Source: an uncultured Victivallales bacterium
GTDB taxonomy: Bacteria > Verrucomicrobiota > Kiritimatiellia > UBA8416
Length of the DNA: 64,000 bases
Assembly (NCBI GenBank): GCA_964497125.1
Contig: CAZCDU010000010.1
Location: 2,888 to 66,887 of the forward strand
Reading direction: 5' to 3'
The notes under the pieces are model-generated. The model ran no database searches. It worked only from the letters and a program-made list of their open reading frames with translations, and was not told the origin of the DNA. A program made the position numbers and the translations under genes. Shown piece by piece: positions 1 through 64,000 of the stretch; positions within the stretch are counted from its first letter, which is position 1, and each line of letters starts with the position of its first letter.

Positions 1-168
1 GCACCGGCGTACCGGATGGCGCTTCCGTCACAAACACACCCGCCATGGCCGGCGGCGGAGCAATGTTGATCAGTTCCGGCTCATTACGACTACAGGCTGC
101 TACCAGGCAGACACACCCCAACATCATCACTGTCATCACTTTCATACTTCCTCCTTCGTCATTCTTCA

Positions 169-1320
169 TTATCCCGCCGAGCGTAGTGCACTCGGCAATG
201 GTGGTAACAAGCACCGCAATCCGGGAGGCACGGCACCGAGGACCCCAAGGGCCAATCCGGTACCGAGACCAACGCCCGCAACCTGCGGAGTCACACGCAG
301 CACGAAGCTGCCAATTGAGAACGAAACGGTAATGCCATCCAGGAGCCAAAGCGCTGCCAGCGCTGCAACCAGCGTTCCGCAAAGACAGGCCAACGTCGAC
401 TCCTGCACCAGCGAGAACATGATTGCCCTGCGGCCGTAACCAATGGCCTGTAGTGCAGCAATCTCACGAATCCGTGGTGCGAAGGCAGCGTAAAGCGTAT
501 TCAGCCCCCCCAGAACCGCGCCCGTGGCAATTAGCAGTGCGGTCATCCAGGCCATCCCGCGTACAGGCGCATAGAAGGTCGACAGGCGAGCAAAGTAGTC
601 ACTCTCCCGTAGCGCTGCCAGCTCCAGGTCCAGGCGCTGTTTTGTAAACAGGTCCACGCTGCCGAACTCATCACCTTCCAGCCGCAACACAACACAACTG
701 AGATTCTCGCGCAACGAAAGCGAACGCAGATCGCCGAGCGGCATCCAGATCTCAGACTCCATGACCGTGCCCGGTGCGGCGAAAACTCCCGCAACCTTCA
801 CCGAAGCGTCCTGAACAATGACGTCCTTGCCAAGTTGCAGGTCATCGACTGCAAGTCCGAGGCGGCGCCATGCCAATCGACCCACCATGATCTCACCTGA
901 TTTGGGGAACCGACCTTCCTTCAACACGACCCGTCGATGCACAAGCAGCGAACGGTGCGTCACGCCACGGACAAACGCCTGCCGGCGCTCGGTGCCTTCG
1001 ACAGTAAGAAAGGTCATCTGGTGCACCTCGGGAGACACGGCGCGAACCCCCGCAACGCTCCCCACATGCGATATGGATGATTCGGCAATTCCTGCTGCCC
1101 GCTCAGCGATTTCGCTACGCAGTACGCTTTCCTCACTCCCGGCACCAAGTAGCAGGACGTTGTCGTGCGAACCAGACGCCGAGAGTACGTCGCGCATGCC
1201 GCCATTGATCGCTGCCGCAACCATGACCATCAGGACCACCAGGGCACTGCCAAGCACAGCCTGCAGCAGCCGGGTTGGATCCCGGAACAGGTTTCGTATG
1301 GCATAAGAAATAGGCAACAT
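169..1320 (-). CDS. ABC transporter permease, FtsX/MacB-type (efflux operon gene 4)
   Basis: 383-aa ORF. N-terminal TM helix followed by a large periplasmic region and C-terminal TM helices typical of FtsX-family permeases. Last gene of the HlyD-ATPase-permease-permease operon. Confidence 0.75.
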   Translation of the reverse strand: MLPISYAIRNLFRDPTRLLQAVLGSALVVLMVMVAAAINGGMRDVLSASGSHDNVLLLGAGSEESVLRSEIAERAAGIAESSISHVGSVAGVRAVSPEVHQMTFLTVEGTERRQAFVRGVTHRSLLVHRRVVLKEGRFPKSGEIMVGRLAWRRLGLAVDDLQLGKDVIVQDASVKVAGVFAAPGTVMESEIWMPLGDLRSLSLRENLSCVVLRLEGDEFGSVDLFTKQRLDLELAALRESDYFARLSTFYAPVRGMAWMTALLIATGAVLGGLNTLYAAFAPRIREIAALQAIGYGRRAIMFSLVQESTLACLCGTLVAALAALWLLDGITVSFSIGSFVLRVTPQVAGVGLGTGLALGVLGAVPPGLRCLLPPLPSALRSAG

Positions 1321-1323
1321 GGG

Positions 1324-2475
1324 CTAACTCCTCAGACTTTCTACAATGGGCCTACGCATGGCCACCCATGCCGGCCAAAGGGCTGCCAGCATTCCCAGCA
1401 GCAGCGCCAAACCCAGGCCATTCAGAAAGAGCACCGGATTGGGGATCAGCGATACCGTCTGTCCTTCACTGCCGAAGGTGAAGCTGCGCCAGGAAAGGAA
1501 CAGCGTGGCAAGCCCGGCACCCAAAAGGCTACCGATGAAACCCAACAGGGCGCCCTCCGACACAACAAGAAACCCAACAGCCACGCCGGGGAATCCAACG
1601 GTTTGCAGAACCGCATTCTCACGCACACGCCCACGCACAACCAACAGGACGGCATTGCCGATCAGCCCCAGGACTGCCAGCACGGCACCAAGCCCGATCC
1701 AGCGTGTAAAGCCGATCAGGTCAATCAGCTCCTTTGCCGTCATCGCCAGGAAGGCCTTTTCCGGCTGAGTTGTGGTGGGATCCGTTTCACTACGGAACCG
1801 GGCATCAATAGCTGCCGCGACCGGTTCCAGGTCTTCACTCGAATCAACACGTACGTTGAACTGCGTAACCACCCCTAGCCCGTGGCGCGATGCCTGCTGC
1901 AGGAACGGAAGGTGGACATAAGCCACGCTGTTGTCCTGCGGCAGCGGGGAATCGATGATCCCACAGACCACGACGCGCACACCGACGGCTTCAAACGCAT
2001 CACCTGCCTTCAGGTTGCGCTTAGCCGCGAGATGCTTGCCAACCAGGGCCCCATCATCCCGGGCTTTCCACTTCTCGTAGGAACCTTCGATGACGTTAAT
2101 CTCCGGCGCGTAGCGAGACAGTTGGTCTTGTGGCACCCCACGAAACGTAATCACGTCCAGGCTGGCTCCACAGTTGTTCACGGTGATCTTAATCGGGATC
2201 ACCTCCCGCACTCCGCGAATGCGACGAATTTCATCTTCGTAGAATTGCGGAAGCCGGCTTGTCTCAGGGCAAAACCGGTTCTCCCGGTAGACGACCAGGG
2301 TCGTATCGGCCGCCCGGATGCGCGTGGCTTCATCCAACGAGTGCTGCATGGTCTGAACTGTCGTGTACAGAAACATGCCGGATGCCACCCCACATAGCGT
2401 TAGCAATGTACGCACGCGGTGACGGACCAGCTGCTTGCCGGCCAGCACGATCAGTCTGAATCCCTTGACAAACAT
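1324..2475 (-). CDS. ABC transporter permease, FtsX/MacB-type (efflux operon gene 3)
   Basis: 383-aa paralogue of the downstream permease with the same FtsX-like topology. Only 3 bp separate it from the neighbouring genes. Confidence 0.75.
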   Translation of the reverse strand: MFVKGFRLIVLAGKQLVRHRVRTLLTLCGVASGMFLYTTVQTMQHSLDEATRIRAADTTLVVYRENRFCPETSRLPQFYEDEIRRIRGVREVIPIKITVNNCGASLDVITFRGVPQDQLSRYAPEINVIEGSYEKWKARDDGALVGKHLAAKRNLKAGDAFEAVGVRVVVCGIIDSPLPQDNSVAYVHLPFLQQASRHGLGVVTQFNVRVDSSEDLEPVAAAIDARFRSETDPTTTQPEKAFLAMTAKELIDLIGFTRWIGLGAVLAVLGLIGNAVLLVVRGRVRENAVLQTVGFPGVAVGFLVVSEGALLGFIGSLLGAGLATLFLSWRSFTFGSEGQTVSLIPNPVLFLNGLGLALLLGMLAALWPAWVAMRRPIVESLRS

Positions 2476-2477
2476 GG

Positions 2478-3176
2478 CTAGGCCTCTCCCTGTTCAAGCA
2501 GTCGACCCTTTTCAAGATGCAGAATACGATCCGCGGCTTCAGCCGCGCGTGGATCGTGTGTGACCATGACAATCGTCTTACCATGATCAGACGAGAGCGA
2601 GTGCAGCAACGCCAGCACGGCATCGGCGGCCTCACGGTCCAGGTCACCGGTCGGTTCATCGGCCACCAGCAGTTCCGGGGACCCGACAAGAGCACGGGCA
2701 ATCGCCACCCGTTGCTCTTGTCCGCCTGACAGCTCACGTGGGAAGTGATGCATGCGGTCATCAAGCCCGACCAGCGCCAACGTACTCTCAACCCGCTCAC
2801 GACGCTCTCGCCGCGAGAGGTCATCCAGAAGAAGAGGCAACTCCACGTTCTCAAACGCGGTCAGGACCGGCACCAGGTGGTAGAGCTGAAAAATGTACCC
2901 AACGTGATGCGCACGCCACCGCGCCAATCGACCGCGAGAAAGCTGCGAGATATCCTGCCCACAGACTTCCAATGATCCCTCGCTGGGAGAGTCAATGCCC
3001 GCGATAAGGTTGAGCAACGTCGTCTTCCCCGAACCAGACGGCCCCATCAATGCCAGGTGCTCTCCCACGGACACATGCAGGTCGAGAGCCTGCAACGGAG
3101 TCACAGTCCTTTCCCCTTTTCGGTAGTGCTTGGTAAGCTTATGGCAGCGAATGATACTTCTATTACTCTCGTTCAT
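2478..3176 (-). CDS. ABC transporter ATP-binding protein (MacB/LolD-like)
   Basis: Walker A 'GPSGSGKTT', ABC signature 'LSGGQEQR' and Walker B '[12 protein letters not shown]'. The six-frame ORF runs to 3557, but start was set at the internal ATG for 'MNESNRS' (3174-3176), which overlaps the HlyD stop by 14 bp. The 127 upstream residues have no ABC-like sequence. Confidence 0.85.
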
Positions 3177-4410
3177 GATCTGTCTTTCTCCTGACGCGTC
3201 GACCTTCTGCAAGAGCAGCATCGCCGCCGGTAACCACGGTCTCATTGGCACGCAGCCCATCCAGCACCAGCCGGTAGCCATGAGCGTGAACGTTGGAAAC
3301 TCGAATATCTCGCTTGAGGGCCCGCTGCGAAATCGCATCAACCACCCACACGGTTTGCGCTTCTGCATCACCGCCTCGCAGGGCTGCTTCCGGCACCCAA
3401 AGCCCGTGACGACCGGAGCCCTCCCCGTCGGCGGAGCCAATTTCCGGTTGGTTCCAGAACTCGACGCGACAAAGCACATCCGGCCGTAGGCGCGGATCCG
3501 GGTCGAACACAGCAACCTTGGCCTGGAGCGTGTTGCGTTGGAGATCTGCCTGGCCAACGATACGCGTCACCCGTCCGGTAAAAACCTGCCCAGGCAGCAT
3601 TCCCGTTGAGATGAGCGTGGGCTGCCCCACGAAAAGCCGCCCGGCTTCCGCCAACGGCACATCAACGCGCACTTGCTGGTGCAGCGGGTCAAACAGAGAA
3701 ACGATGCTGGCACTATGAGGGTCATCCATGGCGGCGCGTCGCTTCTGTCCGGGTTCCGCAAAACGTTGCAGCACGACACCATCACGGTCGGCACGGATCA
3801 CCGTCCGGTCGAGCGCCAGCTGAGCGGTCTCAAGTCGCACGCGCGCAGCGGACAGCTCTGCTTCATGCCGGGCAACGGCCTGGCGGGCCGCAATTCGCTC
3901 CGTGGCGGTTGTGTCCCGCTCCGCCAGGGCCGTGATGCGCTGCCACCGATCCTCTGCTTCTTCGACCCGGGCAGCAGCTCCACGCACCTCGGCTTCAGCC
4001 AATCGCGTGGCCAACGTTGCATCAGCGGCATCAAGCCGGGCAAGTACCTGGCCGTTGGTCACGGTCTCGCCTTCTTTCACGAGCACGTCTTCGATAAACC
4101 CGTCTGTCAGAACTGCGATATTGACTGGCCAGGGATCGGGTTCAAGCCAGCCGGAGGCCTGAAAGAGCAATTCCTCGCCACCCGACGATCCAGCCGATGC
4201 GGTGGTCCCTTCCTGTTCCAGCAAGATGACGGTATCCACCTCGACGGGAACTGCTCGACTCAACTGGTCACGAAAGACAAGCGCCAGTACGGCGAGAATG
4301 CCGCCCAAAAGGGCAAGGCTGAAAAGTACCGTCTTCCATTTGCTCCGACTATGCCCGCGTGATTTGCTCGAAAGATGCGCGGGTACATCATCTGATTTTT
4401 CACTGTCCAT
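3163..4410 (-). CDS. HlyD-family periplasmic adaptor (membrane fusion protein) of the efflux pump
   Basis: 415 aa with one N-terminal TM helix, a long Ala/Glu/Arg-rich coiled-coil segment and a beta-barrel/lipoyl-like C-terminal part. It is followed by the ABC ATPase. Confidence 0.75.
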   Translation of the reverse strand: MDSEKSDDVPAHLSSKSRGHSRSKWKTVLFSLALLGGILAVLALVFRDQLSRAVPVEVDTVILLEQEGTTASAGSSGGEELLFQASGWLEPDPWPVNIAVLTDGFIEDVLVKEGETVTNGQVLARLDAADATLATRLAEAEVRGAAARVEEAEDRWQRITALAERDTTATERIAARQAVARHEAELSAARVRLETAQLALDRTVIRADRDGVVLQRFAEPGQKRRAAMDDPHSASIVSLFDPLHQQVRVDVPLAEAGRLFVGQPTLISTGMLPGQVFTGRVTRIVGQADLQRNTLQAKVAVFDPDPRLRPDVLCRVEFWNQPEIGSADGEGSGRHGLWVPEAALRGGDAEAQTVWVVDAISQRALKRDIRVSNVHAHGYRLVLDGLRANETVVTGGDAALAEGRRVRRKTDHERE

Positions 4411-4492
4411 TTCTTGAGATCCTGTGGTTGCTGCGGCGAATGGCGTTATCCACCGCAGTTTTCAAATGAGATACTGAAGGAATGGAGGGGTA

Positions 4493-4933
4493 TCAGACGC
4501 GCAGAACGATACTGCGCTTGGCCACGAGGGCGGCAGAGAGTCGTAGGTCGACTCCTGGAGGCTGGATCATACGAGGTTGCGCATGATCAGGAAGGGAAGA
4601 AACAACGACAGGGCACGTTGCTAACAGATCAGAGACTTGCGTCGCGTTCACAGATTGCTTCTCGAGGATGTATTCAGAAGCGTCCAGAGTAAGCTGGACA
4701 TCAATGCATGTGTCACAGCAATGACAGTTGGTCACACGGACCAACGCTTCAGGTCGTGCGGAGCGTTGTTGCGTACCGTCACGGTCGCCACAGTAACCGT
4801 CATGGGCCACCTCGATAGCGACATGCCCATCGCTGCCAATACACAGCACAACACCAGACAGCCCTGACACCAGAATGGTTACCGCCATCCAGCTCAGAAC
4901 AAGCAGTCTCACTGTTGTCTGTAGTCCCTTCAT
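4493..4933 (-). CDS. hypothetical small secreted Cys-rich protein
   Basis: 146-aa ORF with a signal-peptide-like N-terminus and a 'CHCCDTC' cysteine cluster. No recognisable family, so it may not be a real gene. Confidence 0.3.
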   Translation of the reverse strand: MKGLQTTVRLLVLSWMAVTILVSGLSGVVLCIGSDGHVAIEVAHDGYCGDRDGTQQRSARPEALVRVTNCHCCDTCIDVQLTLDASEYILEKQSVNATQVSDLLATCPVVVSSLPDHAQPRMIQPPGVDLRLSAALVAKRSIVLRV

Positions 4934-5059
4934 CTATACAACGATACCAAGTTATTCTGCTTATAGTCAATACTCCCAACGCGTAGCGTTTTGCGATGCT
5001 ACCATCACGACCCCCAGAACTCAGAGGCCGGCCAACCCCCGGCATCGTACCGCCGCCGG

Positions 5060-5400
5060 ATTATCCACCGGTGAAACTCTCTTCCTTGCTCTCTACTTGC
5101 TCTAGGCATACAGGCGAGACGCCTGTGCCACGGCAGGGGCATCATCGCCCCCAACGCTTCGTCGAGGAGCCAACGTGGCACGGGCGTCCCGCCCGTAAGC
5201 CAAGAGCAAGTTCTGGAGCAAAACAGGTGAGTTCCAGGTCAGCCCCGCCCCCGAGCGCGCTCGGACTAATCAGGGATGAAACTCTCTTCGTAGGCCGGGA
5301 AAGAATTCTCGGCCGTAGGCTGGGGCGGGAGTAGGCGGGAAGAGTTCCCGCCCTACATTCAGAGGTGAAGACCCCAAGAAGACGGGGAAGTTTCAGACCT
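5060..5400. repeat. intergenic repeat cluster A (MITE/REP-like units plus the 138-nt palindromic element)
   Basis: Contains 'GGTGAAACTCTC', 'CTCGGACTAATCAGGGATGAAAC' and 'GGGGAAGTTTCAGACC' motifs shared with 39.1-39.3 kb (inverted) and 47.1-47.7 kb. The GGGCGGGA...TCCCGCCC palindrome is also present. Confidence 0.7.
5088..5225. repeat. 138-nt highly self-complementary element, copy 1 (candidate structured ncRNA or MITE cargo)
   Basis: Outer stem CTTGCTCT(A)GGC / GCCAAGAGCAAG, inner hairpin CAGGCG-AGA-CGCCTG and GTGCCACGG / (CC)GTGGCAC. Nearly identical to 47551-47688 except for the central ~40 nt. Confidence 0.7.
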
Positions 5401-6394
5401 TGATCTCGGCAAATGACTCACGGCTCTGAGGTTCGCAGACAGCTGTCGTGGATGTATCACCCGCAGACAGTTCGACAGTCACGGCAACATCGCCACCACA
5501 GTATGCGGCTATCACCTTGGCCGAGAGGAGGCCATCGCATTCCGCGTCCTTCTGACCACGCAGCAACCCCGATGGCCCGCTAACGCTCACAGGCTCGAGA
5601 CGCACGTCACCGTCGCGCCCCATGCGTTCAAGGTGCTCACACTCCTCCTTGTTGCGACCAAGGACGAGTTTGGCTCCAGAGGGAAGACGGAAATGGCGGC
5701 CGATCTTGAGCAATGCGACATCAGACATCTCAAGCCCACCCGTAAAGTCGATATGCTCGCGAAGTCGCGCAGAGAAATGCTTGTCCGTTAACAGGCAGCC
5801 ACCCGCAGGACAGGGGTAATCGCCAATATGGAGCTTCTCTGCCAGGTCCATCTGGGGCCTGCGGCCACGCCCCTGGATAGCGAGAAGGCTCTCGCGCGGC
5901 ACCCAGCCTTCCTTCTCGGGGATCGTTGGTGGCATATGTTGCGCGCAAAGCGGCCTCACAATCAGACCTTCCAACTCCGTCTCCCGCTCAATGATCTTCA
6001 ACTTGTCACTGAGCTGCGACATCGGCCGCTGCCCGATCACCTCGCCGGTCATGATAAAGGAAGCGCCTTCATCCTCCATCATCTGTTTCGCCTTGCGGAA
6101 CATCATGATGCGACAGTCCAGGCAGGCATTCATGCCGCTGCCACGGCCGTGTTTTGGATCTACTACGATATCCATGTAGGCGGAGCCCAACCCCACGGTT
6201 GAGAATCGGATTCCCAGTTCGTCGGCAATCTTCTGGGCATAGTGGATACAGCCTCCCGAGCCACGATTACACATACAGAAGGGCCCCGTGAAGTGTACAC
6301 CGATGATCTCAATTCCCATGTCGTGGAGCATCCGTACAGCCAAGTTGCTGTCCAGTCCCCCCGACATCAGGGCAATGGCTTTGCGCTGACTCAT
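5393..6394 (-). CDS. PP-loop superfamily ATP pyrophosphatase (ThiI/MnmA-like, probable thiolation enzyme)
   Basis: PP-loop 'ALMSGGLDS' near the N-terminus and a 'TGEVIGQRPMSQ' motif resembling the ThiI 'TGExLGQVASQT' region. Start was set at 'MSQRKAIALMSGG' so that it does not overlap the sulfite reductase stop. Confidence 0.55.
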   Translation of the reverse strand: MSQRKAIALMSGGLDSNLAVRMLHDMGIEIIGVHFTGPFCMCNRGSGGCIHYAQKIADELGIRFSTVGLGSAYMDIVVDPKHGRGSGMNACLDCRIMMFRKAKQMMEDEGASFIMTGEVIGQRPMSQLSDKLKIIERETELEGLIVRPLCAQHMPPTIPEKEGWVPRESLLAIQGRGRRPQMDLAEKLHIGDYPCPAGGCLLTDKHFSARLREHIDFTGGLEMSDVALLKIGRHFRLPSGAKLVLGRNKEECEHLERMGRDGDVRLEPVSVSGPSGLLRGQKDAECDGLLSAKVIAAYCGGDVAVTVELSAGDTSTTAVCEPQSRESFAEIKV

Positions 6395-6434
6395 CTTTTT
6401 CTCCGAACCTTTCCCGTACGCTCTCGGCGCATCC

Positions 6435-8822
6435 CTATTCACTGTTCTTCTTCACAACGATACGCCAATGACCGTCTTCAAGATCCGTCGTCTCGACAAT
6501 CTCCTGCCCCTCCCCTTTCAGGCTCGCCGGTACGTTCTGAACCGGTTCGCCGGCATCCAGCACAATCGCCAGGGAGGACCCCACATCCATGGTCTCAAGC
6601 CTCAGCTTCGCCTTGACGAAATTCATCGGACAAGCAACGCCGCGGAGATCCAGCTCGGGGACGTTGGCCAGCGGCGCCGCTGCCTGCTCGTCATCGACTA
6701 CGGCCTGCCTGCTTGCTTGCGCCGTCTCCGGAGCTTGCAGCATGGGCTGACCGCCGTCGGAATCCTCTGGCGGATGAAACGCCAGGTTGCCATCAAGGGT
6801 CGAGTACAATAGCTCAACGCGTTCGAGCAGGGAGGAAACATAATCCTCATACCCATCAAACGCATCCTGCCACCCTTGTATATAGCCGCGCGCTCGTGTC
6901 AGCAGTGCGCTGAACTCCTCTGCGACAAGCCCCGTATCAACGAACTGCGCCTCGAACTCCCGCAGAACCGAATCCGGATCCTGCACGTCGACGCCGCGTG
7001 TAATCAGCAGTGCCCTGGCGGCAGGCAGAAGTATATCGAAAGGCTCGGTGGCCTTGCGCGCAGCGGCCAAGTCAGCCTGGATAACCTCGAAAACCCCGGA
7101 CCCGCACTCTCCTGCCCCGCGACCGGCCAGCGAGAACTCCTCGTCGGCACCAAAGTCCCGATAGAAGTCAGGCTGCTCATCGTGAGACGGCGTTGCCGCG
7201 TACCCCGCAACGATCTCCCCCAGGTGCGCTTTATCCGTCCGGTCGAAATAGTCGGAAAACGTCTCGTCATTCCGGCGGTTGGCTTCAAAATCCAGAGCAA
7301 ACGCCCGCATCAGATCGGGTAACGCTCGCGCTGGCACCTCGCCCGCCGCGGCGCCAAGTCGCGCACCAGTCACATCGCATCGACCACCAAGCGTAACACG
7401 GTAGGCCGGCACCAGGCGTCCTTCCGATCGCCGTGCAGCGCCAGAGAGACCTATCGGACCAATCGGCTGGTGCCCGCAAGCATTGGGGCATCCATTGATG
7501 TAGACCTCCATCGTGTTGAGCGTATCAGGACTCACGTCACTCGCGTCCAACGCATCGGCACAGGCGCGAGCCGCACCGCGTGCAAGACATAGCCCCAGGC
7601 GACAGGTCGACGCCCCGGCACAAGCCACAAAGCGTTCCAACGCGACCGGCGCGACCACGTCAGTCTCAAGCGTCTGCAGTTCTGCCATCAGCGCCGGAAG
7701 ATCATCAATCTTCACGGAACGGATCACCAGGTTCTGGGAGCGCATCGTGCGTGGGCCTTGCTCCTCGCTGAACTTCGCGGCGATATCACCGATGCGCGCG
7801 AACTCCCCGGCGGGCACAAACCCGAGGGGCAGATGCAACGGAACGGACACGAGCCCATCCTGCCGCTGCCGTACAGCCCATGCATCACCAAACTGTTCCT
7901 TCTGCGGCACGGATGCCGGTGCCGTCTCGGCGGCTTCGTGCAGCATAACATCGCCACACCATTCGGGCACTCCCTCGGCCGTCACGGCGTCCATCAACTC
8001 GGCGAATTGCTGCTTGATGGCCGCCAGCCCGAGGCGCTCGAACACATAACGCAATCGTGCCCGGTTCTTGTTGGTGCGATCTCCATGCTTGTCGAAGAGT
8101 CGTCTGATGGACTCGGCAATGCGAATCACCTGCGTCGCAGGCGTCCACGAGAGCAACTCGTCGCCGACACGGGAGTTGCCGCCCATGCCGCCCCCGGCAA
8201 TCACACGAAAACCGGGCACGCCGTCGCGGACCTCCGCAACGAACCCCAAATCGGACACCTGCGCCAGGGCGCAATCCGCCGCGCAACCACTGAAGGCAAT
8301 CTTGTACTTACGCGGCAGATTGTAGCTCCCAATCAGTGGAATCAGATACTCGGTCACCGCGTGGGCAAATGGCGTGACATCGAAGCTCTCGTGAGGACAG
8401 ATTCCCGCGTAGGGACACGCCGTGATATTCCGCACCGTATTTCCGCCACCGCCCTTGCTGGTAAGTCCAACGGCCATCAGCCGCCGCATAATGGTGGGTG
8501 TGTCTGCAATGGAAATCCCATGCAGCTGAACGTCCTGGCGGGTCGTTACATGCAGCAGGCCGTTGCCGAACTCCGTGCTCAATGCCGCCAGCTCCCGCGC
8601 CTGTTCGTTGGCCAAGGCACCGCCGGCCACGCGGACACGGACCATGTAAGTCCCGTCCTGGCGCTGTTCGTAAACGCCACGAGGCACACGCTTGGCTTTG
8701 AAGACACCAACGGGTATCTCCTCGGCTTCGAAACGTTTAACGTCCTGCGCATAGGTTTCGATGTCGGCGGCAAGATCTTCTGGTAGGTGATAGAAAGGCT
8801 CACTCATCTGTGTGTGCTCCAA
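6435..8822 (-). CDS. siroheme-type sulfite reductase (ferredoxin-nitrite/sulfite reductase family) fused to a C-terminal TusA-like domain
   Basis: 795 aa. Siroheme/4Fe-4S cysteine motifs 'CAGASTCRLGLC' and 'GCPNACG' plus two NiR/SiR ferredoxin-like half-domains. The last ~70 aa, 'LDLRGVACPMNFVKAKLRLE...', match the TusA/SirA CPxP sulfur-carrier motif. Confidence 0.8.
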   Translation of the reverse strand: MEHTQMSEPFYHLPEDLAADIETYAQDVKRFEAEEIPVGVFKAKRVPRGVYEQRQDGTYMVRVRVAGGALANEQARELAALSTEFGNGLLHVTTRQDVQLHGISIADTPTIMRRLMAVGLTSKGGGGNTVRNITACPYAGICPHESFDVTPFAHAVTEYLIPLIGSYNLPRKYKIAFSGCAADCALAQVSDLGFVAEVRDGVPGFRVIAGGGMGGNSRVGDELLSWTPATQVIRIAESIRRLFDKHGDRTNKNRARLRYVFERLGLAAIKQQFAELMDAVTAEGVPEWCGDVMLHEAAETAPASVPQKEQFGDAWAVRQRQDGLVSVPLHLPLGFVPAGEFARIGDIAAKFSEEQGPRTMRSQNLVIRSVKIDDLPALMAELQTLETDVVAPVALERFVACAGASTCRLGLCLARGAARACADALDASDVSPDTLNTMEVYINGCPNACGHQPIGPIGLSGAARRSEGRLVPAYRVTLGGRCDVTGARLGAAAGEVPARALPDLMRAFALDFEANRRNDETFSDYFDRTDKAHLGEIVAGYAATPSHDEQPDFYRDFGADEEFSLAGRGAGECGSGVFEVIQADLAAARKATEPFDILLPAARALLITRGVDVQDPDSVLREFEAQFVDTGLVAEEFSALLTRARGYIQGWQDAFDGYEDYVSSLLERVELLYSTLDGNLAFHPPEDSDGGQPMLQAPETAQASRQAVVDDEQAAAPLANVPELDLRGVACPMNFVKAKLRLETMDVGSSLAIVLDAGEPVQNVPASLKGEGQEIVETTDLEDGHWRIVVKKNSE

Positions 8823-8837
8823 GGGGTCGTCGTCTGT

Positions 8838-9239
8838 TTATACAATCTCAATCTCAACCGGAGTCGGTACTCCGTCAGCAACCGTAAAGCCTTTGATGTC
8901 GGGATTCTCCGGATCAGCCAGCGATACGATCACGTAAACAACATTCGGCGTGTAGGCCATGCGCAAGTCTTCCTCCGACATGCGAGCGGGCGTTACCGGA
9001 TGACTGTGCCAGATCGCCAGCATACGCAGTCCTCTGGAACGCATATCCTTGACGACCGCAAACTGCTCCTCCGGAGCCATGTTGTAGTGCTCGGCGGCCG
9101 CATCGGTATTCACGAGCTCATAGAACTGCTCAACCGCATCGTCCACGCCACCAAGCAGACCACATGCCTCAATCGGCGCTACGGCGCGGGCCGCCGTCAC
9201 CATCGCGTCATACACATCGCGGGGGATCGTCAGTTTCAT
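8838..9239 (-). CDS. JAMM/MPN+ metalloprotease (Mec+/HcyD-like; releases product from the sulfur-carrier protein)
   Basis: 133 aa with the JAMM motif 'HSHPxxxxxxSxxD' ('IWHSHPVTPARMSEED') and an upstream Glu. It overlaps the MoeB-like gene by 4 bp. Confidence 0.8.
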   Translation of the reverse strand: MKLTIPRDVYDAMVTAARAVAPIEACGLLGGVDDAVEQFYELVNTDAAAEHYNMAPEEQFAVVKDMRSRGLRMLAIWHSHPVTPARMSEEDLRMAYTPNVVYVIVSLADPENPDIKGFTVADGVPTPVEIEIV

Positions 9240-10045
9240 CGTCCTGCCAGGTCGCAGACGGCCTGCTCCTCATCCTTCAATTCCGTAATACTGGGATGCT
9301 CCCCGCACAGCGGGCACTTAGCGTTACGCTTCAGCCCCACTTTTCTGAAATTCGTCTTCAGCGCGTTGTAGACCAACAGGCTATCCGTAAGCAGATCGCC
9401 CTTCCCCAGCAGATACTTGACGGCCTCGGTCGCTTGAAGTGTGCCGATAACGCCGGCCAGCACGCCCAACACCCCCGCCTGCGAACAGGAAGGAACCGCG
9501 CCCTTCGGGGGCGGCGCATCAAACACGCAGCGATAGCAAGCGCTCTCGCCCGGAAGCACGCTCATGATCTGCCCGTCGAAGCGGAGAATCCCCGCATGTG
9601 AATACGGCGTGCCAGAGAAATGGCAGGCGTCTGCAACGAGGAATTTCGACGGAAAGTTGTCCGTGCCATCAATGACGAAGTCGTAGTCCGCCAGGATCTC
9701 AAGGGCATTGGCTGCCGTCAGACGGTCATGGTACGTGACCACGTTCACATCCGGGTTGATTGCACGCATCTTCTCCGCAGCCGAATCCACCTTGGGCTGG
9801 CCCAGGTTGGCCGTGAAGTGAATCACCTGCCGCTGCAGGTTCGTCACGTCAACCACGTCGGCATCAATCACGCCGATAGTGCCGATGCCGGCTGCAGCCA
9901 GGTAGAGACCCGCAGGGGATCCCAATCCACCGGCGCCAACCAACAACACCTTGCCCGCAAGCAGCTTCTCCTGGCCCTTGCCGCCGACCTCGGAGAGAAT
10001 GATATGCCGCGAGTACCGTTCAATTTGCGCTTCCGTCAGATTCAC
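9236..10045 (-). CDS. MoeB/ThiF-family E1-like adenylyltransferase (HcyF/MoeZ-like)
   Basis: Rossmann 'VLLVGAGGLGSPAGLYLAAAGIG', the ThiF-family core and a CxxC...CxxC zinc motif ('CYRC...CPLC'). GTG start overlaps the ThiS-like stop. Confidence 0.85.
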   Translation of the reverse strand: MNLTEAQIERYSRHIILSEVGGKGQEKLLAGKVLLVGAGGLGSPAGLYLAAAGIGTIGVIDADVVDVTNLQRQVIHFTANLGQPKVDSAAEKMRAINPDVNVVTYHDRLTAANALEILADYDFVIDGTDNFPSKFLVADACHFSGTPYSHAGILRFDGQIMSVLPGESACYRCVFDAPPPKGAVPSCSQAGVLGVLAGVIGTLQATEAVKYLLGKGDLLTDSLLVYNALKTNFRKVGLKRNAKCPLCGEHPSITELKDEEQAVCDLAGR

Positions 10046-10251
10046 GCTCTGCCACCCCCCATGAAGTAGAGGAACTCCACCTTATCCGCTTCTTTGACCG
10101 TCGTGTCGCCAAAGTCACTGCGACTCAGGATCTCGCCATTCAGTTCAACACTCACCATGTCCGGCTGCTCAACATCGTGCTCAGCCAGCAACGCAGTGAC
10201 CGTGATTTCCCCGCTGATTTCCGCTGCCTCACCATTAATCTGTATCTTCAT
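10042..10251 (-). CDS. ThiS/MoaD-family sulfur-carrier protein with a short C-terminal extension after Gly-Gly (HcyS/CysO-like)
   Basis: 69 aa with a beta-grasp-like sequence ending '...FMGGGRA'. The GG is followed by 2-3 extra residues, as in carrier proteins processed by a JAMM protease. Confidence 0.7.
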   Translation of the reverse strand: MKIQINGEAAEISGEITVTALLAEHDVEQPDMVSVELNGEILSRSDFGDTTVKEADKVEFLYFMGGGRA

Positions 10252-10264
10252 GCTGCTCTCCTTC

Positions 10265-11512
10265 TCATGTCGCCATACGCTTCAGAGCCTGCGTGATGTC
10301 CTCGCGGATATCATCCACATGCTCAATTCCAATTGAAACTCGAACCAAATCGTCTGTGACCCCCATCGCCTCTCTCTCGGCATCGTTAGCCTCGCGACAG
10401 AATGTCGATGCCGGATGAACGATGAGACTCTTGGCATCGCCCAGGTTGGCCAGGTTCTGGGCATGCTTGAGGGCATTGATGAACGTGAAACACCGCTGCT
10501 TTGTGCCCAACCGCAACGTCAGTAGGCCGCCATACATGCCACCAAACTGCCGCGTGGCGACATCGTGGTTCGGATGCGCCTCCAAGCCCGGATAGCCAAC
10601 ATGTTCAACGTTCGAATCCGCATTGAGGTCCTCGGCCACAGCGGCGGCATTGGAACAGTGCCGCTCCATGCGCAACGCCAGCGACTCCATGCCGATCGAC
10701 ATCAGGAACGCATTGAAGGGCGAGAAACAGCAGCCCAGATCACGATGCACGCGATTGCGCAGGCTGGCCACAAAAGCAAACTGCCGCACCCGGTCATAGT
10801 ACTCCTTGAGATGCGTGTATCTTGGGTTATCCCAATCAAAGGTGCCGCAATCCACGATCGTGCCGCCAATAGCATTGCCGTGCCCGTTGATGTACTTCGA
10901 CGTCGAATGGACGACGATATCGGCGCCCAGTTCTTTCGGACGGCACAGCACCGGCGTCGTCACCGTGTTGTCGACCACCAGGACGATCCCGTGCTCTCTG
11001 GCCACCGCCGCAATGGCGCTGATATCCGGCACATCCAGTTTCGGATTGCCGATCGTCTCGACGAAAATCAGTCGCGTCCGGTCCGTGATCGCTTGACGAT
11101 AGGCCTCCACATCGGTCGTTTCGACGAACCGCGTTGTAATGCCATAGCGTGTCAGCGTGTGTGAAAATAGCGAGTACGTGCCACCGAAGATACTGTTGCC
11201 GGAGACAATCTCATCGCCGCTTCCCGCCAGCGCCAACGCCACCGTGCTGATCGCCGCCATGCCCGAGGCACATGCGACCGACGCAAGCCCATCCTCTAAT
11301 GTCGTCATCCGTTTCTCAAAACGGTCAAGTGTGGGGTTGTTAATGCGGCTATAGACAAACCCCGGTGCGCGCCCTGCAAAGACCGCCTCGAGGTCCTCTG
11401 CCGACTCGTAGGCATACGCCGAACTCTGGAAGATCGGTGACACCGTGGCTCCCGTCTTCTCCTCCGGAGCATACGCCCCATGCAGCAGTTTTGTCTCTAA
11501 ATGCACGTACAT
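10265..11512 (-). CDS. metY: O-acetylhomoserine sulfhydrylase (PLP-dependent Cys/Met metabolism enzyme)
   Basis: 415 aa. PLP-lysine region 'VVHSTSKYINGHG' and overall similarity to the MetY/MetZ/CGS family. First gene of the sulfur cluster. Confidence 0.85.
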   Translation of the reverse strand: MYVHLETKLLHGAYAPEEKTGATVSPIFQSSAYAYESAEDLEAVFAGRAPGFVYSRINNPTLDRFEKRMTTLEDGLASVACASGMAAISTVALALAGSGDEIVSGNSIFGGTYSLFSHTLTRYGITTRFVETTDVEAYRQAITDRTRLIFVETIGNPKLDVPDISAIAAVAREHGIVLVVDNTVTTPVLCRPKELGADIVVHSTSKYINGHGNAIGGTIVDCGTFDWDNPRYTHLKEYYDRVRQFAFVASLRNRVHRDLGCCFSPFNAFLMSIGMESLALRMERHCSNAAAVAEDLNADSNVEHVGYPGLEAHPNHDVATRQFGGMYGGLLTLRLGTKQRCFTFINALKHAQNLANLGDAKSLIVHPASTFCREANDAEREAMGVTDDLVRVSIGIEHVDDIREDITQALKRMAT

Positions 11513-11778
11513 CTCCCTTCCCAGGAGGTGAAATCACGCCACAGCCAGCGGCTGCAGAACAACAGATTCAGACCATCACCCGAAAGAAACACAAGAATGG
11601 TGATCGTTTTGCTACTGTATCCATACAGAACCGGCATGTCAATGCTGAGAAGGGAAAATCGCGAGCTTGTTCAGAGTCTCTTCAGCTCACGGCCCGCAAC
11701 GCGCCAGACATCACCCATGGAAGGAATTGTACAACGGCCCTCACAAACCGCCCGAGGCCGCCCGTCAGCTTGCCGCCA

Positions 11779-12462
11779 TCAGAACGCAATCACGTAGTTG
11801 AACTTCACGGTATATACGTCTTCGGCACCGTCTGCGGAGGAAGTAGAGACCCAACCTTCGAACACAAGATCCAACGGCAGTTCGTGCAGCAATCCCGCGC
11901 TGGCAAGCCACTCATCGCCGCCATCGATCTGCCGCACATCAGCTCGCAAAACCAGGCCTCGCGACTGCAATTTGAGAGTCCTATCGAGGCCCGCGAACAG
12001 ACTGTTGTTATCCTTCTGGAAACTATAGCCCAAACTCAAACGCGCAACGCCGAGGTCAAGACCTGAAACCAGATAGGGATCGGCCTCCCCCGCCTCATCT
12101 CGATCATCAGAGACGTTCGCCACGCCAACGAGCATGGCGTAGCAAGGCTCATCGCCCGGCAGAGGCAGTCGCCATTTGGCCTGCCCGGTCAGCGGCCCGC
12201 TATCGCCTGAATCAACTCTCGAGTCGAGTCCGACCTCAACACCTGCCGGCAAGCCGTACTTCAGGCCGGCCACGTACGCGGGCCCCGCGCCGCTCATGTA
12301 ATTACCCCACGTCTGCAGCACCAACACATTTCGCGGTGCTACATCTACAGTCGGGATATTGTTAAGTCCCGATGGCGAGGCCCAGGCCATCCCGCATACC
12401 ATAATGCTCAATCCGCCTGCTGCAACGCCCATCCACTTGTTTCGTCTCACTGTCTTACGCAT
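11779..12462 (-). CDS. putative outer-membrane beta-barrel protein
   Basis: 227 aa with a signal peptide, alternating amphipathic beta-strand pattern and a C-terminal aromatic residue ('...YVIAF'). Confidence 0.45.
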   Translation of the reverse strand: MRKTVRRNKWMGVAAGGLSIMVCGMAWASPSGLNNIPTVDVAPRNVLVLQTWGNYMSGAGPAYVAGLKYGLPAGVEVGLDSRVDSGDSGPLTGQAKWRLPLPGDEPCYAMLVGVANVSDDRDEAGEADPYLVSGLDLGVARLSLGYSFQKDNNSLFAGLDRTLKLQSRGLVLRADVRQIDGGDEWLASAGLLHELPLDLVFEGWVSTSSADGAEDVYTVKFNYVIAF

Positions 12463-12468
12463 ACCGTA

Positions 12469-12657
12469 TCACTCCTTCTCTTGACTGTTGTCTGCTACCT
12501 CGCGCCGGCCTCTCTTAAACTCCGTAAGACTGGCGCCGAGCGAGCGCGCCAGCTCGGGCAGTCTCTTGGCCCCGAACAAAAACACCAGAATCAGCAGTAT
12601 GATTCCGATTTCACCGATTCCCGGCATGCCACCGGTAAAGAATGCGAATACCATCAC
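12469..12657 (-). CDS. tatA: twin-arginine translocase subunit TatA/E
   Basis: 62 aa with an N-terminal TM helix then 'FGAKRLPELARSLGASLTEFKRG', the TatA amphipathic helix signature. Confidence 0.8.
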   Translation of the reverse strand: MMVFAFFTGGMPGIGEIGIILLILVFLFGAKRLPELARSLGASLTEFKRGRREVADNSQEKE

Positions 12658-12746
12658 ACGACCCCCGTTACGTTACGAAGTCCCAGCAGCTCATGCCGGT
12701 TGCTTCAGATGCTTGCCCTCAGCAAAAAGCCCATCATGAGTTGCCT

Positions 12747-13718
12747 CTAGCCCCCAATTGCAGCCATGGAGACAGGCTGCTCAAAATGGATGTCCGATCG
12801 CTTGCACTGTAGTGCCGTCCGCACGGTCGCAGCCAGTGAACCACCGTGACGGCCCTGCAACAGCGGGCGAATGTTGTGCCCTTCCCTGCGAGCCAGGCAT
12901 CCCATCAAGCGACCATCGGCCGTTAGCCGCAGCCTTGAGCAATCAGAGCAGAAGCGGTCGCTGCACGGCGAAATGAATCCAACCACGCCTTCGCTGCCAT
13001 CTTGTCCCCTTACGTGGTAACGCTTAGCCGACGCCCCGGGAACACGCGGAAGGGCTGCGAGTTCGAACGCGGTCGCCAACGTCTGACGCACGGCTGTCGT
13101 TGAAACAAACCTCTGCTCGAACAGTGCCGCGCCGTACCCAATCGGCATGAGCTCAAGGAACCTGACCTCGCAGCCGCGGCGCAAAGCAAACCAGAGTACG
13201 TCACACACTTCGTGATCATTGATCCCCCGCATGACCACCATGTTCAACTTGACCGGGCGCAAGTTAGCCCGGAGAGCGGCGTCGATTCCTCCAATGTTGC
13301 TCCCGACACCATCACGCCGAGTAATACGACGGAACGTATCCCGATTAAGCGAGTCGAGGCTGATGTTCACTCGCTGCAAACCCGCAGCGCTCAGGTCATC
13401 CGCCATTGCCCCCAGCAGTTGCGCATTTGTCGTCATACTGAGGTCGGGGACACCGAGTTCCGAAAGCCGTGCGACCAGATCCACGATGCCCTTGCGAGCC
13501 AACGGATCCCCGCCAGTCAAACGAACCTTCTGGATCGCGTATGACGCCCGAAGCTGGTCCACAAAGGTCCGAATTTCATCAAAACTGAGTACATCCTGAT
13601 GTTTGCAGGATGGCACGCCCTCGGCTGGCATACAATAGCGGCAGCGAAGCTGGCAGCGATCCGTCACCGAGATCCGCAACGAGACAGGGGGCCTGCGGAT
13701 GGGTGCGATCATAGTCAT
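12747..13718 (-). CDS. moaA: GTP 3',8-cyclase MoaA (radical SAM, molybdenum cofactor biosynthesis)
   Basis: 'CQLRCRYC' radical-SAM CxxxCxxC motif and a C-terminal second-cluster Cys triad 'CSDRFCSDCSRLRLTADGRLMGC'. Length 323 aa. Confidence 0.9.
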   Translation of the reverse strand: MTMIAPIRRPPVSLRISVTDRCQLRCRYCMPAEGVPSCKHQDVLSFDEIRTFVDQLRASYAIQKVRLTGGDPLARKGIVDLVARLSELGVPDLSMTTNAQLLGAMADDLSAAGLQRVNISLDSLNRDTFRRITRRDGVGSNIGGIDAALRANLRPVKLNMVVMRGINDHEVCDVLWFALRRGCEVRFLELMPIGYGAALFEQRFVSTTAVRQTLATAFELAALPRVPGASAKRYHVRGQDGSEGVVGFISPCSDRFCSDCSRLRLTADGRLMGCLARREGHNIRPLLQGRHGGSLAATVRTALQCKRSDIHFEQPVSMAAIGG

Positions 13719-13937
13719 CTCCTTTCCAATGCGAGACCACGGACCCTGAATGGCGTGTGGTACTCACGGGAGGTGTGATCATTTCCTTTCACACCCTATC
13801 GGCCCGCACCTCGTAGGCCTGACTCAGGCCGTTAGACGCATGGGCTCGGAGGCTTCTCATTGCGACGACTCTTGCCTCTGACAAATATATCTCAGCAGAT
13901 TTCCCGGGGCCGATACAACCTACCCCGGGATGATCAG

Positions 13938-13966
13938 GACGGGCTGCCAGACGCAGCCCGTCCCGT
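13938..13966 (-). terminator. GC-rich hairpin downstream of the porin gene (candidate intrinsic terminator)
   Basis: GGACGGGCTGC-cagac-GCAGCCCGTCC is a perfect 11-bp stem directly 3' of the porin stop. No strong U-tract follows. Confidence 0.4.
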
Positions 13967-13980
13967 CGCCGACAATGCCT

Positions 13981-15042
13981 TTAGAATTTTGCTCTGACAC
14001 CAAAGAGGATCGAATCCTCAATCGAGTTTTTGGCAACCTTCAGATCCTTGGCGTCCTTCATGTCACCCGAGTTGAAGTTCGAGTACTCCACCATCAGCTC
14101 ATAGTTTTTGGTTGGGCTGTACTTGACCCCCGCAGACCAGAATTCCGTTTCCACGTCGTCTGTCGTGTCTTCGTCGATAATCTCCAGCCGGCCCCATATA
14201 GCCGTCTTCTCAATCGCGTTGCACTCAACACCGAGCGTGACGAGGCTGGGGTCATAACCGGGATAGCCCTTCAGGCTACTGAATGAGATATACTCTGCGT
14301 TGATGTTCCCAATGCCTTTGACCTTGTAGACCGCACCAGCCCCCCAGCGGGTTTCATCTTCCATTGCCGAAACCGTCGTGACGCCAGTATCGTCGTCTGT
14401 AGCCTCGGTATCGGAATACGATTCGGACGCACCCGAAATCTTAACGGTTAGATTCTTGATGAGCTTATCGATCGTGAGTTTTGCGGTGTAGTTGTCGCCA
14501 GCCTCGTTTGTCGCCAGGGTCTCATCGTCATCGGTATGCCGATGCTGATAGGCCGCAGCGGCAATGTTGCCCACGCAGGGAATATCAACGATTCCGTGGA
14601 ATCCCCAGACCTTGTCGATTTCGAACTGATGGGCGACCGAATCGTTCAGGTACTTGTCGTAGTCCAGGCCGAAGGGCATTTCGTCTTTGCCAAAGATCAG
14701 CGTTACGCATGAATCGCCGATGTGCTTCGCCGTGAAGTTCGCTTCTTCAACGGCTTTTGCGCTGACAGTCGTCCCATCGCGCGATTCGATGTCTGCTGCA
14801 TCCAGCTTGAGTTTGGCGGCGAGGTCGTTCTCGAACTTGGCGCCAAAATCAAGATAGAACTGATTCGACTTGAACTTATCATCATCACCCGTGCCGCCAA
14901 CGTTCTTGCTATTCTCGTAAAACAGCTCAAGGTTCGCCTTAAGTGACAATTCCGGGATCTTCGTTTCCTCTGCTGCGTTGGTCATGGAAACGACCATGCA
15001 CAGCACCACACCGATAGCCACAGCTCTTGTTAAACCACTCAT
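13981..15042 (-). CDS. outer-membrane porin (beta-barrel, C-terminal Phe)
   Basis: Start set at 'MSGLTRAVAIGVVLCMVVSMTNAAEE' (signal peptide). Asp/Thr-rich loops and amphipathic strands. It ends '...FGVRAKF' and is the last gene of the Mo-enzyme operon. Confidence 0.55.
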   Translation of the reverse strand: MSGLTRAVAIGVVLCMVVSMTNAAEETKIPELSLKANLELFYENSKNVGGTGDDDKFKSNQFYLDFGAKFENDLAAKLKLDAADIESRDGTTVSAKAVEEANFTAKHIGDSCVTLIFGKDEMPFGLDYDKYLNDSVAHQFEIDKVWGFHGIVDIPCVGNIAAAAYQHRHTDDDETLATNEAGDNYTAKLTIDKLIKNLTVKISGASESYSDTEATDDDTGVTTVSAMEDETRWGAGAVYKVKGIGNINAEYISFSSLKGYPGYDPSLVTLGVECNAIEKTAIWGRLEIIDEDTTDDVETEFWSAGVKYSPTKNYELMVEYSNFNSGDMKDAKDLKVAKNSIEDSILFGVRAKF

Positions 15043-15174
15043 TCGTCTTACCCCCCTCACGTTATTTGGAACACCACAGCAACAGGTTCTGCTCCATGAT
15101 CCAGCATGTCGCAGATGTATCAATTTCCGTTCCTACCCTCCTCCCTGTACTCTTCTTCGCACAGTTGCCAATGT

Positions 15175-15822
15175 TCACCCTTCTTTCTGCAATTGGTGTC
15201 CGTGGCCGATAACGGTCGATGCACAGTCGGCAAGCGCTGAATAGAAGGCGTTGTCTGTGCCATGCCTCATCTTGTCGCAGAACTCAGGGACCCATGGACA
15301 AAGCAGAGCATCTGCAAAAGACCGCTGCTTGGCGGCGTAGGCCGCCGCCGTCTGCGGATCTGAGCTCTCGAGCGCAGCTATCTCCTTACAGATCAGATAG
15401 CTCATAAACTCCAACTCGATAGCAATGTGATCCGGCAGGTCTTTGCAGTCGTCACTCCTGGCGAGCCCCTCCTGCTCATACCATTTGATGACGTCCATCG
15501 TGGAGTCCCCCATGACTCGCCTGCCTTCATCAAGATACACTGACCCATATGGCGCGGCCGCCAGGGCAAAGGGGCCTACGAACAGTTTTGCATAAGCGAT
15601 CTTCAACTGCTCATCGGTGTAGCGCGCCAACCCGCTTTCCATATCATCAACGCACGCCGCCGCCTCCGGGCAAACCGCACTGAGACACTCACGCAAGTTG
15701 TCAAGAACGTCTTCTGCCGCCAGAAGCTCCTTCTCAGGCTCATAGAAACAGGCCGCGAGAAGTCTCAATCCGTTTTCCTGTCGCTTCTTACTGGCGACTT
15801 TCTCGTTCTCTGAATTGCTCAT
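15175..15822 (-). CDS. TorD/DmsD-family redox-enzyme maturation chaperone
   Basis: 215-aa all-helical acidic protein with TorD-like segments ('FYEPEKELL...LxxEYxxLF'). It sits between the FeS subunit and the porin. Confidence 0.65.
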   Translation of the reverse strand: MSNSENEKVASKKRQENGLRLLAACFYEPEKELLAAEDVLDNLRECLSAVCPEAAACVDDMESGLARYTDEQLKIAYAKLFVGPFALAAAPYGSVYLDEGRRVMGDSTMDVIKWYEQEGLARSDDCKDLPDHIAIELEFMSYLICKEIAALESSDPQTAAAYAAKQRSFADALLCPWVPEFCDKMRHGTDNAFYSALADCASTVIGHGHQLQKEG

Positions 15823-15907
15823 ATCGGTGCCTCATCTGAGGCTGGTGACGAGATCTCGTTTCGCCGCTCACCACCAGCCAGCGCTCAGAACGCCCTGTAC
15901 CGCGTCC

Positions 15908-16747
15908 TCAGGCCTTCTTGTAATCCCTGATATAGAAGACATTCGGCCCGGTGCCCTTTTCGCCATCCGCCAGCACGCCGCCCTTGTTGTCTTTCAGCCT
16001 TGTGGCTTTATGCTTCTTGAGGAGCTTACTGACATCACTGTCCGGATCGTTCCTGTCACCAAAAATGCGAGCATTGGCAGGACATGACACCACGCAGTAA
16101 GGATCTTCGCCGTTTCTCACTCGATGGATGCAGAACGTGCACTTCTCAACCCAACCATCCTTACGGACGTCCGCCAGCTTGCCCCGGCCACGCGATTTCT
16201 GCCCCTCCTCAGGCGATTTGCGATCCTTGAACTCATAGGCATGCTTTGACGGCGGGGTGGCTCCCGCTTTCTCTGCGATCTCAGCCCCGGAGCACGTTAC
16301 ACCAGCAATTGCCGCGCTCTGGTCGTGCGAGGCGGCATGTGTCTCGTCACCGACTTCATTGAAGCTTATTACCGTATAGCCGGCGCCGTCCTTCTCAACA
16401 TCTTCAGAGCTGTAGGGACATCCGTCCGCCTTGAAGCACTTCCTGCACTGAATGCAGTACCGTTGATTGTACATGGTAATGCCATCTTCAGTCTTGTACA
16501 GCGCTCTCGGCTCAGGACAGCCCTCAAGGCATTTCGGGTCATCACAGTGATTGCAGAGCACGGGACGATTGACGTATTCGACGTTCGGAAACTTACCTTT
16601 CGCCTCAATACTGAAATCGGCCCAGTTGAAGGTCTGCCCCTTGGCTCTCGCCTGTGTGTTGTTCTCCGTCTTGCAGGCCATGGCGCAGGCACCGCAGCCC
16701 ACGCACTTCTGCAGATCAATTACCATTGCGTATTGTTTCGTAGCCAT
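15908..16747 (-). CDS. 4Fe-4S ferredoxin-type subunit (DmsB/PsrB/ArrB-like) of the molybdoenzyme
   Basis: Four Cys clusters: 'CVGCGACAMAC', 'CNHCDDPKCLEGCP', 'CIQCRKCFKADGCP' and 'CTFCIHR...CVVSCP'. Confidence 0.85.
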   Translation of the reverse strand: MATKQYAMVIDLQKCVGCGACAMACKTENNTQARAKGQTFNWADFSIEAKGKFPNVEYVNRPVLCNHCDDPKCLEGCPEPRALYKTEDGITMYNQRYCIQCRKCFKADGCPYSSEDVEKDGAGYTVISFNEVGDETHAASHDQSAAIAGVTCSGAEIAEKAGATPPSKHAYEFKDRKSPEEGQKSRGRGKLADVRKDGWVEKCTFCIHRVRNGEDPYCVVSCPANARIFGDRNDPDSDVSKLLKKHKATRLKDNKGGVLADGEKGTGPNVFYIRDYKKA

Positions 16748-16766
16748 AATATACAGGTCCTTTCAC

Positions 16767-19298
16767 TTAGATCTTGGCTATTTTGACGCCTGTGAACCCG
16801 CCGTTTCTCACCGTACTGCCACTAAGCCGCTCATAGTCATCAGGCATCAACATATTGTTGTTGCCTCCTCTCGGCAGCGCTTTGCTGAAATCTCCGGCGG
16901 CGACACGACCATATGCCCAGTGTCCCTGCCCGTAGCATTTAGCCACCGTGCCTGGACGGATGCCCTCCCAGAGCTTGGCCTTCACTTCGATGGTCGCATT
17001 GACAGACGTGACCTTGATCGCGTCACCGTCCTTGAGGCCCAGCTTCGCCGCATCATCCGGGTTGATCTGCAACACGTCGTCCCAGCTCTTGTCGCCCACA
17101 TCCAGTTTCTTGAACTCATGGTACCATGGACAGTTCTGGCTTCGCCCCTCCCTGTTCAGTTTGGATTTGAAGTCAATGAACGTGAAGGGGTACTCCTCGA
17201 GACTGCCATGCCGGAAGGGCGACTCGTAGTGCGGCACAAAGGCCTTCTCTCCGCGCGCTTCGTAGTTGGTAATCTCCAGGATATCGTCGACCGTCGTCTC
17301 GTACTTGTCAGCATGAGATGTCAGGGCCTTCTTCAAGGTCTCGGAATAGAACTCGAACTTGTGAGTCGCCGTTTTGAAGTGACCGCCCCAACGTTTCTTG
17401 TATGCGTAGGGCGAGGAATTCCACATCCCCCGCGCCTTGAACGCTTCCCATCCGTCGATCTTGTCACCGCCAACGTCTGCCTTGCCGTCCCACAGAGGCG
17501 CGGTCATGATCTTCAACGAATGCTCCGTGAATTCCAGCCCGTTGGTGGGCTCCTTGCCCGTCTCCGGGTCCTTGAACTCCTTCGTGAAGTAGTCAAGGAG
17601 GTTGGGGAATCCCCTCTCCTTCAGCTTCTCGGCAATCAGCCACGGGATCTCGGTTTCATCCATCTTGGCGTCCCACATGGGCTTGACCACCGGCTGAATC
17701 AGCGTTGCCGTGGCATAGCGGTTCGCCTTGGTTTTGACGAATCCAAGTTTCTCGAACGTGGTGATGCGAGCCGGCAACACAACATCAGCGAACTGAGTCA
17801 TCTCAGATGCATTGCACGTGATATCGGCAAAGAACGGAAGCTGAGCCATCGCCTCTTCCCAACGCTGTGCGCCGGTGTTCGAGAAGACGAAGTTGTTCAT
17901 GTAGGCAATCGCCACCTGGATGTCATACGGATCCTTCGCCAGCATGGCGTTAGCCGTATTGTTGGTGACCACGGCGCTGCCTGGCTTCCCCTTTTTCACG
18001 GCCGGAAACATCTTATACCCACGCTGATCGATCTTCTTCTGCTTGGTATTCGTCTGCGATAGCTCGTCCTGGTACTTGGAATAGCTTGGTATCTTGTTTA
18101 CGGGAATACTCGCACTCGCAAGCACGCCGCCTTCGTGGTCAATACAACCGACGAGGCCATTCAACGCATGTACGGCCATCGCGGAGTAACCACCCCTGAC
18201 GTGCATCGCAGCACCAGGCCCCATCCAGACGATGGCGTTCGGAGCCGCTTTCGCCAGCCCGATTGCCACGCGCACAATCTGCTCGGTGGGTATGAGCGTG
18301 AGCGTCGACGCCCATTCAGGCGTCTTGTCCTTGAGCTCCAAGTTCCACCATTTTACGACGCCATTGGTTTCCTTCTCATCAAAAGCGGTCTCATCAACTT
18401 CGACACCAGCCTTGAAGAGATTCTTCTTGTCCTTGAAGTCGCCAACGAATTCGCGACTCCAGAGGCCATTGACGAGGATGGTGTGGGCCAACGCCGAAGC
18501 GAGTGCCCCGTCTTCGCCGGGTTTAACCGGCAGCCATTCCTGTGCTTTCGTCGAGGACGAACTCAACTTCGGATCCACAACAGCGACCGTAGCCTGGTCG
18601 AGCATGTCGCCGAAACGTTTGATTGTCGCGGGGATCATTCTGTTGCTGCTAACCGGGTCGCAGCCCCAGAATATAGCATACTTTGTCTTGGACAGATCGT
18701 AGTCCCTGTAGCTCCAGTTCCCGGCCGTATAGAACGAGCCGAACTTCTCGGCCTCAGCGCAAATCGCGCTGTGCGATATCCCGTTAGGCGAGCCGAACAC
18801 CTTTGGCAGTGCGCCGTAGAGCGTGTCGCGCATGTAGGAGTACCGGCCACGCAGGAGCAGGAACTTGTGTGTTTCACCACGCTTGCGGAGCGCCATCATT
18901 TTATCTGCAATCGTATCAAGCGCTTCGTCCCAGGAAATTGGAACAAACTTGGGATCGACCCCTTTGCCCTTCTTCGGGTTCGTGCGTTTCATCGGGGTCT
19001 TGATCCTGTCGGGATCGTAGAGCTCCTGCAGTCCAATGTGCGCCTTCGGGCACAGGACTCCCTCATTCTGCTTCGAATGGCGATTTCCCCTGATCTTCAC
19101 GGCTCTGCCATCCTGCACAAAGACCTCAGCCGGGCACCATGTGGTGCATCCCTGGCAGGAGGTCGGCATCCAACTGCCGACAATGTCCGTCGCTCCGCGC
19201 TCAGAAACAGCCAATGCGCTCAGCGCAGGACCATAAACGACAGCTACGCCGCCTGCAGCCGAAGTCAACTTCATGAACCCTCTTCTCGATAGTCTCAT
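16767..19298 (-). CDS. Tat-exported molybdopterin (Mo-bisPGD) oxidoreductase catalytic subunit, Psr/Arr/Ttr-like clade
   Basis: Twin-arginine leader 'SRRGFMKLTSAAGG'. N-terminal [4Fe-4S] motif 'CQGCTTWCP...(27)...CPK'. 'HSAICAEAE' is a candidate Cys Mo-ligand motif. Length 843 aa. Confidence 0.85.
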   Translation of the reverse strand: MRLSRRGFMKLTSAAGGVAVVYGPALSALAVSERGATDIVGSWMPTSCQGCTTWCPAEVFVQDGRAVKIRGNRHSKQNEGVLCPKAHIGLQELYDPDRIKTPMKRTNPKKGKGVDPKFVPISWDEALDTIADKMMALRKRGETHKFLLLRGRYSYMRDTLYGALPKVFGSPNGISHSAICAEAEKFGSFYTAGNWSYRDYDLSKTKYAIFWGCDPVSSNRMIPATIKRFGDMLDQATVAVVDPKLSSSSTKAQEWLPVKPGEDGALASALAHTILVNGLWSREFVGDFKDKKNLFKAGVEVDETAFDEKETNGVVKWWNLELKDKTPEWASTLTLIPTEQIVRVAIGLAKAAPNAIVWMGPGAAMHVRGGYSAMAVHALNGLVGCIDHEGGVLASASIPVNKIPSYSKYQDELSQTNTKQKKIDQRGYKMFPAVKKGKPGSAVVTNNTANAMLAKDPYDIQVAIAYMNNFVFSNTGAQRWEEAMAQLPFFADITCNASEMTQFADVVLPARITTFEKLGFVKTKANRYATATLIQPVVKPMWDAKMDETEIPWLIAEKLKERGFPNLLDYFTKEFKDPETGKEPTNGLEFTEHSLKIMTAPLWDGKADVGGDKIDGWEAFKARGMWNSSPYAYKKRWGGHFKTATHKFEFYSETLKKALTSHADKYETTVDDILEITNYEARGEKAFVPHYESPFRHGSLEEYPFTFIDFKSKLNREGRSQNCPWYHEFKKLDVGDKSWDDVLQINPDDAAKLGLKDGDAIKVTSVNATIEVKAKLWEGIRPGTVAKCYGQGHWAYGRVAAGDFSKALPRGGNNNMLMPDDYERLSGSTVRNGGFTGVKIAKI

Positions 19299-19382
19299 CT
19301 TGCCTTCTCCTTGTGTTTCAGCGTCCGCGCACGCATGTGGCGTCCTGTGCCCCGGAATGCCCGTTCCCAGCCGTCAGTCAAT

Positions 19383-20879
19383 TCACTCCTCCTCGAGTTC
19401 CACAATCGCATCTTCGAAATACTCAATCGCAATATCCAGAAGCAGGGCGGCGTACTTCTTGTTGTGAACCCCGCCGCCGGCACGGACAATCCCAAGATTT
19501 GTCCGTCCATTCTTAATCAACGTTTCAGCCTTCTCGATGGCCGAGGCAGACCGCTTGCCCTTCGCCTGTGCCAGAGCGTCAACGGCTGCGGCTTCATACT
19601 CAACGGCTTCCTCCAGGATCTCCTCCACATCGCTTTTCCACTTCTTGATGAGGGCGCCTTCCTTCTCGGAGTGGCAGTTCACGCAGACACTGGCCGTGGC
19701 GAGCTTCTTCGTTCTGCCCTTGGCATCAAAGGCGTCCACAATGTGACAGGCAAGACACCCCATCTCGACATCGTGGTGCTTGATTGGCATAGGCGTGTCC
19801 AAGCCCTTGCCTCCTGTGCCTGAGATCAGCAACCGCTTGTTTTGATGCGGGGTGGCATGGCACGCCTTACAGTCGCTCAGCGAAGCGTCGAAGTGGTCAA
19901 AGCCCTCAGGAGCCTTGCCGTGTTCGATAATCTCGTGGCAGCTGAAACAGCTGGCCGTCTGGGGCGCTACATGCTTTTCGTGCATCAGCTCTGCGTCACA
20001 AGCGTCCTTCATGATTTCCTGATCGTATTCGTGGCACTCCAGGCAGCGCTGCTCCCGCATTACGCCGGTTCCCCTGACTTGGTGGAGATGGCAACTCGCG
20101 CAGGCGACCCCTCTTTGCTCAAGGATCTTGTGCGTGACAAGCTCCTCGCCGTCCGAAGCATCATCCCTGAAAGGCTTCTCCGGGACCGTGTGGCACAATG
20201 AGCATGCGGCCTGCTCCTCGTTCATCTCCACGTTCTTGAAGTGACACAAATGGCAGGTCTTCGCCGCGACCTCCATGTGGTGATCTGCAGTCTCGTGGCG
20301 GTGACAGATGCTGCAATGCTTCTCCTGACCCGCCATCCAGTTGTCCTCTTTGAAATGTGCTTTATGCACGAATGGGACGGTTGATTCAGACCCGTCCTTT
20401 CGCGTGTAAGAGGCAAATGTGAGCCGATTGGTCATCCACTGCCCTGCTTCGGCGTCCTCGTCAGTGGAATGGCAACCGGATGCCGTGCAGCTGCCATCAT
20501 TGACAAGCGCTGCTTTCTGGACCGTACTCGCGCTGGTCCCAAGGTATGAGAAGAGCTGTCCAAGGCCCTTGAACTTGGCTCTCAACGTATGATGCTCGCC
20601 CGGCGGATAGTGACAATCCACGCACGTCACCCCCTCTTCGGCGTGCTCCGACTTTGCCCACGTCGCATGATAACTGTCCATGATATGACAGCTTCCACAG
20701 AAGGTAGGGCGCGAGGTCGAATACTCAGCCCCGCAAACGAGGATCACCAGGAAGAGGACCACGCCCCCGATGAACAGCAACCAGCGGCGCCGAATTCTGT
20801 CGAGCCATATCACCACCCGACGGCCAACGGGGCCGATGGGCGGCACCTCAACGTTTCTGCTCTGAGAGTCTTTCTTCAT
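19383..20879 (-). CDS. membrane-anchored multiheme cytochrome c, NapC/NirT/NrfH family (about 11-12 hemes)
   Basis: N-terminal TM helix. Eleven CxxCH motifs: CGSCH, CVDCH, CSICH, CHLCH, CSLCH, CASCH, CLECH, CFSCH, CKACH, CLACH, CVNCH. One additional CX4CH, 'CTASGCH'. Confidence 0.85.
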   Translation of the reverse strand: MKKDSQSRNVEVPPIGPVGRRVVIWLDRIRRRWLLFIGGVVLFLVILVCGAEYSTSRPTFCGSCHIMDSYHATWAKSEHAEEGVTCVDCHYPPGEHHTLRAKFKGLGQLFSYLGTSASTVQKAALVNDGSCTASGCHSTDEDAEAGQWMTNRLTFASYTRKDGSESTVPFVHKAHFKEDNWMAGQEKHCSICHRHETADHHMEVAAKTCHLCHFKNVEMNEEQAACSLCHTVPEKPFRDDASDGEELVTHKILEQRGVACASCHLHQVRGTGVMREQRCLECHEYDQEIMKDACDAELMHEKHVAPQTASCFSCHEIIEHGKAPEGFDHFDASLSDCKACHATPHQNKRLLISGTGGKGLDTPMPIKHHDVEMGCLACHIVDAFDAKGRTKKLATASVCVNCHSEKEGALIKKWKSDVEEILEEAVEYEAAAVDALAQAKGKRSASAIEKAETLIKNGRTNLGIVRAGGGVHNKKYAALLLDIAIEYFEDAIVELEEE

Positions 20880-21367
20880 ATCAGTATGACATCCTGTTGC
20901 GTCTGGTTGACGGCGGGAGAGAGCCCTATCCTGCTCCTATGGCAAAACGAAGGTCCGATGGCGTTGTGCAACGCATCCATCAGGCACTCCCAGGAGGCCG
21001 ACCGCTCAATAAAAGTATGTACGGACCTCCACAGCCGGTCCATTCGCGACGCCATGCCGACCCTCAGCCCCATGGCAGTGCCCATTGCGCTGACGACGAT
21101 CACCGGCGTATCCCGCGTTGCCGGGTCGCTTCTCAGTTCGGAAAGAACCTGCAGTCCCTCCGAGCCGCCGGGCTTCATGACGTCGAGTACGATGAGATCG
21201 GGCTTCACATTCTTAGCCGTGCGCACAGCGTCTGCCCCGCACGTCGCCGCAAGCACGGGATACTCCGAGCCAACCGCACGACAAGTCGCTGCGAGCCACT
21301 GCGGGTTACCATCGACAACAAGAACCGTCCGAGGCCGTGGTCTCTGTGGCATGTACGCGGCACTCAT
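20876..21367 (-). CDS. stand-alone response-regulator receiver protein
   Basis: CheY-like pattern 'TVLVVDGNP...DLIVLDVMKPGGSEG...PVIVVSA'. Start set at 'MSAAYMP'. It overlaps the cytochrome gene start by 4 bp. Confidence 0.55.
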   Translation of the reverse strand: MSAAYMPQRPRPRTVLVVDGNPQWLAATCRAVGSEYPVLAATCGADAVRTAKNVKPDLIVLDVMKPGGSEGLQVLSELRSDPATRDTPVIVVSAMGTAMGLRVGMASRMDRLWRSVHTFIERSASWECLMDALHNAIGPSFCHRSRIGLSPAVNQTQQDVILI

Positions 21368-21443
21368 GCGAACCTCCAACATCATATTTGCAGTGACAAC
21401 ACCCTGTCCTATCGTGTCCAATTGTCGCATGGGCTTGGCAAGT

Positions 21444-21500
21444 CCGCATCCGCCTGAAATGCGGGTTTTCTGACAAAACCGCATCCGTACAAAATACGGA
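21444..21500. terminator. cluster of overlapping GC-rich hairpins between narL-like gene and downstream operon (terminator/attenuator candidate)
   Basis: CCGCAT-ccgcctgaa-ATGCGG, ATGCGGGTTTT-ctgac-AAAACCGCAT and CCGTA-caaaa-TACGG share arms, so they form mutually exclusive structures. Confidence 0.4.
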
Positions 21501-21566
21501 CAGGGAGGGAAGGAGGGGGGGGCGGCAACAGGGGCGCACGTGTGGCGGCTAGCAGGAGCGACGGCT

Positions 21567-22226
21567 CTACTGCAAGGGCGTGAACAGCCCGTTCCGCATG
21601 GCGAAGGAAACGAGCTCAGCGCGGCTCGAAACCTGAAGCTTGCCCATAATGTGTTCCCGGTGGGACTGAACCGTTCGCACCGAGATGCTCAGCAGCGTGG
21701 CAATCTCTGCATTCGTGTGCCCGTGGGCAAGCAATCGGCAGACTTCACGCTCCCGCGAGGTGAGAGAGGCCAACTCGGGATCACGATCAAGTTTGCGCTC
21801 GGTACCCGCAAAAGCGGATACCGCGTTCTCAACAACAGCCTTGTCCCAGTAGACGCCGCCATCGCCAACACGCTGAATCGCTTCAAGTAGCTCATCACCG
21901 GTCGATCGCTTGAGAACAAACCCCTTTACACCCAGCCGGATCATGTCCTGCGCGTAATACTCCTCCTGGTGCATGGTCAGGACGATGACCTTGAGATCCG
22001 GTGACTGTTTCAGTGCCTGTCGCGCCACAACGATGCCGGACATGTCAGGTAGGCTGATATCGAGAAGTAGGAGATCAGGGCTGCAGGCACTCAACTGATC
22101 CAGGGTCTCCTCCCCGGTTCCCGCTTCACCAACAATGCTCAAGCCAGGCTGCTGCTCGAGAAAGATGCGCATGGCCTTTCTGAACATCGCGTGGTCATCT
22201 GCCAGAAGTAGCCTTGTGGGGGTCAT
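21567..22226 (-). CDS. NarL/FixJ-family response regulator (receiver + LuxR-type HTH)
   Basis: Receiver 'LLLADDHAMFRKAM...DLLLLDISLPDMSG' and C-terminal HTH 'LTSREREVCRLLAHGHTNAEIATLLSISVRTVQSHREHIMGKL'. Confidence 0.85.
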   Translation of the reverse strand: MTPTRLLLADDHAMFRKAMRIFLEQQPGLSIVGEAGTGEETLDQLSACSPDLLLLDISLPDMSGIVVARQALKQSPDLKVIVLTMHQEEYYAQDMIRLGVKGFVLKRSTGDELLEAIQRVGDGGVYWDKAVVENAVSAFAGTERKLDRDPELASLTSREREVCRLLAHGHTNAEIATLLSISVRTVQSHREHIMGKLQVSSRAELVSFAMRNGLFTPLQ

Positions 22227-23683
22227 GCGTGTTGCTCCGTTTCGCTCAGCAGGGGCACTCGCGCACGTACGGTTGTGCCTTCACCAACATCCGATGTAAT
22301 ATCCAGCTCTCCCCCCAGAAGCGAGCATCTTTCGCTCATGCTCAACAGGCCCAATCCTCGACCGGGAGTCGCCTGATCGGTGCGGAAACCGATCCCATCA
22401 TCTTCAAAAAGCAGCGTGGCCTGCTGCGGATCAATCAGCAGAATCACGCTGACATGCGATGGCTGCGCATGCCGGATGGCATTGGTAATCGCCTCCTGTG
22501 CGATGCGGTAAAAGGCCACCTCCACGGGTTCAGGAAGCCGTTGGCTGCCGTCAGCGCAATTCGTCTCGTAATCGATCCGCACCTGGTGCCTTGCGGCCGT
22601 ATCTTTCACGTAGGCCCGCAATGCCGAGTCCAAACCATAGTCGTCGAGAACCGAAGGATGCATGCCCTTACTAACCTGGCGGACCTCTTCAATGAGGTCG
22701 CCAATCCTCTCCTGGTGGCCCCCGCAGGAATCGCCGCAGTGATCGCCGTTGCTTTGAGATTTCATATCGACCAGAAGGGCCAATAACGATTGGCCAATCT
22801 GATCGTGCAATTCACGCGAGATCACCTTCCGCTCCCGTTCCTGTGCCGTGATGATGCGTTGCACGAGAGCAGCACGAGCATTCTCCTTCTCAAGGATGGT
22901 CCGGTGGTTCTGCGCCAGCGTTTCGGCCATCTCGTTGAATGCGGTTGCCAGGTCGCCAATCTCATCGCCTGAAAACACCGTGGCCCGCGCATCAAGGTTA
23001 TGCTGACTGACTTGTTGTACGGCTTCGTTAAGGCGATGCACCGGGTGCGTGATGGCCAGTGAGAGAAGCAATGCCAGCCCAATGCCAATAGCCGCGCAAA
23101 TCGCCAGGCTGGCAAGAACCGTATTGCGCAGCGAAGCCAACTCTTCAGCGATCATGCGATGACTCCACCCCAATTGCACGTATCCGACGAGTCCCCCCAT
23201 CACGGGACGAAGGGCCTCAAAGATCAGACCATCCTCCTTGGCATCCACCACGCGAAAGGCATCGTTCGGAAACGACTGATATTGGGGCCGCGAAAGCAGG
23301 CCATCAGGGACAGTGCCGTCAAAGGTGTGCGTCAGGATGACACCATCCGAATCCCGTACCAGGATGTAGAGAATATCGGCGTGCCGTGCTCTTGTTTTCG
23401 ACAGGATCTGCCGGACCGCCACAACATCGTGAACGCTGAGCGGGCGGGCGAGATAGTCCGCGAGTGATTCGGTTTCGCTGATGGTCCTCTCCGTCAGCGA
23501 CGCGTTGAGGTTTTCTTGTAGCGTGTCACGCGTCCTAACGAATGTGATGACCCCAAAGCATGCAGCCACGATCGCGCCAATGCCCATCATCTTCACGAGG
23601 ATCGGAACAGACAGAATCGACCATACGGCTCCTCCCGCCGGACGCTGCCCTGTACCCGTTCCGCTCATGGAGCACTGAGCCAT
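22223..23683 (-). CDS. sensor histidine kinase, NarX-like (HAMP + HisKA_3 + HATPase)
   Basis: Two TM segments flank a periplasmic domain. H-box 'ISRELHDQIGQSL' (HisKA_3) and an ATPase-domain G-box 'DDGIGF...GRGLGLLSMSER'. Contains an unusual 'CGDSCGGH' insert. Confidence 0.85.
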   Translation of the reverse strand: MAQCSMSGTGTGQRPAGGAVWSILSVPILVKMMGIGAIVAACFGVITFVRTRDTLQENLNASLTERTISETESLADYLARPLSVHDVVAVRQILSKTRARHADILYILVRDSDGVILTHTFDGTVPDGLLSRPQYQSFPNDAFRVVDAKEDGLIFEALRPVMGGLVGYVQLGWSHRMIAEELASLRNTVLASLAICAAIGIGLALLLSLAITHPVHRLNEAVQQVSQHNLDARATVFSGDEIGDLATAFNEMAETLAQNHRTILEKENARAALVQRIITAQERERKVISRELHDQIGQSLLALLVDMKSQSNGDHCGDSCGGHQERIGDLIEEVRQVSKGMHPSVLDDYGLDSALRAYVKDTAARHQVRIDYETNCADGSQRLPEPVEVAFYRIAQEAITNAIRHAQPSHVSVILLIDPQQATLLFEDDGIGFRTDQATPGRGLGLLSMSERCSLLGGELDITSDVGEGTTVRARVPLLSETEQHA

Positions 23684-24681
23684 GAGGTGTGTAGGTCACG
23701 GACGTAATCGTAATCCTCATCACGCGGCGCAAAGAAAAGATCGAAATCCAGGGCCTCCAGAATGCGCTTACCTTCCGCTTCCGTGTGCATGGCCAGCAGG
23801 ATCTGCTGCAACTCGACAAACCGGTCGTCCGGCAGATCGGTAGGAACGATCAGCGGGGGCATCCCAAAGGGAGGCGAGCGGTGAATGACCTTCAACTTCT
23901 CTCCTAGAGCGGGATCTGAAGCCACCATCTGCTCGTAGACAATACTATCAACCGCGGCGGCGTCCACAACGCCCGCCTTGACTGCAAACACAGATTGATC
24001 GTGACTTCCGCTTATGATGTGCTTTCCGAAGAAGGTTCCCGCATCAAGGCCCTTCTTTTTCAGAAGCGTCATGGGATAGAGCCACCCGGAGGTCGACAGA
24101 ACATCACCGGAGGCAAAACGTTTGCCTCGCAAGTCCGTCAGCGCCGAGATGCTGCTTGAGGACGGAACAATGATTAGCGAATGATAATCACGCCTACCCC
24201 CTATCTCAGGTGCGGCCAGAAGCCGCGCACTGAACGCCGTTTCGGCTAGCACATAGGAATAGGTACACACCATTGCCACATCACACTGCCGCATACGGAT
24301 GAGATCGTTGACCTCGGAGTAGTTCTTCCCACGCATCAGGGACGGCGACAGCTCCATCTTCCCGGCGATATACCCAATCAGGGCGCCATACAACCCGACA
24401 GAGGCCTCCGGCGAAATCACAGGCGCGATGGCAACACGGAGAACGGACTCCGTCCCGCCTCCCATTCGGGGCAACTCAACATGAACACCGTCACGAATAT
24501 GTAAATCCAGCGTTGCCTCAGGCGAAAGCCTCTCCCCATCACGGTCGAGAAAAATAAATGCAACGACCCCAACCGCCAGTACGACAGCCGTAAGGGCCAG
24601 CGCGAAGCAGATCACAGGAGATCGACCGCCGCCAGAATCATCTCTATCTCTCTTCATTCTATAACCTTTGTCCAGATGCAC
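23665..24681 (-). CDS. PhnD-like periplasmic substrate-binding protein (phosphonate/phosphite-binding family) associated with the sensor kinase
   Basis: 338 aa with an N-terminal TM/signal region. The SBP fold resembles PhnD/PtxB ('LRVAIAPVISPE...GYIAGKM...DVAMVCTYSYV'). No ABC transporter partner nearby. It overlaps the kinase start. Confidence 0.6.
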   Translation of the reverse strand: MHLDKGYRMKRDRDDSGGGRSPVICFALALTAVVLAVGVVAFIFLDRDGERLSPEATLDLHIRDGVHVELPRMGGGTESVLRVAIAPVISPEASVGLYGALIGYIAGKMELSPSLMRGKNYSEVNDLIRMRQCDVAMVCTYSYVLAETAFSARLLAAPEIGGRRDYHSLIIVPSSSSISALTDLRGKRFASGDVLSTSGWLYPMTLLKKKGLDAGTFFGKHIISGSHDQSVFAVKAGVVDAAAVDSIVYEQMVASDPALGEKLKVIHRSPPFGMPPLIVPTDLPDDRFVELQQILLAMHTEAEGKRILEALDFDLFFAPRDEDYDYVRDLHTSWLSAP

Positions 24682-24782
24682 CGTGCCCGATCATGGCGAC
24701 AGCCTCGCCCATGTCATCACTCCAGCAGGCACAATGCCACCAACAGACAGGCGATCCAGATCCACGCTCATCTGCCACAGAT

Positions 24783-25169
24783 TCAGCCCTGCATCTTTTG
24801 AATGAGCTCGAGCAGAACTGAAGCATCAACCGGTTTCTCAAGGAACTCCTGCACGGGCATCCAGTCCGAATCGATGTCCTCACCCGAGAAATCCATAGGG
24901 AATTCCTGGTTAACTCCGGTCAGCATAATGATTGGCAGCGCCTCCAGGTCGCGGTTGTGTCTTATCTGCCGGGCAAGATCAAAGCCCGCTGCCGGATTCT
25001 CAGGGAACATGACGTCGAGGATCAGGATGTCCGGTCGATCATCAAGCAACACTTGCACTGCATTCTCCGTCTCGTGCAGAAGACTCACGTCATGGCCTAC
25101 GCTGCTGATAATAGCGGCCGTATTCCGTGCGATCTCGACGTCATCATCTATAATTTTGATCTTTGCCAT
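24783..25169 (-). CDS. stand-alone response-regulator receiver protein
   Basis: CheY-like 'KIKIIDDDVEIAR...DILILDVMFPENPAAGFDLARQI...PIIMLTG'. Start set at 'MAKIKII'. Confidence 0.6.
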   Translation of the reverse strand: MAKIKIIDDDVEIARNTAAIISSVGHDVSLLHETENAVQVLLDDRPDILILDVMFPENPAAGFDLARQIRHNRDLEALPIIMLTGVNQEFPMDFSGEDIDSDWMPVQEFLEKPVDASVLLELIQKMQG

Positions 25170-25243
25170 ACGCCTTGCTCCCATTTTCGTAAAACCCAAC
25201 GCCCCCAAGAAGGAGTGTGTTTCGTTTGCGATCCGTGACTCGT

Positions 25244-25702
25244 CTAGAAGTACTGCATCGCCATCATCTTCTTGATCATGACGATATCACGCTCCTCAAT
25301 GTGCATGAGTGTCTCCACCGCATCACGCGCTTCACCCACTATTACCGATTGATCCAGGACATCTCGATACAGCTCCATCACTTGGGTGTCGTACGTGAGG
25401 GCGTTCTCCAGAAGCATACTGCCGGTTACATCCTCGGGGGGCGTATCGGGAACGTGAGAGCTCTCGTCCGGGGCGAAAGGAATGTCGCGCTCCATCTCAA
25501 TGGCGCGCATCTGCTCCTGCTCAGTCGCACCCAGCCCCGCGAGCCCCTGCTCCTGGTGACGGTGATGGCGGGCCAAGTGGTACGTCAGGAGACGCACCTC
25601 GTTGTCCGCTGCGGAATCCCGGACCGACGCATAGAAATGGACCAGGCGCTCATCAAATGCTGCAGCTCGATCCAACAGCTCACCCAGTGTTACGGTGTCC
25701 AC
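25244..25702 (-). CDS. hypothetical protein (152 aa, acidic, helical)
   Basis: ORF only. Codon usage is consistent with neighbours. No family was recognised. Confidence 0.35.
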   Translation of the reverse strand: MDTVTLGELLDRAAAFDERLVHFYASVRDSAADNEVRLLTYHLARHHRHQEQGLAGLGATEQEQMRAIEMERDIPFAPDESSHVPDTPPEDVTGSMLLENALTYDTQVMELYRDVLDQSVIVGEARDAVETLMHIEERDIVMIKKMMAMQYF

Positions 25703-26005
25703 AAGCCCTCCGTCGACTGACCGCCTGCCAGCCTGAGACTTTCACCGCCAGCCAAACCATCAGGAATAGAATGCATATCCATTGTGACAGTGTACCGGAC
25801 ACCATGGTTGCCGGACAATCAGAAATCCGGTGAATGTTGTGAGCCGCGCACCTTCAGTTTTTTCTTTCAGAATAAGCCCGCCCACGCGATACTTGCCGTC
25901 GCGGAGGAAAAAGGCGACCGATCATAAACTTGGCGCACGCCAAATGCGCAAGCGAAATTGAGCACGCTACGAGTACATTGAGCTCATGAAACCGAGGCAT
26001 GCAAC

Positions 26006-26605
26006 GTGAATACGGGCGAACAACATGCGTGGAATACGCTGAAGGCACTGAACGAGGACGAGGTCTGCGCCCGCACGGGGGCAACCTATGATCCCGCTAC
26101 CGGCCTGTACGGACTGAACCTGTTCAATCAGCACGTGGACGTATCACCCGACTCAGAAACCGTCACCAGCCCGACCCCGGACGGCACCCACCTCGTAACC
26201 GCACTCTCCTATTTCTCGGTGCTCTCGGTACTCTCGTTTTTGATTAACGGAAAGGACACCCCGCCTTCCGGCAACCTGGTAAAACCGGCCGAACTATCCG
26301 GCATGGAGGCCATGGTGCGGGGAAGCCATACCTTGCCGCTGCACAAGCTTACGGCACGCCATGCGAATAACATCGAAGGCTTCCTGCAACGCGGCGCAAC
26401 CTATGGTGGAACTCCTCAATCCTACGGGGACGCCTCCCTGCTCCTGCAGCCGTTCCAAGCGATGCCGGTCGTCTTGATCCTCTGGGCAGCGGACGAGGAG
26501 TTTCCCGCGCGGAGCGATCTTCTGCTTGACCGCTCCAGCGAGAGCCAGGTCCCTGCCGATATCCTGTGGTGCATTATGATGCTCTCGATCCTGGCGATGA
26601 TGTGA
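26006..26605 (+). CDS. hypothetical protein, DUF3786-like (a family I recall as frequently adjacent to CODH/ACS clusters)
   Basis: 199-aa ORF divergent from the acs cluster. The family assignment is from memory and was not verified. Confidence 0.4.
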   Translation: MNTGEQHAWNTLKALNEDEVCARTGATYDPATGLYGLNLFNQHVDVSPDSETVTSPTPDGTHLVTALSYFSVLSVLSFLINGKDTPPSGNLVKPAELSGMEAMVRGSHTLPLHKLTARHANNIEGFLQRGATYGGTPQSYGDASLLLQPFQAMPVVLILWAADEEFPARSDLLLDRSSESQVPADILWCIMMLSILAMM

Positions 26606-26608
26606 GGA

Positions 26609-27412
26609 CTACCGGCTTTGCCGGTAGGCCTGCAGATACGAGTTACTGTAGATGGTCTTGTCCAGTAGCACCTCGGCCGTAATCATCTCGTTCATCAGCA
26701 GCTCGTCCAGCGGATCATGAATAGAGGCGTCGAGCCCATTCGCAATAGCCATTACAAGAAATGCACGGTTGATCAGACCGCGTTCCGTTGCGCCCTGGCT
26801 CAGATTGCTGAGACCGATGACGACATGCGGCGCGGGATCGGAGAGCATCTTGAACTGGGCGATCGTTTCCAGCACCATCCCCGGAGCTTTCTGGTCGCAG
26901 TTGACGGGCAATATAATGGGGTCGAGGTAGAGGCTGTCGATAGGGACGTCGCGCTCAACCGCGGCACCCAGGGCCCGCATGGCAATCTCGAGTTTCGCGT
27001 CGGTTGTCGCGGCCACGCCGTTCTCATCAATCGAGAGACACACAATATCGGCGTCGAACTCCTTCGCCAGGTCCATGAAACCTTCCAGTTTATCCTGCTG
27101 CCCCGTGGTGGAATTGATGATCATCTTGCCACCCTTGCAACCCGCCTCCACGCCCACACGCATGGTAGAAAGCGCCGGATTATCCACGGCCAGCGGTTTG
27201 TCGGTGACCTCTCGGGTGGCCTCAACAAGCCAGCGCATCACGTCGGCACGCTCCGCCTTCGGCACGCGTGTTCCTACATTGATGTCAAGGGCATCCGCGC
27301 CGGCCTCGAGCTGCTTCTCGGCCATCGACTGCACAGGCTTCACATCCTTGTTGGCAATGGCATCCCCAATATCCGTGAACATTCCGTTAATGCGTTCCCC
27401 TATCACAAACAT
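26609..27412 (-). CDS. acsE: methyltetrahydrofolate:corrinoid/iron-sulfur protein methyltransferase
   Basis: 267-aa pterin-binding (DHPS-like) TIM barrel. 'MFVIGERINGMF' start is typical of AcsE/MeTr. Last gene of the Wood-Ljungdahl carbonyl-branch operon. Confidence 0.85.
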   Translation of the reverse strand: MFVIGERINGMFTDIGDAIANKDVKPVQSMAEKQLEAGADALDINVGTRVPKAERADVMRWLVEATREVTDKPLAVDNPALSTMRVGVEAGCKGGKMIINSTTGQQDKLEGFMDLAKEFDADIVCLSIDENGVAATTDAKLEIAMRALGAAVERDVPIDSLYLDPIILPVNCDQKAPGMVLETIAQFKMLSDPAPHVVIGLSNLSQGATERGLINRAFLVMAIANGLDASIHDPLDELLMNEMITAEVLLDKTIYSNSYLQAYRQSR

Positions 27413-27435
27413 GTCGATCGTTCCTTTCTCTGTTT

Positions 27436-28401
27436 TCAGGCTGTAAGTTTGTCAATGTGATTACGAATGGCTCTGACGGCATCAGGATGACGCATGACCA
27501 GGATATCGCTTCCGGCCTGCAACAGCACGCTGGCAGTTGTGAACTCCCAGAAGACACCCCGTGTCTGCTCGTCACCCCAGTCGGGCTGCTCTGCTTGTGT
27601 GGCCTTGGATTCCTTGGCCCGCCAGGCCTCCTGTCCAACCATGCAGATGACCGGCTGGGACATCATCTTATCGCCACTCAGGGCGGCCACCCGTCCACGC
27701 TCCTGGATCGAGTAGGTGTATTCAATGCCGTACCCGAGTGCGCCGGTCGTCTGGTACATGACCACTCGATCCAGCGGAAAGCCCATCTCAGACACAAGGA
27801 TATTGACCTGTTTGGCAATGTTGATGTCAATCGGGCTCAACCCTACCAGCGAATGCCCGTCCGCCAAGCATGAGGCCACGAGCGTCTTGTAGTTGTCCTC
27901 CTTGGCCGTACCAAAAAGGCACTTCTCGCCGGCCGCCGCCTGGCTGCATTTTGGAAGCACCTCGTTGTCCTTCTCGTCATGATCGCTTCCCCAGACCACT
28001 ACCGGAACATCAACGGCCTCCAGCACGGCCTTTACCGTTGCTGCCGCCTCATCCGGTGAACGATCACCGAAATCGGGGTGCGTGCCCACCAGGTTCAGAC
28101 AGATCAGCTCGGCCCCATGCTGCTCGACACAAGCCCTGGCCCATTCGGCCGGCGACTTCACCACGTCCCCGAGGGCGTCCAGGAGGGGTGCCGGCCATTC
28201 AGCTGGCTCACAGTCAAAGATCTCCATGGCTACCGCCGGCTTCCTGGGAGTGTCTCCCTCGCTATTGAAGAACGGCAATGACTTGGCGCCACCCACGGTA
28301 ACAACCGACCCGCGCGTGCCGCCATCTTCAGGCGTCGCCCCAATCGTCAATTCGTGTACCGCGCCCGCCCACTTTTCTTGTGCATCACTAATCATGCTCA
28401 T
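27436..28401 (-). CDS. acsD: corrinoid iron-sulfur protein small subunit
   Basis: 321-aa TIM-barrel-type CFeSP delta subunit lacking the N-terminal FeS motif. Adjacent to acsE and acsF. Confidence 0.8.
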   Translation of the reverse strand: MSMISDAQEKWAGAVHELTIGATPEDGGTRGSVVTVGGAKSLPFFNSEGDTPRKPAVAMEIFDCEPAEWPAPLLDALGDVVKSPAEWARACVEQHGAELICLNLVGTHPDFGDRSPDEAAATVKAVLEAVDVPVVVWGSDHDEKDNEVLPKCSQAAAGEKCLFGTAKEDNYKTLVASCLADGHSLVGLSPIDINIAKQVNILVSEMGFPLDRVVMYQTTGALGYGIEYTYSIQERGRVAALSGDKMMSQPVICMVGQEAWRAKESKATQAEQPDWGDEQTRGVFWEFTTASVLLQAGSDILVMRHPDAVRAIRNHIDKLTA

Positions 28402-29174
28402 TACTCTGACTCCTCTAGAAGTTTGGACACCAAGTCATCCACCACGCTCGCCGCCTTGGAATCCGCCGTTAAATCAAGAAGTGATTTCGACTCCATCTCG
28501 CTATCAAGGACCATTGAATCGGTCGGAACCGTTGCAATCACCTCGAGCCCCGTCTCGTCGAATAGCGCCCTTAGCTCGGCCGGCGGATCCTGGTCACACC
28601 CATTCAACACCAGGTAGGTTTTGCCGATATCGAGACTCAGGCTTTTGATGAGCTCCAGAATCCGCATCGTCGTCCGGGCCCCGATGACGGTCGGCTGGCA
28701 AACCACCAGTAGCACCTCCACGCTCCCGTTAGAGCGGCGACTGAGGTGCTCGAGTCCTGCCTCATTATCAATCACCACGGCCTTGTATTGCTGGCCAATC
28801 TTGTCCAGGCAGGAACGCAACAGGTTATTGATGTAGCAATAACAGTCCGGCCCTTCCTGCCGCCCCATCGTGATCAGGTCAAAGCCCACGGCCTCGGTAA
28901 TCTCTTCATTGATCAGGCGTTCAATCCACTCGGTCTTCGAAATGCCCGCCGGCTTCTTGTCCGGCTCGGCACGCAATTGCTCACGAAGCTCGCCGATGGT
29001 TTCTTCGGGCACAACACCCAGCCGCTCGTGAAGACAGCTATTCGGATCCGCATCAACGGCCAATAGCGGCTTCAGTCCATGGGTCCTGACCAGGCTACGA
29101 CACAACAGGGCAGCAATGGTTGTCTTCCCCGTGCCTCCTTTACCCGCAATTGCAATTCTCATTGGCATCGACAT
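28401..29174 (-). CDS. acsF: CooC/AcsF-type Ni-insertion ATPase (MinD/ParA fold)
   Basis: Deviant Walker A 'AIAGKGGTGKTT' and a 'CYC'-like metal-binding motif 'GPDCYCYIN'. Length 257 aa. Confidence 0.8.
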   Translation of the reverse strand: MSMPMRIAIAGKGGTGKTTIAALLCRSLVRTHGLKPLLAVDADPNSCLHERLGVVPEETIGELREQLRAEPDKKPAGISKTEWIERLINEEITEAVGFDLITMGRQEGPDCYCYINNLLRSCLDKIGQQYKAVVIDNEAGLEHLSRRSNGSVEVLLVVCQPTVIGARTTMRILELIKSLSLDIGKTYLVLNGCDQDPPAELRALFDETGLEVIATVPTDSMVLDSEMESKSLLDLTADSKAASVVDDLVSKLLEESE

Positions 29175-31110
29175 TCTCCCTTTCTATGTTTTGGACTGAT
29201 GGAAATTTCTCAATGCACGTGTGGGGCAGGAAAAGACATGAACTGTACTCATTCATGTAACGGTGGTACGTGCTCAGCTCAATGTGCATCATGATGGCGG
29301 CGATCTTCTCGGTGACGTAGCGAAAAGCGCCGGCCGACAGCAGGCTCATCTTGGCGCCCTGGACGGCGCCATTCCCGACGAAATGAAAACACTCATGATC
29401 CATGTCCGGCAACAGGCCGATGTTGATGGCGCAACGGATATCCAGGTAGTTGCCGAAGCCGCCGGCAATATAGACGTTCTTTACATCGTCGAATGACAGG
29501 CCCATGTAGTCCAACAGGCACTCTGCGCCCATGTAGATCGAGCCCTTGGTGTGAATCAGGTTGTTGATGTCCGCCTCGGAGAGAAAGATGTCGCGACCGA
29601 GGGCGGTCTCCTCACCGGAAAACAGGACAAACTCCGTATCGCCACTCTCGCTGACACGCGTACGCGAACCACACATCTCTTTAACAAACCGCCCCCGGCG
29701 ATCGATACACCCAACCCGCAGCAGTTCTCCCACGGCGTCAATCAGGCCTGACCCGCAAAACGCCAGTGGCTTGCCATCCCCCACCACGCCACACGAGACA
29801 ATGCGTCCCCCCTTGCCAAGCCGAATACGCTCGATGGCGCCTTCGGTGGCCCGCATCCCGCAACTGATACCGCCCCCTTCAAACGCCGGCCCGGCGGAGG
29901 CGGAACAGCATACCAACCAGTCCGAATTCCCGAGTACCAGTTCGCCATTCGTCCCCAAATCAATCAACAGGGAGAGATCCTCCGATGCCATCATGCCCGA
30001 CACGAGCACATCCGCTACAACGTCACCGCCCACATAACTGGCAACTGACGGCAACACAGCCAGCAGCCCGCGCTTGTGAATGCCGATGCCGACTTCCGCC
30101 GCACGGATCACGGGAGGTGCCGTTGCACATGGCACGTACGGGTCGCGCCGTATATGGGCCGGGTCCAAGCCATAGAGAAGGTGGATCATGGTGGTGTTGC
30201 CGGCCCCAACGATGTAGCCTACATCGCTAAGCTTGCCCCCCGCGTCCATCACGAGGGCCGCGATCAGATCATTGATGTCGTCAACCAGCAGCTCTCGCAG
30301 ACCGCGCCGCCGCTCTGCAGAGGAGGCGCACATGATGCGGGCGATGACATCGTCACCAAAGCAGGCCTGCGAATTATACTTGGCCTTGGTGGACAGGGTC
30401 TCAGAGGTGACCAGGTTCACCAGGTGGGCCACAACCGTGGTCGTGCCGATATCGACGGCTACACCCAGGTTGGTGGTCGAGGTGTCGCCCGGCTCGATTT
30501 CGACAACTTCCGTGGTCCCGTTGCGCCACCCCAACACAGCCGTCACACACCAGTTGTTCTCACGTAACAAGTTCGGAAGGCGGCGCAGGACCGAGAGTCC
30601 CGTTTGCATGATGGGGATATCGTGCTGTAGTCGAATTTCCCGGTAGAGGCGCTCTTCATCCGACAGGTTGTCATCAACCGTCGGCGGCGGCAACTGCAAG
30701 GCCAGCTTCATGCATAGCGGCTGGTAAACGAAAGGGGCAACAGCACCATCCGCGCTGGGCATAACCCGCCCGAAGCGAATGGCATCTTCCGAGGCCAGTT
30801 GCGGCACACCGCCGATTCGTGACTCGAGGGGTACCTCGACGACGGCGTCACCATCGACATACGTCTGGCACGCAAGGGCCATGCCGCGCTGAATCTCGCG
30901 GCGAGTCAGGAACATCGTCGGTTGGGCCGTGACCTTACCCGACTTCACCGCCACGCGACATTTACCGCACACGCCCTCCCCACCACATATCGTATTGATA
31001 TGGATCCCCGCAGCCTTGGCTACCTCTAACAGGCTTTTGCCGCGCGCCGCGGGGATCGTCTTCTTTTCGGGAAGGAACGTGATCGAATAGGTTTTCATGC
31101 AGACGGCCAA
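29140..31110 (-). CDS. reductive activator of corrinoid protein (RACo/AcsV-like): N-terminal 2Fe-2S ferredoxin plus ASKHA-fold ATPase
   Basis: N-terminal plant-type ferredoxin motif 'CGGEGVCGKCRV...C'. The remaining ~550 aa have an ASKHA/DUF4445-like sequence ('DIGTTTV', 'DLGTNGE'). Located between acsC and acsF. Confidence 0.75.
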   Translation of the reverse strand: MAVCMKTYSITFLPEKKTIPAARGKSLLEVAKAAGIHINTICGGEGVCGKCRVAVKSGKVTAQPTMFLTRREIQRGMALACQTYVDGDAVVEVPLESRIGGVPQLASEDAIRFGRVMPSADGAVAPFVYQPLCMKLALQLPPPTVDDNLSDEERLYREIRLQHDIPIMQTGLSVLRRLPNLLRENNWCVTAVLGWRNGTTEVVEIEPGDTSTTNLGVAVDIGTTTVVAHLVNLVTSETLSTKAKYNSQACFGDDVIARIMCASSAERRRGLRELLVDDINDLIAALVMDAGGKLSDVGYIVGAGNTTMIHLLYGLDPAHIRRDPYVPCATAPPVIRAAEVGIGIHKRGLLAVLPSVASYVGGDVVADVLVSGMMASEDLSLLIDLGTNGELVLGNSDWLVCCSASAGPAFEGGGISCGMRATEGAIERIRLGKGGRIVSCGVVGDGKPLAFCGSGLIDAVGELLRVGCIDRRGRFVKEMCGSRTRVSESGDTEFVLFSGEETALGRDIFLSEADINNLIHTKGSIYMGAECLLDYMGLSFDDVKNVYIAGGFGNYLDIRCAINIGLLPDMDHECFHFVGNGAVQGAKMSLLSAGAFRYVTEKIAAIMMHIELSTYHRYMNEYSSCLFLPHTCIEKFPSVQNIERENVDANENCNCG

Positions 31111-32435
31111 ACGGTCTTTAGGTATTTCGAGATGCCGCTGGCCTCACGTGGGCCCACCAGGACATCCCAACCAGAGTCTTCCTTCACGGCACCGCTCATC
31201 ACGGAGACGTAGCCCGGAATGATCACCTTCTTGTGTGACACTTTGCTGGTCACGGTATCGGAGTTGAGGAATTCGGCAACGTCGGCCGACGTCAACTTGT
31301 CCGCGGCAAATGCCGTCAAGACCGAGGTGCCCTCCGTGTCGATGACGCCAATATAGGCAGGCACGCGACTCGCTTCGACCTCCCCTTCGACCGTGTAATA
31401 GGTCAGAGAGAAGTTTGTCGTAAGCAGCAGGGGTGAGTCCGCCGTAACGGCTCCCACCTCGTAGAGCTTTGGCTCCACCTGGATCGGCTTGCGTGGATCC
31501 GTGTAGATGTTCTGGCTGACGGTCAGAATCGGCAAGATATGCTCGGGTTTGTACAGACGCGTCAGGACCACGCCGGCATACTTAGCCACGTAGGTGCTGC
31601 ACTCGCCGATGTTGCCGAACACGTCATCATCCGAACAGGTCACCAGGCATGGATACCCAAGGCTACGCAACCCCTTCTTGATCGCAAGCTGCCGCGCAGC
31701 CGTGAGGCTGGCCAGCGAATCAACAATGCCACCGGCCGAAACGTCAAGAACCAGCTCTTCGACACCAGCCGCCTTGGCCTTCTCGGTCAGCTCAGCCAGG
31801 GATTCGAGGCTGTCGCCCGAAACCACCAGCGGACATTTTTTCTCCGCTGCCAGCGCGGCAAATGCGTCGCATGTGTCTGCGGAAGCCCCGTGAACCAAGG
31901 GGCGATCAGCGGCACAGACATCCAGCGCCGCCCCCATATTGGCGGCATCCGTGGCGATCAGCACCAGGGGCAAACCGAGTCCCTGGGCGCTCTCGACCGC
32001 GGCGACAAAGCGATCTTTGTCACCGCTGGCATTCTCAACCCCCACCACGTTGACGCCGATGTCGGTTCCCACGCGGTGGAACTGCAGCTTACCAATCGCA
32101 GCCACGTGTTCCGCCAGCGCCTCGGCATCAAGGTCGTCCGGGATGATGGAGCCGATCCCCGGGGGGTGGTAGAATGACTCGTCATGCCGGAACATGACCG
32201 TTTCATTACCGACTTCCAGTTTCTTAGGCCCACCCCCGATTGTTACGAGCTGAATGGGCGGGGCCGAGGATCCTTCCAGCTCCGCCTTGGACTCATCGCT
32301 GACGTCCGGACAGTCGTCCAGGCTCGCCTGCTTCTGTGCCAGCTTCATGGAGAAGGCCAGACAGGTTGGACTTCCACACTTCTTGCAGTTTGTTTTCGGG
32401 AGCAGTTTAAAGATATCGAGTGCTTTGAGCGCCAT
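31095..32435 (-). CDS. acsC: corrinoid iron-sulfur protein large subunit
   Basis: N-terminal [4Fe-4S] motif 'CKKCGSPTCLAFSMKLA', then a TIM barrel and a C-terminal B12-binding-like domain. Length 446 aa. Confidence 0.85.
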   Translation of the reverse strand: MALKALDIFKLLPKTNCKKCGSPTCLAFSMKLAQKQASLDDCPDVSDESKAELEGSSAPPIQLVTIGGGPKKLEVGNETVMFRHDESFYHPPGIGSIIPDDLDAEALAEHVAAIGKLQFHRVGTDIGVNVVGVENASGDKDRFVAAVESAQGLGLPLVLIATDAANMGAALDVCAADRPLVHGASADTCDAFAALAAEKKCPLVVSGDSLESLAELTEKAKAAGVEELVLDVSAGGIVDSLASLTAARQLAIKKGLRSLGYPCLVTCSDDDVFGNIGECSTYVAKYAGVVLTRLYKPEHILPILTVSQNIYTDPRKPIQVEPKLYEVGAVTADSPLLLTTNFSLTYYTVEGEVEASRVPAYIGVIDTEGTSVLTAFAADKLTSADVAEFLNSDTVTSKVSHKKVIIPGYVSVMSGAVKEDSGWDVLVGPREASGISKYLKTVWPSA

Positions 32436-32528
32436 GATGATCTCCGTTTTGGTTGCGTCCGTGCGTCGCTCATCCCAGGAGCGCGATTCGGACGAAATGC
32501 AGTTCTATCGCCTGGGCCGATATCCTTC

Positions 32529-34706
32529 CTAGAATACAGCTTCCATTTCGAGCGCCGGATGACCGACCTTCGTCAGGAATTCCACGAGTTCCTCGCCGGT
32601 GGTCGCCACCGTCTCATCCGCGATTTTGTCCAACAGATCCGGCACACCTTCCTCCTCGGCACGCTGGACAAATCGCTCGGCAAAGTACTCCTTCAACTCT
32701 TTCGGCATCCAGACCAGGCGCTTCAGGCCACCGTCACCGGAGATGAACTTCCGGCTGAGGGCGTACAACCGCCCCACCCCAAGGAACCCAGGCGTCTGGT
32801 TGCCGCCACCCACACACCCGGCCAGCGTTGAGAACTTCATGCCACAGGGCGTGTCCCCAGGAAATTCCCGGTTCACGAGCATGAATCCGTTGGCTTCGGG
32901 AACCAATGCGAGGACGCACTCAAAACAGCCGCACGAGGTCATCGGCGATTGGATCACCGAGTAGATGCTGACATTGTCAATCGTACGGTTGGTGTTGTTG
33001 TACACGAACTCGTTAATGCCTTCCCAAATCCCCGCAGATTCGTCGATGAGCTTGCCCTTGGCGATGGGCTGATTCCCACCCGCGGGATCAATCTGGTACG
33101 CCGCCTTGCCATCAAGCCAGTTGTAGGCGCCGCAAAGCCCCAGCCGTTCAGGACTGATCACGCAGATGTGGTTCGGGGCAAACGACTGGCACAGCGAACA
33201 GGAATAGAACTCCTCGACGCTTTCGTCCGTCATATCGGAGACCCGCTCATCGCGTTCATCGTATCCCGGCCTCACGGTGGCCAGCATTTCCTTAACCTTC
33301 GCGGGCTCCGAATAGATGGTCACCTGCACCTTGTCGACAATCTTACCGTACACATCGTGAACACGTGCATGCAGGATGTTCCCGAAGTGCTTCAGCCGGA
33401 ATCCGGCTTTGAAGGCATCTTTGCTGATGCGCACCCAGATCAGGTCACGCTGCCCCATGTGGAACGCCCCCATCGCGTAGTTGATGAAGTGGTGCACCTG
33501 CCGCTCAATGATGGATTCGAAATCCTTCTGCATCTGGCGACCGGCAACTTCGATGTAGAGGCCGAGGGCCATGTCGCCCCCGAGCTCAACGCTATCGGCA
33601 TCCGGTCCGATGAGTTCAACTTTGCCATCCTCGATCTCGTCCATTTCCCGCATGTGCACATACTCGAAGGCATCCGAATACTTGCCGCCGAATTGCAGTT
33701 GCATATCTTCCTTGCGGACGCGCTCGCCTTCAAAGGCCGCAGAGAAAGAGACGGGGATATCAATCTCGGACACCGTCACCTTGACCCCGCGCACTTCAAT
33801 ACAACGCGGTACAATATTCATGTGATCCAGCTCGCGTACCACGTGCTCATAGGTGCAAATGCCGGTTGGGAGGATCTCGGGAATCGCGGTGTCGGCAATG
33901 GCGGGGAACCCCATATTGATGGCGCCGGCAGCCGTGGCATACTTCTGGTCATCGACCTCGCCCAGCGCCACGGCGAATGCAAACACGCGGTTCTTGCAGT
34001 ACTCCAGGCATTCCCGCGCCTGGCCGGGCTTCAGGCCGCCAAACGTGAGGGCGCCACGCATGGCCCAGTTAAGAGGATAAATGGTGCTGAGCGTATCGCG
34101 GCCAAAGGGAACAATGTAGCTATCCCATCCCAGTTCGACTTTCGCCTCAACCAGCTGGTCGATGATGCTGACACCATTCGATGACGAGCCGGCAAAGACC
34201 ATGATCTGCCGCTTCTGGAATTCGCGCACAATATGGACCGCCGTTTCGGTATCCGGTGCTGCGCCCAGTATGGCAGCAAAGCCAGGCATGCGCCCGTCAA
34301 CCAACTGAATACCAAGCGTGCGAAGAATCGTATCGCTGAAGAAGCCGTTGCAGCCATCCTGCGGTTCCTGTTCATGCAGGTAGCGCAGAACCATGATGAT
34401 CTCTTCGGCCAGCAACGTGGCAATGCCGGCGTCCAGCGCATTGCCCAGGTAGGGGAACCAGAGATCATCGGCAGGTACCTCGCCCAACAGCTCCCGCATA
34501 TGCTCAAGGATCGGTTTGAGCCCACCGACAGTTGAGACATTCAGGCCCATCAGGGCATGGGACATCGGCAGATAGTAGGCGGTATCGGGGAACCCGATCG
34601 CCGTGTCCTCGCTCTTCTCCTCCCGAGCACGCTCAAACATGGCTTCGGCCTGCCCCACGATATCGTGCGCGCCACGAATGGCTGCGCTGGCAATGATTTT
34701 GGACAT
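32529..34706 (-). CDS. acsB: acetyl-CoA synthase (CO-methylating), A-cluster subunit
   Basis: 725 aa with the A-cluster motif '...SCGCFEC...' (Cys-Gly-Cys bridging the Ni sites) and conserved ACS domains. Confidence 0.9.
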   Translation of the reverse strand: MSKIIASAAIRGAHDIVGQAEAMFERAREEKSEDTAIGFPDTAYYLPMSHALMGLNVSTVGGLKPILEHMRELLGEVPADDLWFPYLGNALDAGIATLLAEEIIMVLRYLHEQEPQDGCNGFFSDTILRTLGIQLVDGRMPGFAAILGAAPDTETAVHIVREFQKRQIMVFAGSSSNGVSIIDQLVEAKVELGWDSYIVPFGRDTLSTIYPLNWAMRGALTFGGLKPGQARECLEYCKNRVFAFAVALGEVDDQKYATAAGAINMGFPAIADTAIPEILPTGICTYEHVVRELDHMNIVPRCIEVRGVKVTVSEIDIPVSFSAAFEGERVRKEDMQLQFGGKYSDAFEYVHMREMDEIEDGKVELIGPDADSVELGGDMALGLYIEVAGRQMQKDFESIIERQVHHFINYAMGAFHMGQRDLIWVRISKDAFKAGFRLKHFGNILHARVHDVYGKIVDKVQVTIYSEPAKVKEMLATVRPGYDERDERVSDMTDESVEEFYSCSLCQSFAPNHICVISPERLGLCGAYNWLDGKAAYQIDPAGGNQPIAKGKLIDESAGIWEGINEFVYNNTNRTIDNVSIYSVIQSPMTSCGCFECVLALVPEANGFMLVNREFPGDTPCGMKFSTLAGCVGGGNQTPGFLGVGRLYALSRKFISGDGGLKRLVWMPKELKEYFAERFVQRAEEEGVPDLLDKIADETVATTGEELVEFLTKVGHPALEMEAVF

Positions 34707-34760
34707 AATCTTTCCTCCCTAAAACGGATCGCCCTCGGTCGTTGGTCGTTGTGAATGGAC

Positions 34761-36791
34761 TTAAGGGCGCTTTCCGCCACAGTGATGACTCGGGGGCAAT
34801 CCCCCAAATTCGTCCTTGTCCGCCGGCTGCGCAACCATGTTCGCACGATGCGTTGCCGGCTCCTTCTCTTCCGCCTTCAGAAACGGTTCGTCGTACATCA
34901 GCGGACGCAGTTTCAGAGCGGCTCGCTTCGTCTCCATATGTTCCATCATCAGGCGCGCAGCCTTCACCGGATCCTCTTCAAAGCTGAACTTTCCTCCGGT
35001 AATGGCCTCGACATCTTCCGTGAGGAAGCGGGTTACATCTTCACTGCCCTCGATGCGCATGACCGGCGCGTAATTCACGAAGGCGCCCGAGGCCACGCAG
35101 TAGAACCCGATGGCAATCGCCTTCTCGCACATGGCCTCCGGCGCGGCGCCGGCGATGGGAAGATCCGACAGTTTCTCGCCGAGTCCGCCTTCCTTAATCA
35201 TCTCACACAGCGCCACAAGAATACGGCTGTTGTCCACGCACGATCCGAAGTGCAGAACAGGCGGAATACCCACCGCCTCACAGATCTCCTGCAGCCCCTT
35301 GCCGGCATACTCCTTTGCCGCTTCCGGTTGCAGAAGCCCAACCTTGGCGCAGGCGGTAGCCGCACACCCGGTCATGATCACCAGCACATCGTGTTTGAGA
35401 AACTCCTTCACCATCTTGAGGTGACTGTCGTCCTGTGTCTTCTTGACCGTGTTGCACCCGATCACGGCCGCCACGCCACGTAGCCGGCCCGAAATGATGC
35501 CATCATTCAGGGGGCGGAAGCTCGATCGGTACCTGCCCCCCAGGTGGGTGAAGGTGTTGGCGACGGTAAACCCGGCCACCAGGTCGTTCTTGTGTTCCGG
35601 AATATCAACGGGCCCGCGGTTCGGGTAGTTGTCGATAGCGCGTCGCACGATATCCTTGGCGATATCAAAGGCCTTGTCTTCCTCGAACTGTACATGTTCG
35701 GCACCGGGGATATGCGCTTTCTTGCTCGTCGTGACGACCTTGGTGTGAAAGCGGGAGGCGTGCTCGATCACAGCGGGAATGATACACTGCACGTCAACCA
35801 GCATCATGTCCACGGCACCCGTTGCAATGGCCAGTTCCTGGTGCAGGAAATTGCCGACAACCGGGGCGCCTTGGCGCATCAGGATCTCGTTCGCGGTACA
35901 ACAGATGCCGCCGACCAGGATGCCTTCCGCCCCCTTGCTCTTGGCCAGTTCGAGAAGCTCGGGATCGCGACTGGCGGCCACGACCATCTCCGAGAGCGTC
36001 GGCTCATGCCCATGCACAACGATATTGACCTCGTTCGACTTGAGAACGCCCAGATTCACCTCGCTGCGCACCGGTTCGGGAACACCGAAAAGGATATCAC
36101 CTATGTCCGTGGCCAGCATGGCGCCGGCCCAGCCGTCCCCCATCGAGGTGCGCAGACCATGCTTCAAAATGTTGACGTAGTCGGCATCCACACCCTCATG
36201 CGTGCGGTGCAGGGTCTCTACAATCTCATGTTCCACCCCGACCGGGATCAGGTCATGCTTGCGCCAGTTCTTCACGGTCGCTTCCGGTGCCCGGGCCGCC
36301 GGGTAGTGGAGCTCCCCATCAAGGTTATTGAATTGAGCCAGGGCCGCGAGCGCGAGCTCCTCGGCGATCTCCTCCTTGGTCCGGTCCTGGGTCTCGATAT
36401 CCCACTCTTTAGCGATCTCATGCAGACGACGCTCGCTTTTGATCTGGTAACCCTGGGCCTCGCCACGAGCGGTCATGAGCAAGGTCTTTACGATGTCATG
36501 TCCGTGATCGGCATGGGCTGCGGTACCCGCGGCCACCTGGCGAATCAGGTGTCGCGATGCCACGGTTGCAGCATTGGCGCCACAGATTCCGCGCGGGTTC
36601 TTCTTTGAAATTCGACAGGGACCCATTTCACAGATTCGGCAACAGACGCCCTTTTCCCCGAAGGGACAACGCTTGCCCTGTGCCTCGTGCCGGTCATAGG
36701 CGGTTCCAATCTCACCCTCGCCGGCTTTCGCCATCATGGCTTCAGCCGCCGGATCAACCGTTCTTTTCGATTCCGTACTCATAACGTGCAT
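34761..36791 (-). CDS. acsA: anaerobic Ni,Fe carbon monoxide dehydrogenase catalytic subunit
   Basis: 676 aa. N-terminal B/D-cluster cysteines 'CPFGEKGVCCRICEMGPCR' and C-cluster motifs typical of CooS/AcsA. Confidence 0.9.
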   Translation of the reverse strand: MHVMSTESKRTVDPAAEAMMAKAGEGEIGTAYDRHEAQGKRCPFGEKGVCCRICEMGPCRISKKNPRGICGANAATVASRHLIRQVAAGTAAHADHGHDIVKTLLMTARGEAQGYQIKSERRLHEIAKEWDIETQDRTKEEIAEELALAALAQFNNLDGELHYPAARAPEATVKNWRKHDLIPVGVEHEIVETLHRTHEGVDADYVNILKHGLRTSMGDGWAGAMLATDIGDILFGVPEPVRSEVNLGVLKSNEVNIVVHGHEPTLSEMVVAASRDPELLELAKSKGAEGILVGGICCTANEILMRQGAPVVGNFLHQELAIATGAVDMMLVDVQCIIPAVIEHASRFHTKVVTTSKKAHIPGAEHVQFEEDKAFDIAKDIVRRAIDNYPNRGPVDIPEHKNDLVAGFTVANTFTHLGGRYRSSFRPLNDGIISGRLRGVAAVIGCNTVKKTQDDSHLKMVKEFLKHDVLVIMTGCAATACAKVGLLQPEAAKEYAGKGLQEICEAVGIPPVLHFGSCVDNSRILVALCEMIKEGGLGEKLSDLPIAGAAPEAMCEKAIAIGFYCVASGAFVNYAPVMRIEGSEDVTRFLTEDVEAITGGKFSFEEDPVKAARLMMEHMETKRAALKLRPLMYDEPFLKAEEKEPATHRANMVAQPADKDEFGGLPPSHHCGGKRP

Positions 36792-36797
36792 CCACTC

Positions 36798-37583
36798 CTA
36801 ACTCTGGCTCTGCTCCGCCGTTTTGGTCTCCAGAAGACTCACACACCCGCAAATAACATCCTGCACTACATCACTCGCCGAAAAAGGAGGCACCCCATTC
36901 CTTTCAGCATCGCGAATCGAATCCTCAAACGGCAACATCGCCACGAAATCAATGCCCGGCAACGCCTCCCGCATGAAAGCCTCATCCCGGTCCGAACGCA
37001 CCATGTTCCCAATGGTCACAAGCTTGGTGAGGCCAATCTCGCCGGCCATCTGCTTGATGCGCAGGGCCGTTTCGATGCTTCTGCGGCCAGGATTCACGAC
37101 CACAACCAACGCATCAACGCTGCCAACAGTCCCGCGCCCCAGATGTTCAACGCCGGCCTCCATATCGAGCACCAAGTCGGAGTTCGGATTCAGGAGGACG
37201 TGGGAAACCAGCGCACGCAACAGAGTGTTTTCGGGACAGTAGCACCCCGTCCCACCCTTCTTGACGGCACCGGCCACCAGGACCCTGACACCATCGATGT
37301 CAACGCCGTAACTGTCGGGAATATCGGAGACATCGGGATTCAACCGGAACATGCCCCCTGTCGTGCCGGGCTTAACCCCCGTCCGCTCTTCAATCAGGCT
37401 CTTGAGCTCGACAAGGGGACGAATGCGATCCCAACCCGCATATCCCAGGCAGGCAGCCAGATTGGAGTCAGGGTCGGCATCAATACAGAAGACCTCGCGG
37501 CCACGGTTGTGAAGGGCTCGCGCCAGCAACGCCGATACCGTCGTCTTGCCAACACCGCCTTTTCCAGTGACCGCCAGCTTCAT
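36798..37583 (-). CDS. cooC: CooC-type CODH Ni-insertion ATPase
   Basis: Deviant Walker A 'AVTGKGGVGKTT' and 'GCYC' metal motif. First gene of the acs operon. Confidence 0.85.
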   Translation of the reverse strand: MKLAVTGKGGVGKTTVSALLARALHNRGREVFCIDADPDSNLAACLGYAGWDRIRPLVELKSLIEERTGVKPGTTGGMFRLNPDVSDIPDSYGVDIDGVRVLVAGAVKKGGTGCYCPENTLLRALVSHVLLNPNSDLVLDMEAGVEHLGRGTVGSVDALVVVVNPGRRSIETALRIKQMAGEIGLTKLVTIGNMVRSDRDEAFMREALPGIDFVAMLPFEDSIRDAERNGVPPFSASDVVQDVICGCVSLLETKTAEQSQS

Positions 37584-37792
37584 ACGCGCCCTACTCCAGC
37601 CTCGTCACCGCTAATGTGGGCATAGGCCTCAGACAGCCAACCGTCATGCCTGCAACAGCAACGATCGTGGCGGCCCGCTCGAAAACCGCACTGGACACTG
37701 ATGCATTGAGTGACGTAATATTTCAACTCGCCCATAAAGGAATATATTCCACCACAACGTGGTGGTCAAGAAGTTTGTCACCGCCCGGGGTG

Positions 37793-37827
37793 CCCCCCTT
37801 TGCCCCCCCCGGTACCAGGGGGGGGGG
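37793..37827. promoter_or_regulatory. homopolymer palindrome C6..C8-GGTACCA-G10 immediately 5' of the regulator start codon
   Basis: C-run 37793-37798, C8 at 37803-37810, loop GGTACCA, G10 at 37818-37827, then ATG at 37830. It could fold as an 8-bp all-GC hairpin and overlaps any ribosome-binding site. Confidence 0.5.
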
Positions 37828-37829
37828 AC

Positions 37830-38306
37830 ATGGAGAATGCAAGTAGTATGAGTCATTCAGATCATGACGGAGAGAAGCCGGCCGGCAAGAAGGCAGAGCC
37901 TGATTCGCGCCACGCCGATACAATCAAGCGGATCCGCACAATGCAGGGGCGAACGCAAGCCGAACTAGCTAATGCTCTCGGCATTTCGGAGAAGGCGGTT
38001 CAGAGCTATGAGCAGGGCTGGCGCACGGTACCGACACGCGTTATGATCCAGTTACTCGTACTGCTGGCCCTGTACCGCAAGCAGACCCTCGATGATATCC
38101 CGTGCTGGGAAATACGGAAATGCCCAACAGACCAACGTGAGCGATGCGCCAGTTTCACTGTCGGTCGCGGGCAATTCTGCTGGTTCATCGGCGACAAAGA
38201 CTGTCGCCCGCCTACATCGAAGACGTCCGACGCCATCCTTCCGTGCATGGACTGCCCGGTCATACAGCGCTTGCTGACGGGCCGCCGAGAAGATACTGCC
38301 GATTGA
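37830..38306 (+). CDS. XRE-family HTH transcriptional regulator with C-terminal 8-Cys domain
   Basis: HTH 'RTQAELANALGISEKAVQSYEQG' followed by 'CWEIRKC...C...FCW...C...CMDC'. ATG chosen at 'MENASSM'. The six-frame ORF starts at an upstream TTG inside the poly-C tract. Confidence 0.55.
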   Translation: MENASSMSHSDHDGEKPAGKKAEPDSRHADTIKRIRTMQGRTQAELANALGISEKAVQSYEQGWRTVPTRVMIQLLVLLALYRKQTLDDIPCWEIRKCPTDQRERCASFTVGRGQFCWFIGDKDCRPPTSKTSDAILPCMDCPVIQRLLTGRREDTAD

Positions 38307-38372
38307 CGCCCACCGTCACTCAGTGGTAGGCTAGCACACGAGGAAAAGCGCACCGCGAAGGAGGAGTCAAGA

Positions 38373-38957
38373 ATGGGGTTTAAGCGATGTCCAGGGAGTT
38401 CGACGTTTGCGCAACCCAAGATTGATTTGGTGAAGTGCCCCGGCTGTGGCGAAGACGTAGAGGTCTGGAGCGATGAGCCAACCGGGCAGTGCACGAATTG
38501 CGGTCGGACAGCGACGCGCTCATCGACACAGTCCTGCATGGACTGGTGTAAACATGCTCAAGAGTGCCTTGGCGACGAGAAGTACAAACAGTACCAGGAC
38601 ATGAAATCCGCCATACGCAAGGAGGCCCTTGTCAAGGCAACGGCGGACCAATACCAATGGCGCAAACACCAACTGGGGTTAGCCTGGGACGCGCTATCGC
38701 GGGCAGAACAGCTGCTGAGCAGCCGCCCCGAAGCCGATCCCAACGTCGTCATCGCCGCCGTCGTCCTGCGCCTCGCGCATCAGCACGCACCCCAGACAGC
38801 CGACGCCGACCGCCTCGCGGTGGCACGGACCATTCTCAAGGGGTTGGACTATCCGGACGATTTCGTGCAGCAGGTTGGCGGATTGCTCGAATTGCCGGAA
38901 CCGCGAGACGAGAACGCAACCAACGTAGCAACCGTCCTCGACGCGCTGGCCCACTAG
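38373..38957 (+). CDS. hypothetical zinc-ribbon protein
   Basis: 194 aa with an N-terminal 'CPGCG...CTNCG' zinc ribbon and a further Cys pair, then a helical C-terminal region. No family assignment. Confidence 0.4.
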   Translation: MGFKRCPGSSTFAQPKIDLVKCPGCGEDVEVWSDEPTGQCTNCGRTATRSSTQSCMDWCKHAQECLGDEKYKQYQDMKSAIRKEALVKATADQYQWRKHQLGLAWDALSRAEQLLSSRPEADPNVVIAAVVLRLAHQHAPQTADADRLAVARTILKGLDYPDDFVQQVGGLLELPEPRDENATNVATVLDALAH

Positions 38958-39099
38958 CCTGAAGCTTGGCCGTCTTCTTCAGGTCCTTGCTCCCTCGCTC
39001 GCCAGAGCGTGGATGAGCAAGAATGGAGCATGTGAGAGACCAAGAGAGGAGCAGGCGCTCTCCTTTTGGTCTATCTATCCACTCTTCTTGCGCGATCCA

Positions 39100-39330
39100 C
39101 CGTCTGGCGGCGGAGGCTACAAGCGTTTCACCCCTGCTTAATCCGAGTCCACTCGGCCGGGGGCGAAACTAACCTGAAACTTAACCTGTTTCCTAGTGTT
39201 TTAGACTCTTCCGTAGGGCGGGAAATCTTCCCGCCCACTCCCTTCTGTCGAACGTCCAGGAAGGGTTCCCGGCCTACATAAGAGCGTTTCACCCCTGAAT
39301 AGTCCGAGTCCTCTCGGCGGCTTCGTTGAC
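39100..39330. repeat. intergenic repeat cluster C (two direct ~36-nt units, inverted relative to clusters A/B)
   Basis: 'GCGTTTCACCCCTGCTTAATCCGAGTCCACTCGGCC' (39120s) and 'GCGTTTCACCCCTGAATAGTCCGAGTCCTCTCGGCGG' (39280s), 159 bp apart. Also a 'GGGCGGGAAATCTTCCCGCCC' palindrome and 'CTGAAACTTAAC'. Confidence 0.7.
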
Positions 39331-39428
39331 CTCCGACTCCCCTCCCTCCCTTTAGCCTTGCCGAACGTCAACCCCCACCGGTAAAGTGGTTGACGTTTGA
39401 CTTATTGCCGCCGAAGAAAGGGAACCCG

Positions 39429-40439
39429 ATGATTGATGCCATTATAGAGCAGGCCTATGCCGTATTGGACGGCACGCCGCTGGATCGCGAGACCGCACTG
39501 AAGCTTTGCGCCCTCGAGGGAGAAGCCATCCTGGATGTCGTCTCGCTCGCCAACAAGGTCCGCAATCGCCACGCCCGGGAGGGCCACGTTTGCACCATCA
39601 TGAACGCCAAATCAGGCGCGTGTGGCGAAAACTGCCGCTTCTGCGCGCAGTCTGCGCATCATGATGCGGAGATTGAAGTCTATCCGCTGCAGACCGTTGA
39701 GTCCATGGTTGCCGAGGCCCGTACGGCCTACGAGACCGGAGTGCGTAGCTTTGGACTCGTCACCAGCGGCACGGGATTCCAGGAGGTCGACGAGAGCTTC
39801 CAGACGATTCTCGATGGTATCGATGCCATCCACGAGGCCCTGCCGGACATGAACGTGTGTGCCTCGCTGGGCATTCTGAGCGAGACCACCGCCACGGAAC
39901 TCGCAAAGCATGGGATTCAGCACTACAACATCAACCTGCAGACCGATCCCGCCCGCTATGGCGAGCTGGTCGCCACCACGCACGGCATCGACGCGCGGAT
40001 CGAAACGGTGCGCCGTCTCCAGGCCGTCGGCATCGGCGTGTGTTGCGGCGGCATCCTGGGACTGGGCGAGAGCATGCAGGACCGTGTCTCGATGGCCTAT
40101 GCGCTGAAGGACCTGGACGTCGACGTGATTCCGCTCAACGTGCTCGTCCCCATTGCCGAGACACCGTTGGCCACATCGCCCAGCATTGAGCCTGCGGAAG
40201 CGGCGCTGACGTTTGCCCTGTTCCGGCTCATCAACCCGACCAAGATCATCAAGTTCGCCGCCGGCCGCGAAAGCCGTATGAGCGATTTCCAGGGGTTACT
40301 GATGTTGGCAGGAGTCAACGGGATGCTGGTCGGCGGTTACCTAACCACCCGCGGCCGTGACGTCGATGATGATGGCGTGTTCTCACAGCAGCTTCAGGCG
40401 TTCAGCAATGGGACCGATCCTCTATGGAAACCAAGTTGA
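39429..40439 (+). CDS. bioB: biotin synthase (radical SAM)
   Basis: 'CGENCRFC' radical-SAM motif and BioB 2Fe-2S ligand context. Start set at 'MIDAIIEQ'. First gene of the bio operon. Confidence 0.85.
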
Positions 40440-41743
40440 CCGACGCCGGGAGCGTGGCGGATCTTCAGGCATTTGACGCCGCCCATCTCTGGCATCCTTA
40501 CACCTCCATGACGAATCCCGTGCCGGCCTATCCCGTAACATCAGCCGCCGGGGTGCGGCTGCGCCTGGCCGATGGTCGCGAGCTGGTCGACGGCATGTCG
40601 TCCTGGTGGGCCGCCATTCATGGCTACAACCATCCGGTACTCAACGCCGCCCTCTCAGATCAGGCGGCACGGATGGCTCACGTGATGTTCGGTGGGCTGA
40701 CGCATCAACCCGCGGTCGACCTGGCTCAGCTCCTGGTTGAACTTGCGCCCGGCGATCTCGACAAGGTGTTTCTGTGTGACTCAGGGTCGGTCGCCGTCGA
40801 GGTCGCCATGAAGATGGCCCTGCAGTACTGGCATGCCAACGGACAACCCGGTCGGGATCGCTTTCTAACTGTGCGATCCGGCTACCACGGCGACACCTTT
40901 CACGCCATGTCGGTCTGCGATCCCGTGACGGGCATGCATTCACTATTCGAAGGTGCGCTGCCGAAGCAGTTCTTCGCTGAGGCCCCAGCCTGTGCCTATG
41001 GCGCAACATGGGATCCCGCCGCCCTCAAACCATTTGAGCAACAGCTGATCGATCATGGACACCAAATCGCCGCAGCCATTCTCGAGCCCATCGTTCAGGG
41101 AGCCGGCGGCATGCGATTCTACGCGCCGGAGTATCTCGCCGGCGTGCGGGAGCTGTGCAATCGCCACGGTGTGCTGCTGATTCTTGATGAGATCGCCACC
41201 GGCTTCGGGCGTACGGGACGCCTGTTCGGCTGCAACCATGCTGACGTCGTGCCGGACATCATGTGCCTGGGCAAGGCGCTGACCGGAGGGTACCTGACAC
41301 TGGCGGCCACGCTCACGACAAAGGCCGTCGCCGAGGGCATCAGCCGTGATGGCGGTGTCTTCATGCACGGCCCCACGTTCATGGGCAATCCGCTGGCCTG
41401 TGCCGTCGCATGCGCGAGCATCCGTCTGCTGCTGGAGAGTCCCTGGCAGGAGCGTGTGGCGCGAATTGAGGAGCGGCTTGAGAACGGGCTGGCCCCGTGC
41501 CGCGGCATGACCGGGGTGCGCGATGTGCGCGTGCTGGGCGCCATCGGTGTGATCGAATTGGATCAACCGCTTGACGTCGCCGCCGTTCAGCGCGTGGTGA
41601 TGTCACACGGTGTCTGGCTGCGCCCCTTCGGCAAACTGCTCTACACGATGCCTCCTTTTGTGATTGAAGATGATGATCTGGACTTGATTACGGCAGCCAT
41701 GCGGGCAGCCGTCACCGACCTGGCAACGGAGGATGCATCATGA
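40424..41743 (+). CDS. bioA: adenosylmethionine-8-amino-7-oxononanoate aminotransferase
   Basis: Class-III aminotransferase with PLP-lysine context '[13 protein letters not shown]' and a 'WHPYT' N-terminal motif. Confidence 0.85.
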
Positions 41744-42930
41744 CCTCCCCTTCCCCGCTGCTATCCGATATCCGCCATGAGCTGGACGCACTGGAGGCCA
41801 AGTCACGGCTTCGCCGCCTGCGACCAACCACTCCGCTGGCCGGCCCCTACATTGAAGTAGACGGCCGCCGCATGCTCGATCTCTCCTCTAATGACTATCT
41901 CGGACTGGCTTCCGATCCCGCAGCCCTTGCCGAGTTCTATGAAGGTGTTGCCGCGGTACCGGACCTTGCAAGGAGATCCGGGGGCGCAACCGCCTCTCGC
42001 CTCCTTTCCGGCAACCGCGCCGTCTGCGGTGAGCTTGAGGAGGCGCTCAGTGCAGCCTACGGTCAGGCGGCGCTGGTGTTCAACAGTGGCTACCACGCGA
42101 ACATCGGCATCATTCCTGCCCTGGCGGACCGAAAGGATCTGGTGCTGCTGGATCGCCTGTGTCACGCCAGCATCATTGATGGCGTCCGCCTGTCAGGCGC
42201 CAACTGGCTGCGCTATCGCCACGGCGACATGGATCACCTCGAGCAGCTGTTACGGGACAAAGGCTCCGATGCCCGGCGGATCTTCATCGTGAGCGAATCC
42301 GTGTTCAGCATGGATGGTGATTGCATTGATGTGGCGGCGCTAGTGGACATAAAGACACGCTACGGCGCGACGCTCGTGCTCGACGAAGCCCATGCGGTCG
42401 GCGTCTTGGGTGACCGGGGACTGGGCGCAGCCGAAGCCGCCGGCGTTCTGGATCGCGTTGATATCCTGGTCGGGACGTTGGGTAAGGCATACGGGTCAAT
42501 GGGCGCCTTTGTTGTGGCGGAGGAGGACCTCTGCAGCTACCTGGTGAACCACGCGCGCTCGTTCATCTTCAGTACGGGACTGCCGCCCAGTGTGCATGCC
42601 TGGAGCGTGGCGGCATTTCGAAACGCGCTGGTCGCGACCGCGGAACGCAATCACCTGGCCACGCTTGCTGCACGCTTTCGCGCTGCACTCGAGGAGGCCG
42701 GACTGCAGACGTGCGGCAACAGCCAGATTGTTCCCGTGATTCTGGGCAATGATGCGGCGGCCGTGGCTGCCGCGGAAGCGTTACAGGCGGCGGGGTATTG
42801 GAGTCTTCCCATTCGCCCTCCAACCGTGCCGTCCAATACGGCGCGGCTGCGATTCTCGCTGTGCGCCAACATGACGTGGGATGATCTCGCGGGGGTGATT
42901 CCTGTGCTTCAGAGGGCGGTGAGTGCATGA
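41740..42930 (+). CDS. bioF: 8-amino-7-oxononanoate synthase
   Basis: Alpha-oxoamine synthase family with PLP lysine in '[12 protein letters not shown]'. 4-bp overlap with bioA. Confidence 0.85.
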
Positions 42931-43598
42931 AGCATGAATGGCTGATCCACGAGGGACGCGAGCGCCTGATTCTGTTCTTTGCGGGATGGGGTATGGATGC
43001 GCGCCCGTTCAGAAGCATCACGGCAACGTCATCGGATGTCCTCGTGCTCTTCAGTTATCACGAGCCGTCCGACGCTACAGTGCTCACAGACGTCTGCGCC
43101 GGCTATGCGCGCAGTGATGTGTTGGCATGGTCGCTAGGCGTTGTGATGGCCGGACACTGGCGTGCGGGAACCGACACCCCGGTCGCGCATGCCGTTGCAT
43201 TGAACGGCACCCCCTACCCCGCACACGACTCCAAAGGAATCCCCACCGATCGGTTTAACGGCACCCTCGACCAGCTATCGCAGGCCAGCCTCCAGCAATT
43301 CTACCGCAGGATGTGCGGGCGACCCGCCGCGTTGAAAGACTTCCTGGCGTCCGCACCCGCGCGCGACATCGATGATCTCCGGCTTGAGCTGGCGTTCTTG
43401 AGAGATCAATCGCCTTGCCCGGAAGCCGTCTTTGATGGCGCCGTGGTTAGTTCACGTGACCGCATCGTCCCGTCCGCAAATCAGCGGAATTGCTGGGGTG
43501 AAGCAGACACGCCATACCACGATATCGACGGGCCACATTTTCTATTTAGTTCGATCACGCATTGGGAGGAGCTGCTGGATGCCGGCAATGGAGCATAG
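42927..43598 (+). CDS. bioG: pimeloyl-ACP methyl ester esterase BioG (DUF452)
   Basis: Motifs 'LILFFAGWGMD', 'VLAWSLGVVMA', 'ALNGTPYP' and 'VSSRDRIVPSANQ' match the BioG/DUF452 family as I recall it from Haemophilus BioG. Confidence 0.7.
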   Translation: MKHEWLIHEGRERLILFFAGWGMDARPFRSITATSSDVLVLFSYHEPSDATVLTDVCAGYARSDVLAWSLGVVMAGHWRAGTDTPVAHAVALNGTPYPAHDSKGIPTDRFNGTLDQLSQASLQQFYRRMCGRPAALKDFLASAPARDIDDLRLELAFLRDQSPCPEAVFDGAVVSSRDRIVPSANQRNCWGEADTPYHDIDGPHFLFSSITHWEELLDAGNGA

Positions 43599-44361
43599 AA
43601 AAGAGTTGATTGGAGAGCGGTTCAGCCGCCGGATTGCGAGCTACGACAATGCAGCCGTGGTCCAGCGGGGAATGGCCCAGCTCCTGGTTGAGCAACTGGC
43701 GCACGTGCTGAACTCTCGCACGTGCGGCAAGACCCTCGAGCTGGGCTGCGGAACTGGTGCGCTGACAAGAGCGATCTTGAAATCATTCAAGATGAAGTAT
43801 CTGATCGCCAATGATCTGACGTCTGCATATGACGTGCGGATCCGTAGGATCGTTGACGCGTTTGATGTTCCCCACTACGAGTTTCTTGCAGGAGACATGG
43901 AGCAGATCGCCCTGCCAAGGGACATTGATCTGATTCTCTCCAACGCGGCCTTTCAGTGGTTAACGAATCCGGGCGCCTTCCTGCATCACGTCGTTGACTG
44001 TCTTGTGCCGGGAGGGATACTGGCCTTTGCGACATTTGGTCCGGACCAGTACATTGAAATCGCCACGCTCACCGGCGATCGATTACCGTATCTCACGCTC
44101 GACGCATGCCGCGGTGCTCTCGAACCGCACGGCACCGTCCTCTACGCCGACGAAGACCACATCCCGATGGTATTCGACTCGCCGGCCGGGGTTCTGGGCC
44201 ACATCCGGGATACCGGCGTCAACGCGGTACGGCGACGCTTCTGGACGCGGGGGGACCAGCGACGCTTTATAGAGCAGTACCGGGAGCAGTTCCCGCACAA
44301 ATCAGGTGTCCGGCTCACCTACAACCCAATCTACCTCATCTTCAGAAAGGCAGACGGATGA
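43579..44361 (+). CDS. bioC: malonyl-ACP O-methyltransferase
   Basis: SAM-MTase motif I 'LELGCGTGALT'. BioC-like length with the start set at 'MPAMEH', which overlaps the bioG stop. The long upstream extension in the six-frame ORF lies in a different frame from bioG. Confidence 0.7.
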   Translation: MPAMEHRKELIGERFSRRIASYDNAAVVQRGMAQLLVEQLAHVLNSRTCGKTLELGCGTGALTRAILKSFKMKYLIANDLTSAYDVRIRRIVDAFDVPHYEFLAGDMEQIALPRDIDLILSNAAFQWLTNPGAFLHHVVDCLVPGGILAFATFGPDQYIEIATLTGDRLPYLTLDACRGALEPHGTVLYADEDHIPMVFDSPAGVLGHIRDTGVNAVRRRFWTRGDQRRFIEQYREQFPHKSGVRLTYNPIYLIFRKADG

Positions 44362-45035
44362 TCCTCTTTGTTACGGCAATTGATACCGGAGTCGGCAAGA
44401 CTTACGCGACAGGGCTTCTCGGACGCTATCTTCGTCAGATAACGCCATCCGTAATCACCATGAAGCTTGCCCAGACCGGGTGCGAAGGACTTTCAGAAGA
44501 CATCATCGAGCATCGACGACTGATGGCGATCGACCTCATGCCCGAAGATCGCGAGGGATCCACATGCCCGTACGTCTTCCCATTCCCGGCATCGCCGCAC
44601 CTGGCCGCACGGGAGGCGGGCACGTCAATCTCGCCGGAACGGCTACAGCGCGCCATTCACGATCTTGCCGAACGCTACGAACACGTCGTGATTGAGGGGG
44701 TCGGCGGTCTGTGCGTGCCGCTGACCGAAACCGTAACCATCCTTGATCTTCTGACCGAGGGCCGTTACCCGACGCTTGTAGTGAGCACACCGAAACTGGG
44801 CAGCATCAACCATACGTTGCTGACACTGGAAGCGCTCCGGTCACGTGATATCCCCATCGCGGGCATCCTCTACAACCGCCACATCAAAGCCCCCGAGCCC
44901 ATCACGAAGGACTCCCGCGTCATCTTCCAGGACTGGCTGAAGCATCACAACACCCCCGACACCATCATCGACCTGCCCCACGTCAGTGCCGACGCCATTC
45001 CCGACGTCAGTTTCGAGGAACTGATGCGTTCTTAG
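44358..45035 (+). CDS. bioD: dethiobiotin synthetase
   Basis: P-loop 'AIDTGVGKTY' near the N-terminus. Start at 'MILFVTAIDTG' overlaps the bioC stop (ATGA). Confidence 0.8.
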   Translation: MILFVTAIDTGVGKTYATGLLGRYLRQITPSVITMKLAQTGCEGLSEDIIEHRRLMAIDLMPEDREGSTCPYVFPFPASPHLAAREAGTSISPERLQRAIHDLAERYEHVVIEGVGGLCVPLTETVTILDLLTEGRYPTLVVSTPKLGSINHTLLTLEALRSRDIPIAGILYNRHIKAPEPITKDSRVIFQDWLKHHNTPDTIIDLPHVSADAIPDVSFEELMRS

Positions 45036-47032
45036 GGTTGTTGGTTGCCTGCGGTTGCGTGGCATGCACTCACCGCCTCCATCACCGTGCCAAACCGCAT
45101 ATGCGAGAATCGCCCGAACCGGGGATCGCGGGTCAGTTTCGCCCGCGAGGCAGATGGGGATGGCAGCCCGCAGAGAAAGCGTGTCAGTTGTCGTGGTGAT
45201 GCCAGGGCAGCATGGTCTTCACTCAACAGATCGTCAATAACCGCGAGGCCGGTCGTGGTAATCGACGCATCCCGCATGGGCGGCATCGGGAAACGCGCCT
45301 CACCCATACAGCGGTCACAGTGGCCGCAGTCCCCCTCCAGAGACTCTCCGAAATAGCCAAGCACCTCTCGCACGGTACAGGACTCCAGTTCGGCCAGGGC
45401 CACGACCTGACGGATACGCTCAAGGTCTCGCGCTTCAGATGTCTGGAAACGGGCATGGATCGCGTGGGCGAGCTTGCCGGCAGCGGACGGCCGCTGCACG
45501 AAGCGATACCCATGCCGCAGCCCGGCGACTTTCAGCGTCAGATCGCCCTGCTCCTCGAGGTGATTCAAGGCAGACACAAGGTCTACGCGCGGCGCCCCCA
45601 GCGCGGCCGCTGCGGCGCCGATGTCAACCGTGAACCAGATCCTGCCCTTTCTGGCCCTCCTGAACATCGCGCGGAGCAGCTGCACCCGCTCGGCATCAAG
45701 CCCTGCCAGCATCTCTGCCGAGCTGCGGTTGGGCTGGAACTTGTACTCATTGTAGAGCGGCCCCGTGGAGGCGATGATCCCCTCCAGCTCCAGATATGTT
45801 AGCAGCGTCGAAATCACCAGCGTGCGCATATCATACGCCGTAGACAGCTCGTAGACCGAAACATCAAAATGGTCCGGCTGGTCGAGAATATGCCCGATCA
45901 CTCCCGCCACGGCCGCAGCCGTCGGGGTATCGCCATAGGAGAAGTTCTCCAACGTGGCAACATCGTCAGGACAAACCAGGAGGTCACAGAAGGCGGTCTC
46001 CCCATCACGCCCCGCACGCCCCGTTTCCTGCATGTAATTCTCCAGCGACTTGGGCATGTTGTAGTGATAGACGTAACGAATGTCCGCCTTGTCAATTCCC
46101 ATGCCAAAGGCAATCGTCGCGACCACGACGGCTTTTGGGGACGCCATAAACCAATCCTGTACCGCATGACGCACATCACCATCCATACCGGCATGATACG
46201 CCCTGGCCTCAACGCCGTTGGTTTCGAGAAATGCGGCCACCTGTTCTGCGGTCTTCTGCAGCGTCACATACACAATTGTCGCCCCGCGCGGCCGCGACTT
46301 CAGATGCGAAAGCAGCAGCTTGTCGCGCGCCGGCGCCGCGCACGGCACGGCCCGCATCGTCAGGTTTGGGCGATGAAACCCCGTATTGATGTAGGCCTCA
46401 GGCGAGATCGAAAAACTGCGGCAAATATCCGCTGCCACAGACGGCGTCGCGGTTGCCGTCAACGCCAGGACCCGGGACACCTTCAGATCGCGAGACAGCG
46501 CAGCAAGCTTCAGGTAATCCGGTCGGAAGTTGTGCCCCCACTCGGAGATGCAATGCGCCTCGTCAATCACCATCAGGCTGATGGATGAGCGGCGCAACCG
46601 TTGCACGAAACGTTCACTTGCAAACCGTTCGGGCGCGACATAGAGGATCTTCAGATTCCCATTCCAGAGGTCATCCCAGACTTGGCGCGATTCCTCGGCT
46701 GACAGGCTCGAATCAAGACGCGCCGCACGCACGCCCTTGCTCACCAGGAAATCGATCTGGTCCTTCATCAACGCAATCAACGGCGATACTACCAGCGTCA
46801 TCCCCTCCAACATCAGCGCCGGAAGCTGGAAGCAGAGACTCTTGCCACCGCCCGTTGGAAACACGGCCAGGGCCGAGTTCCCGGCCAATAGCTGCTCAAC
46901 GATCTCCCGCTGGCCCCCACGAAAGGAGTCAAACCCAAACACATCCATCAAAACGCGATCAACATCCATATCGTCACCTGCCTTCTGCCTCTCCATCCCG
47001 CCCACTATACCTGAAGGACACCTTTCCTCCAC
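45032..47032 (-). CDS. recQ: RecQ-family ATP-dependent DNA helicase
   Basis: 'FGFDSFRGGQ', Walker A 'PTGGGKSLCFQLPAL', 'DEAH' box, RecQ-C zinc motif 'CGHCDRC' and a C-terminal HRDC-like region. The true start is probably an internal Met (M13 or M22). Confidence 0.85.
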   Translation of the reverse strand: MEERCPSGIVGGMERQKAGDDMDVDRVLMDVFGFDSFRGGQREIVEQLLAGNSALAVFPTGGGKSLCFQLPALMLEGMTLVVSPLIALMKDQIDFLVSKGVRAARLDSSLSAEESRQVWDDLWNGNLKILYVAPERFASERFVQRLRRSSISLMVIDEAHCISEWGHNFRPDYLKLAALSRDLKVSRVLALTATATPSVAADICRSFSISPEAYINTGFHRPNLTMRAVPCAAPARDKLLLSHLKSRPRGATIVYVTLQKTAEQVAAFLETNGVEARAYHAGMDGDVRHAVQDWFMASPKAVVVATIAFGMGIDKADIRYVYHYNMPKSLENYMQETGRAGRDGETAFCDLLVCPDDVATLENFSYGDTPTAAAVAGVIGHILDQPDHFDVSVYELSTAYDMRTLVISTLLTYLELEGIIASTGPLYNEYKFQPNRSSAEMLAGLDAERVQLLRAMFRRARKGRIWFTVDIGAAAAALGAPRVDLVSALNHLEEQGDLTLKVAGLRHGYRFVQRPSAAGKLAHAIHARFQTSEARDLERIRQVVALAELESCTVREVLGYFGESLEGDCGHCDRCMGEARFPMPPMRDASITTTGLAVIDDLLSEDHAALASPRQLTRFLCGLPSPSASRAKLTRDPRFGRFSHMRFGTVMEAVSACHATAGNQQP

Positions 47033-47099
47033 ACTATAGAAGAGGCAGATCCGGAAAATTCCGAAGAAAGTTGAGACTTTCTTTTCTCATCCCGTCGTT

Positions 47100-47733
47100 T
47101 TTACCACGTGACAGGCAGGCGGGCGGGCTGCCGAGCGGGCCCGGATTAATCAGGAGTGAAACATGCAGTCGCTATGTACGGCCTAAAGGCCGAACTACAA
47201 ACGGGTTGCTACATGAATCCGGCGTTTGTAGTCCGGGCTTTAGCCCGTAAACCGGCGGTGAAGTTTCAGACTAGTGCAGCCGCCGAGTGGACTCGGACCA
47301 TTCAAAGTTGAAACTTGAGAATTAACACTGAGGACCTCAAGAGCGGCGGGAAGGACTCGGAGACTCGCCCGTTCCCGCCCTACAATTGGGCCCTGCATTA
47401 CAGGGGGCGTAGTCTTATGTGGCCTCCCGCCGTCTCCCGATGCAACGCGCGGCTCTTGGTTAACGGGTCGTTCGAATTGAAGTTTCAGGTCAGTTTCGCC
47501 CCCGGCGTCGTACCTCCTCCGGAATAATCAGGGTGGAAACTTCACTTATTGCTCTCTACTTGCTCTTGGCATACAGGCGAGACGCCTGTGCCACGGCATG
47601 CGCATAGTAGCGAGCAATGCTTCGGCGAGAGGCCAAAGTGGCACGGGCGTCCCCGCCCGTAAGCCAAGAGCAAGTTCTGGAGCAAAACGATGAAGTTTCA
47701 GATCAGCCCGCGTGACACTCGCCTATTCAGGGA
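47100..47733. repeat. intergenic repeat cluster B (three tandem MITE/REP-like units, the last carrying the 138-nt palindromic element)
   Basis: Units end in '...TAATCAGGAGTGAAAC', '...AAAGTTGAAAC' and '...TAATCAGGGTGGAAACTTCAC'. The partner inverted motif 'GTGAAGTTTCAGAC' recurs at about 47259, 47479 and 47692, with spacing of about 215 bp. Confidence 0.7.
47551..47688. repeat. 138-nt highly self-complementary element, copy 2
   Basis: Flanks are nearly identical to 5088-5225, while the central ~40 nt are only about 60% identical. The same stems are preserved. Confidence 0.7.
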
Positions 47734-49326
47734 CTAGCGTCCCCCGGTGCCCGAGCCTTGCTGCTTCGGGGCAACGACGGCAGTGGTCAGAGGGAAATCA
47801 TCCGTGCGGAAAGGCGTCACGGGGAGGCCCGTCCGGTTCTGGAGGTTGCAGACGGGATTCTGTGCCCATGCGTAACGCACGGCAATGGGATCGGCAACGG
47901 TATCACACCAAACCTGCACCTTGTCGCGTCCCTGGAGCTGCGCTTTCGCATTGTGCCAGACCTTGTCTTCACCGCAAATGGCAAAGCCCAGGGGTTCCCG
48001 CACATCGAACGTATCCAACCCCGGCCCCACGTGATCAAACGCCACCACGATCTTGTTGCCCTGCTTCTCCATGGAGCGGTACTCGGGGCTGCGACAGACG
48101 ATATCCAAGCCGTAGTCTTTCGCGAGCGCCAGGCGAGCCAGGCGTTTGGCTACGCCTTGCTTATTCCTGGGATGAATGTCATGGGCCTCGCCAAGGTCGG
48201 TAATCACGGCCTGTCCCGTGTTGGGAAGACTCAGCGTCAGCGTCTGTGACTCGCGCAACTCCGCCCAATTGCTGTCCGTAGGCTGATCGACCTCATCCTG
48301 GAAATCAGCCAGCTGGACCCAGTAGAACGGGAAGTCGCCCTGCCCCCACTGTTCACGCCAATGCGTGATCATCAGGGGGAAGAGCTTGCGGTAATTCCAC
48401 GCCCGGCCGGCATTGCTCTCGCCCTGGTACCAGATGGTCCCACGGATGCCGTAGCCGATGATGGGATGAAGGACACCGGCATAGAGATTGCCCGGACGAT
48501 GCTGTCCCCGCATGTCATGCTCGGGGTGACGCGGCTTGCGTGGGCCCCTCTTGCCCGCAGCCTTGGCTGCGGCGGTTTCCTGTTGCCATTTCGCAAGGTT
48601 GGCATCGTACAGCTTCTGCGACTTTCCGGATTCCATGTCGGCTTCCTTCTGCTCCCACATCTCAATGTAGGTGTCACAGTCGCCAGAGGCCTCAAGAACA
48701 TCGCGTCTGACCCATGCTTCGGCCGAGGAACCACCCCATGCGTTATTAATCAAGCCAATCGGCACATCAAGCGTCTGATGCAGCTGCCGACCAAAGAAGT
48801 AACCAACGGCTGAAAAGTGCTTCACCGTTTCAGGCGTACAGAGATTCCACTGCCCCCTGAAATCATTCTGCGGCTCCTGAGTCCCCACCTGGGGAACACT
48901 AATGAAACGGATCTTGGAATACTTAGCGGTCAAGCTCTCAAGGTCAGGATCGTCGGAGTTCTGTAGCGACCACTGCATGTTCGACTGTCCCGAGCAAAGC
49001 CACACTTCACCAACAAGGACATTATCGAAGCGCTGGGTTGTGGAGCCGGTTACGACAAGCGCTCTCCCCTCGGCAGACGTCTTGAGCGCATCAAGCACGA
49101 CCTCCCAACGGCCATCGTCTGCCGCCACGGCCGACTTCGTCTGCCCCGCGAATTCCACGGTCACGCTCTTGCCGGCATCATCCCATCCCCAGACCTTCAC
49201 AGGCATATCGCGCTGCAACACCATGCGGCTGCCGAATATGGCCGGCATCTTGGTTTCAGCCGATGCGGTCAAACCACCCAGAACGATGAAACCAACAAGA
49301 ATGGCAAGCGTGAGACGATCTTTCAT
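47734..49326 (-). CDS. sialate O-acetylesterase-like carbohydrate esterase (SASA/DUF303 family)
   Basis: Signal peptide starting at 'MKDRLTLAILVGFIVLGG'. 'GEVWLCSGQSNM' GDS(L)-like serine motif and two SASA-like domains. Confidence 0.65.
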   Translation of the reverse strand: MKDRLTLAILVGFIVLGGLTASAETKMPAIFGSRMVLQRDMPVKVWGWDDAGKSVTVEFAGQTKSAVAADDGRWEVVLDALKTSAEGRALVVTGSTTQRFDNVLVGEVWLCSGQSNMQWSLQNSDDPDLESLTAKYSKIRFISVPQVGTQEPQNDFRGQWNLCTPETVKHFSAVGYFFGRQLHQTLDVPIGLINNAWGGSSAEAWVRRDVLEASGDCDTYIEMWEQKEADMESGKSQKLYDANLAKWQQETAAAKAAGKRGPRKPRHPEHDMRGQHRPGNLYAGVLHPIIGYGIRGTIWYQGESNAGRAWNYRKLFPLMITHWREQWGQGDFPFYWVQLADFQDEVDQPTDSNWAELRESQTLTLSLPNTGQAVITDLGEAHDIHPRNKQGVAKRLARLALAKDYGLDIVCRSPEYRSMEKQGNKIVVAFDHVGPGLDTFDVREPLGFAICGEDKVWHNAKAQLQGRDKVQVWCDTVADPIAVRYAWAQNPVCNLQNRTGLPVTPFRTDDFPLTTAVVAPKQQGSGTGGR

Positions 49327-49396
49327 AACGTGTCCTTCTACTGATGGAGTTAGCAAGAGGAGGAGTCTAGTGTAGTGAGGATAGCGTCGGCAACCG

Positions 49397-52300
49397 CTAA
49401 TCGTCATCAATGCTGAGGCGATAGAAAACACTCTTCGCATCACATATGCCGGTCGTATAGACATTGACTGGCGGCGTGGCCGGGATCGCCGAGTTGGTGA
49501 GCGTGAACTCACCTGAGACCAGGTTCGTGCTGATCCACAGCGAGTAGAACTTGCCGGTCGCGCTCAACCACGAGAACACACAGCCTGAAGTCTGCCCTAC
49601 ATCGGTCAGCGCAAAGACGGATTCCGCATCAGTCGGATCGGTGCCGGCGCGCCACTCGTCATAGTTCGTCGCCCCGTCCTCATCCCAATCCTCATCCGCC
49701 CCACCGTCCACGGCATTGGTGTTCCCAAAATAGTCGATCTCCCAACTATCCGGCATCCCGTCGCCATCGTGGTCGTCGAGCACCTGTTCTGCTGAGCCCG
49801 GCGATGGGCTTGCATCCGCAACCCAGTTGGTAGCGTCGTTCGGGTAGGCGGCCACATCGACACGTGCCAGCGATGATCCAAGTCCATCAGCCGCCAGCGG
49901 CCAGGGCGCGGCATCGTTGTAGTCGACGAGCTCGACGACAATATAGGGAACTTCTCCCGTCAGTGCCTCCGGTTCACCCGGCCGGGTCAGCGTCAGATCC
50001 TCGCCATCATTGTTGAGCGCGCCCTCGTATGGACCGAGTACTGTGACACCTGCATCCACCGTGTAGTAGCTGCGGAACGCCGCCTCATTCGTTTCAGTAA
50101 CTAACAGGCATTCACCGGCGGAAAGCACAATGCCGGTCGGGAAGCTGAACGTCACCGCACCTTCAAGCTTCCAGGTGTTGGTGGGATTAGCCAAGTCGTA
50201 GAGCGGGGCATTCGAAGCGCTACGGTTGCAGATCTCGACGAACTCAAAGCCATTGCTGTCAGCCGGATGATAGACGAACTCGGTAATGACCACCGAATCG
50301 ACCAGCGGATAGGCGTTGCTTGCGCCCGAGGTCTGCGAGCTCTGCGCCGTGAAGTCGGCCGTACCATCGCTCTTGATGTGTCGCCCAAACGTCACATCGC
50401 GCTCAGCCGCGCCGAAAACCGCCTCAACCCGGTAACCGGTCAGTTCCCCACCCTCGCTTGAAGAGAGGTAGACGCCCTCACCCAGCTCACTGAGAGCAAA
50501 GCCGTTCACCCCTGCCGCGGCGGCGCCGAAATGATCATGCTCGGTCAAGACCTGGTACCCGCCGGGGGCAATGGCTGCAATTCCACTGAGCACAACCTTT
50601 GTCAGGTTGGTATCGTCGTCACTCAGGTACCACCCATTGATGTCAATCGTGTTGGTAGAGTTGTTGAACAGCTCAATCCAATCACCTGGATCATCCTGAT
50701 CCTGGTGCGTCAGCACTTCATTGATGACTAGATCATCAGGATCAAGGAACGCGAACGGCCCGCTACCGGGGGTGCCGCCAACATACTTACTTGGACGCCA
50801 CGCTGTGCTTTCGTTCCAGGCATTGGTGTCGGCAGCGGGATCAATCAACGTCAGCGAATACCCATCACCATCCGTGATCGCGTACCAATCGTCATATTCA
50901 AAATCAAGGATCGTGCGGCCGAGACCATCAATCAACGCAACCTGCTCCCCGGAATTGGCAAGGGCCGCATCTTGAATGTAGAACTGTCCATAATACTCAC
51001 CTGCGATGTTGATGTTTGCCCAATTGGTGTAGCGTGCGGCGAAGGCATCCAGATCGTTCACAAGCACAACGTACTCACCGGGATCAAGCGTCGTCACATC
51101 ACCATCCGTGAAGTCGAAACGGACACCCTCGCTGAATGCGGTTCCGGCCAGGCCGACCGTGCCCGTGCCGGTGTTGAGCAGTTCAATAAACTCAAACCCC
51201 GATGCTGCATAGTTCGTCTCCGCTCCCGACACCGGGTCAATCGGATGATACATGACCTCGGTGACGCGCAGGGGCGAGACCTCGCTCAGCACGAAGATGG
51301 CCTCTGTCAACGCGCTCCACGTTCCGCCGCTCAGAACACGGGCCTTCACCTGCGTCGATCGCGTCAGCGTGACGGCATTGCTATAGGCCGCACCCGCGAC
51401 ACTACCGCCAACCGCGCGGGGATCAGAACCGTCGGTCGTATAGTAGATCTGGCTGTCGCCGCTGATGACAAGCGCGTATCCAGACGTGAGGCTGCCACCG
51501 TGCTGGCTGAATGACGGGGCATCCACGGCGGGGTACCACCCCACGCTCTCAAGCTGGCCAACGACCACATCTCTGCGGGTGTTGGGTGATGCCTGCAGGT
51601 AGTCGTCGAGAATGCTATTGACCGCGGGCAGCCAGTCGTCGTCCCTGGTTCGCGGCGTCGCTGTGATGTAGTCCCCCCACCGGGCGGACTCGGCGATGAT
51701 CGCCAGCTCCATCTCTGTCTTGCGATCGTTCAGAAGTGCTACCGCGTTGTCGGGAGTCAGGACGCCATCATTGAAAAGATGGCGGTGAACGCGGTCGGCA
51801 AAACGCAGCTTGTACTCATCGTTGTCGACGAGTTGGAGATGCAGCCACCACGGGTTAAAGCACTCCATGGTACCCAGCGTCGAGCTGGCAGCGACCGTTG
51901 CCGAACGCGTGCTGACGATATCGTAGTCAACCTCCTCTGTTAAGTGATAGCCGAGGGCATGTTCCGCATCGTGTGCGATGAACTTGAACCCCTCCGGGCT
52001 CACCCGGTTGTACAGCGCGAACAAGTTGTTCGGTATCGATCCGGTGTTCGGCGGCCCCAGTGGCGAATCGCGATTGCCCACGTAGAACACCGTCAGCATG
52101 TAATCAGCCAGGTTATCCACATCCAACAACTGCGTGTAGCTCTCGTTCCTTGACCCATCGGCATTCATGCCCTGGATAAAGAAGTAGTCGACGTTGGCAA
52201 CGACCCCGGAATTGGCGGCCGACCACAGCGACTGGTAGTCATCGATTACGCCGTCAGTTGCCTCTATCTGCCCCCTGTTATCACCGGCCTTCACAATATC

Positions 52301-54310
52301 GTAGTCGTCACTGTCATCACCATAGTACGACTCCCCGTAGCGTGCATCAGGCCGCTCTTCCGTCTGGTACAGTCCCCAGTACTGTCCATTGAGGTAAAGG
52401 TGATAGAAGCGCCCCCTTGTATAGGGCTGCCCCATCTCGCGGTGGGCATCGCGCACAAAGATGTCATAGAGCCATGTGCTTACGGCCCCGCTATTCCCGA
52501 GGTGCCAGGAGAAGTTCTGACCCGTCCGCAAATCAATACGTTTATAGCTGTCAGCCCCCTCGTCCCCGAACAGGTCGTAGTTCAGACGTGCCGTGCCATA
52601 CTCCGACCGGAAGAAGAGCCGGAATGAGTGCTTCGGATTCCGAGCCTGCCGGCTCATACCGCCCCGTATGCGAACGCCACCGTTGATCTGAAACCCCTGC
52701 GTCCCGTCCGGATTAATCAGCTCTACGGAAGTCTCACGCTCCCACAGCGCGCCATCGTCCAGGGCATTCACGTAAATCCCACTGGCGGCATCGAACAGGT
52801 TGTCAGGGTCAGTCACGATTGAGACGGAAGGAATATCCAGGAGCGCATCGTCAATCAGATCCGCGTAATCAGGATCGTTCACGACATCAGGATCCATTGC
52901 GTAGTCGAACACCTGTCCATTGACCGGCCCAGATGGCCAATCGGGCTCGAGCGGACTGGCATCCGCCGCTTGTGTCACGATGTCACTCAAGAAGATATAG
53001 GTCTGGGTGTCAACATCGCTGGGCTGATAGCCATCCACGAATGCGGCCGCCCGCAGGACGGTGGTCGTCCCAATCGTGATGGGCCCGGTGTAGAGCGTAC
53101 CGTTGTTCGTCGCCGGTGAAGTAGCGTCAACGGTGTAGTAGATCGCGGCGTTCGTGGTATCACAGCTGATTGCCACCTCGAAGGCGTTGGTGTAGAAGCC
53201 GCGATCGACGGTGAACTTCGTATCCTCTACATAGCCCAGGAATCCGGCTACATTCGCGCGCCCGGGCGTAGCCGCGGAGAGGTAGCTCAACGTGTTCGAC
53301 TGCATACTTCCCGCCACAGCGGCGTTCAACTCGGCGATGACCAACATATCGGAACTATGAAGCGGCACATTGACGCCCTGAATAGCCAGTATGTTGGTCC
53401 CATCCTGCAGGGCTCCGACGTGGTCACTGGCATCGAAATCCACGTAGGCGTTCAGGTCCGCATCGTGTGAGGCCGTGGCCATTGAATTCCACGCCAGGGG
53501 ATCCGGGGCGTTGGCGGTTGCGATTTGGGTGCCGTTCAGGAATGCGGTGAACCCATCGTCGTACTTTGTACGCAAAGAGAGGGCGCCGATTGCGTCAGCG
53601 TCACTGACGTCGAAAGCAATCCGTATGTAGACCGATCCATTCTGGAACCGCATGGACTGCACATCCAACCCGATCAGGCTCTCGTAGCCCGAGCTGGCCT
53701 CGTACCCTACCCCCTGGTGCCCCGTCAGCCACCCGGTCTCGTTGTAGCCCACGTAATGCCAGTTCGTTGATGCGGCATCGCTTGTGGGCACAAGGGCTTT
53801 CGCATCCTCATCGGCCGCAACCAGCGTGGTATACGTCGAATCCCATGGAATACCGTAGGCGACATCATCAGACTGGACGGGATAGTCAACGATCTCATCT
53901 TCGACCGTCACCCCGTCTGCCCGCGTAAGCACAACGCTCTCGCCATCCCCGCTGAGTTTGAACGTGGTGTGGAGATAGCCGAGGCTATCGACGTAGTCCT
54001 CTACATCCTGGCCACTGGCAAACACAACCAGGAAACCACCGGCGGCTATGTTGGTAGCGGGAAAGGACCACTTCTGAAGGTCGTTCGTCTCGTCGCTGAG
54101 GTACCAGCCCGTAAGATCAACGGCATTCGTCCCGCTATTGTGGAGCTCCAGCCAGTCAGAGTAGTTCCCGTCACCGTCGATGAGCGTATCATCGTTCTTG
54201 GCGACGAACTCACTGATCACAACCTGGGCTTCGCAACGCTCCGCAACGCCTCCGGCAAGCCCCAACACCAGGGCCACCGCCAGCCACGATTTCCCAGCAA
54301 CATTCCTCAT
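49397..54310 (-). CDS. giant secreted protein with multiple lamin-tail (LTD) domains and a CotH-like domain
   Basis: 1637 aa with a signal peptide. Repeated LTD signatures ('VISEFVAKND...DWLELHN', 'LRVTEVMYHP...EFIELLN', 'LVINEVL...DWIELFN', 'VVITEFVYHP...EFVEICN'). Central CotH-like region. C-terminal 'DHDGDGMPDSWE' calcium-binding-like motif. Confidence 0.65.
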   Translation of the reverse strand: MRNVAGKSWLAVALVLGLAGGVAERCEAQVVISEFVAKNDDTLIDGDGNYSDWLELHNSGTNAVDLTGWYLSDETNDLQKWSFPATNIAAGGFLVVFASGQDVEDYVDSLGYLHTTFKLSGDGESVVLTRADGVTVEDEIVDYPVQSDDVAYGIPWDSTYTTLVAADEDAKALVPTSDAASTNWHYVGYNETGWLTGHQGVGYEASSGYESLIGLDVQSMRFQNGSVYIRIAFDVSDADAIGALSLRTKYDDGFTAFLNGTQIATANAPDPLAWNSMATASHDADLNAYVDFDASDHVGALQDGTNILAIQGVNVPLHSSDMLVIAELNAAVAGSMQSNTLSYLSAATPGRANVAGFLGYVEDTKFTVDRGFYTNAFEVAISCDTTNAAIYYTVDATSPATNNGTLYTGPITIGTTTVLRAAAFVDGYQPSDVDTQTYIFLSDIVTQAADASPLEPDWPSGPVNGQVFDYAMDPDVVNDPDYADLIDDALLDIPSVSIVTDPDNLFDAASGIYVNALDDGALWERETSVELINPDGTQGFQINGGVRIRGGMSRQARNPKHSFRLFFRSEYGTARLNYDLFGDEGADSYKRIDLRTGQNFSWHLGNSGAVSTWLYDIFVRDAHREMGQPYTRGRFYHLYLNGQYWGLYQTEERPDARYGESYYGDDSDDYDIVKAGDNRGQIEATDGVIDDYQSLWSAANSGVVANVDYFFIQGMNADGSRNESYTQLLDVDNLADYMLTVFYVGNRDSPLGPPNTGSIPNNLFALYNRVSPEGFKFIAHDAEHALGYHLTEEVDYDIVSTRSATVAASSTLGTMECFNPWWLHLQLVDNDEYKLRFADRVHRHLFNDGVLTPDNAVALLNDRKTEMELAIIAESARWGDYITATPRTRDDDWLPAVNSILDDYLQASPNTRRDVVVGQLESVGWYPAVDAPSFSQHGGSLTSGYALVISGDSQIYYTTDGSDPRAVGGSVAGAAYSNAVTLTRSTQVKARVLSGGTWSALTEAIFVLSEVSPLRVTEVMYHPIDPVSGAETNYAASGFEFIELLNTGTGTVGLAGTAFSEGVRFDFTDGDVTTLDPGEYVVLVNDLDAFAARYTNWANINIAGEYYGQFYIQDAALANSGEQVALIDGLGRTILDFEYDDWYAITDGDGYSLTLIDPAADTNAWNESTAWRPSKYVGGTPGSGPFAFLDPDDLVINEVLTHQDQDDPGDWIELFNNSTNTIDINGWYLSDDDTNLTKVVLSGIAAIAPGGYQVLTEHDHFGAAAAGVNGFALSELGEGVYLSSSEGGELTGYRVEAVFGAAERDVTFGRHIKSDGTADFTAQSSQTSGASNAYPLVDSVVITEFVYHPADSNGFEFVEICNRSASNAPLYDLANPTNTWKLEGAVTFSFPTGIVLSAGECLLVTETNEAAFRSYYTVDAGVTVLGPYEGALNNDGEDLTLTRPGEPEALTGEVPYIVVELVDYNDAAPWPLAADGLGSSLARVDVAAYPNDATNWVADASPSPGSAEQVLDDHDGDGMPDSWEIDYFGNTNAVDGGADEDWDEDGATNYDEWRAGTDPTDAESVFALTDVGQTSGCVFSWLSATGKFYSLWISTNLVSGEFTLTNSAIPATPPVNVYTTGICDAKSVFYRLSIDDD

Positions 54311-54473
54311 CGGCCAATCCTACATCTAGTGCCCGCTCTGGCGCAACGGATCAATCATGCTCTCAGGCACAATCACATTGCACATACACGGGGCGTCTAG
54401 CTGGTGTTACGTAGGACGCGAGAGAATCTTGCAAAGGCTATCGCCGATTCCACCTTTCCTGGGCCGACAGGAC

Positions 54474-57400
54474 CTACCTGAACATGAAGATTGAGCCAGA
54501 CGGTTCGAATACCCGAATGCTACCATCGGTGGCTAGGCCGCCGGTATCCCAGGTCAACTCTCCAGTCAACGCAGGCAGGTTCATTGCTGAGAACGATCCG
54601 CTGAACGAATCCGCATCGAACAGATCGAACGTGGCACCGGCCGCCAGTGTTCCAGCCAGCAGGGTGACGTTCAGCGTGCCGCCGTACGTAATGGTTCCCG
54701 CCTGGGAATTGGCTGTCATATTCACGGTATCGTTGGACGCCACACTACCGGCATAGCCGATATCGAACGCATGCGTGCCGCTACCCAGCGTGAGATCAAC
54801 CCTGTCAGCGGTATCATTAGCGAACGTTCCGATTCCGACACTGGAGAGCGCCGTTCCCGGGTTGACCGAGTTAATGCTTACATCTAGTTCTGTAGCACTA
54901 CTGTTACGAATCGCCGTCGAGCCGTTGAGTGCACCTAACACGACATCATTCTGTCGGAAATCAACAACGTTGCCCTTCATATTAAGGGTCAGGTCTGTAG
55001 CATCGGTCGAAGCCGAGATCCACCACTGCACGTCACCATTACCATCATCACTCGTGATCGTCGTACCCGGGGCAAAGGTCAAACCGCGGACGAACTGTAG
55101 ACGACTGACGTCGGCAACCGTGATATCACCTCCGACGGTACCGCCGGCGTCGTTTCCGCCCACACCGACCTGCCTGCCTGAAGCATCGATCGCACCGGTG
55201 ATTGTCAGTGAGTCTGACGCAGACTGCGGTTCCAACACCAATTGACCGCTGGTCATGCCCGTAGCCGTGATGTTGTTTACTGTGATTGCGCCACTCACGT
55301 TGGCCTGCGGGGCATCGCCTACCACGTATGCATTCACCCCATTGGACCAGGTCCGGTAGGTGCCGCCGGCGCTGTTATCCGGCAGCCATAGCGTCGACGT
55401 CGTATCCCAGGCCCGTGTTCCCGTCGTCACGATCGGCTTCGTGGCACCGTCTCCCAGGTAGAAGTCGATGTTCTTGGTGGAGATCGTGCCGTCAACCAAC
55501 AGTTGCGACGTATCCCATTCGAGAGCGTACGCACTGATGTCGGGCAGGTTGGTTGCGCTGAACGAACCCACCAGGGTGTCCGAAAGCAGGTCAAAGCTGT
55601 CCCCTGCCACCAACGCCTCACTACCCGCGAGCAGGGACACGTTGAGCGTGCCACCCAAGGTGAGCGGCTGCGACGCCCACTGCACGTTGATCCAGTCAGC
55701 GGACGGGGTCCCGCCGCTCTTGCTGATATCCAATTCGGTAACCGCTGAGCCCGCCAACGTGAGCTCACTCCCCCACCCAAGGCGGAGCTCCTCACCGGCT
55801 GCACTGTTGGTCAACACAACACCGGTGCTGTTAATCGTCACCGCGGTAAGGCTTGAACCACCTTCCTTGATGATGATCCCGGCGCCGATCAGCTGGCCCA
55901 ACGTTGCCGTGCCACTGAGATCGCCCGTGAAGCGCAGCTGGTTGCTGTCCGTAAATTTGAAACTCGCGTCCGCGTCAACTCTACCGAGCGAGTTAACGTG
56001 TATGTACCCATTCGAAATCGTACAGATGCCATCAATCTTGGGAGAGCCGTCCATCAGCTTCATCACACCGGCCCCAGCCTTCGTAAAATCATTGCTGAAC
56101 GTGATATCCCAATGGACGGGAACGTCAACGGAGTTCTCAAAGACCGCGCCGGAAGACCACGTGAGCACCTCAACACCACCGCCAGCCTTCTGCAAGCGTT
56201 CAACCGTGGGCGATCCACTCTCCACATCCGTTATGATTCCGCCCAGAGGTGTACCCGCAAAGTTCTCCCAGTCGAAGCGCACGTTTCCCGTGCCGCTCAG
56301 CTCGAAGTGGGCTCTGTCACCAGAGACCAACGACGCGATAAACCCGCCACTACCGCCGGTCGCGTCGCTGTTCCATGTAACCGCCGTGGGATCGACCGTG
56401 ACGGGGCTAGCCGCATTGTCGATCCCAAATCCCACCGCCGTGCCATTCAGATCAAGGTACATATCCTGTGCACCCGCCGTACGAACAATCGAAATCGTCC
56501 CGTCCGTGGTCAGCGATGAAGTATCCCAACCAAGCCCACTGGTAAGCGTCGGCAGGTTGATGGTAGCGAAGGACCCCCCAAAGGAGGCTGCGTCGAACAG
56601 GTCATACGTCTGTCCCTCCGAGACCGAGCCACCAGTCAACGTCACGGTTAGCGTTCCGCCATAGGTTACCGAACCGTTCGCAAGATCAAGTTTATCGGCA
56701 GAACTGGGCGCCGAGACATCGAATGCGTGCGTGCCAGTTCCCAGCGTCACGTTAATCGTATCCCCGGCATCCTCGGTAAACGAGCCGATCCCTGAACTGG
56801 TCGCGCCACTCCCGGGACTCAGAGACTGGATCGTCACATTTGCCATGCCATTGTCATTGTCCAGAAATTCGGCATTCCCGTTGATAGCGCCGAAGTTCAA
56901 CGCATCTTCTCGTAGGTTCAGCGTATCGCCCTGGCCGTTCATGTTGATGGTCAGGCCCGTCATATCGGTCGATACGATGTTATTCCAGAAGTCGACCGAC
57001 GCCAGGCTGGCCGGATCATCCAGCGTAATCACCGTCCCGGGATCAAAGGCCACGCTTCCAACGAGCTGGAAGTACAGTACATCCGAGATATCCATCGTGC
57101 CGGCAATCCCGCCGCCAAACTTGAACCACTGCGGGTTGCCCGTGGTGATTGACCCATTAATGGTTACCGTGCTCGCGGAATTCCCCACCTGCAACCCGTT
57201 CGCAGCGCCACTCCAATAGATGTCGCCTACGGAGATACTCTCGGTGGCCGTGAATGTCTGTCCACCACCACCATAGAAGACAGCATCCTTGCCGTTCACC
57301 CATGTGGTGTAGCTGCCGGAACCACTATTGGTCGGCATCCAGAAGGAGCTGGTTGTATCCCAGTTGCGAGTCCCCGTTACCGTAATGGGGTTCTCGCTGC

Positions 57401-58475
57401 CATTGCCGAAATGCATCGTGTCGGTCGCCACAACCGTGCTGAGCGTGCCATCTACACCGAGTTGTGATGTGTCCCATGAAAGGCCGTAGCTACTGATGTC
57501 CGGCAGACTGGTCGATGAAAACGAACCGGAGATCGAAGACGCATCGAAGAGATCAAAGGTCTTGCCGGCAGCAAGCTCTCCACCCAGCAGAGCCACACTC
57601 AGCGTCCCTCCCAGTGTGATCGTCCCTGACACGTTTCCAACAACATCCAGGAGGTCGTTAGAGACAACCCCGCCAACAGCACCAACATCGAAACTGTGCG
57701 TTCCGGAGCCCAACGTCACGTTGATGGTGTCATCTGCGTCGGTCGTGAAAGATCCTATACCTGCACTCGAAGCCCCAATGCCGGGATTCAGGGAGTTGAT
57801 CGTGACCGTCGACGAAGCGTCGTGACCATCCGACAGCACTGCGTTTCCATTCAGGGCGCCAAACGTGAGTCCATTCTGTCGCAGATTCAGCAAGACGCCA
57901 GAACCGTTCATGTTCAGCGTAAGGTCGCTCATATCAGGGGTACTGATGTTGTTCCAGAAATCCACGTGGGTCAGGTTGGTCGGATCGTTGAGCGTGATCT
58001 CTGTGCTGGCGGCCGGATTCGCGTCATTGATGAACTGCAGGTGTGCGACACCTGACAGCACGTCAAAGCTGCCGCCGAAGTTGCCGGCGAACTTGAACCA
58101 TCGCGGACTGCCTGCGTAGTCAACCACGATGGAGCCGTTCACGGAAAGGGTCTTGTCGGCAGAGGAGTCAAATGTCAGAGCGGAGGCCGCATTACTCCAG
58201 GTAATGTTGTTTGCGGAGATATTCTCGGTTGCGGTGATAGTCATTGCGCCGCCATGGAATACCGCATCATTGCTGTCAACCCAAGTGGTCCATGGCGCTC
58301 CGTTCGTGTTGTTGTCCAGCCACAGAGAGGACGTGGCATCCCAGTTACGGTCGCCAGTGGTAGTGACAGGAGTTGTAGCACCATCTCCCATGTGCTGTGT
58401 CGCGGCGAATGCAGCGCTTGTAAGAGCCAAGCATATGACTGCCTGGACGATGCCTATCGTGGTCCGTGTTCTCAT
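54474..58475 (-). CDS. large secreted repeat protein (autotransporter-associated beta-strand/PATR-type repeats)
   Basis: 1333 aa with a signal peptide. About four ~330-aa internal repeats, each ending '...G.TFDLFDA.S..GSF....LP.L..GL.WDTS.L..DG...'. Confidence 0.55.
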   Translation of the reverse strand: MRTRTTIGIVQAVICLALTSAAFAATQHMGDGATTPVTTTGDRNWDATSSLWLDNNTNGAPWTTWVDSNDAVFHGGAMTITATENISANNITWSNAASALTFDSSADKTLSVNGSIVVDYAGSPRWFKFAGNFGGSFDVLSGVAHLQFINDANPAASTEITLNDPTNLTHVDFWNNISTPDMSDLTLNMNGSGVLLNLRQNGLTFGALNGNAVLSDGHDASSTVTINSLNPGIGASSAGIGSFTTDADDTINVTLGSGTHSFDVGAVGGVVSNDLLDVVGNVSGTITLGGTLSVALLGGELAAGKTFDLFDASSISGSFSSTSLPDISSYGLSWDTSQLGVDGTLSTVVATDTMHFGNGSENPITVTGTRNWDTTSSFWMPTNSGSGSYTTWVNGKDAVFYGGGGQTFTATESISVGDIYWSGAANGLQVGNSASTVTINGSITTGNPQWFKFGGGIAGTMDISDVLYFQLVGSVAFDPGTVITLDDPASLASVDFWNNIVSTDMTGLTINMNGQGDTLNLREDALNFGAINGNAEFLDNDNGMANVTIQSLSPGSGATSSGIGSFTEDAGDTINVTLGTGTHAFDVSAPSSADKLDLANGSVTYGGTLTVTLTGGSVSEGQTYDLFDAASFGGSFATINLPTLTSGLGWDTSSLTTDGTISIVRTAGAQDMYLDLNGTAVGFGIDNAASPVTVDPTAVTWNSDATGGSGGFIASLVSGDRAHFELSGTGNVRFDWENFAGTPLGGIITDVESGSPTVERLQKAGGGVEVLTWSSGAVFENSVDVPVHWDITFSNDFTKAGAGVMKLMDGSPKIDGICTISNGYIHVNSLGRVDADASFKFTDSNQLRFTGDLSGTATLGQLIGAGIIIKEGGSSLTAVTINSTGVVLTNSAAGEELRLGWGSELTLAGSAVTELDISKSGGTPSADWINVQWASQPLTLGGTLNVSLLAGSEALVAGDSFDLLSDTLVGSFSATNLPDISAYALEWDTSQLLVDGTISTKNIDFYLGDGATKPIVTTGTRAWDTTSTLWLPDNSAGGTYRTWSNGVNAYVVGDAPQANVSGAITVNNITATGMTSGQLVLEPQSASDSLTITGAIDASGRQVGVGGNDAGGTVGGDITVADVSRLQFVRGLTFAPGTTITSDDGNGDVQWWISASTDATDLTLNMKGNVVDFRQNDVVLGALNGSTAIRNSSATELDVSINSVNPGTALSSVGIGTFANDTADRVDLTLGSGTHAFDIGYAGSVASNDTVNMTANSQAGTITYGGTLNVTLLAGTLAAGATFDLFDADSFSGSFSAMNLPALTGELTWDTGGLATDGSIRVFEPSGSIFMFR

Positions 58476-58497
58476 GGTATCTTCCTCCGTTCGCTTC

Positions 58498-60663
58498 TTA
58501 TCGAATCACAAAAACAAACCCCTTCAGTTTCTCTACTGAAATCACGCCATCGGTTTCGAGTGCCTTGGTATTCCAGAACAGGGGTGTTCCACTCAGGTCA
58601 GGCAAGGTGACCGAGCTGAAGGAACCAAGAATCGTTCCGGCATCCAGGATTTTGAATGAATCTCCCCCCTCAAGCGGATCGGACCCGCCGACGAGTGACA
58701 CGTCGAGACCGCCGAAGACGGCGAGTGTCTTGTCCGGCCAGTCAATCCGGATCACGTCCTGTGTTGTACTGCCGCCGGACTTCGCGATATCGAGCTTGCT
58801 GGTTGCGCTGGAGCCCAACGTCAGACTCAACCCCCAACCGGCCAGGATCTCATCGGTGGCATCGCCGTCGGACATATCAATGCCGCCCTCCAGCACGAGG
58901 ACGGTGTTGGTCAAGGCCACGCCGCCACTATTGATGATGTTGCCGGACCCACTCAGCTTTCCGATACTCTTCGTTGCGTCCCTGAACGTCCCCGCATTTG
59001 AAGCATGGGCATGGAGCGCAAGCGCCCCCCCGGCCAGGTGGAAACTTGAGGTCTCGTCCACCGTCCCGGCCCTGTTCAGTCGCACCTCACCACCACTGAT
59101 GCTGAGCGTGCCGCTCAGCTTTCGGTCACCATCACCGAACTCTAGCTGCCTCGCCCCCACCTTCGTGTAGTCATTCGTGGTTCCCAGGTTCCACCAGAAC
59201 CCGAAATCGAGAATGGAAGCATCCACAACCGCACCCGGTGCCCACTCGATGATCGCAGATCCGATCCCCTCGTTGTCATGCTGGAACCGGTTGACCGATG
59301 CTGTACTTCCTGATTCACGCGAAACCTGGATCCCGCCAAGCTGTACACCACTGCCGGTGACGGAGGAGAGAAGCTCGAAAAGCACCCCGCCGTTACCACT
59401 CAAACGGAAGTGCGCGACCTCGCCGCTGGTGAGCGCCCCGTGCCCACTGACCCCGGTGGGGTCGGTTGTCCATGCCCACGACGCTCCCTGGGTGTAGTCG
59501 AACTGCACCTCATTGGCGGAATCGCCATTACCCGTGGTGCTGGAGATTCCGAAGCCGGGAGCCGTACCGTTAATATCGAGGTATTTCGGTGCAGCCGTGA
59601 CTCTCAAAGTGCCATCCACACCAAGCTGCGTGGTATCCCAACCCAGACCACTGCTGCTGATATTGGGCAGGTCGAACTCCGTGAACCCGCCTGCCAGGTC
59701 ACTTGCTTCAAGCAACCGGAAGCTGTCACTCATCGCAAGCGCATCACCGGGCAGCAGGCGGACGGTGAGCTTGCCATCAACTGTAATCGACCTTCCCGTC
59801 CCGGTCACAACAACCATGTCCTGCGTGGTAACCCCGGCAGTCTTCACGATGTCGAAGGCACTTTCTGAGCTCGCCGACAGAACGAGCGAGGCGCGATCCT
59901 CGATCGACAGTAAGCTACCCGCCGCGTTATTCGTTAGCACCACGCCTGTCGTATTGACGACAACGCCCGTGAGACCGTCGCTGCCAGCACCGTCGTTGAT
60001 AATGCTTCCACTGCCGATAAGTCTGCCCAGCGTCGCGGGACCAACCAGTCCAGGCCTGATTCTAAGTTGATTGTCAGCGGTGAACTCGAAGCTGGAACTG
60101 GAATCCACGGTAACAAGTTCGTTGATGACAACGTACCCGTTCGAAATCGTGCATAACCCGTCGATCTTAGCGCTGTTGTCACCTAGCTTGAGCCAACTTG
60201 AACCCGTCTTGGTGAAGTCATTGCTGGTTGCGAAATGCCACCAGAATCCGTTACCGACGTCATCGGTCTGGACGGTTGCCCCGGGAGAGAAGCCCAAGAT
60301 TTCCAAGCCCCCACCCGGCTTCTGGAAACGCTGGATTGTAGCCGTGCTGCCTCCTGTTCTGTAGGTATGCAGGCCGCCTACACTGACGCCGCCGTAGTTT
60401 GCCCAGTTGAACAGGTTGCCGCCAGTGCCTTCGAGACCGAAATGCAGAACGTCGCCATTCGAAACGGTGGTCAGCGTACCACCGGCGCCACCGGTCGAGT
60501 CCGTGTTCCATGTCGTCGCCGTTGGATCGACCACGAACGTGCTCGCAGCACCAATCCCAAACCCTGCCGCCGTTCCGTTGTTGTCGAAGTAGAGATCGGC
60601 AGCCTGAACGGCAGCCCCAAGTAACATCATCACCACCAGTACAAGAATTCTGCGTGTTTGCAA
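58498..60663 (-). CDS. large secreted repeat protein, paralogue of the upstream PATR-type protein
   Basis: 721 aa with a signal peptide. Same repeat module ('...SFKILDAGTILGSFSSVTLPDLSGTPLFWNTKALETDGVISV'). Confidence 0.55.
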   Translation of the reverse strand: MQTRRILVLVVMMLLGAAVQAADLYFDNNGTAAGFGIGAASTFVVDPTATTWNTDSTGGAGGTLTTVSNGDVLHFGLEGTGGNLFNWANYGGVSVGGLHTYRTGGSTATIQRFQKPGGGLEILGFSPGATVQTDDVGNGFWWHFATSNDFTKTGSSWLKLGDNSAKIDGLCTISNGYVVINELVTVDSSSSFEFTADNQLRIRPGLVGPATLGRLIGSGSIINDGAGSDGLTGVVVNTTGVVLTNNAAGSLLSIEDRASLVLSASSESAFDIVKTAGVTTQDMVVVTGTGRSITVDGKLTVRLLPGDALAMSDSFRLLEASDLAGGFTEFDLPNISSSGLGWDTTQLGVDGTLRVTAAPKYLDINGTAPGFGISSTTGNGDSANEVQFDYTQGASWAWTTDPTGVSGHGALTSGEVAHFRLSGNGGVLFELLSSVTGSGVQLGGIQVSRESGSTASVNRFQHDNEGIGSAIIEWAPGAVVDASILDFGFWWNLGTTNDYTKVGARQLEFGDGDRKLSGTLSISGGEVRLNRAGTVDETSSFHLAGGALALHAHASNAGTFRDATKSIGKLSGSGNIINSGGVALTNTVLVLEGGIDMSDGDATDEILAGWGLSLTLGSSATSKLDIAKSGGSTTQDVIRIDWPDKTLAVFGGLDVSLVGGSDPLEGGDSFKILDAGTILGSFSSVTLPDLSGTPLFWNTKALETDGVISVEKLKGFVFVIR

Positions 60664-60915
60664 TGTGCGCTCCCTTCTGTCGCGGCGACCGCGAAATAAG
60701 CTGTATTACCGGCCAGCGTCTAGACCTCTTCAAATGAAAACGGTTACATTATGGCACGGCGCTCGTCTTTCGTCAACCAGAAATCTGAAGATTTCATACC
60801 CCCCGGCAATCTGCCTGCGACCGGGGGCACGCCCATTGTCATCGCTTACACTAATGTGCAGCACATGACATTCCTCAAGTGCAAAGATCTGTTAATCGAC
60901 GACGACGCCCAAGGC

Positions 60916-62208
60916 TCATGGCTCCCTGGCGGCGGGCAGTACGTTGAGCGTCTCGGTCTCCCCGTCGATGGTCACGGCATGCGTCCCGTAGAACACACGG
61001 ATGTCGCAGATTCCCTCCGAATCAAACTCCCCGTCAAAGTCGGTCCACCACCGTCCAAAGACCAAGTCGCGATAGGATCTTGAAACAAGCGTTTCTGACC
61101 AGTCCCGCCGCCATAGTGCTGCCTTGGGACGCCAGTGAGCGCCCTCCCAGAACCCCCACATGGTGATACTGACAACAGACGGATGCGCAAAAGCACGCGA
61201 GTAGAGAGTCGCCAGGGCCAAGGCGCGGACGTGCTCATCGGCCACGTTGACATCAAATTCCGTTATCGCTATTGGCAGACCGAACTGCGCCAGGCGGTCA
61301 AGGCGCTGACTCAAGACCTCTGCATCGACCATACGGGTGTAGTGCCCCTGCACCCCTACCCCGCCAACGGGCAACCCAGCATCCAGGAAGCCCCTAATCT
61401 GTTTCTCATAGCGTGACAGATCGCCGCCAGTCAGAATGCCGTAGTCATTCACGTAGAGCACAGCGTCAGGATCATGCTGGCGACACCATCTGAACATCTG
61501 GGGCCAGATTGCCTCGCCCAACCGGTCGCGGTAGTATGTGCAGTGCACCATCTCGTTGTTCACATCATACTCAGGAATGCGGCCGCGATAGCGAGTCATC
61601 ACGTCGCGAGCCCGGTCCGCCAGACTGAGTCGCAGCGCATCGTCACCCAGCGCCTTCTGCCATGCCGGCACAAGCTTGTCACGCCCCCAGTACACACAGT
61701 GCCCCCGCATCGCCAAACCATGCGATTCGCACCAGGCCAGGGCATCGTCCGCCACTCGGAAATCGATCTTCCCTGGGCGCCTCTCCGTCGAGTACCACTT
61801 CAGCGCATTCTCATGCACCGCGGCGTTGAAGTTCTGTTCGAGGACTGCCAGGTACTGCTCGCGATCGTCTTGAGCCATCCTGCCGTCAAAGGCCGCATTC
61901 GATATCGCCGTCCCGAACCGAAACGCATGCCGCTGCTGACGCACACGCACACGGGCCCCGGGCTTCCCCCGCAGGCGCACGATGCGGGTGCGATGCTTCA
62001 AGATACCGGGCATGCAGGAATCCACGATAGCATCGAGCTTGGCCCCAAAGTCTGCTGCCCGATCTTGCTTCGCCGTCTCGTGGCGAACAGCGCCAGGAGA
62101 TTCCTGTGAAGGCAACAGAATCACTGTCGCCAAGCCTAAACTCAATCCCAATCGCACGTCGTACTCCTTCTGTCTTGATAGCCACACGGCAGGAAGATCA
62201 TACCACAA
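60916..62208 (-). CDS. glycoside hydrolase family 10 (endo-1,4-beta-xylanase-like)
   Basis: GH10 signatures 'ENALKWY', acid/base 'YDVNNEM' and nucleophile 'AITEFDV'. Length 430 aa. Confidence 0.7.
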   Translation of the reverse strand: MWYDLPAVWLSRQKEYDVRLGLSLGLATVILLPSQESPGAVRHETAKQDRAADFGAKLDAIVDSCMPGILKHRTRIVRLRGKPGARVRVRQQRHAFRFGTAISNAAFDGRMAQDDREQYLAVLEQNFNAAVHENALKWYSTERRPGKIDFRVADDALAWCESHGLAMRGHCVYWGRDKLVPAWQKALGDDALRLSLADRARDVMTRYRGRIPEYDVNNEMVHCTYYRDRLGEAIWPQMFRWCRQHDPDAVLYVNDYGILTGGDLSRYEKQIRGFLDAGLPVGGVGVQGHYTRMVDAEVLSQRLDRLAQFGLPIAITEFDVNVADEHVRALALATLYSRAFAHPSVVSITMWGFWEGAHWRPKAALWRRDWSETLVSRSYRDLVFGRWWTDFDGEFDSEGICDIRVFYGTHAVTIDGETETLNVLPAAREP

Positions 62209-62222
62209 CTGAGAGCAGAGGG

Positions 62223-63416
62223 CTACTTCGCCACGCCATTTCCCTGGCGAGTGAACGCCTGGACAATTCGGACCGGTGCAGTTCTGAGCATGTTGCCCAT
62301 GCCCTTGTTGTGGGCTGTGATGACGATGACCAGATCAAGTTCCGGCAGCATGAGAATGAACTGGCCGCCGGCGCCGCGGCCGGATTTGCAGACATAGGTA
62401 CGGTCGCCGACTTCGGCATCGGCTTGCCACCAGAAGAAGCCATAGGAGGTCCCCTTTGGATTGGTGTGAAGGCGGTCGGTGGCGCGTTCGATGAACGCGG
62501 CGGGGATCAGCGTCTCGCCATTCCACTTGCCTTGCTGCATCACCAGCAGCCCGAACTTGAGCATGTCGCGGGATCGGATACTGGAGCCGGCAGCTGACTT
62601 CGGCAGGCCGCTGACGTCATCCTGCCAGCCGTAGTTGGTGATGCCCAGCCTTCCGAGCAGCTCCGTCTTGATGAACTGCTTCGCCGATCCGGGAACGACA
62701 ACATCGAGCACCTGCATCGTCATGCATGGATCCGCGCCCTGGTACTTGAACTCGCGGGGTGACGGCGGAATCGACGCACTGTGTTCCAGATACGCCTGGA
62801 TCTGCCCCTGCCCGTTCAGTCGGTCGGGCTGCCTCATCAGCTCCCTGGCCTTTGCCTTGTCGATACGGATGCCGGAGCGCATGTTCATCGCTTCGGCTAG
62901 CGTGATGGCAGATGCGCCATCCACGAGTTTCTGCGGATCAAGGTCTTGGAGGAAGTCGACGACCGACGTGTCGAGATCGTCCATTGCGAGGTGCCCCAGC
63001 TGAATGGCACGGCCGATAGCCAACGTCGTGTAGGACTTCGTAATGGACATCTGGTAATGCGGGTAGTTCGCGCGTCCGCGACGATAGTAGGATTCAAACA
63101 GCAGCTTCCCCCGGTGCGAGATGAGCAGGCTATCGACCTCGCCATGCTGCCCATCGGCAATCTCGCGGGCAAACACCAGAATGATCTTCCTGGCATCGTT
63201 GTTCAGTTCGCCTACCGCAATCCCGTCACCCAGCTCCCGTGGCGAAGCGTCGATGAATGGCTCCGCCAGGTCAGGGATGCTCTTCTCCTTGGCATAGGAG
63301 ACGTCGGCCGCATTGAGATCAGTAATCTCCGGGGCCAGCCCGTTGCTTTCACTCCCGTGAAGAGCCGTGACCAGCAAAAGGAATGCAAGGCAGGTTAAGT
63401 GACGTCTTCCACCCAT
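62223..63416 (-). CDS. beta-lactamase-fold serine hydrolase (class C/PBP4*-like esterase)
   Basis: Signal peptide. Active-site 'S-x-x-K' in 'QMSITKSYT'. Length 397 aa. Confidence 0.65.
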   Translation of the reverse strand: MGGRRHLTCLAFLLLVTALHGSESNGLAPEITDLNAADVSYAKEKSIPDLAEPFIDASPRELGDGIAVGELNNDARKIILVFAREIADGQHGEVDSLLISHRGKLLFESYYRRGRANYPHYQMSITKSYTTLAIGRAIQLGHLAMDDLDTSVVDFLQDLDPQKLVDGASAITLAEAMNMRSGIRIDKAKARELMRQPDRLNGQGQIQAYLEHSASIPPSPREFKYQGADPCMTMQVLDVVVPGSAKQFIKTELLGRLGITNYGWQDDVSGLPKSAAGSSIRSRDMLKFGLLVMQQGKWNGETLIPAAFIERATDRLHTNPKGTSYGFFWWQADAEVGDRTYVCKSGRGAGGQFILMLPELDLVIVITAHNKGMGNMLRTAPVRIVQAFTRQGNGVAK

Positions 63417-63423
63417 ATGAAAA

Positions 63424-64000
63424 TCACTCCTCGCCTCTCATGTGAACAGATTCAAAGGCCCCCTCCAACACCCGCCTGATTCGCTTCTGTTGCGGATTGA
63501 GATGCTGGATCGGATCCGTTTCCAAACAATCTCGTTTCACGTCATAGAAGCGCCCATCGTCATAGAGCTTGAAGCGGCGGTTTCTGACGAACTCCTGCGC
63601 GCCCTGTTTCTGTCGGCCGTTCTGCCAGTAATGCAGGAAGACCCAGTCACGCGGCGTGCCCTTCTCGCCCTTTAACTGGGGGAGGAACGAAACGCCGTCG
63701 ATGACGCGGTCGGATGGCAACGTTGCGCCGGCTGCCTCGGCCAACGTCGGTAAGAAATCGCTGAAGTCTATGAGATCGCGACTCACGATTCCCGGTTTGG
63801 TTGTTCCGGGGTGATACGCGACCAGCGGTACATGCGTGCCGCCATCCGTCATAAGTGCCTTGCCGCCCTGCACCGGTCCATCCTTGGTGTCGGTCATCAC
63901 GCGCTTGTCGGTGCCGTTGTCGCCGGTGAAGAGGATGATCGTGTTGTCGGCCACGCCGTGCTTCTCCAGGGAGGAACGAATGCGACCAACAATCCTATCC
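63424..64000 (-). CDS. sulfatase (arylsulfatase A family), C-terminal portion; gene continues beyond window end
   Basis: 'ADNTIILFTGDNG' and 'GGTHVPL' sulfatase motifs. The reading frame stays open to position 64000, so the ORF-table Met at 63954 is internal. Confidence 0.7.
   Translation of the reverse strand, partial: DRIVGRIRSSLEKHGVADNTIILFTGDNGTDKRVMTDTKDGPVQGGKALMTDGGTHVPLVAYHPGTTKPGIVSRDLIDFSDFLPTLAEAAGATLPSDRVIDGVSFLPQLKGEKGTPRDWVFLHYWQNGRQKQGAQEFVRNRRFKLYDDGRFYDVKRDCLETDPIQHLNPQQKRIRRVLEGAFESVHMRGEE

What the first reader, a model, noticed from the sequence alone, without database searches (positions are those of the whole stretch)
47100..47733. Clustered intergenic repeat family with MITE-like inverted termini and CRISPR-repeat-like units, present at three loci
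A recurring unit consists of a short palindromic hairpin (CCGAG-NNNN-CTCGG or CGGGCCCG) followed by (A/T)TAATCAGG(G/A)(G/T)GAAAC. It is found at 5250-5285 and 47135-47162 and, in inverted orientation, twice at 39120-39157 and 39280-39317, 159 bp apart. The same loci contain the motif GTGAAGTTTCAG(A/G)(C/T)CAG at 5388, 47259, 47479 and 47692. This motif is the reverse complement of the GGTGGAAACTTCAC end of the first unit, giving terminal-inverted-repeat geometry of about 200-220 bp per unit. GGGCGGGAA..TTCCCGCCC palindromes also recur in all three loci. The hairpin plus ...GTGAAAC 3' end resembles CRISPR direct repeats, for example the type I-C '...ATTGAAAC' handle. However, the spacing is 3-4x too long and irregular for an array. 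These look like a novel REP/MITE family, possibly derived from a CRISPR repeat. They lie only in intergenic regions next to accessory-type genes.
Basis: seen in the sequence. Interest (0 to 1): 0.6.

Follow-up and report, generated by a model that had tools for sequence, protein, structure and literature searches.

The report
Tandem miniature IS110-family mobile elements
The repeats are seven short, gene-less copies of the two ends of an IS110-type (bridge-RNA-guided) insertion sequence, parked head-to-tail at the 3' ends of genes. They are hitch-hiking mobile DNA, not CRISPR remnants.

Summary
The window holds seven units of 156-219 bp in three head-to-tail arrays (2+2+3).

Each unit has three parts:
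- a left end of about 50 bp: G+C hairpin, then GGAyyAwTCAGGGrTGAAAC;
- a variable long hairpin;
- a right end of about 15 bp: AAGTTTCAGryyAG.

These ends match the left and right ends of a ~1.67 kb insertion sequence found in soil metagenomes. That element encodes an IS110-family RNA-guided (DEDD) transposase and an upstream bridge RNA. One bridge-RNA loop copies, and covaries with, the 7-8 nt left of each insertion. The other loop copies the right end (AGGTCAG). The crossover dinucleotide is AG, as in ISPpu9.

Gene-less miniatures with the same ends occur in Victivallales and Myxococcota MAGs and in several metagenomes. They sit at unrelated loci, some 95-99% identical to each other.

In the window, two arrays start at or a few codons before the stop codon of a convergent gene. 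Related species lack them there.

The units are therefore non-autonomous (MITE-like) derivatives of an IS110-family element. The one described precedent is MITEPpu9.

The CRISPR, REP/RAYT and TnpB readings are not supported. No cognate transposase lies in the window, and the copies look old.

The parts
5036..5242 (+). Unit 1a (207 bp). Degenerate left end (..CCGCCGCCGGATTATCCACCGGTGAAAC), a long hairpin cargo of the 1a/3C type, and right end GTGAGTTCCAGGTCAG.
   Evidence: It is 82% identical to unit 3C. It aligns to IS left-end model positions 19-86, which reaches into the 5' part of the bridge RNA.
5243..5401 (+). Unit 1b (about 154-159 bp). Left end CCCCGCCCCCGAGCGCGCTCGGACTAATCAGGGATGAAAC, cargo of two REP-like hairpins, right end GGGGAAGTTTCAG(ACC). 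Its TCA at 5393-5395 is the TGA stop of the convergent ThiI-like gene.
   Evidence: Left-end HMM E=3e-4. It is 70% identical to unit 2a. Orthologues end at the same codon and lack the unit.
39169..39325 (-). Unit 2a (157 bp). Left end CGAAGCCGCCGAGAGGACTCGGACTATTCAGGGGTGAAAC, cargo of the 1b type, right end GTTAAGTTTCAGGTTAG.
   Evidence: It is 70% identical over the whole unit to a unit in metagenome locus L020.
38954..39168 (-). Unit 2b (215 bp). Left end TTTCGCCCCCGGCCGAGTGGACTCGGATTAAGCAGGGGTGAAAC, cargo a long hairpin, right end CCAAGCTTCAGGCTAG. Its CTAG supplies the TAG stop (38955-38957) of the 194-aa gene.
   Evidence: Left-end HMM E=6e-4. Orthologues are 197-200 aa and lack the units.
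47119..47274 (+). Unit 3A (156 bp). Left end GCGGGCGGGCTGCCGAGCGGGCCCGGATTAATCAGGAGTGAAAC, cargo hairpin 47177-47249, right end GTGAAGTTTCAGACTAG.
   Evidence: (I1).
47275..47493 (+). Unit 3B (219 bp). Left end TGCAGCCGCCGAGTGGACTCGGACCATTCAAAGTTGAAAC, branched hairpin cargo, right end TTGAAGTTTCAGGTCAG.
   Evidence: Left-end HMM E=7e-4 to 2e-3.
47494..47706 (+). Unit 3C (213 bp). Left end TTTCGCCCCCGGCGTCGTACCTCCTCCGGAATAATCAGGGTGGAAAC, cargo of the 1a type (hairpin arms 47558-47579 and 47654-47675), right end ATGAAGTTTCAGATCAG.
   Evidence: (I2). It aligns to IS left-end model positions 2-84.
5393..6394 (-). ThiI-like / tRNA-thiolation-like gene. Its stop codon lies in the right end of unit 1b.
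   Evidence: Pfam PF02568, PF03054 and PF18297. Orthologue comparison.
38373..38957 (+). A 194-aa gene of unknown function, shortened by about 5 codons by array 2. Its stop codon comes from the element.

Best explanation
The seven units are non-autonomous miniature derivatives (MITE-like) of an IS110-family insertion sequence. That family is moved by a DEDD recombinase guided by a bridge RNA.

Each unit keeps only what the recombinase-RNA complex needs in cis:
- a left end of about 45-55 bp: the AG crossover, then TnnCGCCCCCG, a G+C hairpin, and GGAyyAwTCAGGGrTGAAAC;
- a right end of about 13-16 bp: AAGTTTCAGGTCAG, ending in AG.
The roughly 1.4 kb in between (bridge RNA plus transposase gene) is replaced by a 30-170 nt hairpin.

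Proposed cycle (inferred, not shown). A full-length relative supplies recombinase and bridge RNA in trans. The donor-binding loop pairs with the right end (AGGTCAG). The unit is excised or copied out as a small circle joined at AG. The target-binding loop directs it to a site ending ..GGyyAG.

Why arrays form (inferred). A resident unit's own right end has that form (CAGGTCAG, CAGGTTAG, CAGACTAG). New units would therefore land immediately 3' of old ones, giving head-to-tail arrays of unrelated cargo types.

Why gene ends (inferred). The reverse complement of the target or right end (CTAGCC, CTGACCTGAAAC) carries stop codons. Insertions at the extreme 3' end of a convergent gene re-create a stop and are tolerated.

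The window copies are diverged and fixed, so they are probably old and now immobile.
For: 1. A 1.68 kb element in L046 starts with the units' left end and finishes with TAAGTTTCAGGTCAG, just after the stop of a 469-aa ORF. That ORF carries PF01548 and PF02371. It scores 237.6 bits against NF033542, 'IS110 family RNA-guided transposase', cutoff 140.
2. Six or more further copies have the same ends and unrelated flanks.
3. Bridge RNA.
   - The roughly 240-nt left non-coding region of nine copies aligns at 75% column identity.
   - It folds into a long-range stem enclosing two loops, with 12 pairs showing compensatory change.
   - The 7-8 nt before TTTGGGTCCGAG equal each copy's own left flank including AG, and they covary: GGGTTAG, AGGCTAG, GGGCTAG, AACTAG, TTGATAG. 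Only 12 of 5040 permutations do as well.
   - The second loop holds AGGTCAG, which is the right end.
4. A profile HMM built only from the soil IS left ends ranks all seven window units among its top eight hits in 64 kb. E values run from 6e-4 to 0.9 (A-box model) and from 3e-4 to 0.11 (whole left end).
5. Intermediates exist. L028 keeps the left end plus the first 110 model positions of the bridge RNA and then a right-end-like GTTTCACGTTAG, E=1e-13. Units 1a and 3C align weakly into the same region.
6. Mobility.
   - 91-nt miniatures at three unrelated loci of one Myxococcota MAG are 94.5-98.9% identical.
   - Four loci in a Victivallales MAG and several metagenome loci share only the element with the window, not the flanking genes.
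   - Arrays of three or more units occur in L030 and L035.
7. Insertion against orthologues. ThiI-like genes of related species (88% and 81% aa identity) stop at the same codon and are followed by unrelated DNA with no units. The 85%-identical orthologue of the 194-aa gene is 5 aa longer and has no units.
8. Precedent. ISPpu9 has a 43-bp A box containing a short palindrome, a 16-bp B box and an AG crossover. MITEPpu9 is a gene-less cargo flanked by A'/B' boxes that forms minicircles and occurs in tandem (PMC12288879).
Against: - No IS110 transposase or bridge RNA lies in the window, nor in the Victivallales or Myxococcota stretches held. A cognate autonomous element in this lineage is not shown.
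- The full-length relatives come from soil metagenomes, and homology to them is confined to about 50 + 15 bp.
- The window units are only 50-82% identical to each other.
- The arrays are the same in all 18 other assemblies of this population examined. There is therefore no sign of recent movement here.
- The outermost left junctions read ..CAA| or ..GCAG| rather than a clean ..yyAG|, and unit 1b ends at an earlier AG.
- The guides for the right target and right donor could not be identified.
- Downstream synteny is not conserved in the 'empty' orthologous sites, so they are not strict before/after pairs.
Confidence: 0.85

Rival explanations
1. A host REP/BIME-like mosaic family moved by a RAYT or IS200/IS605-type HUH transposase, or simply maintained as structural or terminator elements. 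On this reading the similarity to IS110 ends arises because the IS targets such repeats.
For: - Cargo hairpins in units 1b and 2a look like inverted REP pairs with GTAG...CTAC heads.
- IS110-family elements are known to target REPs and BIMEs, and their ends resemble the target (PMC12288879).
- The left flanks of the soil IS copies resemble the right end: GAAATTCAGGCTAG against AAGTTTCAGGTCAG.
Against: - In full-length copies the 50-bp left end is contiguous with the bridge RNA and transposase gene, and it is constant while the flanks differ. It therefore belongs to the IS and not to the target.
- The order is left end - interior - right end. An IS inserted into a 'right end + left end' host repeat would show the opposite order.
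- The cargo hairpins do not occur in the window outside the units.
- No Y1/HUH transposase was seen among the window genes examined.
Confidence: 0.05
2. A degenerate or unconventional CRISPR-like array. The 'repeat' would be the 57-64 nt stretch GTTTCAG...GTGAAAC and the 'spacers' the 100-170 nt between repeats.
For: - The repeat starts GTTTC and ends GAAAC, like many CRISPR repeats.
- In metagenome locus L035 a three-unit array lies about 190 nt downstream of cas1-cas2.
Against: - No Rfam CRISPR repeat family matched. The best was 14.4 bits against a gathering score of 39, and it lay elsewhere in the region.
- The 'spacers' are long hairpins that recur between loci (1a and 3C 82%, 1b and 2a 70%).
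- The arrays hold only 2-3 units, with truncated outer 'repeats'.
- The 'repeat' equals the right-end/left-end junction of an IS110 element.
- No cas genes were found among the window genes examined.
Confidence: 0.02
3. Functional structured RNA genes exapted by the host or by the IS. [quoted passage not shown] Another is 3'-UTR stabiliser or insulator elements. This is not exclusive of a mobile origin.
For: - The region folds far better than shuffled sequence, z = -7 to -8 on both strands.
- The layout ATCATTCA-GGG-[GTGAAAC..hairpin..GTTTC]-AGGTCAG parallels the donor-binding loop AUCAUUCA-UU-[GGUGAGG..hairpin..CUCCCC]-AGGUCAG.
- The arrays are fixed in the population.
- In MITEPpu9 the cargo is an sRNA, Ssr9.
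Against: - No promoter-like or terminator-like sites were found in the locus-3 array or at the L046 IS junction, the two regions scanned.
- The cargo is not conserved between units or genomes.
- Strong folding on both strands is what DNA palindromes give.
- No expression data are available.
Confidence: 0.08

Closest known systems
MITEPpu9 / ISPpu9 of Pseudomonas putida KT2440 (IS110 family; PMC12288879)
   Same: - A gene-less cargo bounded by copies of the IS left end (A box, 43 bp, with a short palindrome) and right end (B box, 16 bp).
- An AG crossover dinucleotide at both borders and no longer duplication.
- Found alone, and in some strains in tandem.
- The bridge RNA lies upstream of the transposase gene.
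- No hybrid junction promoter.
   Different: - The end sequences are different and the IS subfamily is probably different.
- The cargo here is a variable hairpin (several unrelated types) rather than one defined sRNA gene.
- Arrays mix different cargo types.
- The family is spread over at least Lentisphaerota/Victivallales, Myxococcota and unassigned marine and soil metagenome contigs.
- Insertions sit at stop codons of convergent genes rather than in REP/BIME clusters.
- Mobilisation was not tested here.
IS621 / IS110 bridge-RNA recombination (Durrant et al. 2024, PMC11208160)
   Same: - The full-length relatives have a DEDD recombinase and an upstream structured ncRNA with two internal loops.
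- The left target guide equals the top strand of the left flank including the core.
- The left donor guide equals the right end including the core.
   Different: - The core is AG rather than CT.
- In the predicted fold the left guides lie on the 3' strand of their loops.
- Right-hand guides were not identifiable.
- No sigma-70 promoter spans the junction.
- The window itself holds no recombinase or bridge RNA.
ISPpu10 'structure-gated' targeting (bioRxiv 10.64898/2026.03.19.712850)
   Same: - Insertion in intergenic safe sites next to a hairpin.
- In arrays, each unit's right end is the 3' arm of its own closing stem. It therefore offers a hairpin plus a left-target-like sequence to the next insertion.
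   Different: A left-flank hairpin is not general for isolated insertions of this family. Only 1 of 19 flanks folds better than shuffles.
Classical bacterial MITEs (e.g. Correia, RUP, Nezha) and REP/BIME elements
   Same: Short, multi-copy, intergenic and strongly folding, with modular composition.
   Different: - No terminal inverted repeats and no target-site duplication.
- The partner enzyme is a DEDD RNA-guided recombinase, not a DDE or HUH transposase.
CRISPR direct repeats with ...ATTGAAAC 3' handle (e.g. type I-C)
   Same: A hairpin followed by ..GTGAAAC, and the next 'repeat' begins GTTTC.
   Different: Length (57-64 nt), spacing, recurrent 'spacers', no Rfam match, and demonstrable identity with IS110 ends.

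Membership tests
Non-autonomous (MITE-like) derivative of an IS110-family element (MITEPpu9 type) | Both ends homologous to the left and right ends of an autonomous IS110-family element | tested here: met
   An HMM built from soil IS left ends alone recovers all 7 units. The right-end motif AAGTTTCAGGTCAG is shared. L028 is a deletion intermediate.
Non-autonomous (MITE-like) derivative of an IS110-family element (MITEPpu9 type) | No transposase gene and no complete bridge RNA inside the unit | tested here: met
   The units are 156-219 bp. tblastn with the transposase finds nothing in the window. Only units 1a and 3C align weakly into the 5' part of the bridge RNA.
Non-autonomous (MITE-like) derivative of an IS110-family element (MITEPpu9 type) | Borders at a shared core dinucleotide, with no longer target duplication | tested here: met
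   AG precedes the left end and closes the right end at the internal junctions and in Myxococcota, L038, L033, L030 and L035. The outermost left junctions of arrays 1 and 2 read AA, and unit 1b uses an earlier AG.
Non-autonomous (MITE-like) derivative of an IS110-family element (MITEPpu9 type) | Copies at unrelated loci and in unrelated genomes | tested here: met
   The Myxococcota copies are 94.5-98.9% identical with unrelated flanks.
Non-autonomous (MITE-like) derivative of an IS110-family element (MITEPpu9 type) | A cognate autonomous element in the same genome or lineage | tested here: inconclusive
   None was found in the 64 kb window plus about 10 kb of extra flank, nor in the 8-kb stretches of the MAGs.
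Non-autonomous (MITE-like) derivative of an IS110-family element (MITEPpu9 type) | Transposase-dependent excision as a minicircle, or integration in trans | not testable with these tools
   This needs an experiment or raw reads.
Autonomous IS110-family insertion sequence | Encodes a DEDD (RuvC-like) transposase with the Tnp_20 domain | tested here: not met
   The window units have no ORF of that kind. The feature is met only by the metagenome relatives.
Classical MITE | Terminal inverted repeats and a target-site duplication of fixed length | tested here: not met
   The ends are asymmetric. The 6-7 bp inverted pair (TGAAAC/GTTTCA) lies about 50 bp from the left border and 6 bp from the right border. 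Only the AG core is shared.
CRISPR array | Regular 25-50 nt repeats separated by unique spacers of similar length, with repeats matching a known family or adjacent cas genes | tested here: not met
   Rfam found nothing at gathering score or at E up to 10 apart from noise. The spacing is 152-226 bp, and the 'spacers' recur. No cas domains were found in the window genes scanned.
REP/BIME with RAYT | 20-40 nt imperfect palindromes with a conserved GTAG head, flanking or accompanying a Y1 transposase gene | tested here: inconclusive
   The cargo of units 1b and 2a has GTAG..CTAC hairpins. These occur only inside units, and no RAYT was seen in the window. The whole genome was not searched.
Integron attC site | R'' RYYYAAC ... 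R' GTTRRRY boxes bounding an imperfect hairpin, following a cassette ORF | tested here: not met
   The boxes read (G/C)TGAAAC and GTTTCAG, which fail the R/Y pattern. There are no cassette ORFs between units.

The most novel reading that the evidence does not exclude
The miniatures are more than dead deletion derivatives: they are self-perpetuating parasites of the bridge-recombinase system.
- Each unit reproduces the layout of the bridge RNA's donor-binding loop (ATCATTCA - stem - hairpin - stem - AGGTCAG).
- Each ends in a sequence that is both donor end and target. A unit therefore creates the landing site for the next one and builds integron-like arrays at gene ends.
- Each carries stop codons on its bottom strand, so that insertion at or just inside a convergent gene's 3' end is harmless.
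- If transcribed, the units could also act as donor-loop mimics that compete for, or redirect, the recombinase.
Probability: 0.15. Interest if true: 0.7.

Novelty: new member of a known kind. Interest (0 to 1): 0.45.

Why it matters
IS110-family bridge recombinases are being developed as programmable genome-editing tools, yet their natural non-autonomous passengers are almost undescribed. In the literature searched, the only example is MITEPpu9.

This family gives a natural definition of a sufficient donor: a left end of about 50 bp plus a right end of about 15 bp around an AG core. It is conserved from soil bacteria to marine Lentisphaerota and Myxococcota.

It also points to three things worth testing:
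- a conserved subterminal motif (GGATCATTCAGGGrTGAAAC) that is repeated inside the donor-binding loop;
- head-to-tail array building;
- a preference for the extreme 3' ends of convergent genes.

For annotation, it explains a class of 'CRISPR-like' or 'REP-like' intergenic repeats and of contig breaks in metagenome assemblies.

Tried and rejected
1. Hammerhead or other self-cleaving ribozyme. On the minus strand, CCUGAUUA...CGAAAC resembles CUGANGA...GAAA. The G8 position is not conserved across units, and Rfam finds nothing at E up to 10.
2. Integron attC / CALIN. The box consensus is not met and there are no cassettes.
3. IS200/IS605 (PATE-like) single-strand transposon. This was suggested by yyAG on both borders and a subterminal hairpin. 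It was dropped once the full-length element proved to carry an IS110 DEDD transposase.
4. CsrA-titrating sRNA, sigma-54 promoter, or a small ORF (AGGAG-N7-ATG in unit 3A). None of these motifs is conserved among units.
5. CRISPR. See the rival explanations.
6. A target-side hairpin as a general requirement (the ISPpu10 model). Only L025 has one; 18 other left flanks fold no better than shuffles.
7. Right target guide and right donor guide. No segment of the bridge RNA was found that is complementary to the right flanks or to the first bases of the left end and that covaries with them.
8. A junction promoter across right end and left end. None was found.
9. Presence/absence polymorphism of the arrays in 18 other assemblies of the same population. 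None was seen. L090 differs, but that may be an assembly chimera at the repeat.
10. A cognate transposase in this lineage. It was not found in the DNA available. The protein search returned only the abundant soil subfamily. Plasmid-borne homologues at 45-48% identity have different ends with the same logic..AGAAAC.. in the left end and GTTTCTyAG| at the right end.
11. ISPpu9 A/B box sequences for direct alignment. They are not in the held text or supplements.
Full report
**1. Checking the observation**

The region 47100-47733 lies between two minus-strand genes: a SASA-domain protein (47734-49512) and a RecQ-like helicase (45032-~47000).

- The 3' motif GTGAAGTTTCAGryCAG occurs 4 times in the window at up to 2 mismatches. 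The chance expectation is 0.04, and none of 100 shuffles reached 4.
- GGCGGGAA-N3-TTCCCGCCC gives 4 matches (two palindromic sites, each read on both strands) against 0.01 expected.
The motif itself is at every stated position.

Reading all three loci together gives seven units, always head to tail:

| Unit | Coordinates | Strand |
|---|---|---|
| 1a | 5036-5242 | + |
| 1b | 5243-~5401 | + |
| 2a | 39325-39169 | - |
| 2b | 39168-38954 | - |
| 3A | 47119-47274 | + |
| 3B | 47275-47493 | + |
| 3C | 47494-47706 | + |

Each unit has three parts:
- a left end: TnnCGCCCCCG, a G+C hairpin, then GGAyyAwTCAGGGrTGAAAC;
- a variable imperfect hairpin of 97-164 nt;
- a right end: AAGTTTCAGryyAG.

TGAAAC and GTTTCA close the variable hairpin. 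The cargo falls into types. Units 1a and 3C are 82% identical and units 1b and 2a are 70% identical. Units 2b, 3A and 3B are singletons. The region folds much better than shuffles on both strands, z = -7 and -8. Rfam finds nothing there.

**2. Relatives elsewhere**

*Genome scan.* A degenerate left-end pattern scanned over one genome per species gave 18 stretches, about what chance predicts. Four of them came from one Victivallales MAG and three from one Myxococcota MAG. All seven have the full architecture. In the Myxococcota MAG it is a compact 91-nt form. Its three copies are 94.5-98.9% identical at loci with unrelated flanks.

*Metagenome scan.* This scan gave 44 stretches. About half share the left end followed by a conserved sequence of about 200 nt.

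*The full-length element.* In L046 the left end opens a 1.68 kb element. Its single 469-aa ORF stops three bases before GTTTCAGGTCAG, and a second copy follows directly. The ORF has the DEDD_Tnp_IS110 and Transposase_20 domains. It scores 237.6 bits against NCBIfam NF033542, 'IS110 family RNA-guided transposase', cutoff 140.

Full or near-full copies with the same two ends and different flanks occur in L052, L025, L041, L051, L061, L043 and L059. The subfamily is very abundant: at least 7874 protein clusters at E <= 1e-30, mostly on contigs of 1.6-2 kb.

**3. The full-length element carries a bridge RNA, and its guides can be read**

The left non-coding regions of nine copies align with 75% mean column identity. 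RNAalifold predicts a long-range stem enclosing two stem-loops with internal loops. It has 55 pairs, of which 12 show compensatory changes.

This resembles the bridge RNA described for IS621. [quoted passage not shown] The left donor guide does the same for the left donor (PMC11208160).

*First loop.* The 7-8 nt before TTTGGGTCCGAG equal each copy's own left flank up to and including AG, and they change with it:

| Copy | Guide and left flank |
|---|---|
| L046 | GGGTTAG |
| L052 | AGGCTAG |
| L025, L051, L061 | GGGCTAG |
| L041 | AACTAG |
| L044 | TTGATAG |

Over the five variable positions, own guide against own flank matches 3.6 of 5 on average. Non-cognate pairs match 1.9 of 5. Only 12 of 5040 permutations do as well.

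*Second loop.* It carries AGGTCAG, which is identical to the right end ..TTTCAGGTCAG.

*Core.* The crossover dinucleotide is therefore AG, as shown experimentally for ISPpu9 (PMC12288879).

I could not identify the right-hand guides.

**4. The window units are the ends of this kind of element**

- A profile HMM built only from the soil IS left ends (46 columns) ranks all seven window units among its top eight hits in the 64 kb. E values are 6e-4 to 0.9.
- The model of the whole left non-coding region ranks them as its top seven, at 3e-4 to 0.11. Units 1a and 3C align on into the 5' part of the bridge RNA.
- L028 is a clear intermediate. It has the left end, then model positions up to 110, then GTTTCACGTTAG (E = 1e-13).
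- L044 is a truncated copy with a complete bridge RNA but no transposase gene.
- No transposase homologue is present in the window or in the MAG stretches held.
- The window genes examined carry no transposase or cas domains.

The order is flank - left end - interior - right end - flank, and the left end is constant beside variable flanks. This excludes the alternative that the ends are pieces of a host repeat into which the IS inserted.

**5. Evidence for insertion, and where**

The window and the other loci share only the elements, not the flanking genes.

*Array 1.* The ThiI-like protein ends ..FAEIKV*. Orthologues at 88% and 81% identity end ..FADIKI* and ..FADINV* at the same position, and unrelated DNA without units follows them. 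In the window the TGA (5393-5395) runs straight into the reverse complement of unit 1b's right end: GT-CT-GA|AAC.

*Array 2.* The 194-aa protein is 3-6 residues shorter than its eight aligned homologues. The 85% orthologue reads ..DALTDANRTA*, where the window has ..DALAH*. The window's TAG comes from the element's CTAG, and the orthologue has no units downstream.

*Caveat.* Downstream synteny is not conserved in these comparisons. They show the border, not a strict empty allele.

*Other genomes.* At five of five miniature insertion sites, a convergent ORF of 184-383 aa ends within, or no more than 4 nt from, the right-end 12-mer. The reverse complement of the right end, CTGACCTGAAAC, has TGA in two of three frames. 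This may reflect tolerance of 3'-terminal insertions as much as targeting.

*Tandem arrays.* Arrays are common. L030 and L035 have three or more units, and L015, L018 and L027 are preceded by right-end-like sequence. Neighbouring units have different cargo. The arrays therefore come from separate insertions and not from local duplication.

**6. State of the window copies**

The same organism appears in many marine metagenome assemblies. It is Lentisphaerota-like: the closest named homologue, at 73% identity, is annotated 'Lentisphaerae bacterium'. The arrays are identical in all of these assemblies.

Several contigs end inside the arrays, as expected for a multi-copy repeat.

One contig, L090, is 98-99% identical up to the left end of unit 2a. 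It then continues into a different left end, a further right end and different genes. This is either an additional copy set in the population or a chimera formed at the repeat.

The units are only 50-82% identical to each other. Together with the fixed arrays, this suggests old, probably immobile copies.

**7. Comparison with what is known**

*Closest precedent: MITEPpu9.* In P. putida the ISPpu9 ends are an A box (43 bp, containing a GCCC-N4-GGGC palindrome) and a B box (16 bp). They also flank the ssr9 sRNA gene as A'/B'. These modules form transposase-dependent minicircles joined at AG and occur alone or in tandem. The authors registered the module as a MITE-like element (PMC12288879). A full-text search found no other non-autonomous IS110 derivative.

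*How the present family compares.*
- Same architecture, different ends.
- Hairpin cargo of several types instead of one sRNA gene.
- Spread across phyla.
- Insertion at gene 3' ends rather than in REP clusters.

*Target hairpin.* The target-hairpin requirement reported for ISPpu10 (bioRxiv 10.64898/2026.03.19.712850) is not general here. Inside arrays, however, each unit's closing stem does place a hairpin just 5' of the next insertion point.

*More distant relatives.* Plasmid-borne IS110 relatives at 45-48% identity have different ends but the same logic..AGAAAC.. near the left border and GTTTCTyAG at the right.

**8. Shown and inferred**

Shown computationally:
- homology of the unit ends to IS110-family ends;
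- the identity of the transposase family;
- a conserved, covarying bridge-RNA-like structure;
- guide-flank covariation and the guide matching the right end;
- the AG core;
- dispersal of miniatures across genomes;
- the borders at gene ends relative to orthologues.

Inferred:
- mobilisation in trans through a circular intermediate;
- array growth by insertion next to a resident right end;
- tolerance through regenerated stop codons;
- present inactivity.

**9. Unexplained**

- The left-end motif GGATCATTCA-GGGrTGA recurs inside the donor-binding loop as ATCATTCA-TTGGTGA. A miniature therefore has the same layout as that loop.
- In L035 an array sits where a CRISPR array would be expected, after cas1-cas2.

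**10. Verdict**

Its 'MITE-like' reading is right in outline, but the family is IS110-derived and not CRISPR-, REP- or TnpB-related. It is a new member of a kind known from a single example, and of moderate interest.

Noticed in passing
L035:1-3481 (marine metagenome contig Ga0115002_10054072): cas1 (2415-3371, -) and cas2 (2028-2369, -) are followed about 190 nt downstream by a head-to-tail array of three miniature elements, where a CRISPR array would normally sit. No CRISPR array is on the contig.
   Followed up: partly
A2 columns 150-215 (bridge RNA of L046, L052, L025 ...), compared with window 47143-47162 and 47260-47274: The conserved left-end motif GGATCATTCAGGGrTGAAAC is echoed in the 5' strand of the donor-binding loop (ATCATTCATTGGTGAGG). 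The right end is echoed in the 3' strand (CCCAGGTCAG). A miniature element is therefore laid out like the donor-binding loop itself.
   Followed up: partly
L090:1040-1800 (same population as the window, sample ERZ23498945): The contig is 98-99% identical to window 37830-39306 and then diverges inside unit 2a's left end. It runs into another left end, a further right end (TGTTTCTGGTCAG) and ArsR / pyridine-nucleotide oxidoreductase genes instead of bioB. It also has a 64-nt deletion in the 194-aa gene. This is either extra copies or strain rearrangement at the repeat, or an assembly chimera.
   Followed up: partly
window 13703-13863 (-): A Moco/tungsten-cofactor riboswitch aptamer: RF01055, 50.1 bits against a gathering score of 36. 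It is the only Rfam match in the window. Molybdopterin biosynthesis and oxidoreductase genes are nearby.
   Followed up: no
window 49397-54310 (-) and 54474-60663 (-): A 1637-aa protein with four lamin-tail domains, CotH and chitobiase C-terminal domains. It is followed by ORFs of 1333 and 721 aa with no Pfam match.
   Followed up: no
window 39429-45035 (+) and 27000-37600 (-): The gene first guessed to be hydE is bioB. It heads a biotin operon whose products carry domains expected of BioA, BioF, BioG, BioC and BioD. Upstream lies a CODH/ACS (Wood-Ljungdahl) cluster.
   Followed up: partly
L046:2306-4081: Two full-length IS110-family copies lie directly head to tail, with the second cut by the contig end. 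The left guide of this copy (GGGTTAG) matches the first copy's right end (CAGGTCAG) at only 5 of 8 positions. This may be a tandem dimer or an assembled circle junction.
   Followed up: no
L044:4700-5230 (-) and L028:3674-3795 (+): Decay series of the soil IS. L044 keeps the left end, a complete bridge RNA and about 30 codons of the transposase gene, then breaks off next to a tRNA-like sequence. L028 keeps the left end plus the first 110 nt and a right-end-like GTTTCACGTTAG.
   Followed up: yes
L082, L083, L084 (plasmids of Burkholderia vietnamiensis G4, Nostoc sp. C052, Acuticoccus sp.): IS110-family copies 45-48% identical to the soil transposase. Their ends differ in sequence but follow the same plan: ..AGAAAC.. 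near the left border and GTTTCTyAG at the right border. The subterminal GAAAC/GTTTC pair plus yAG core may therefore be a clade-wide feature.
   Followed up: partly
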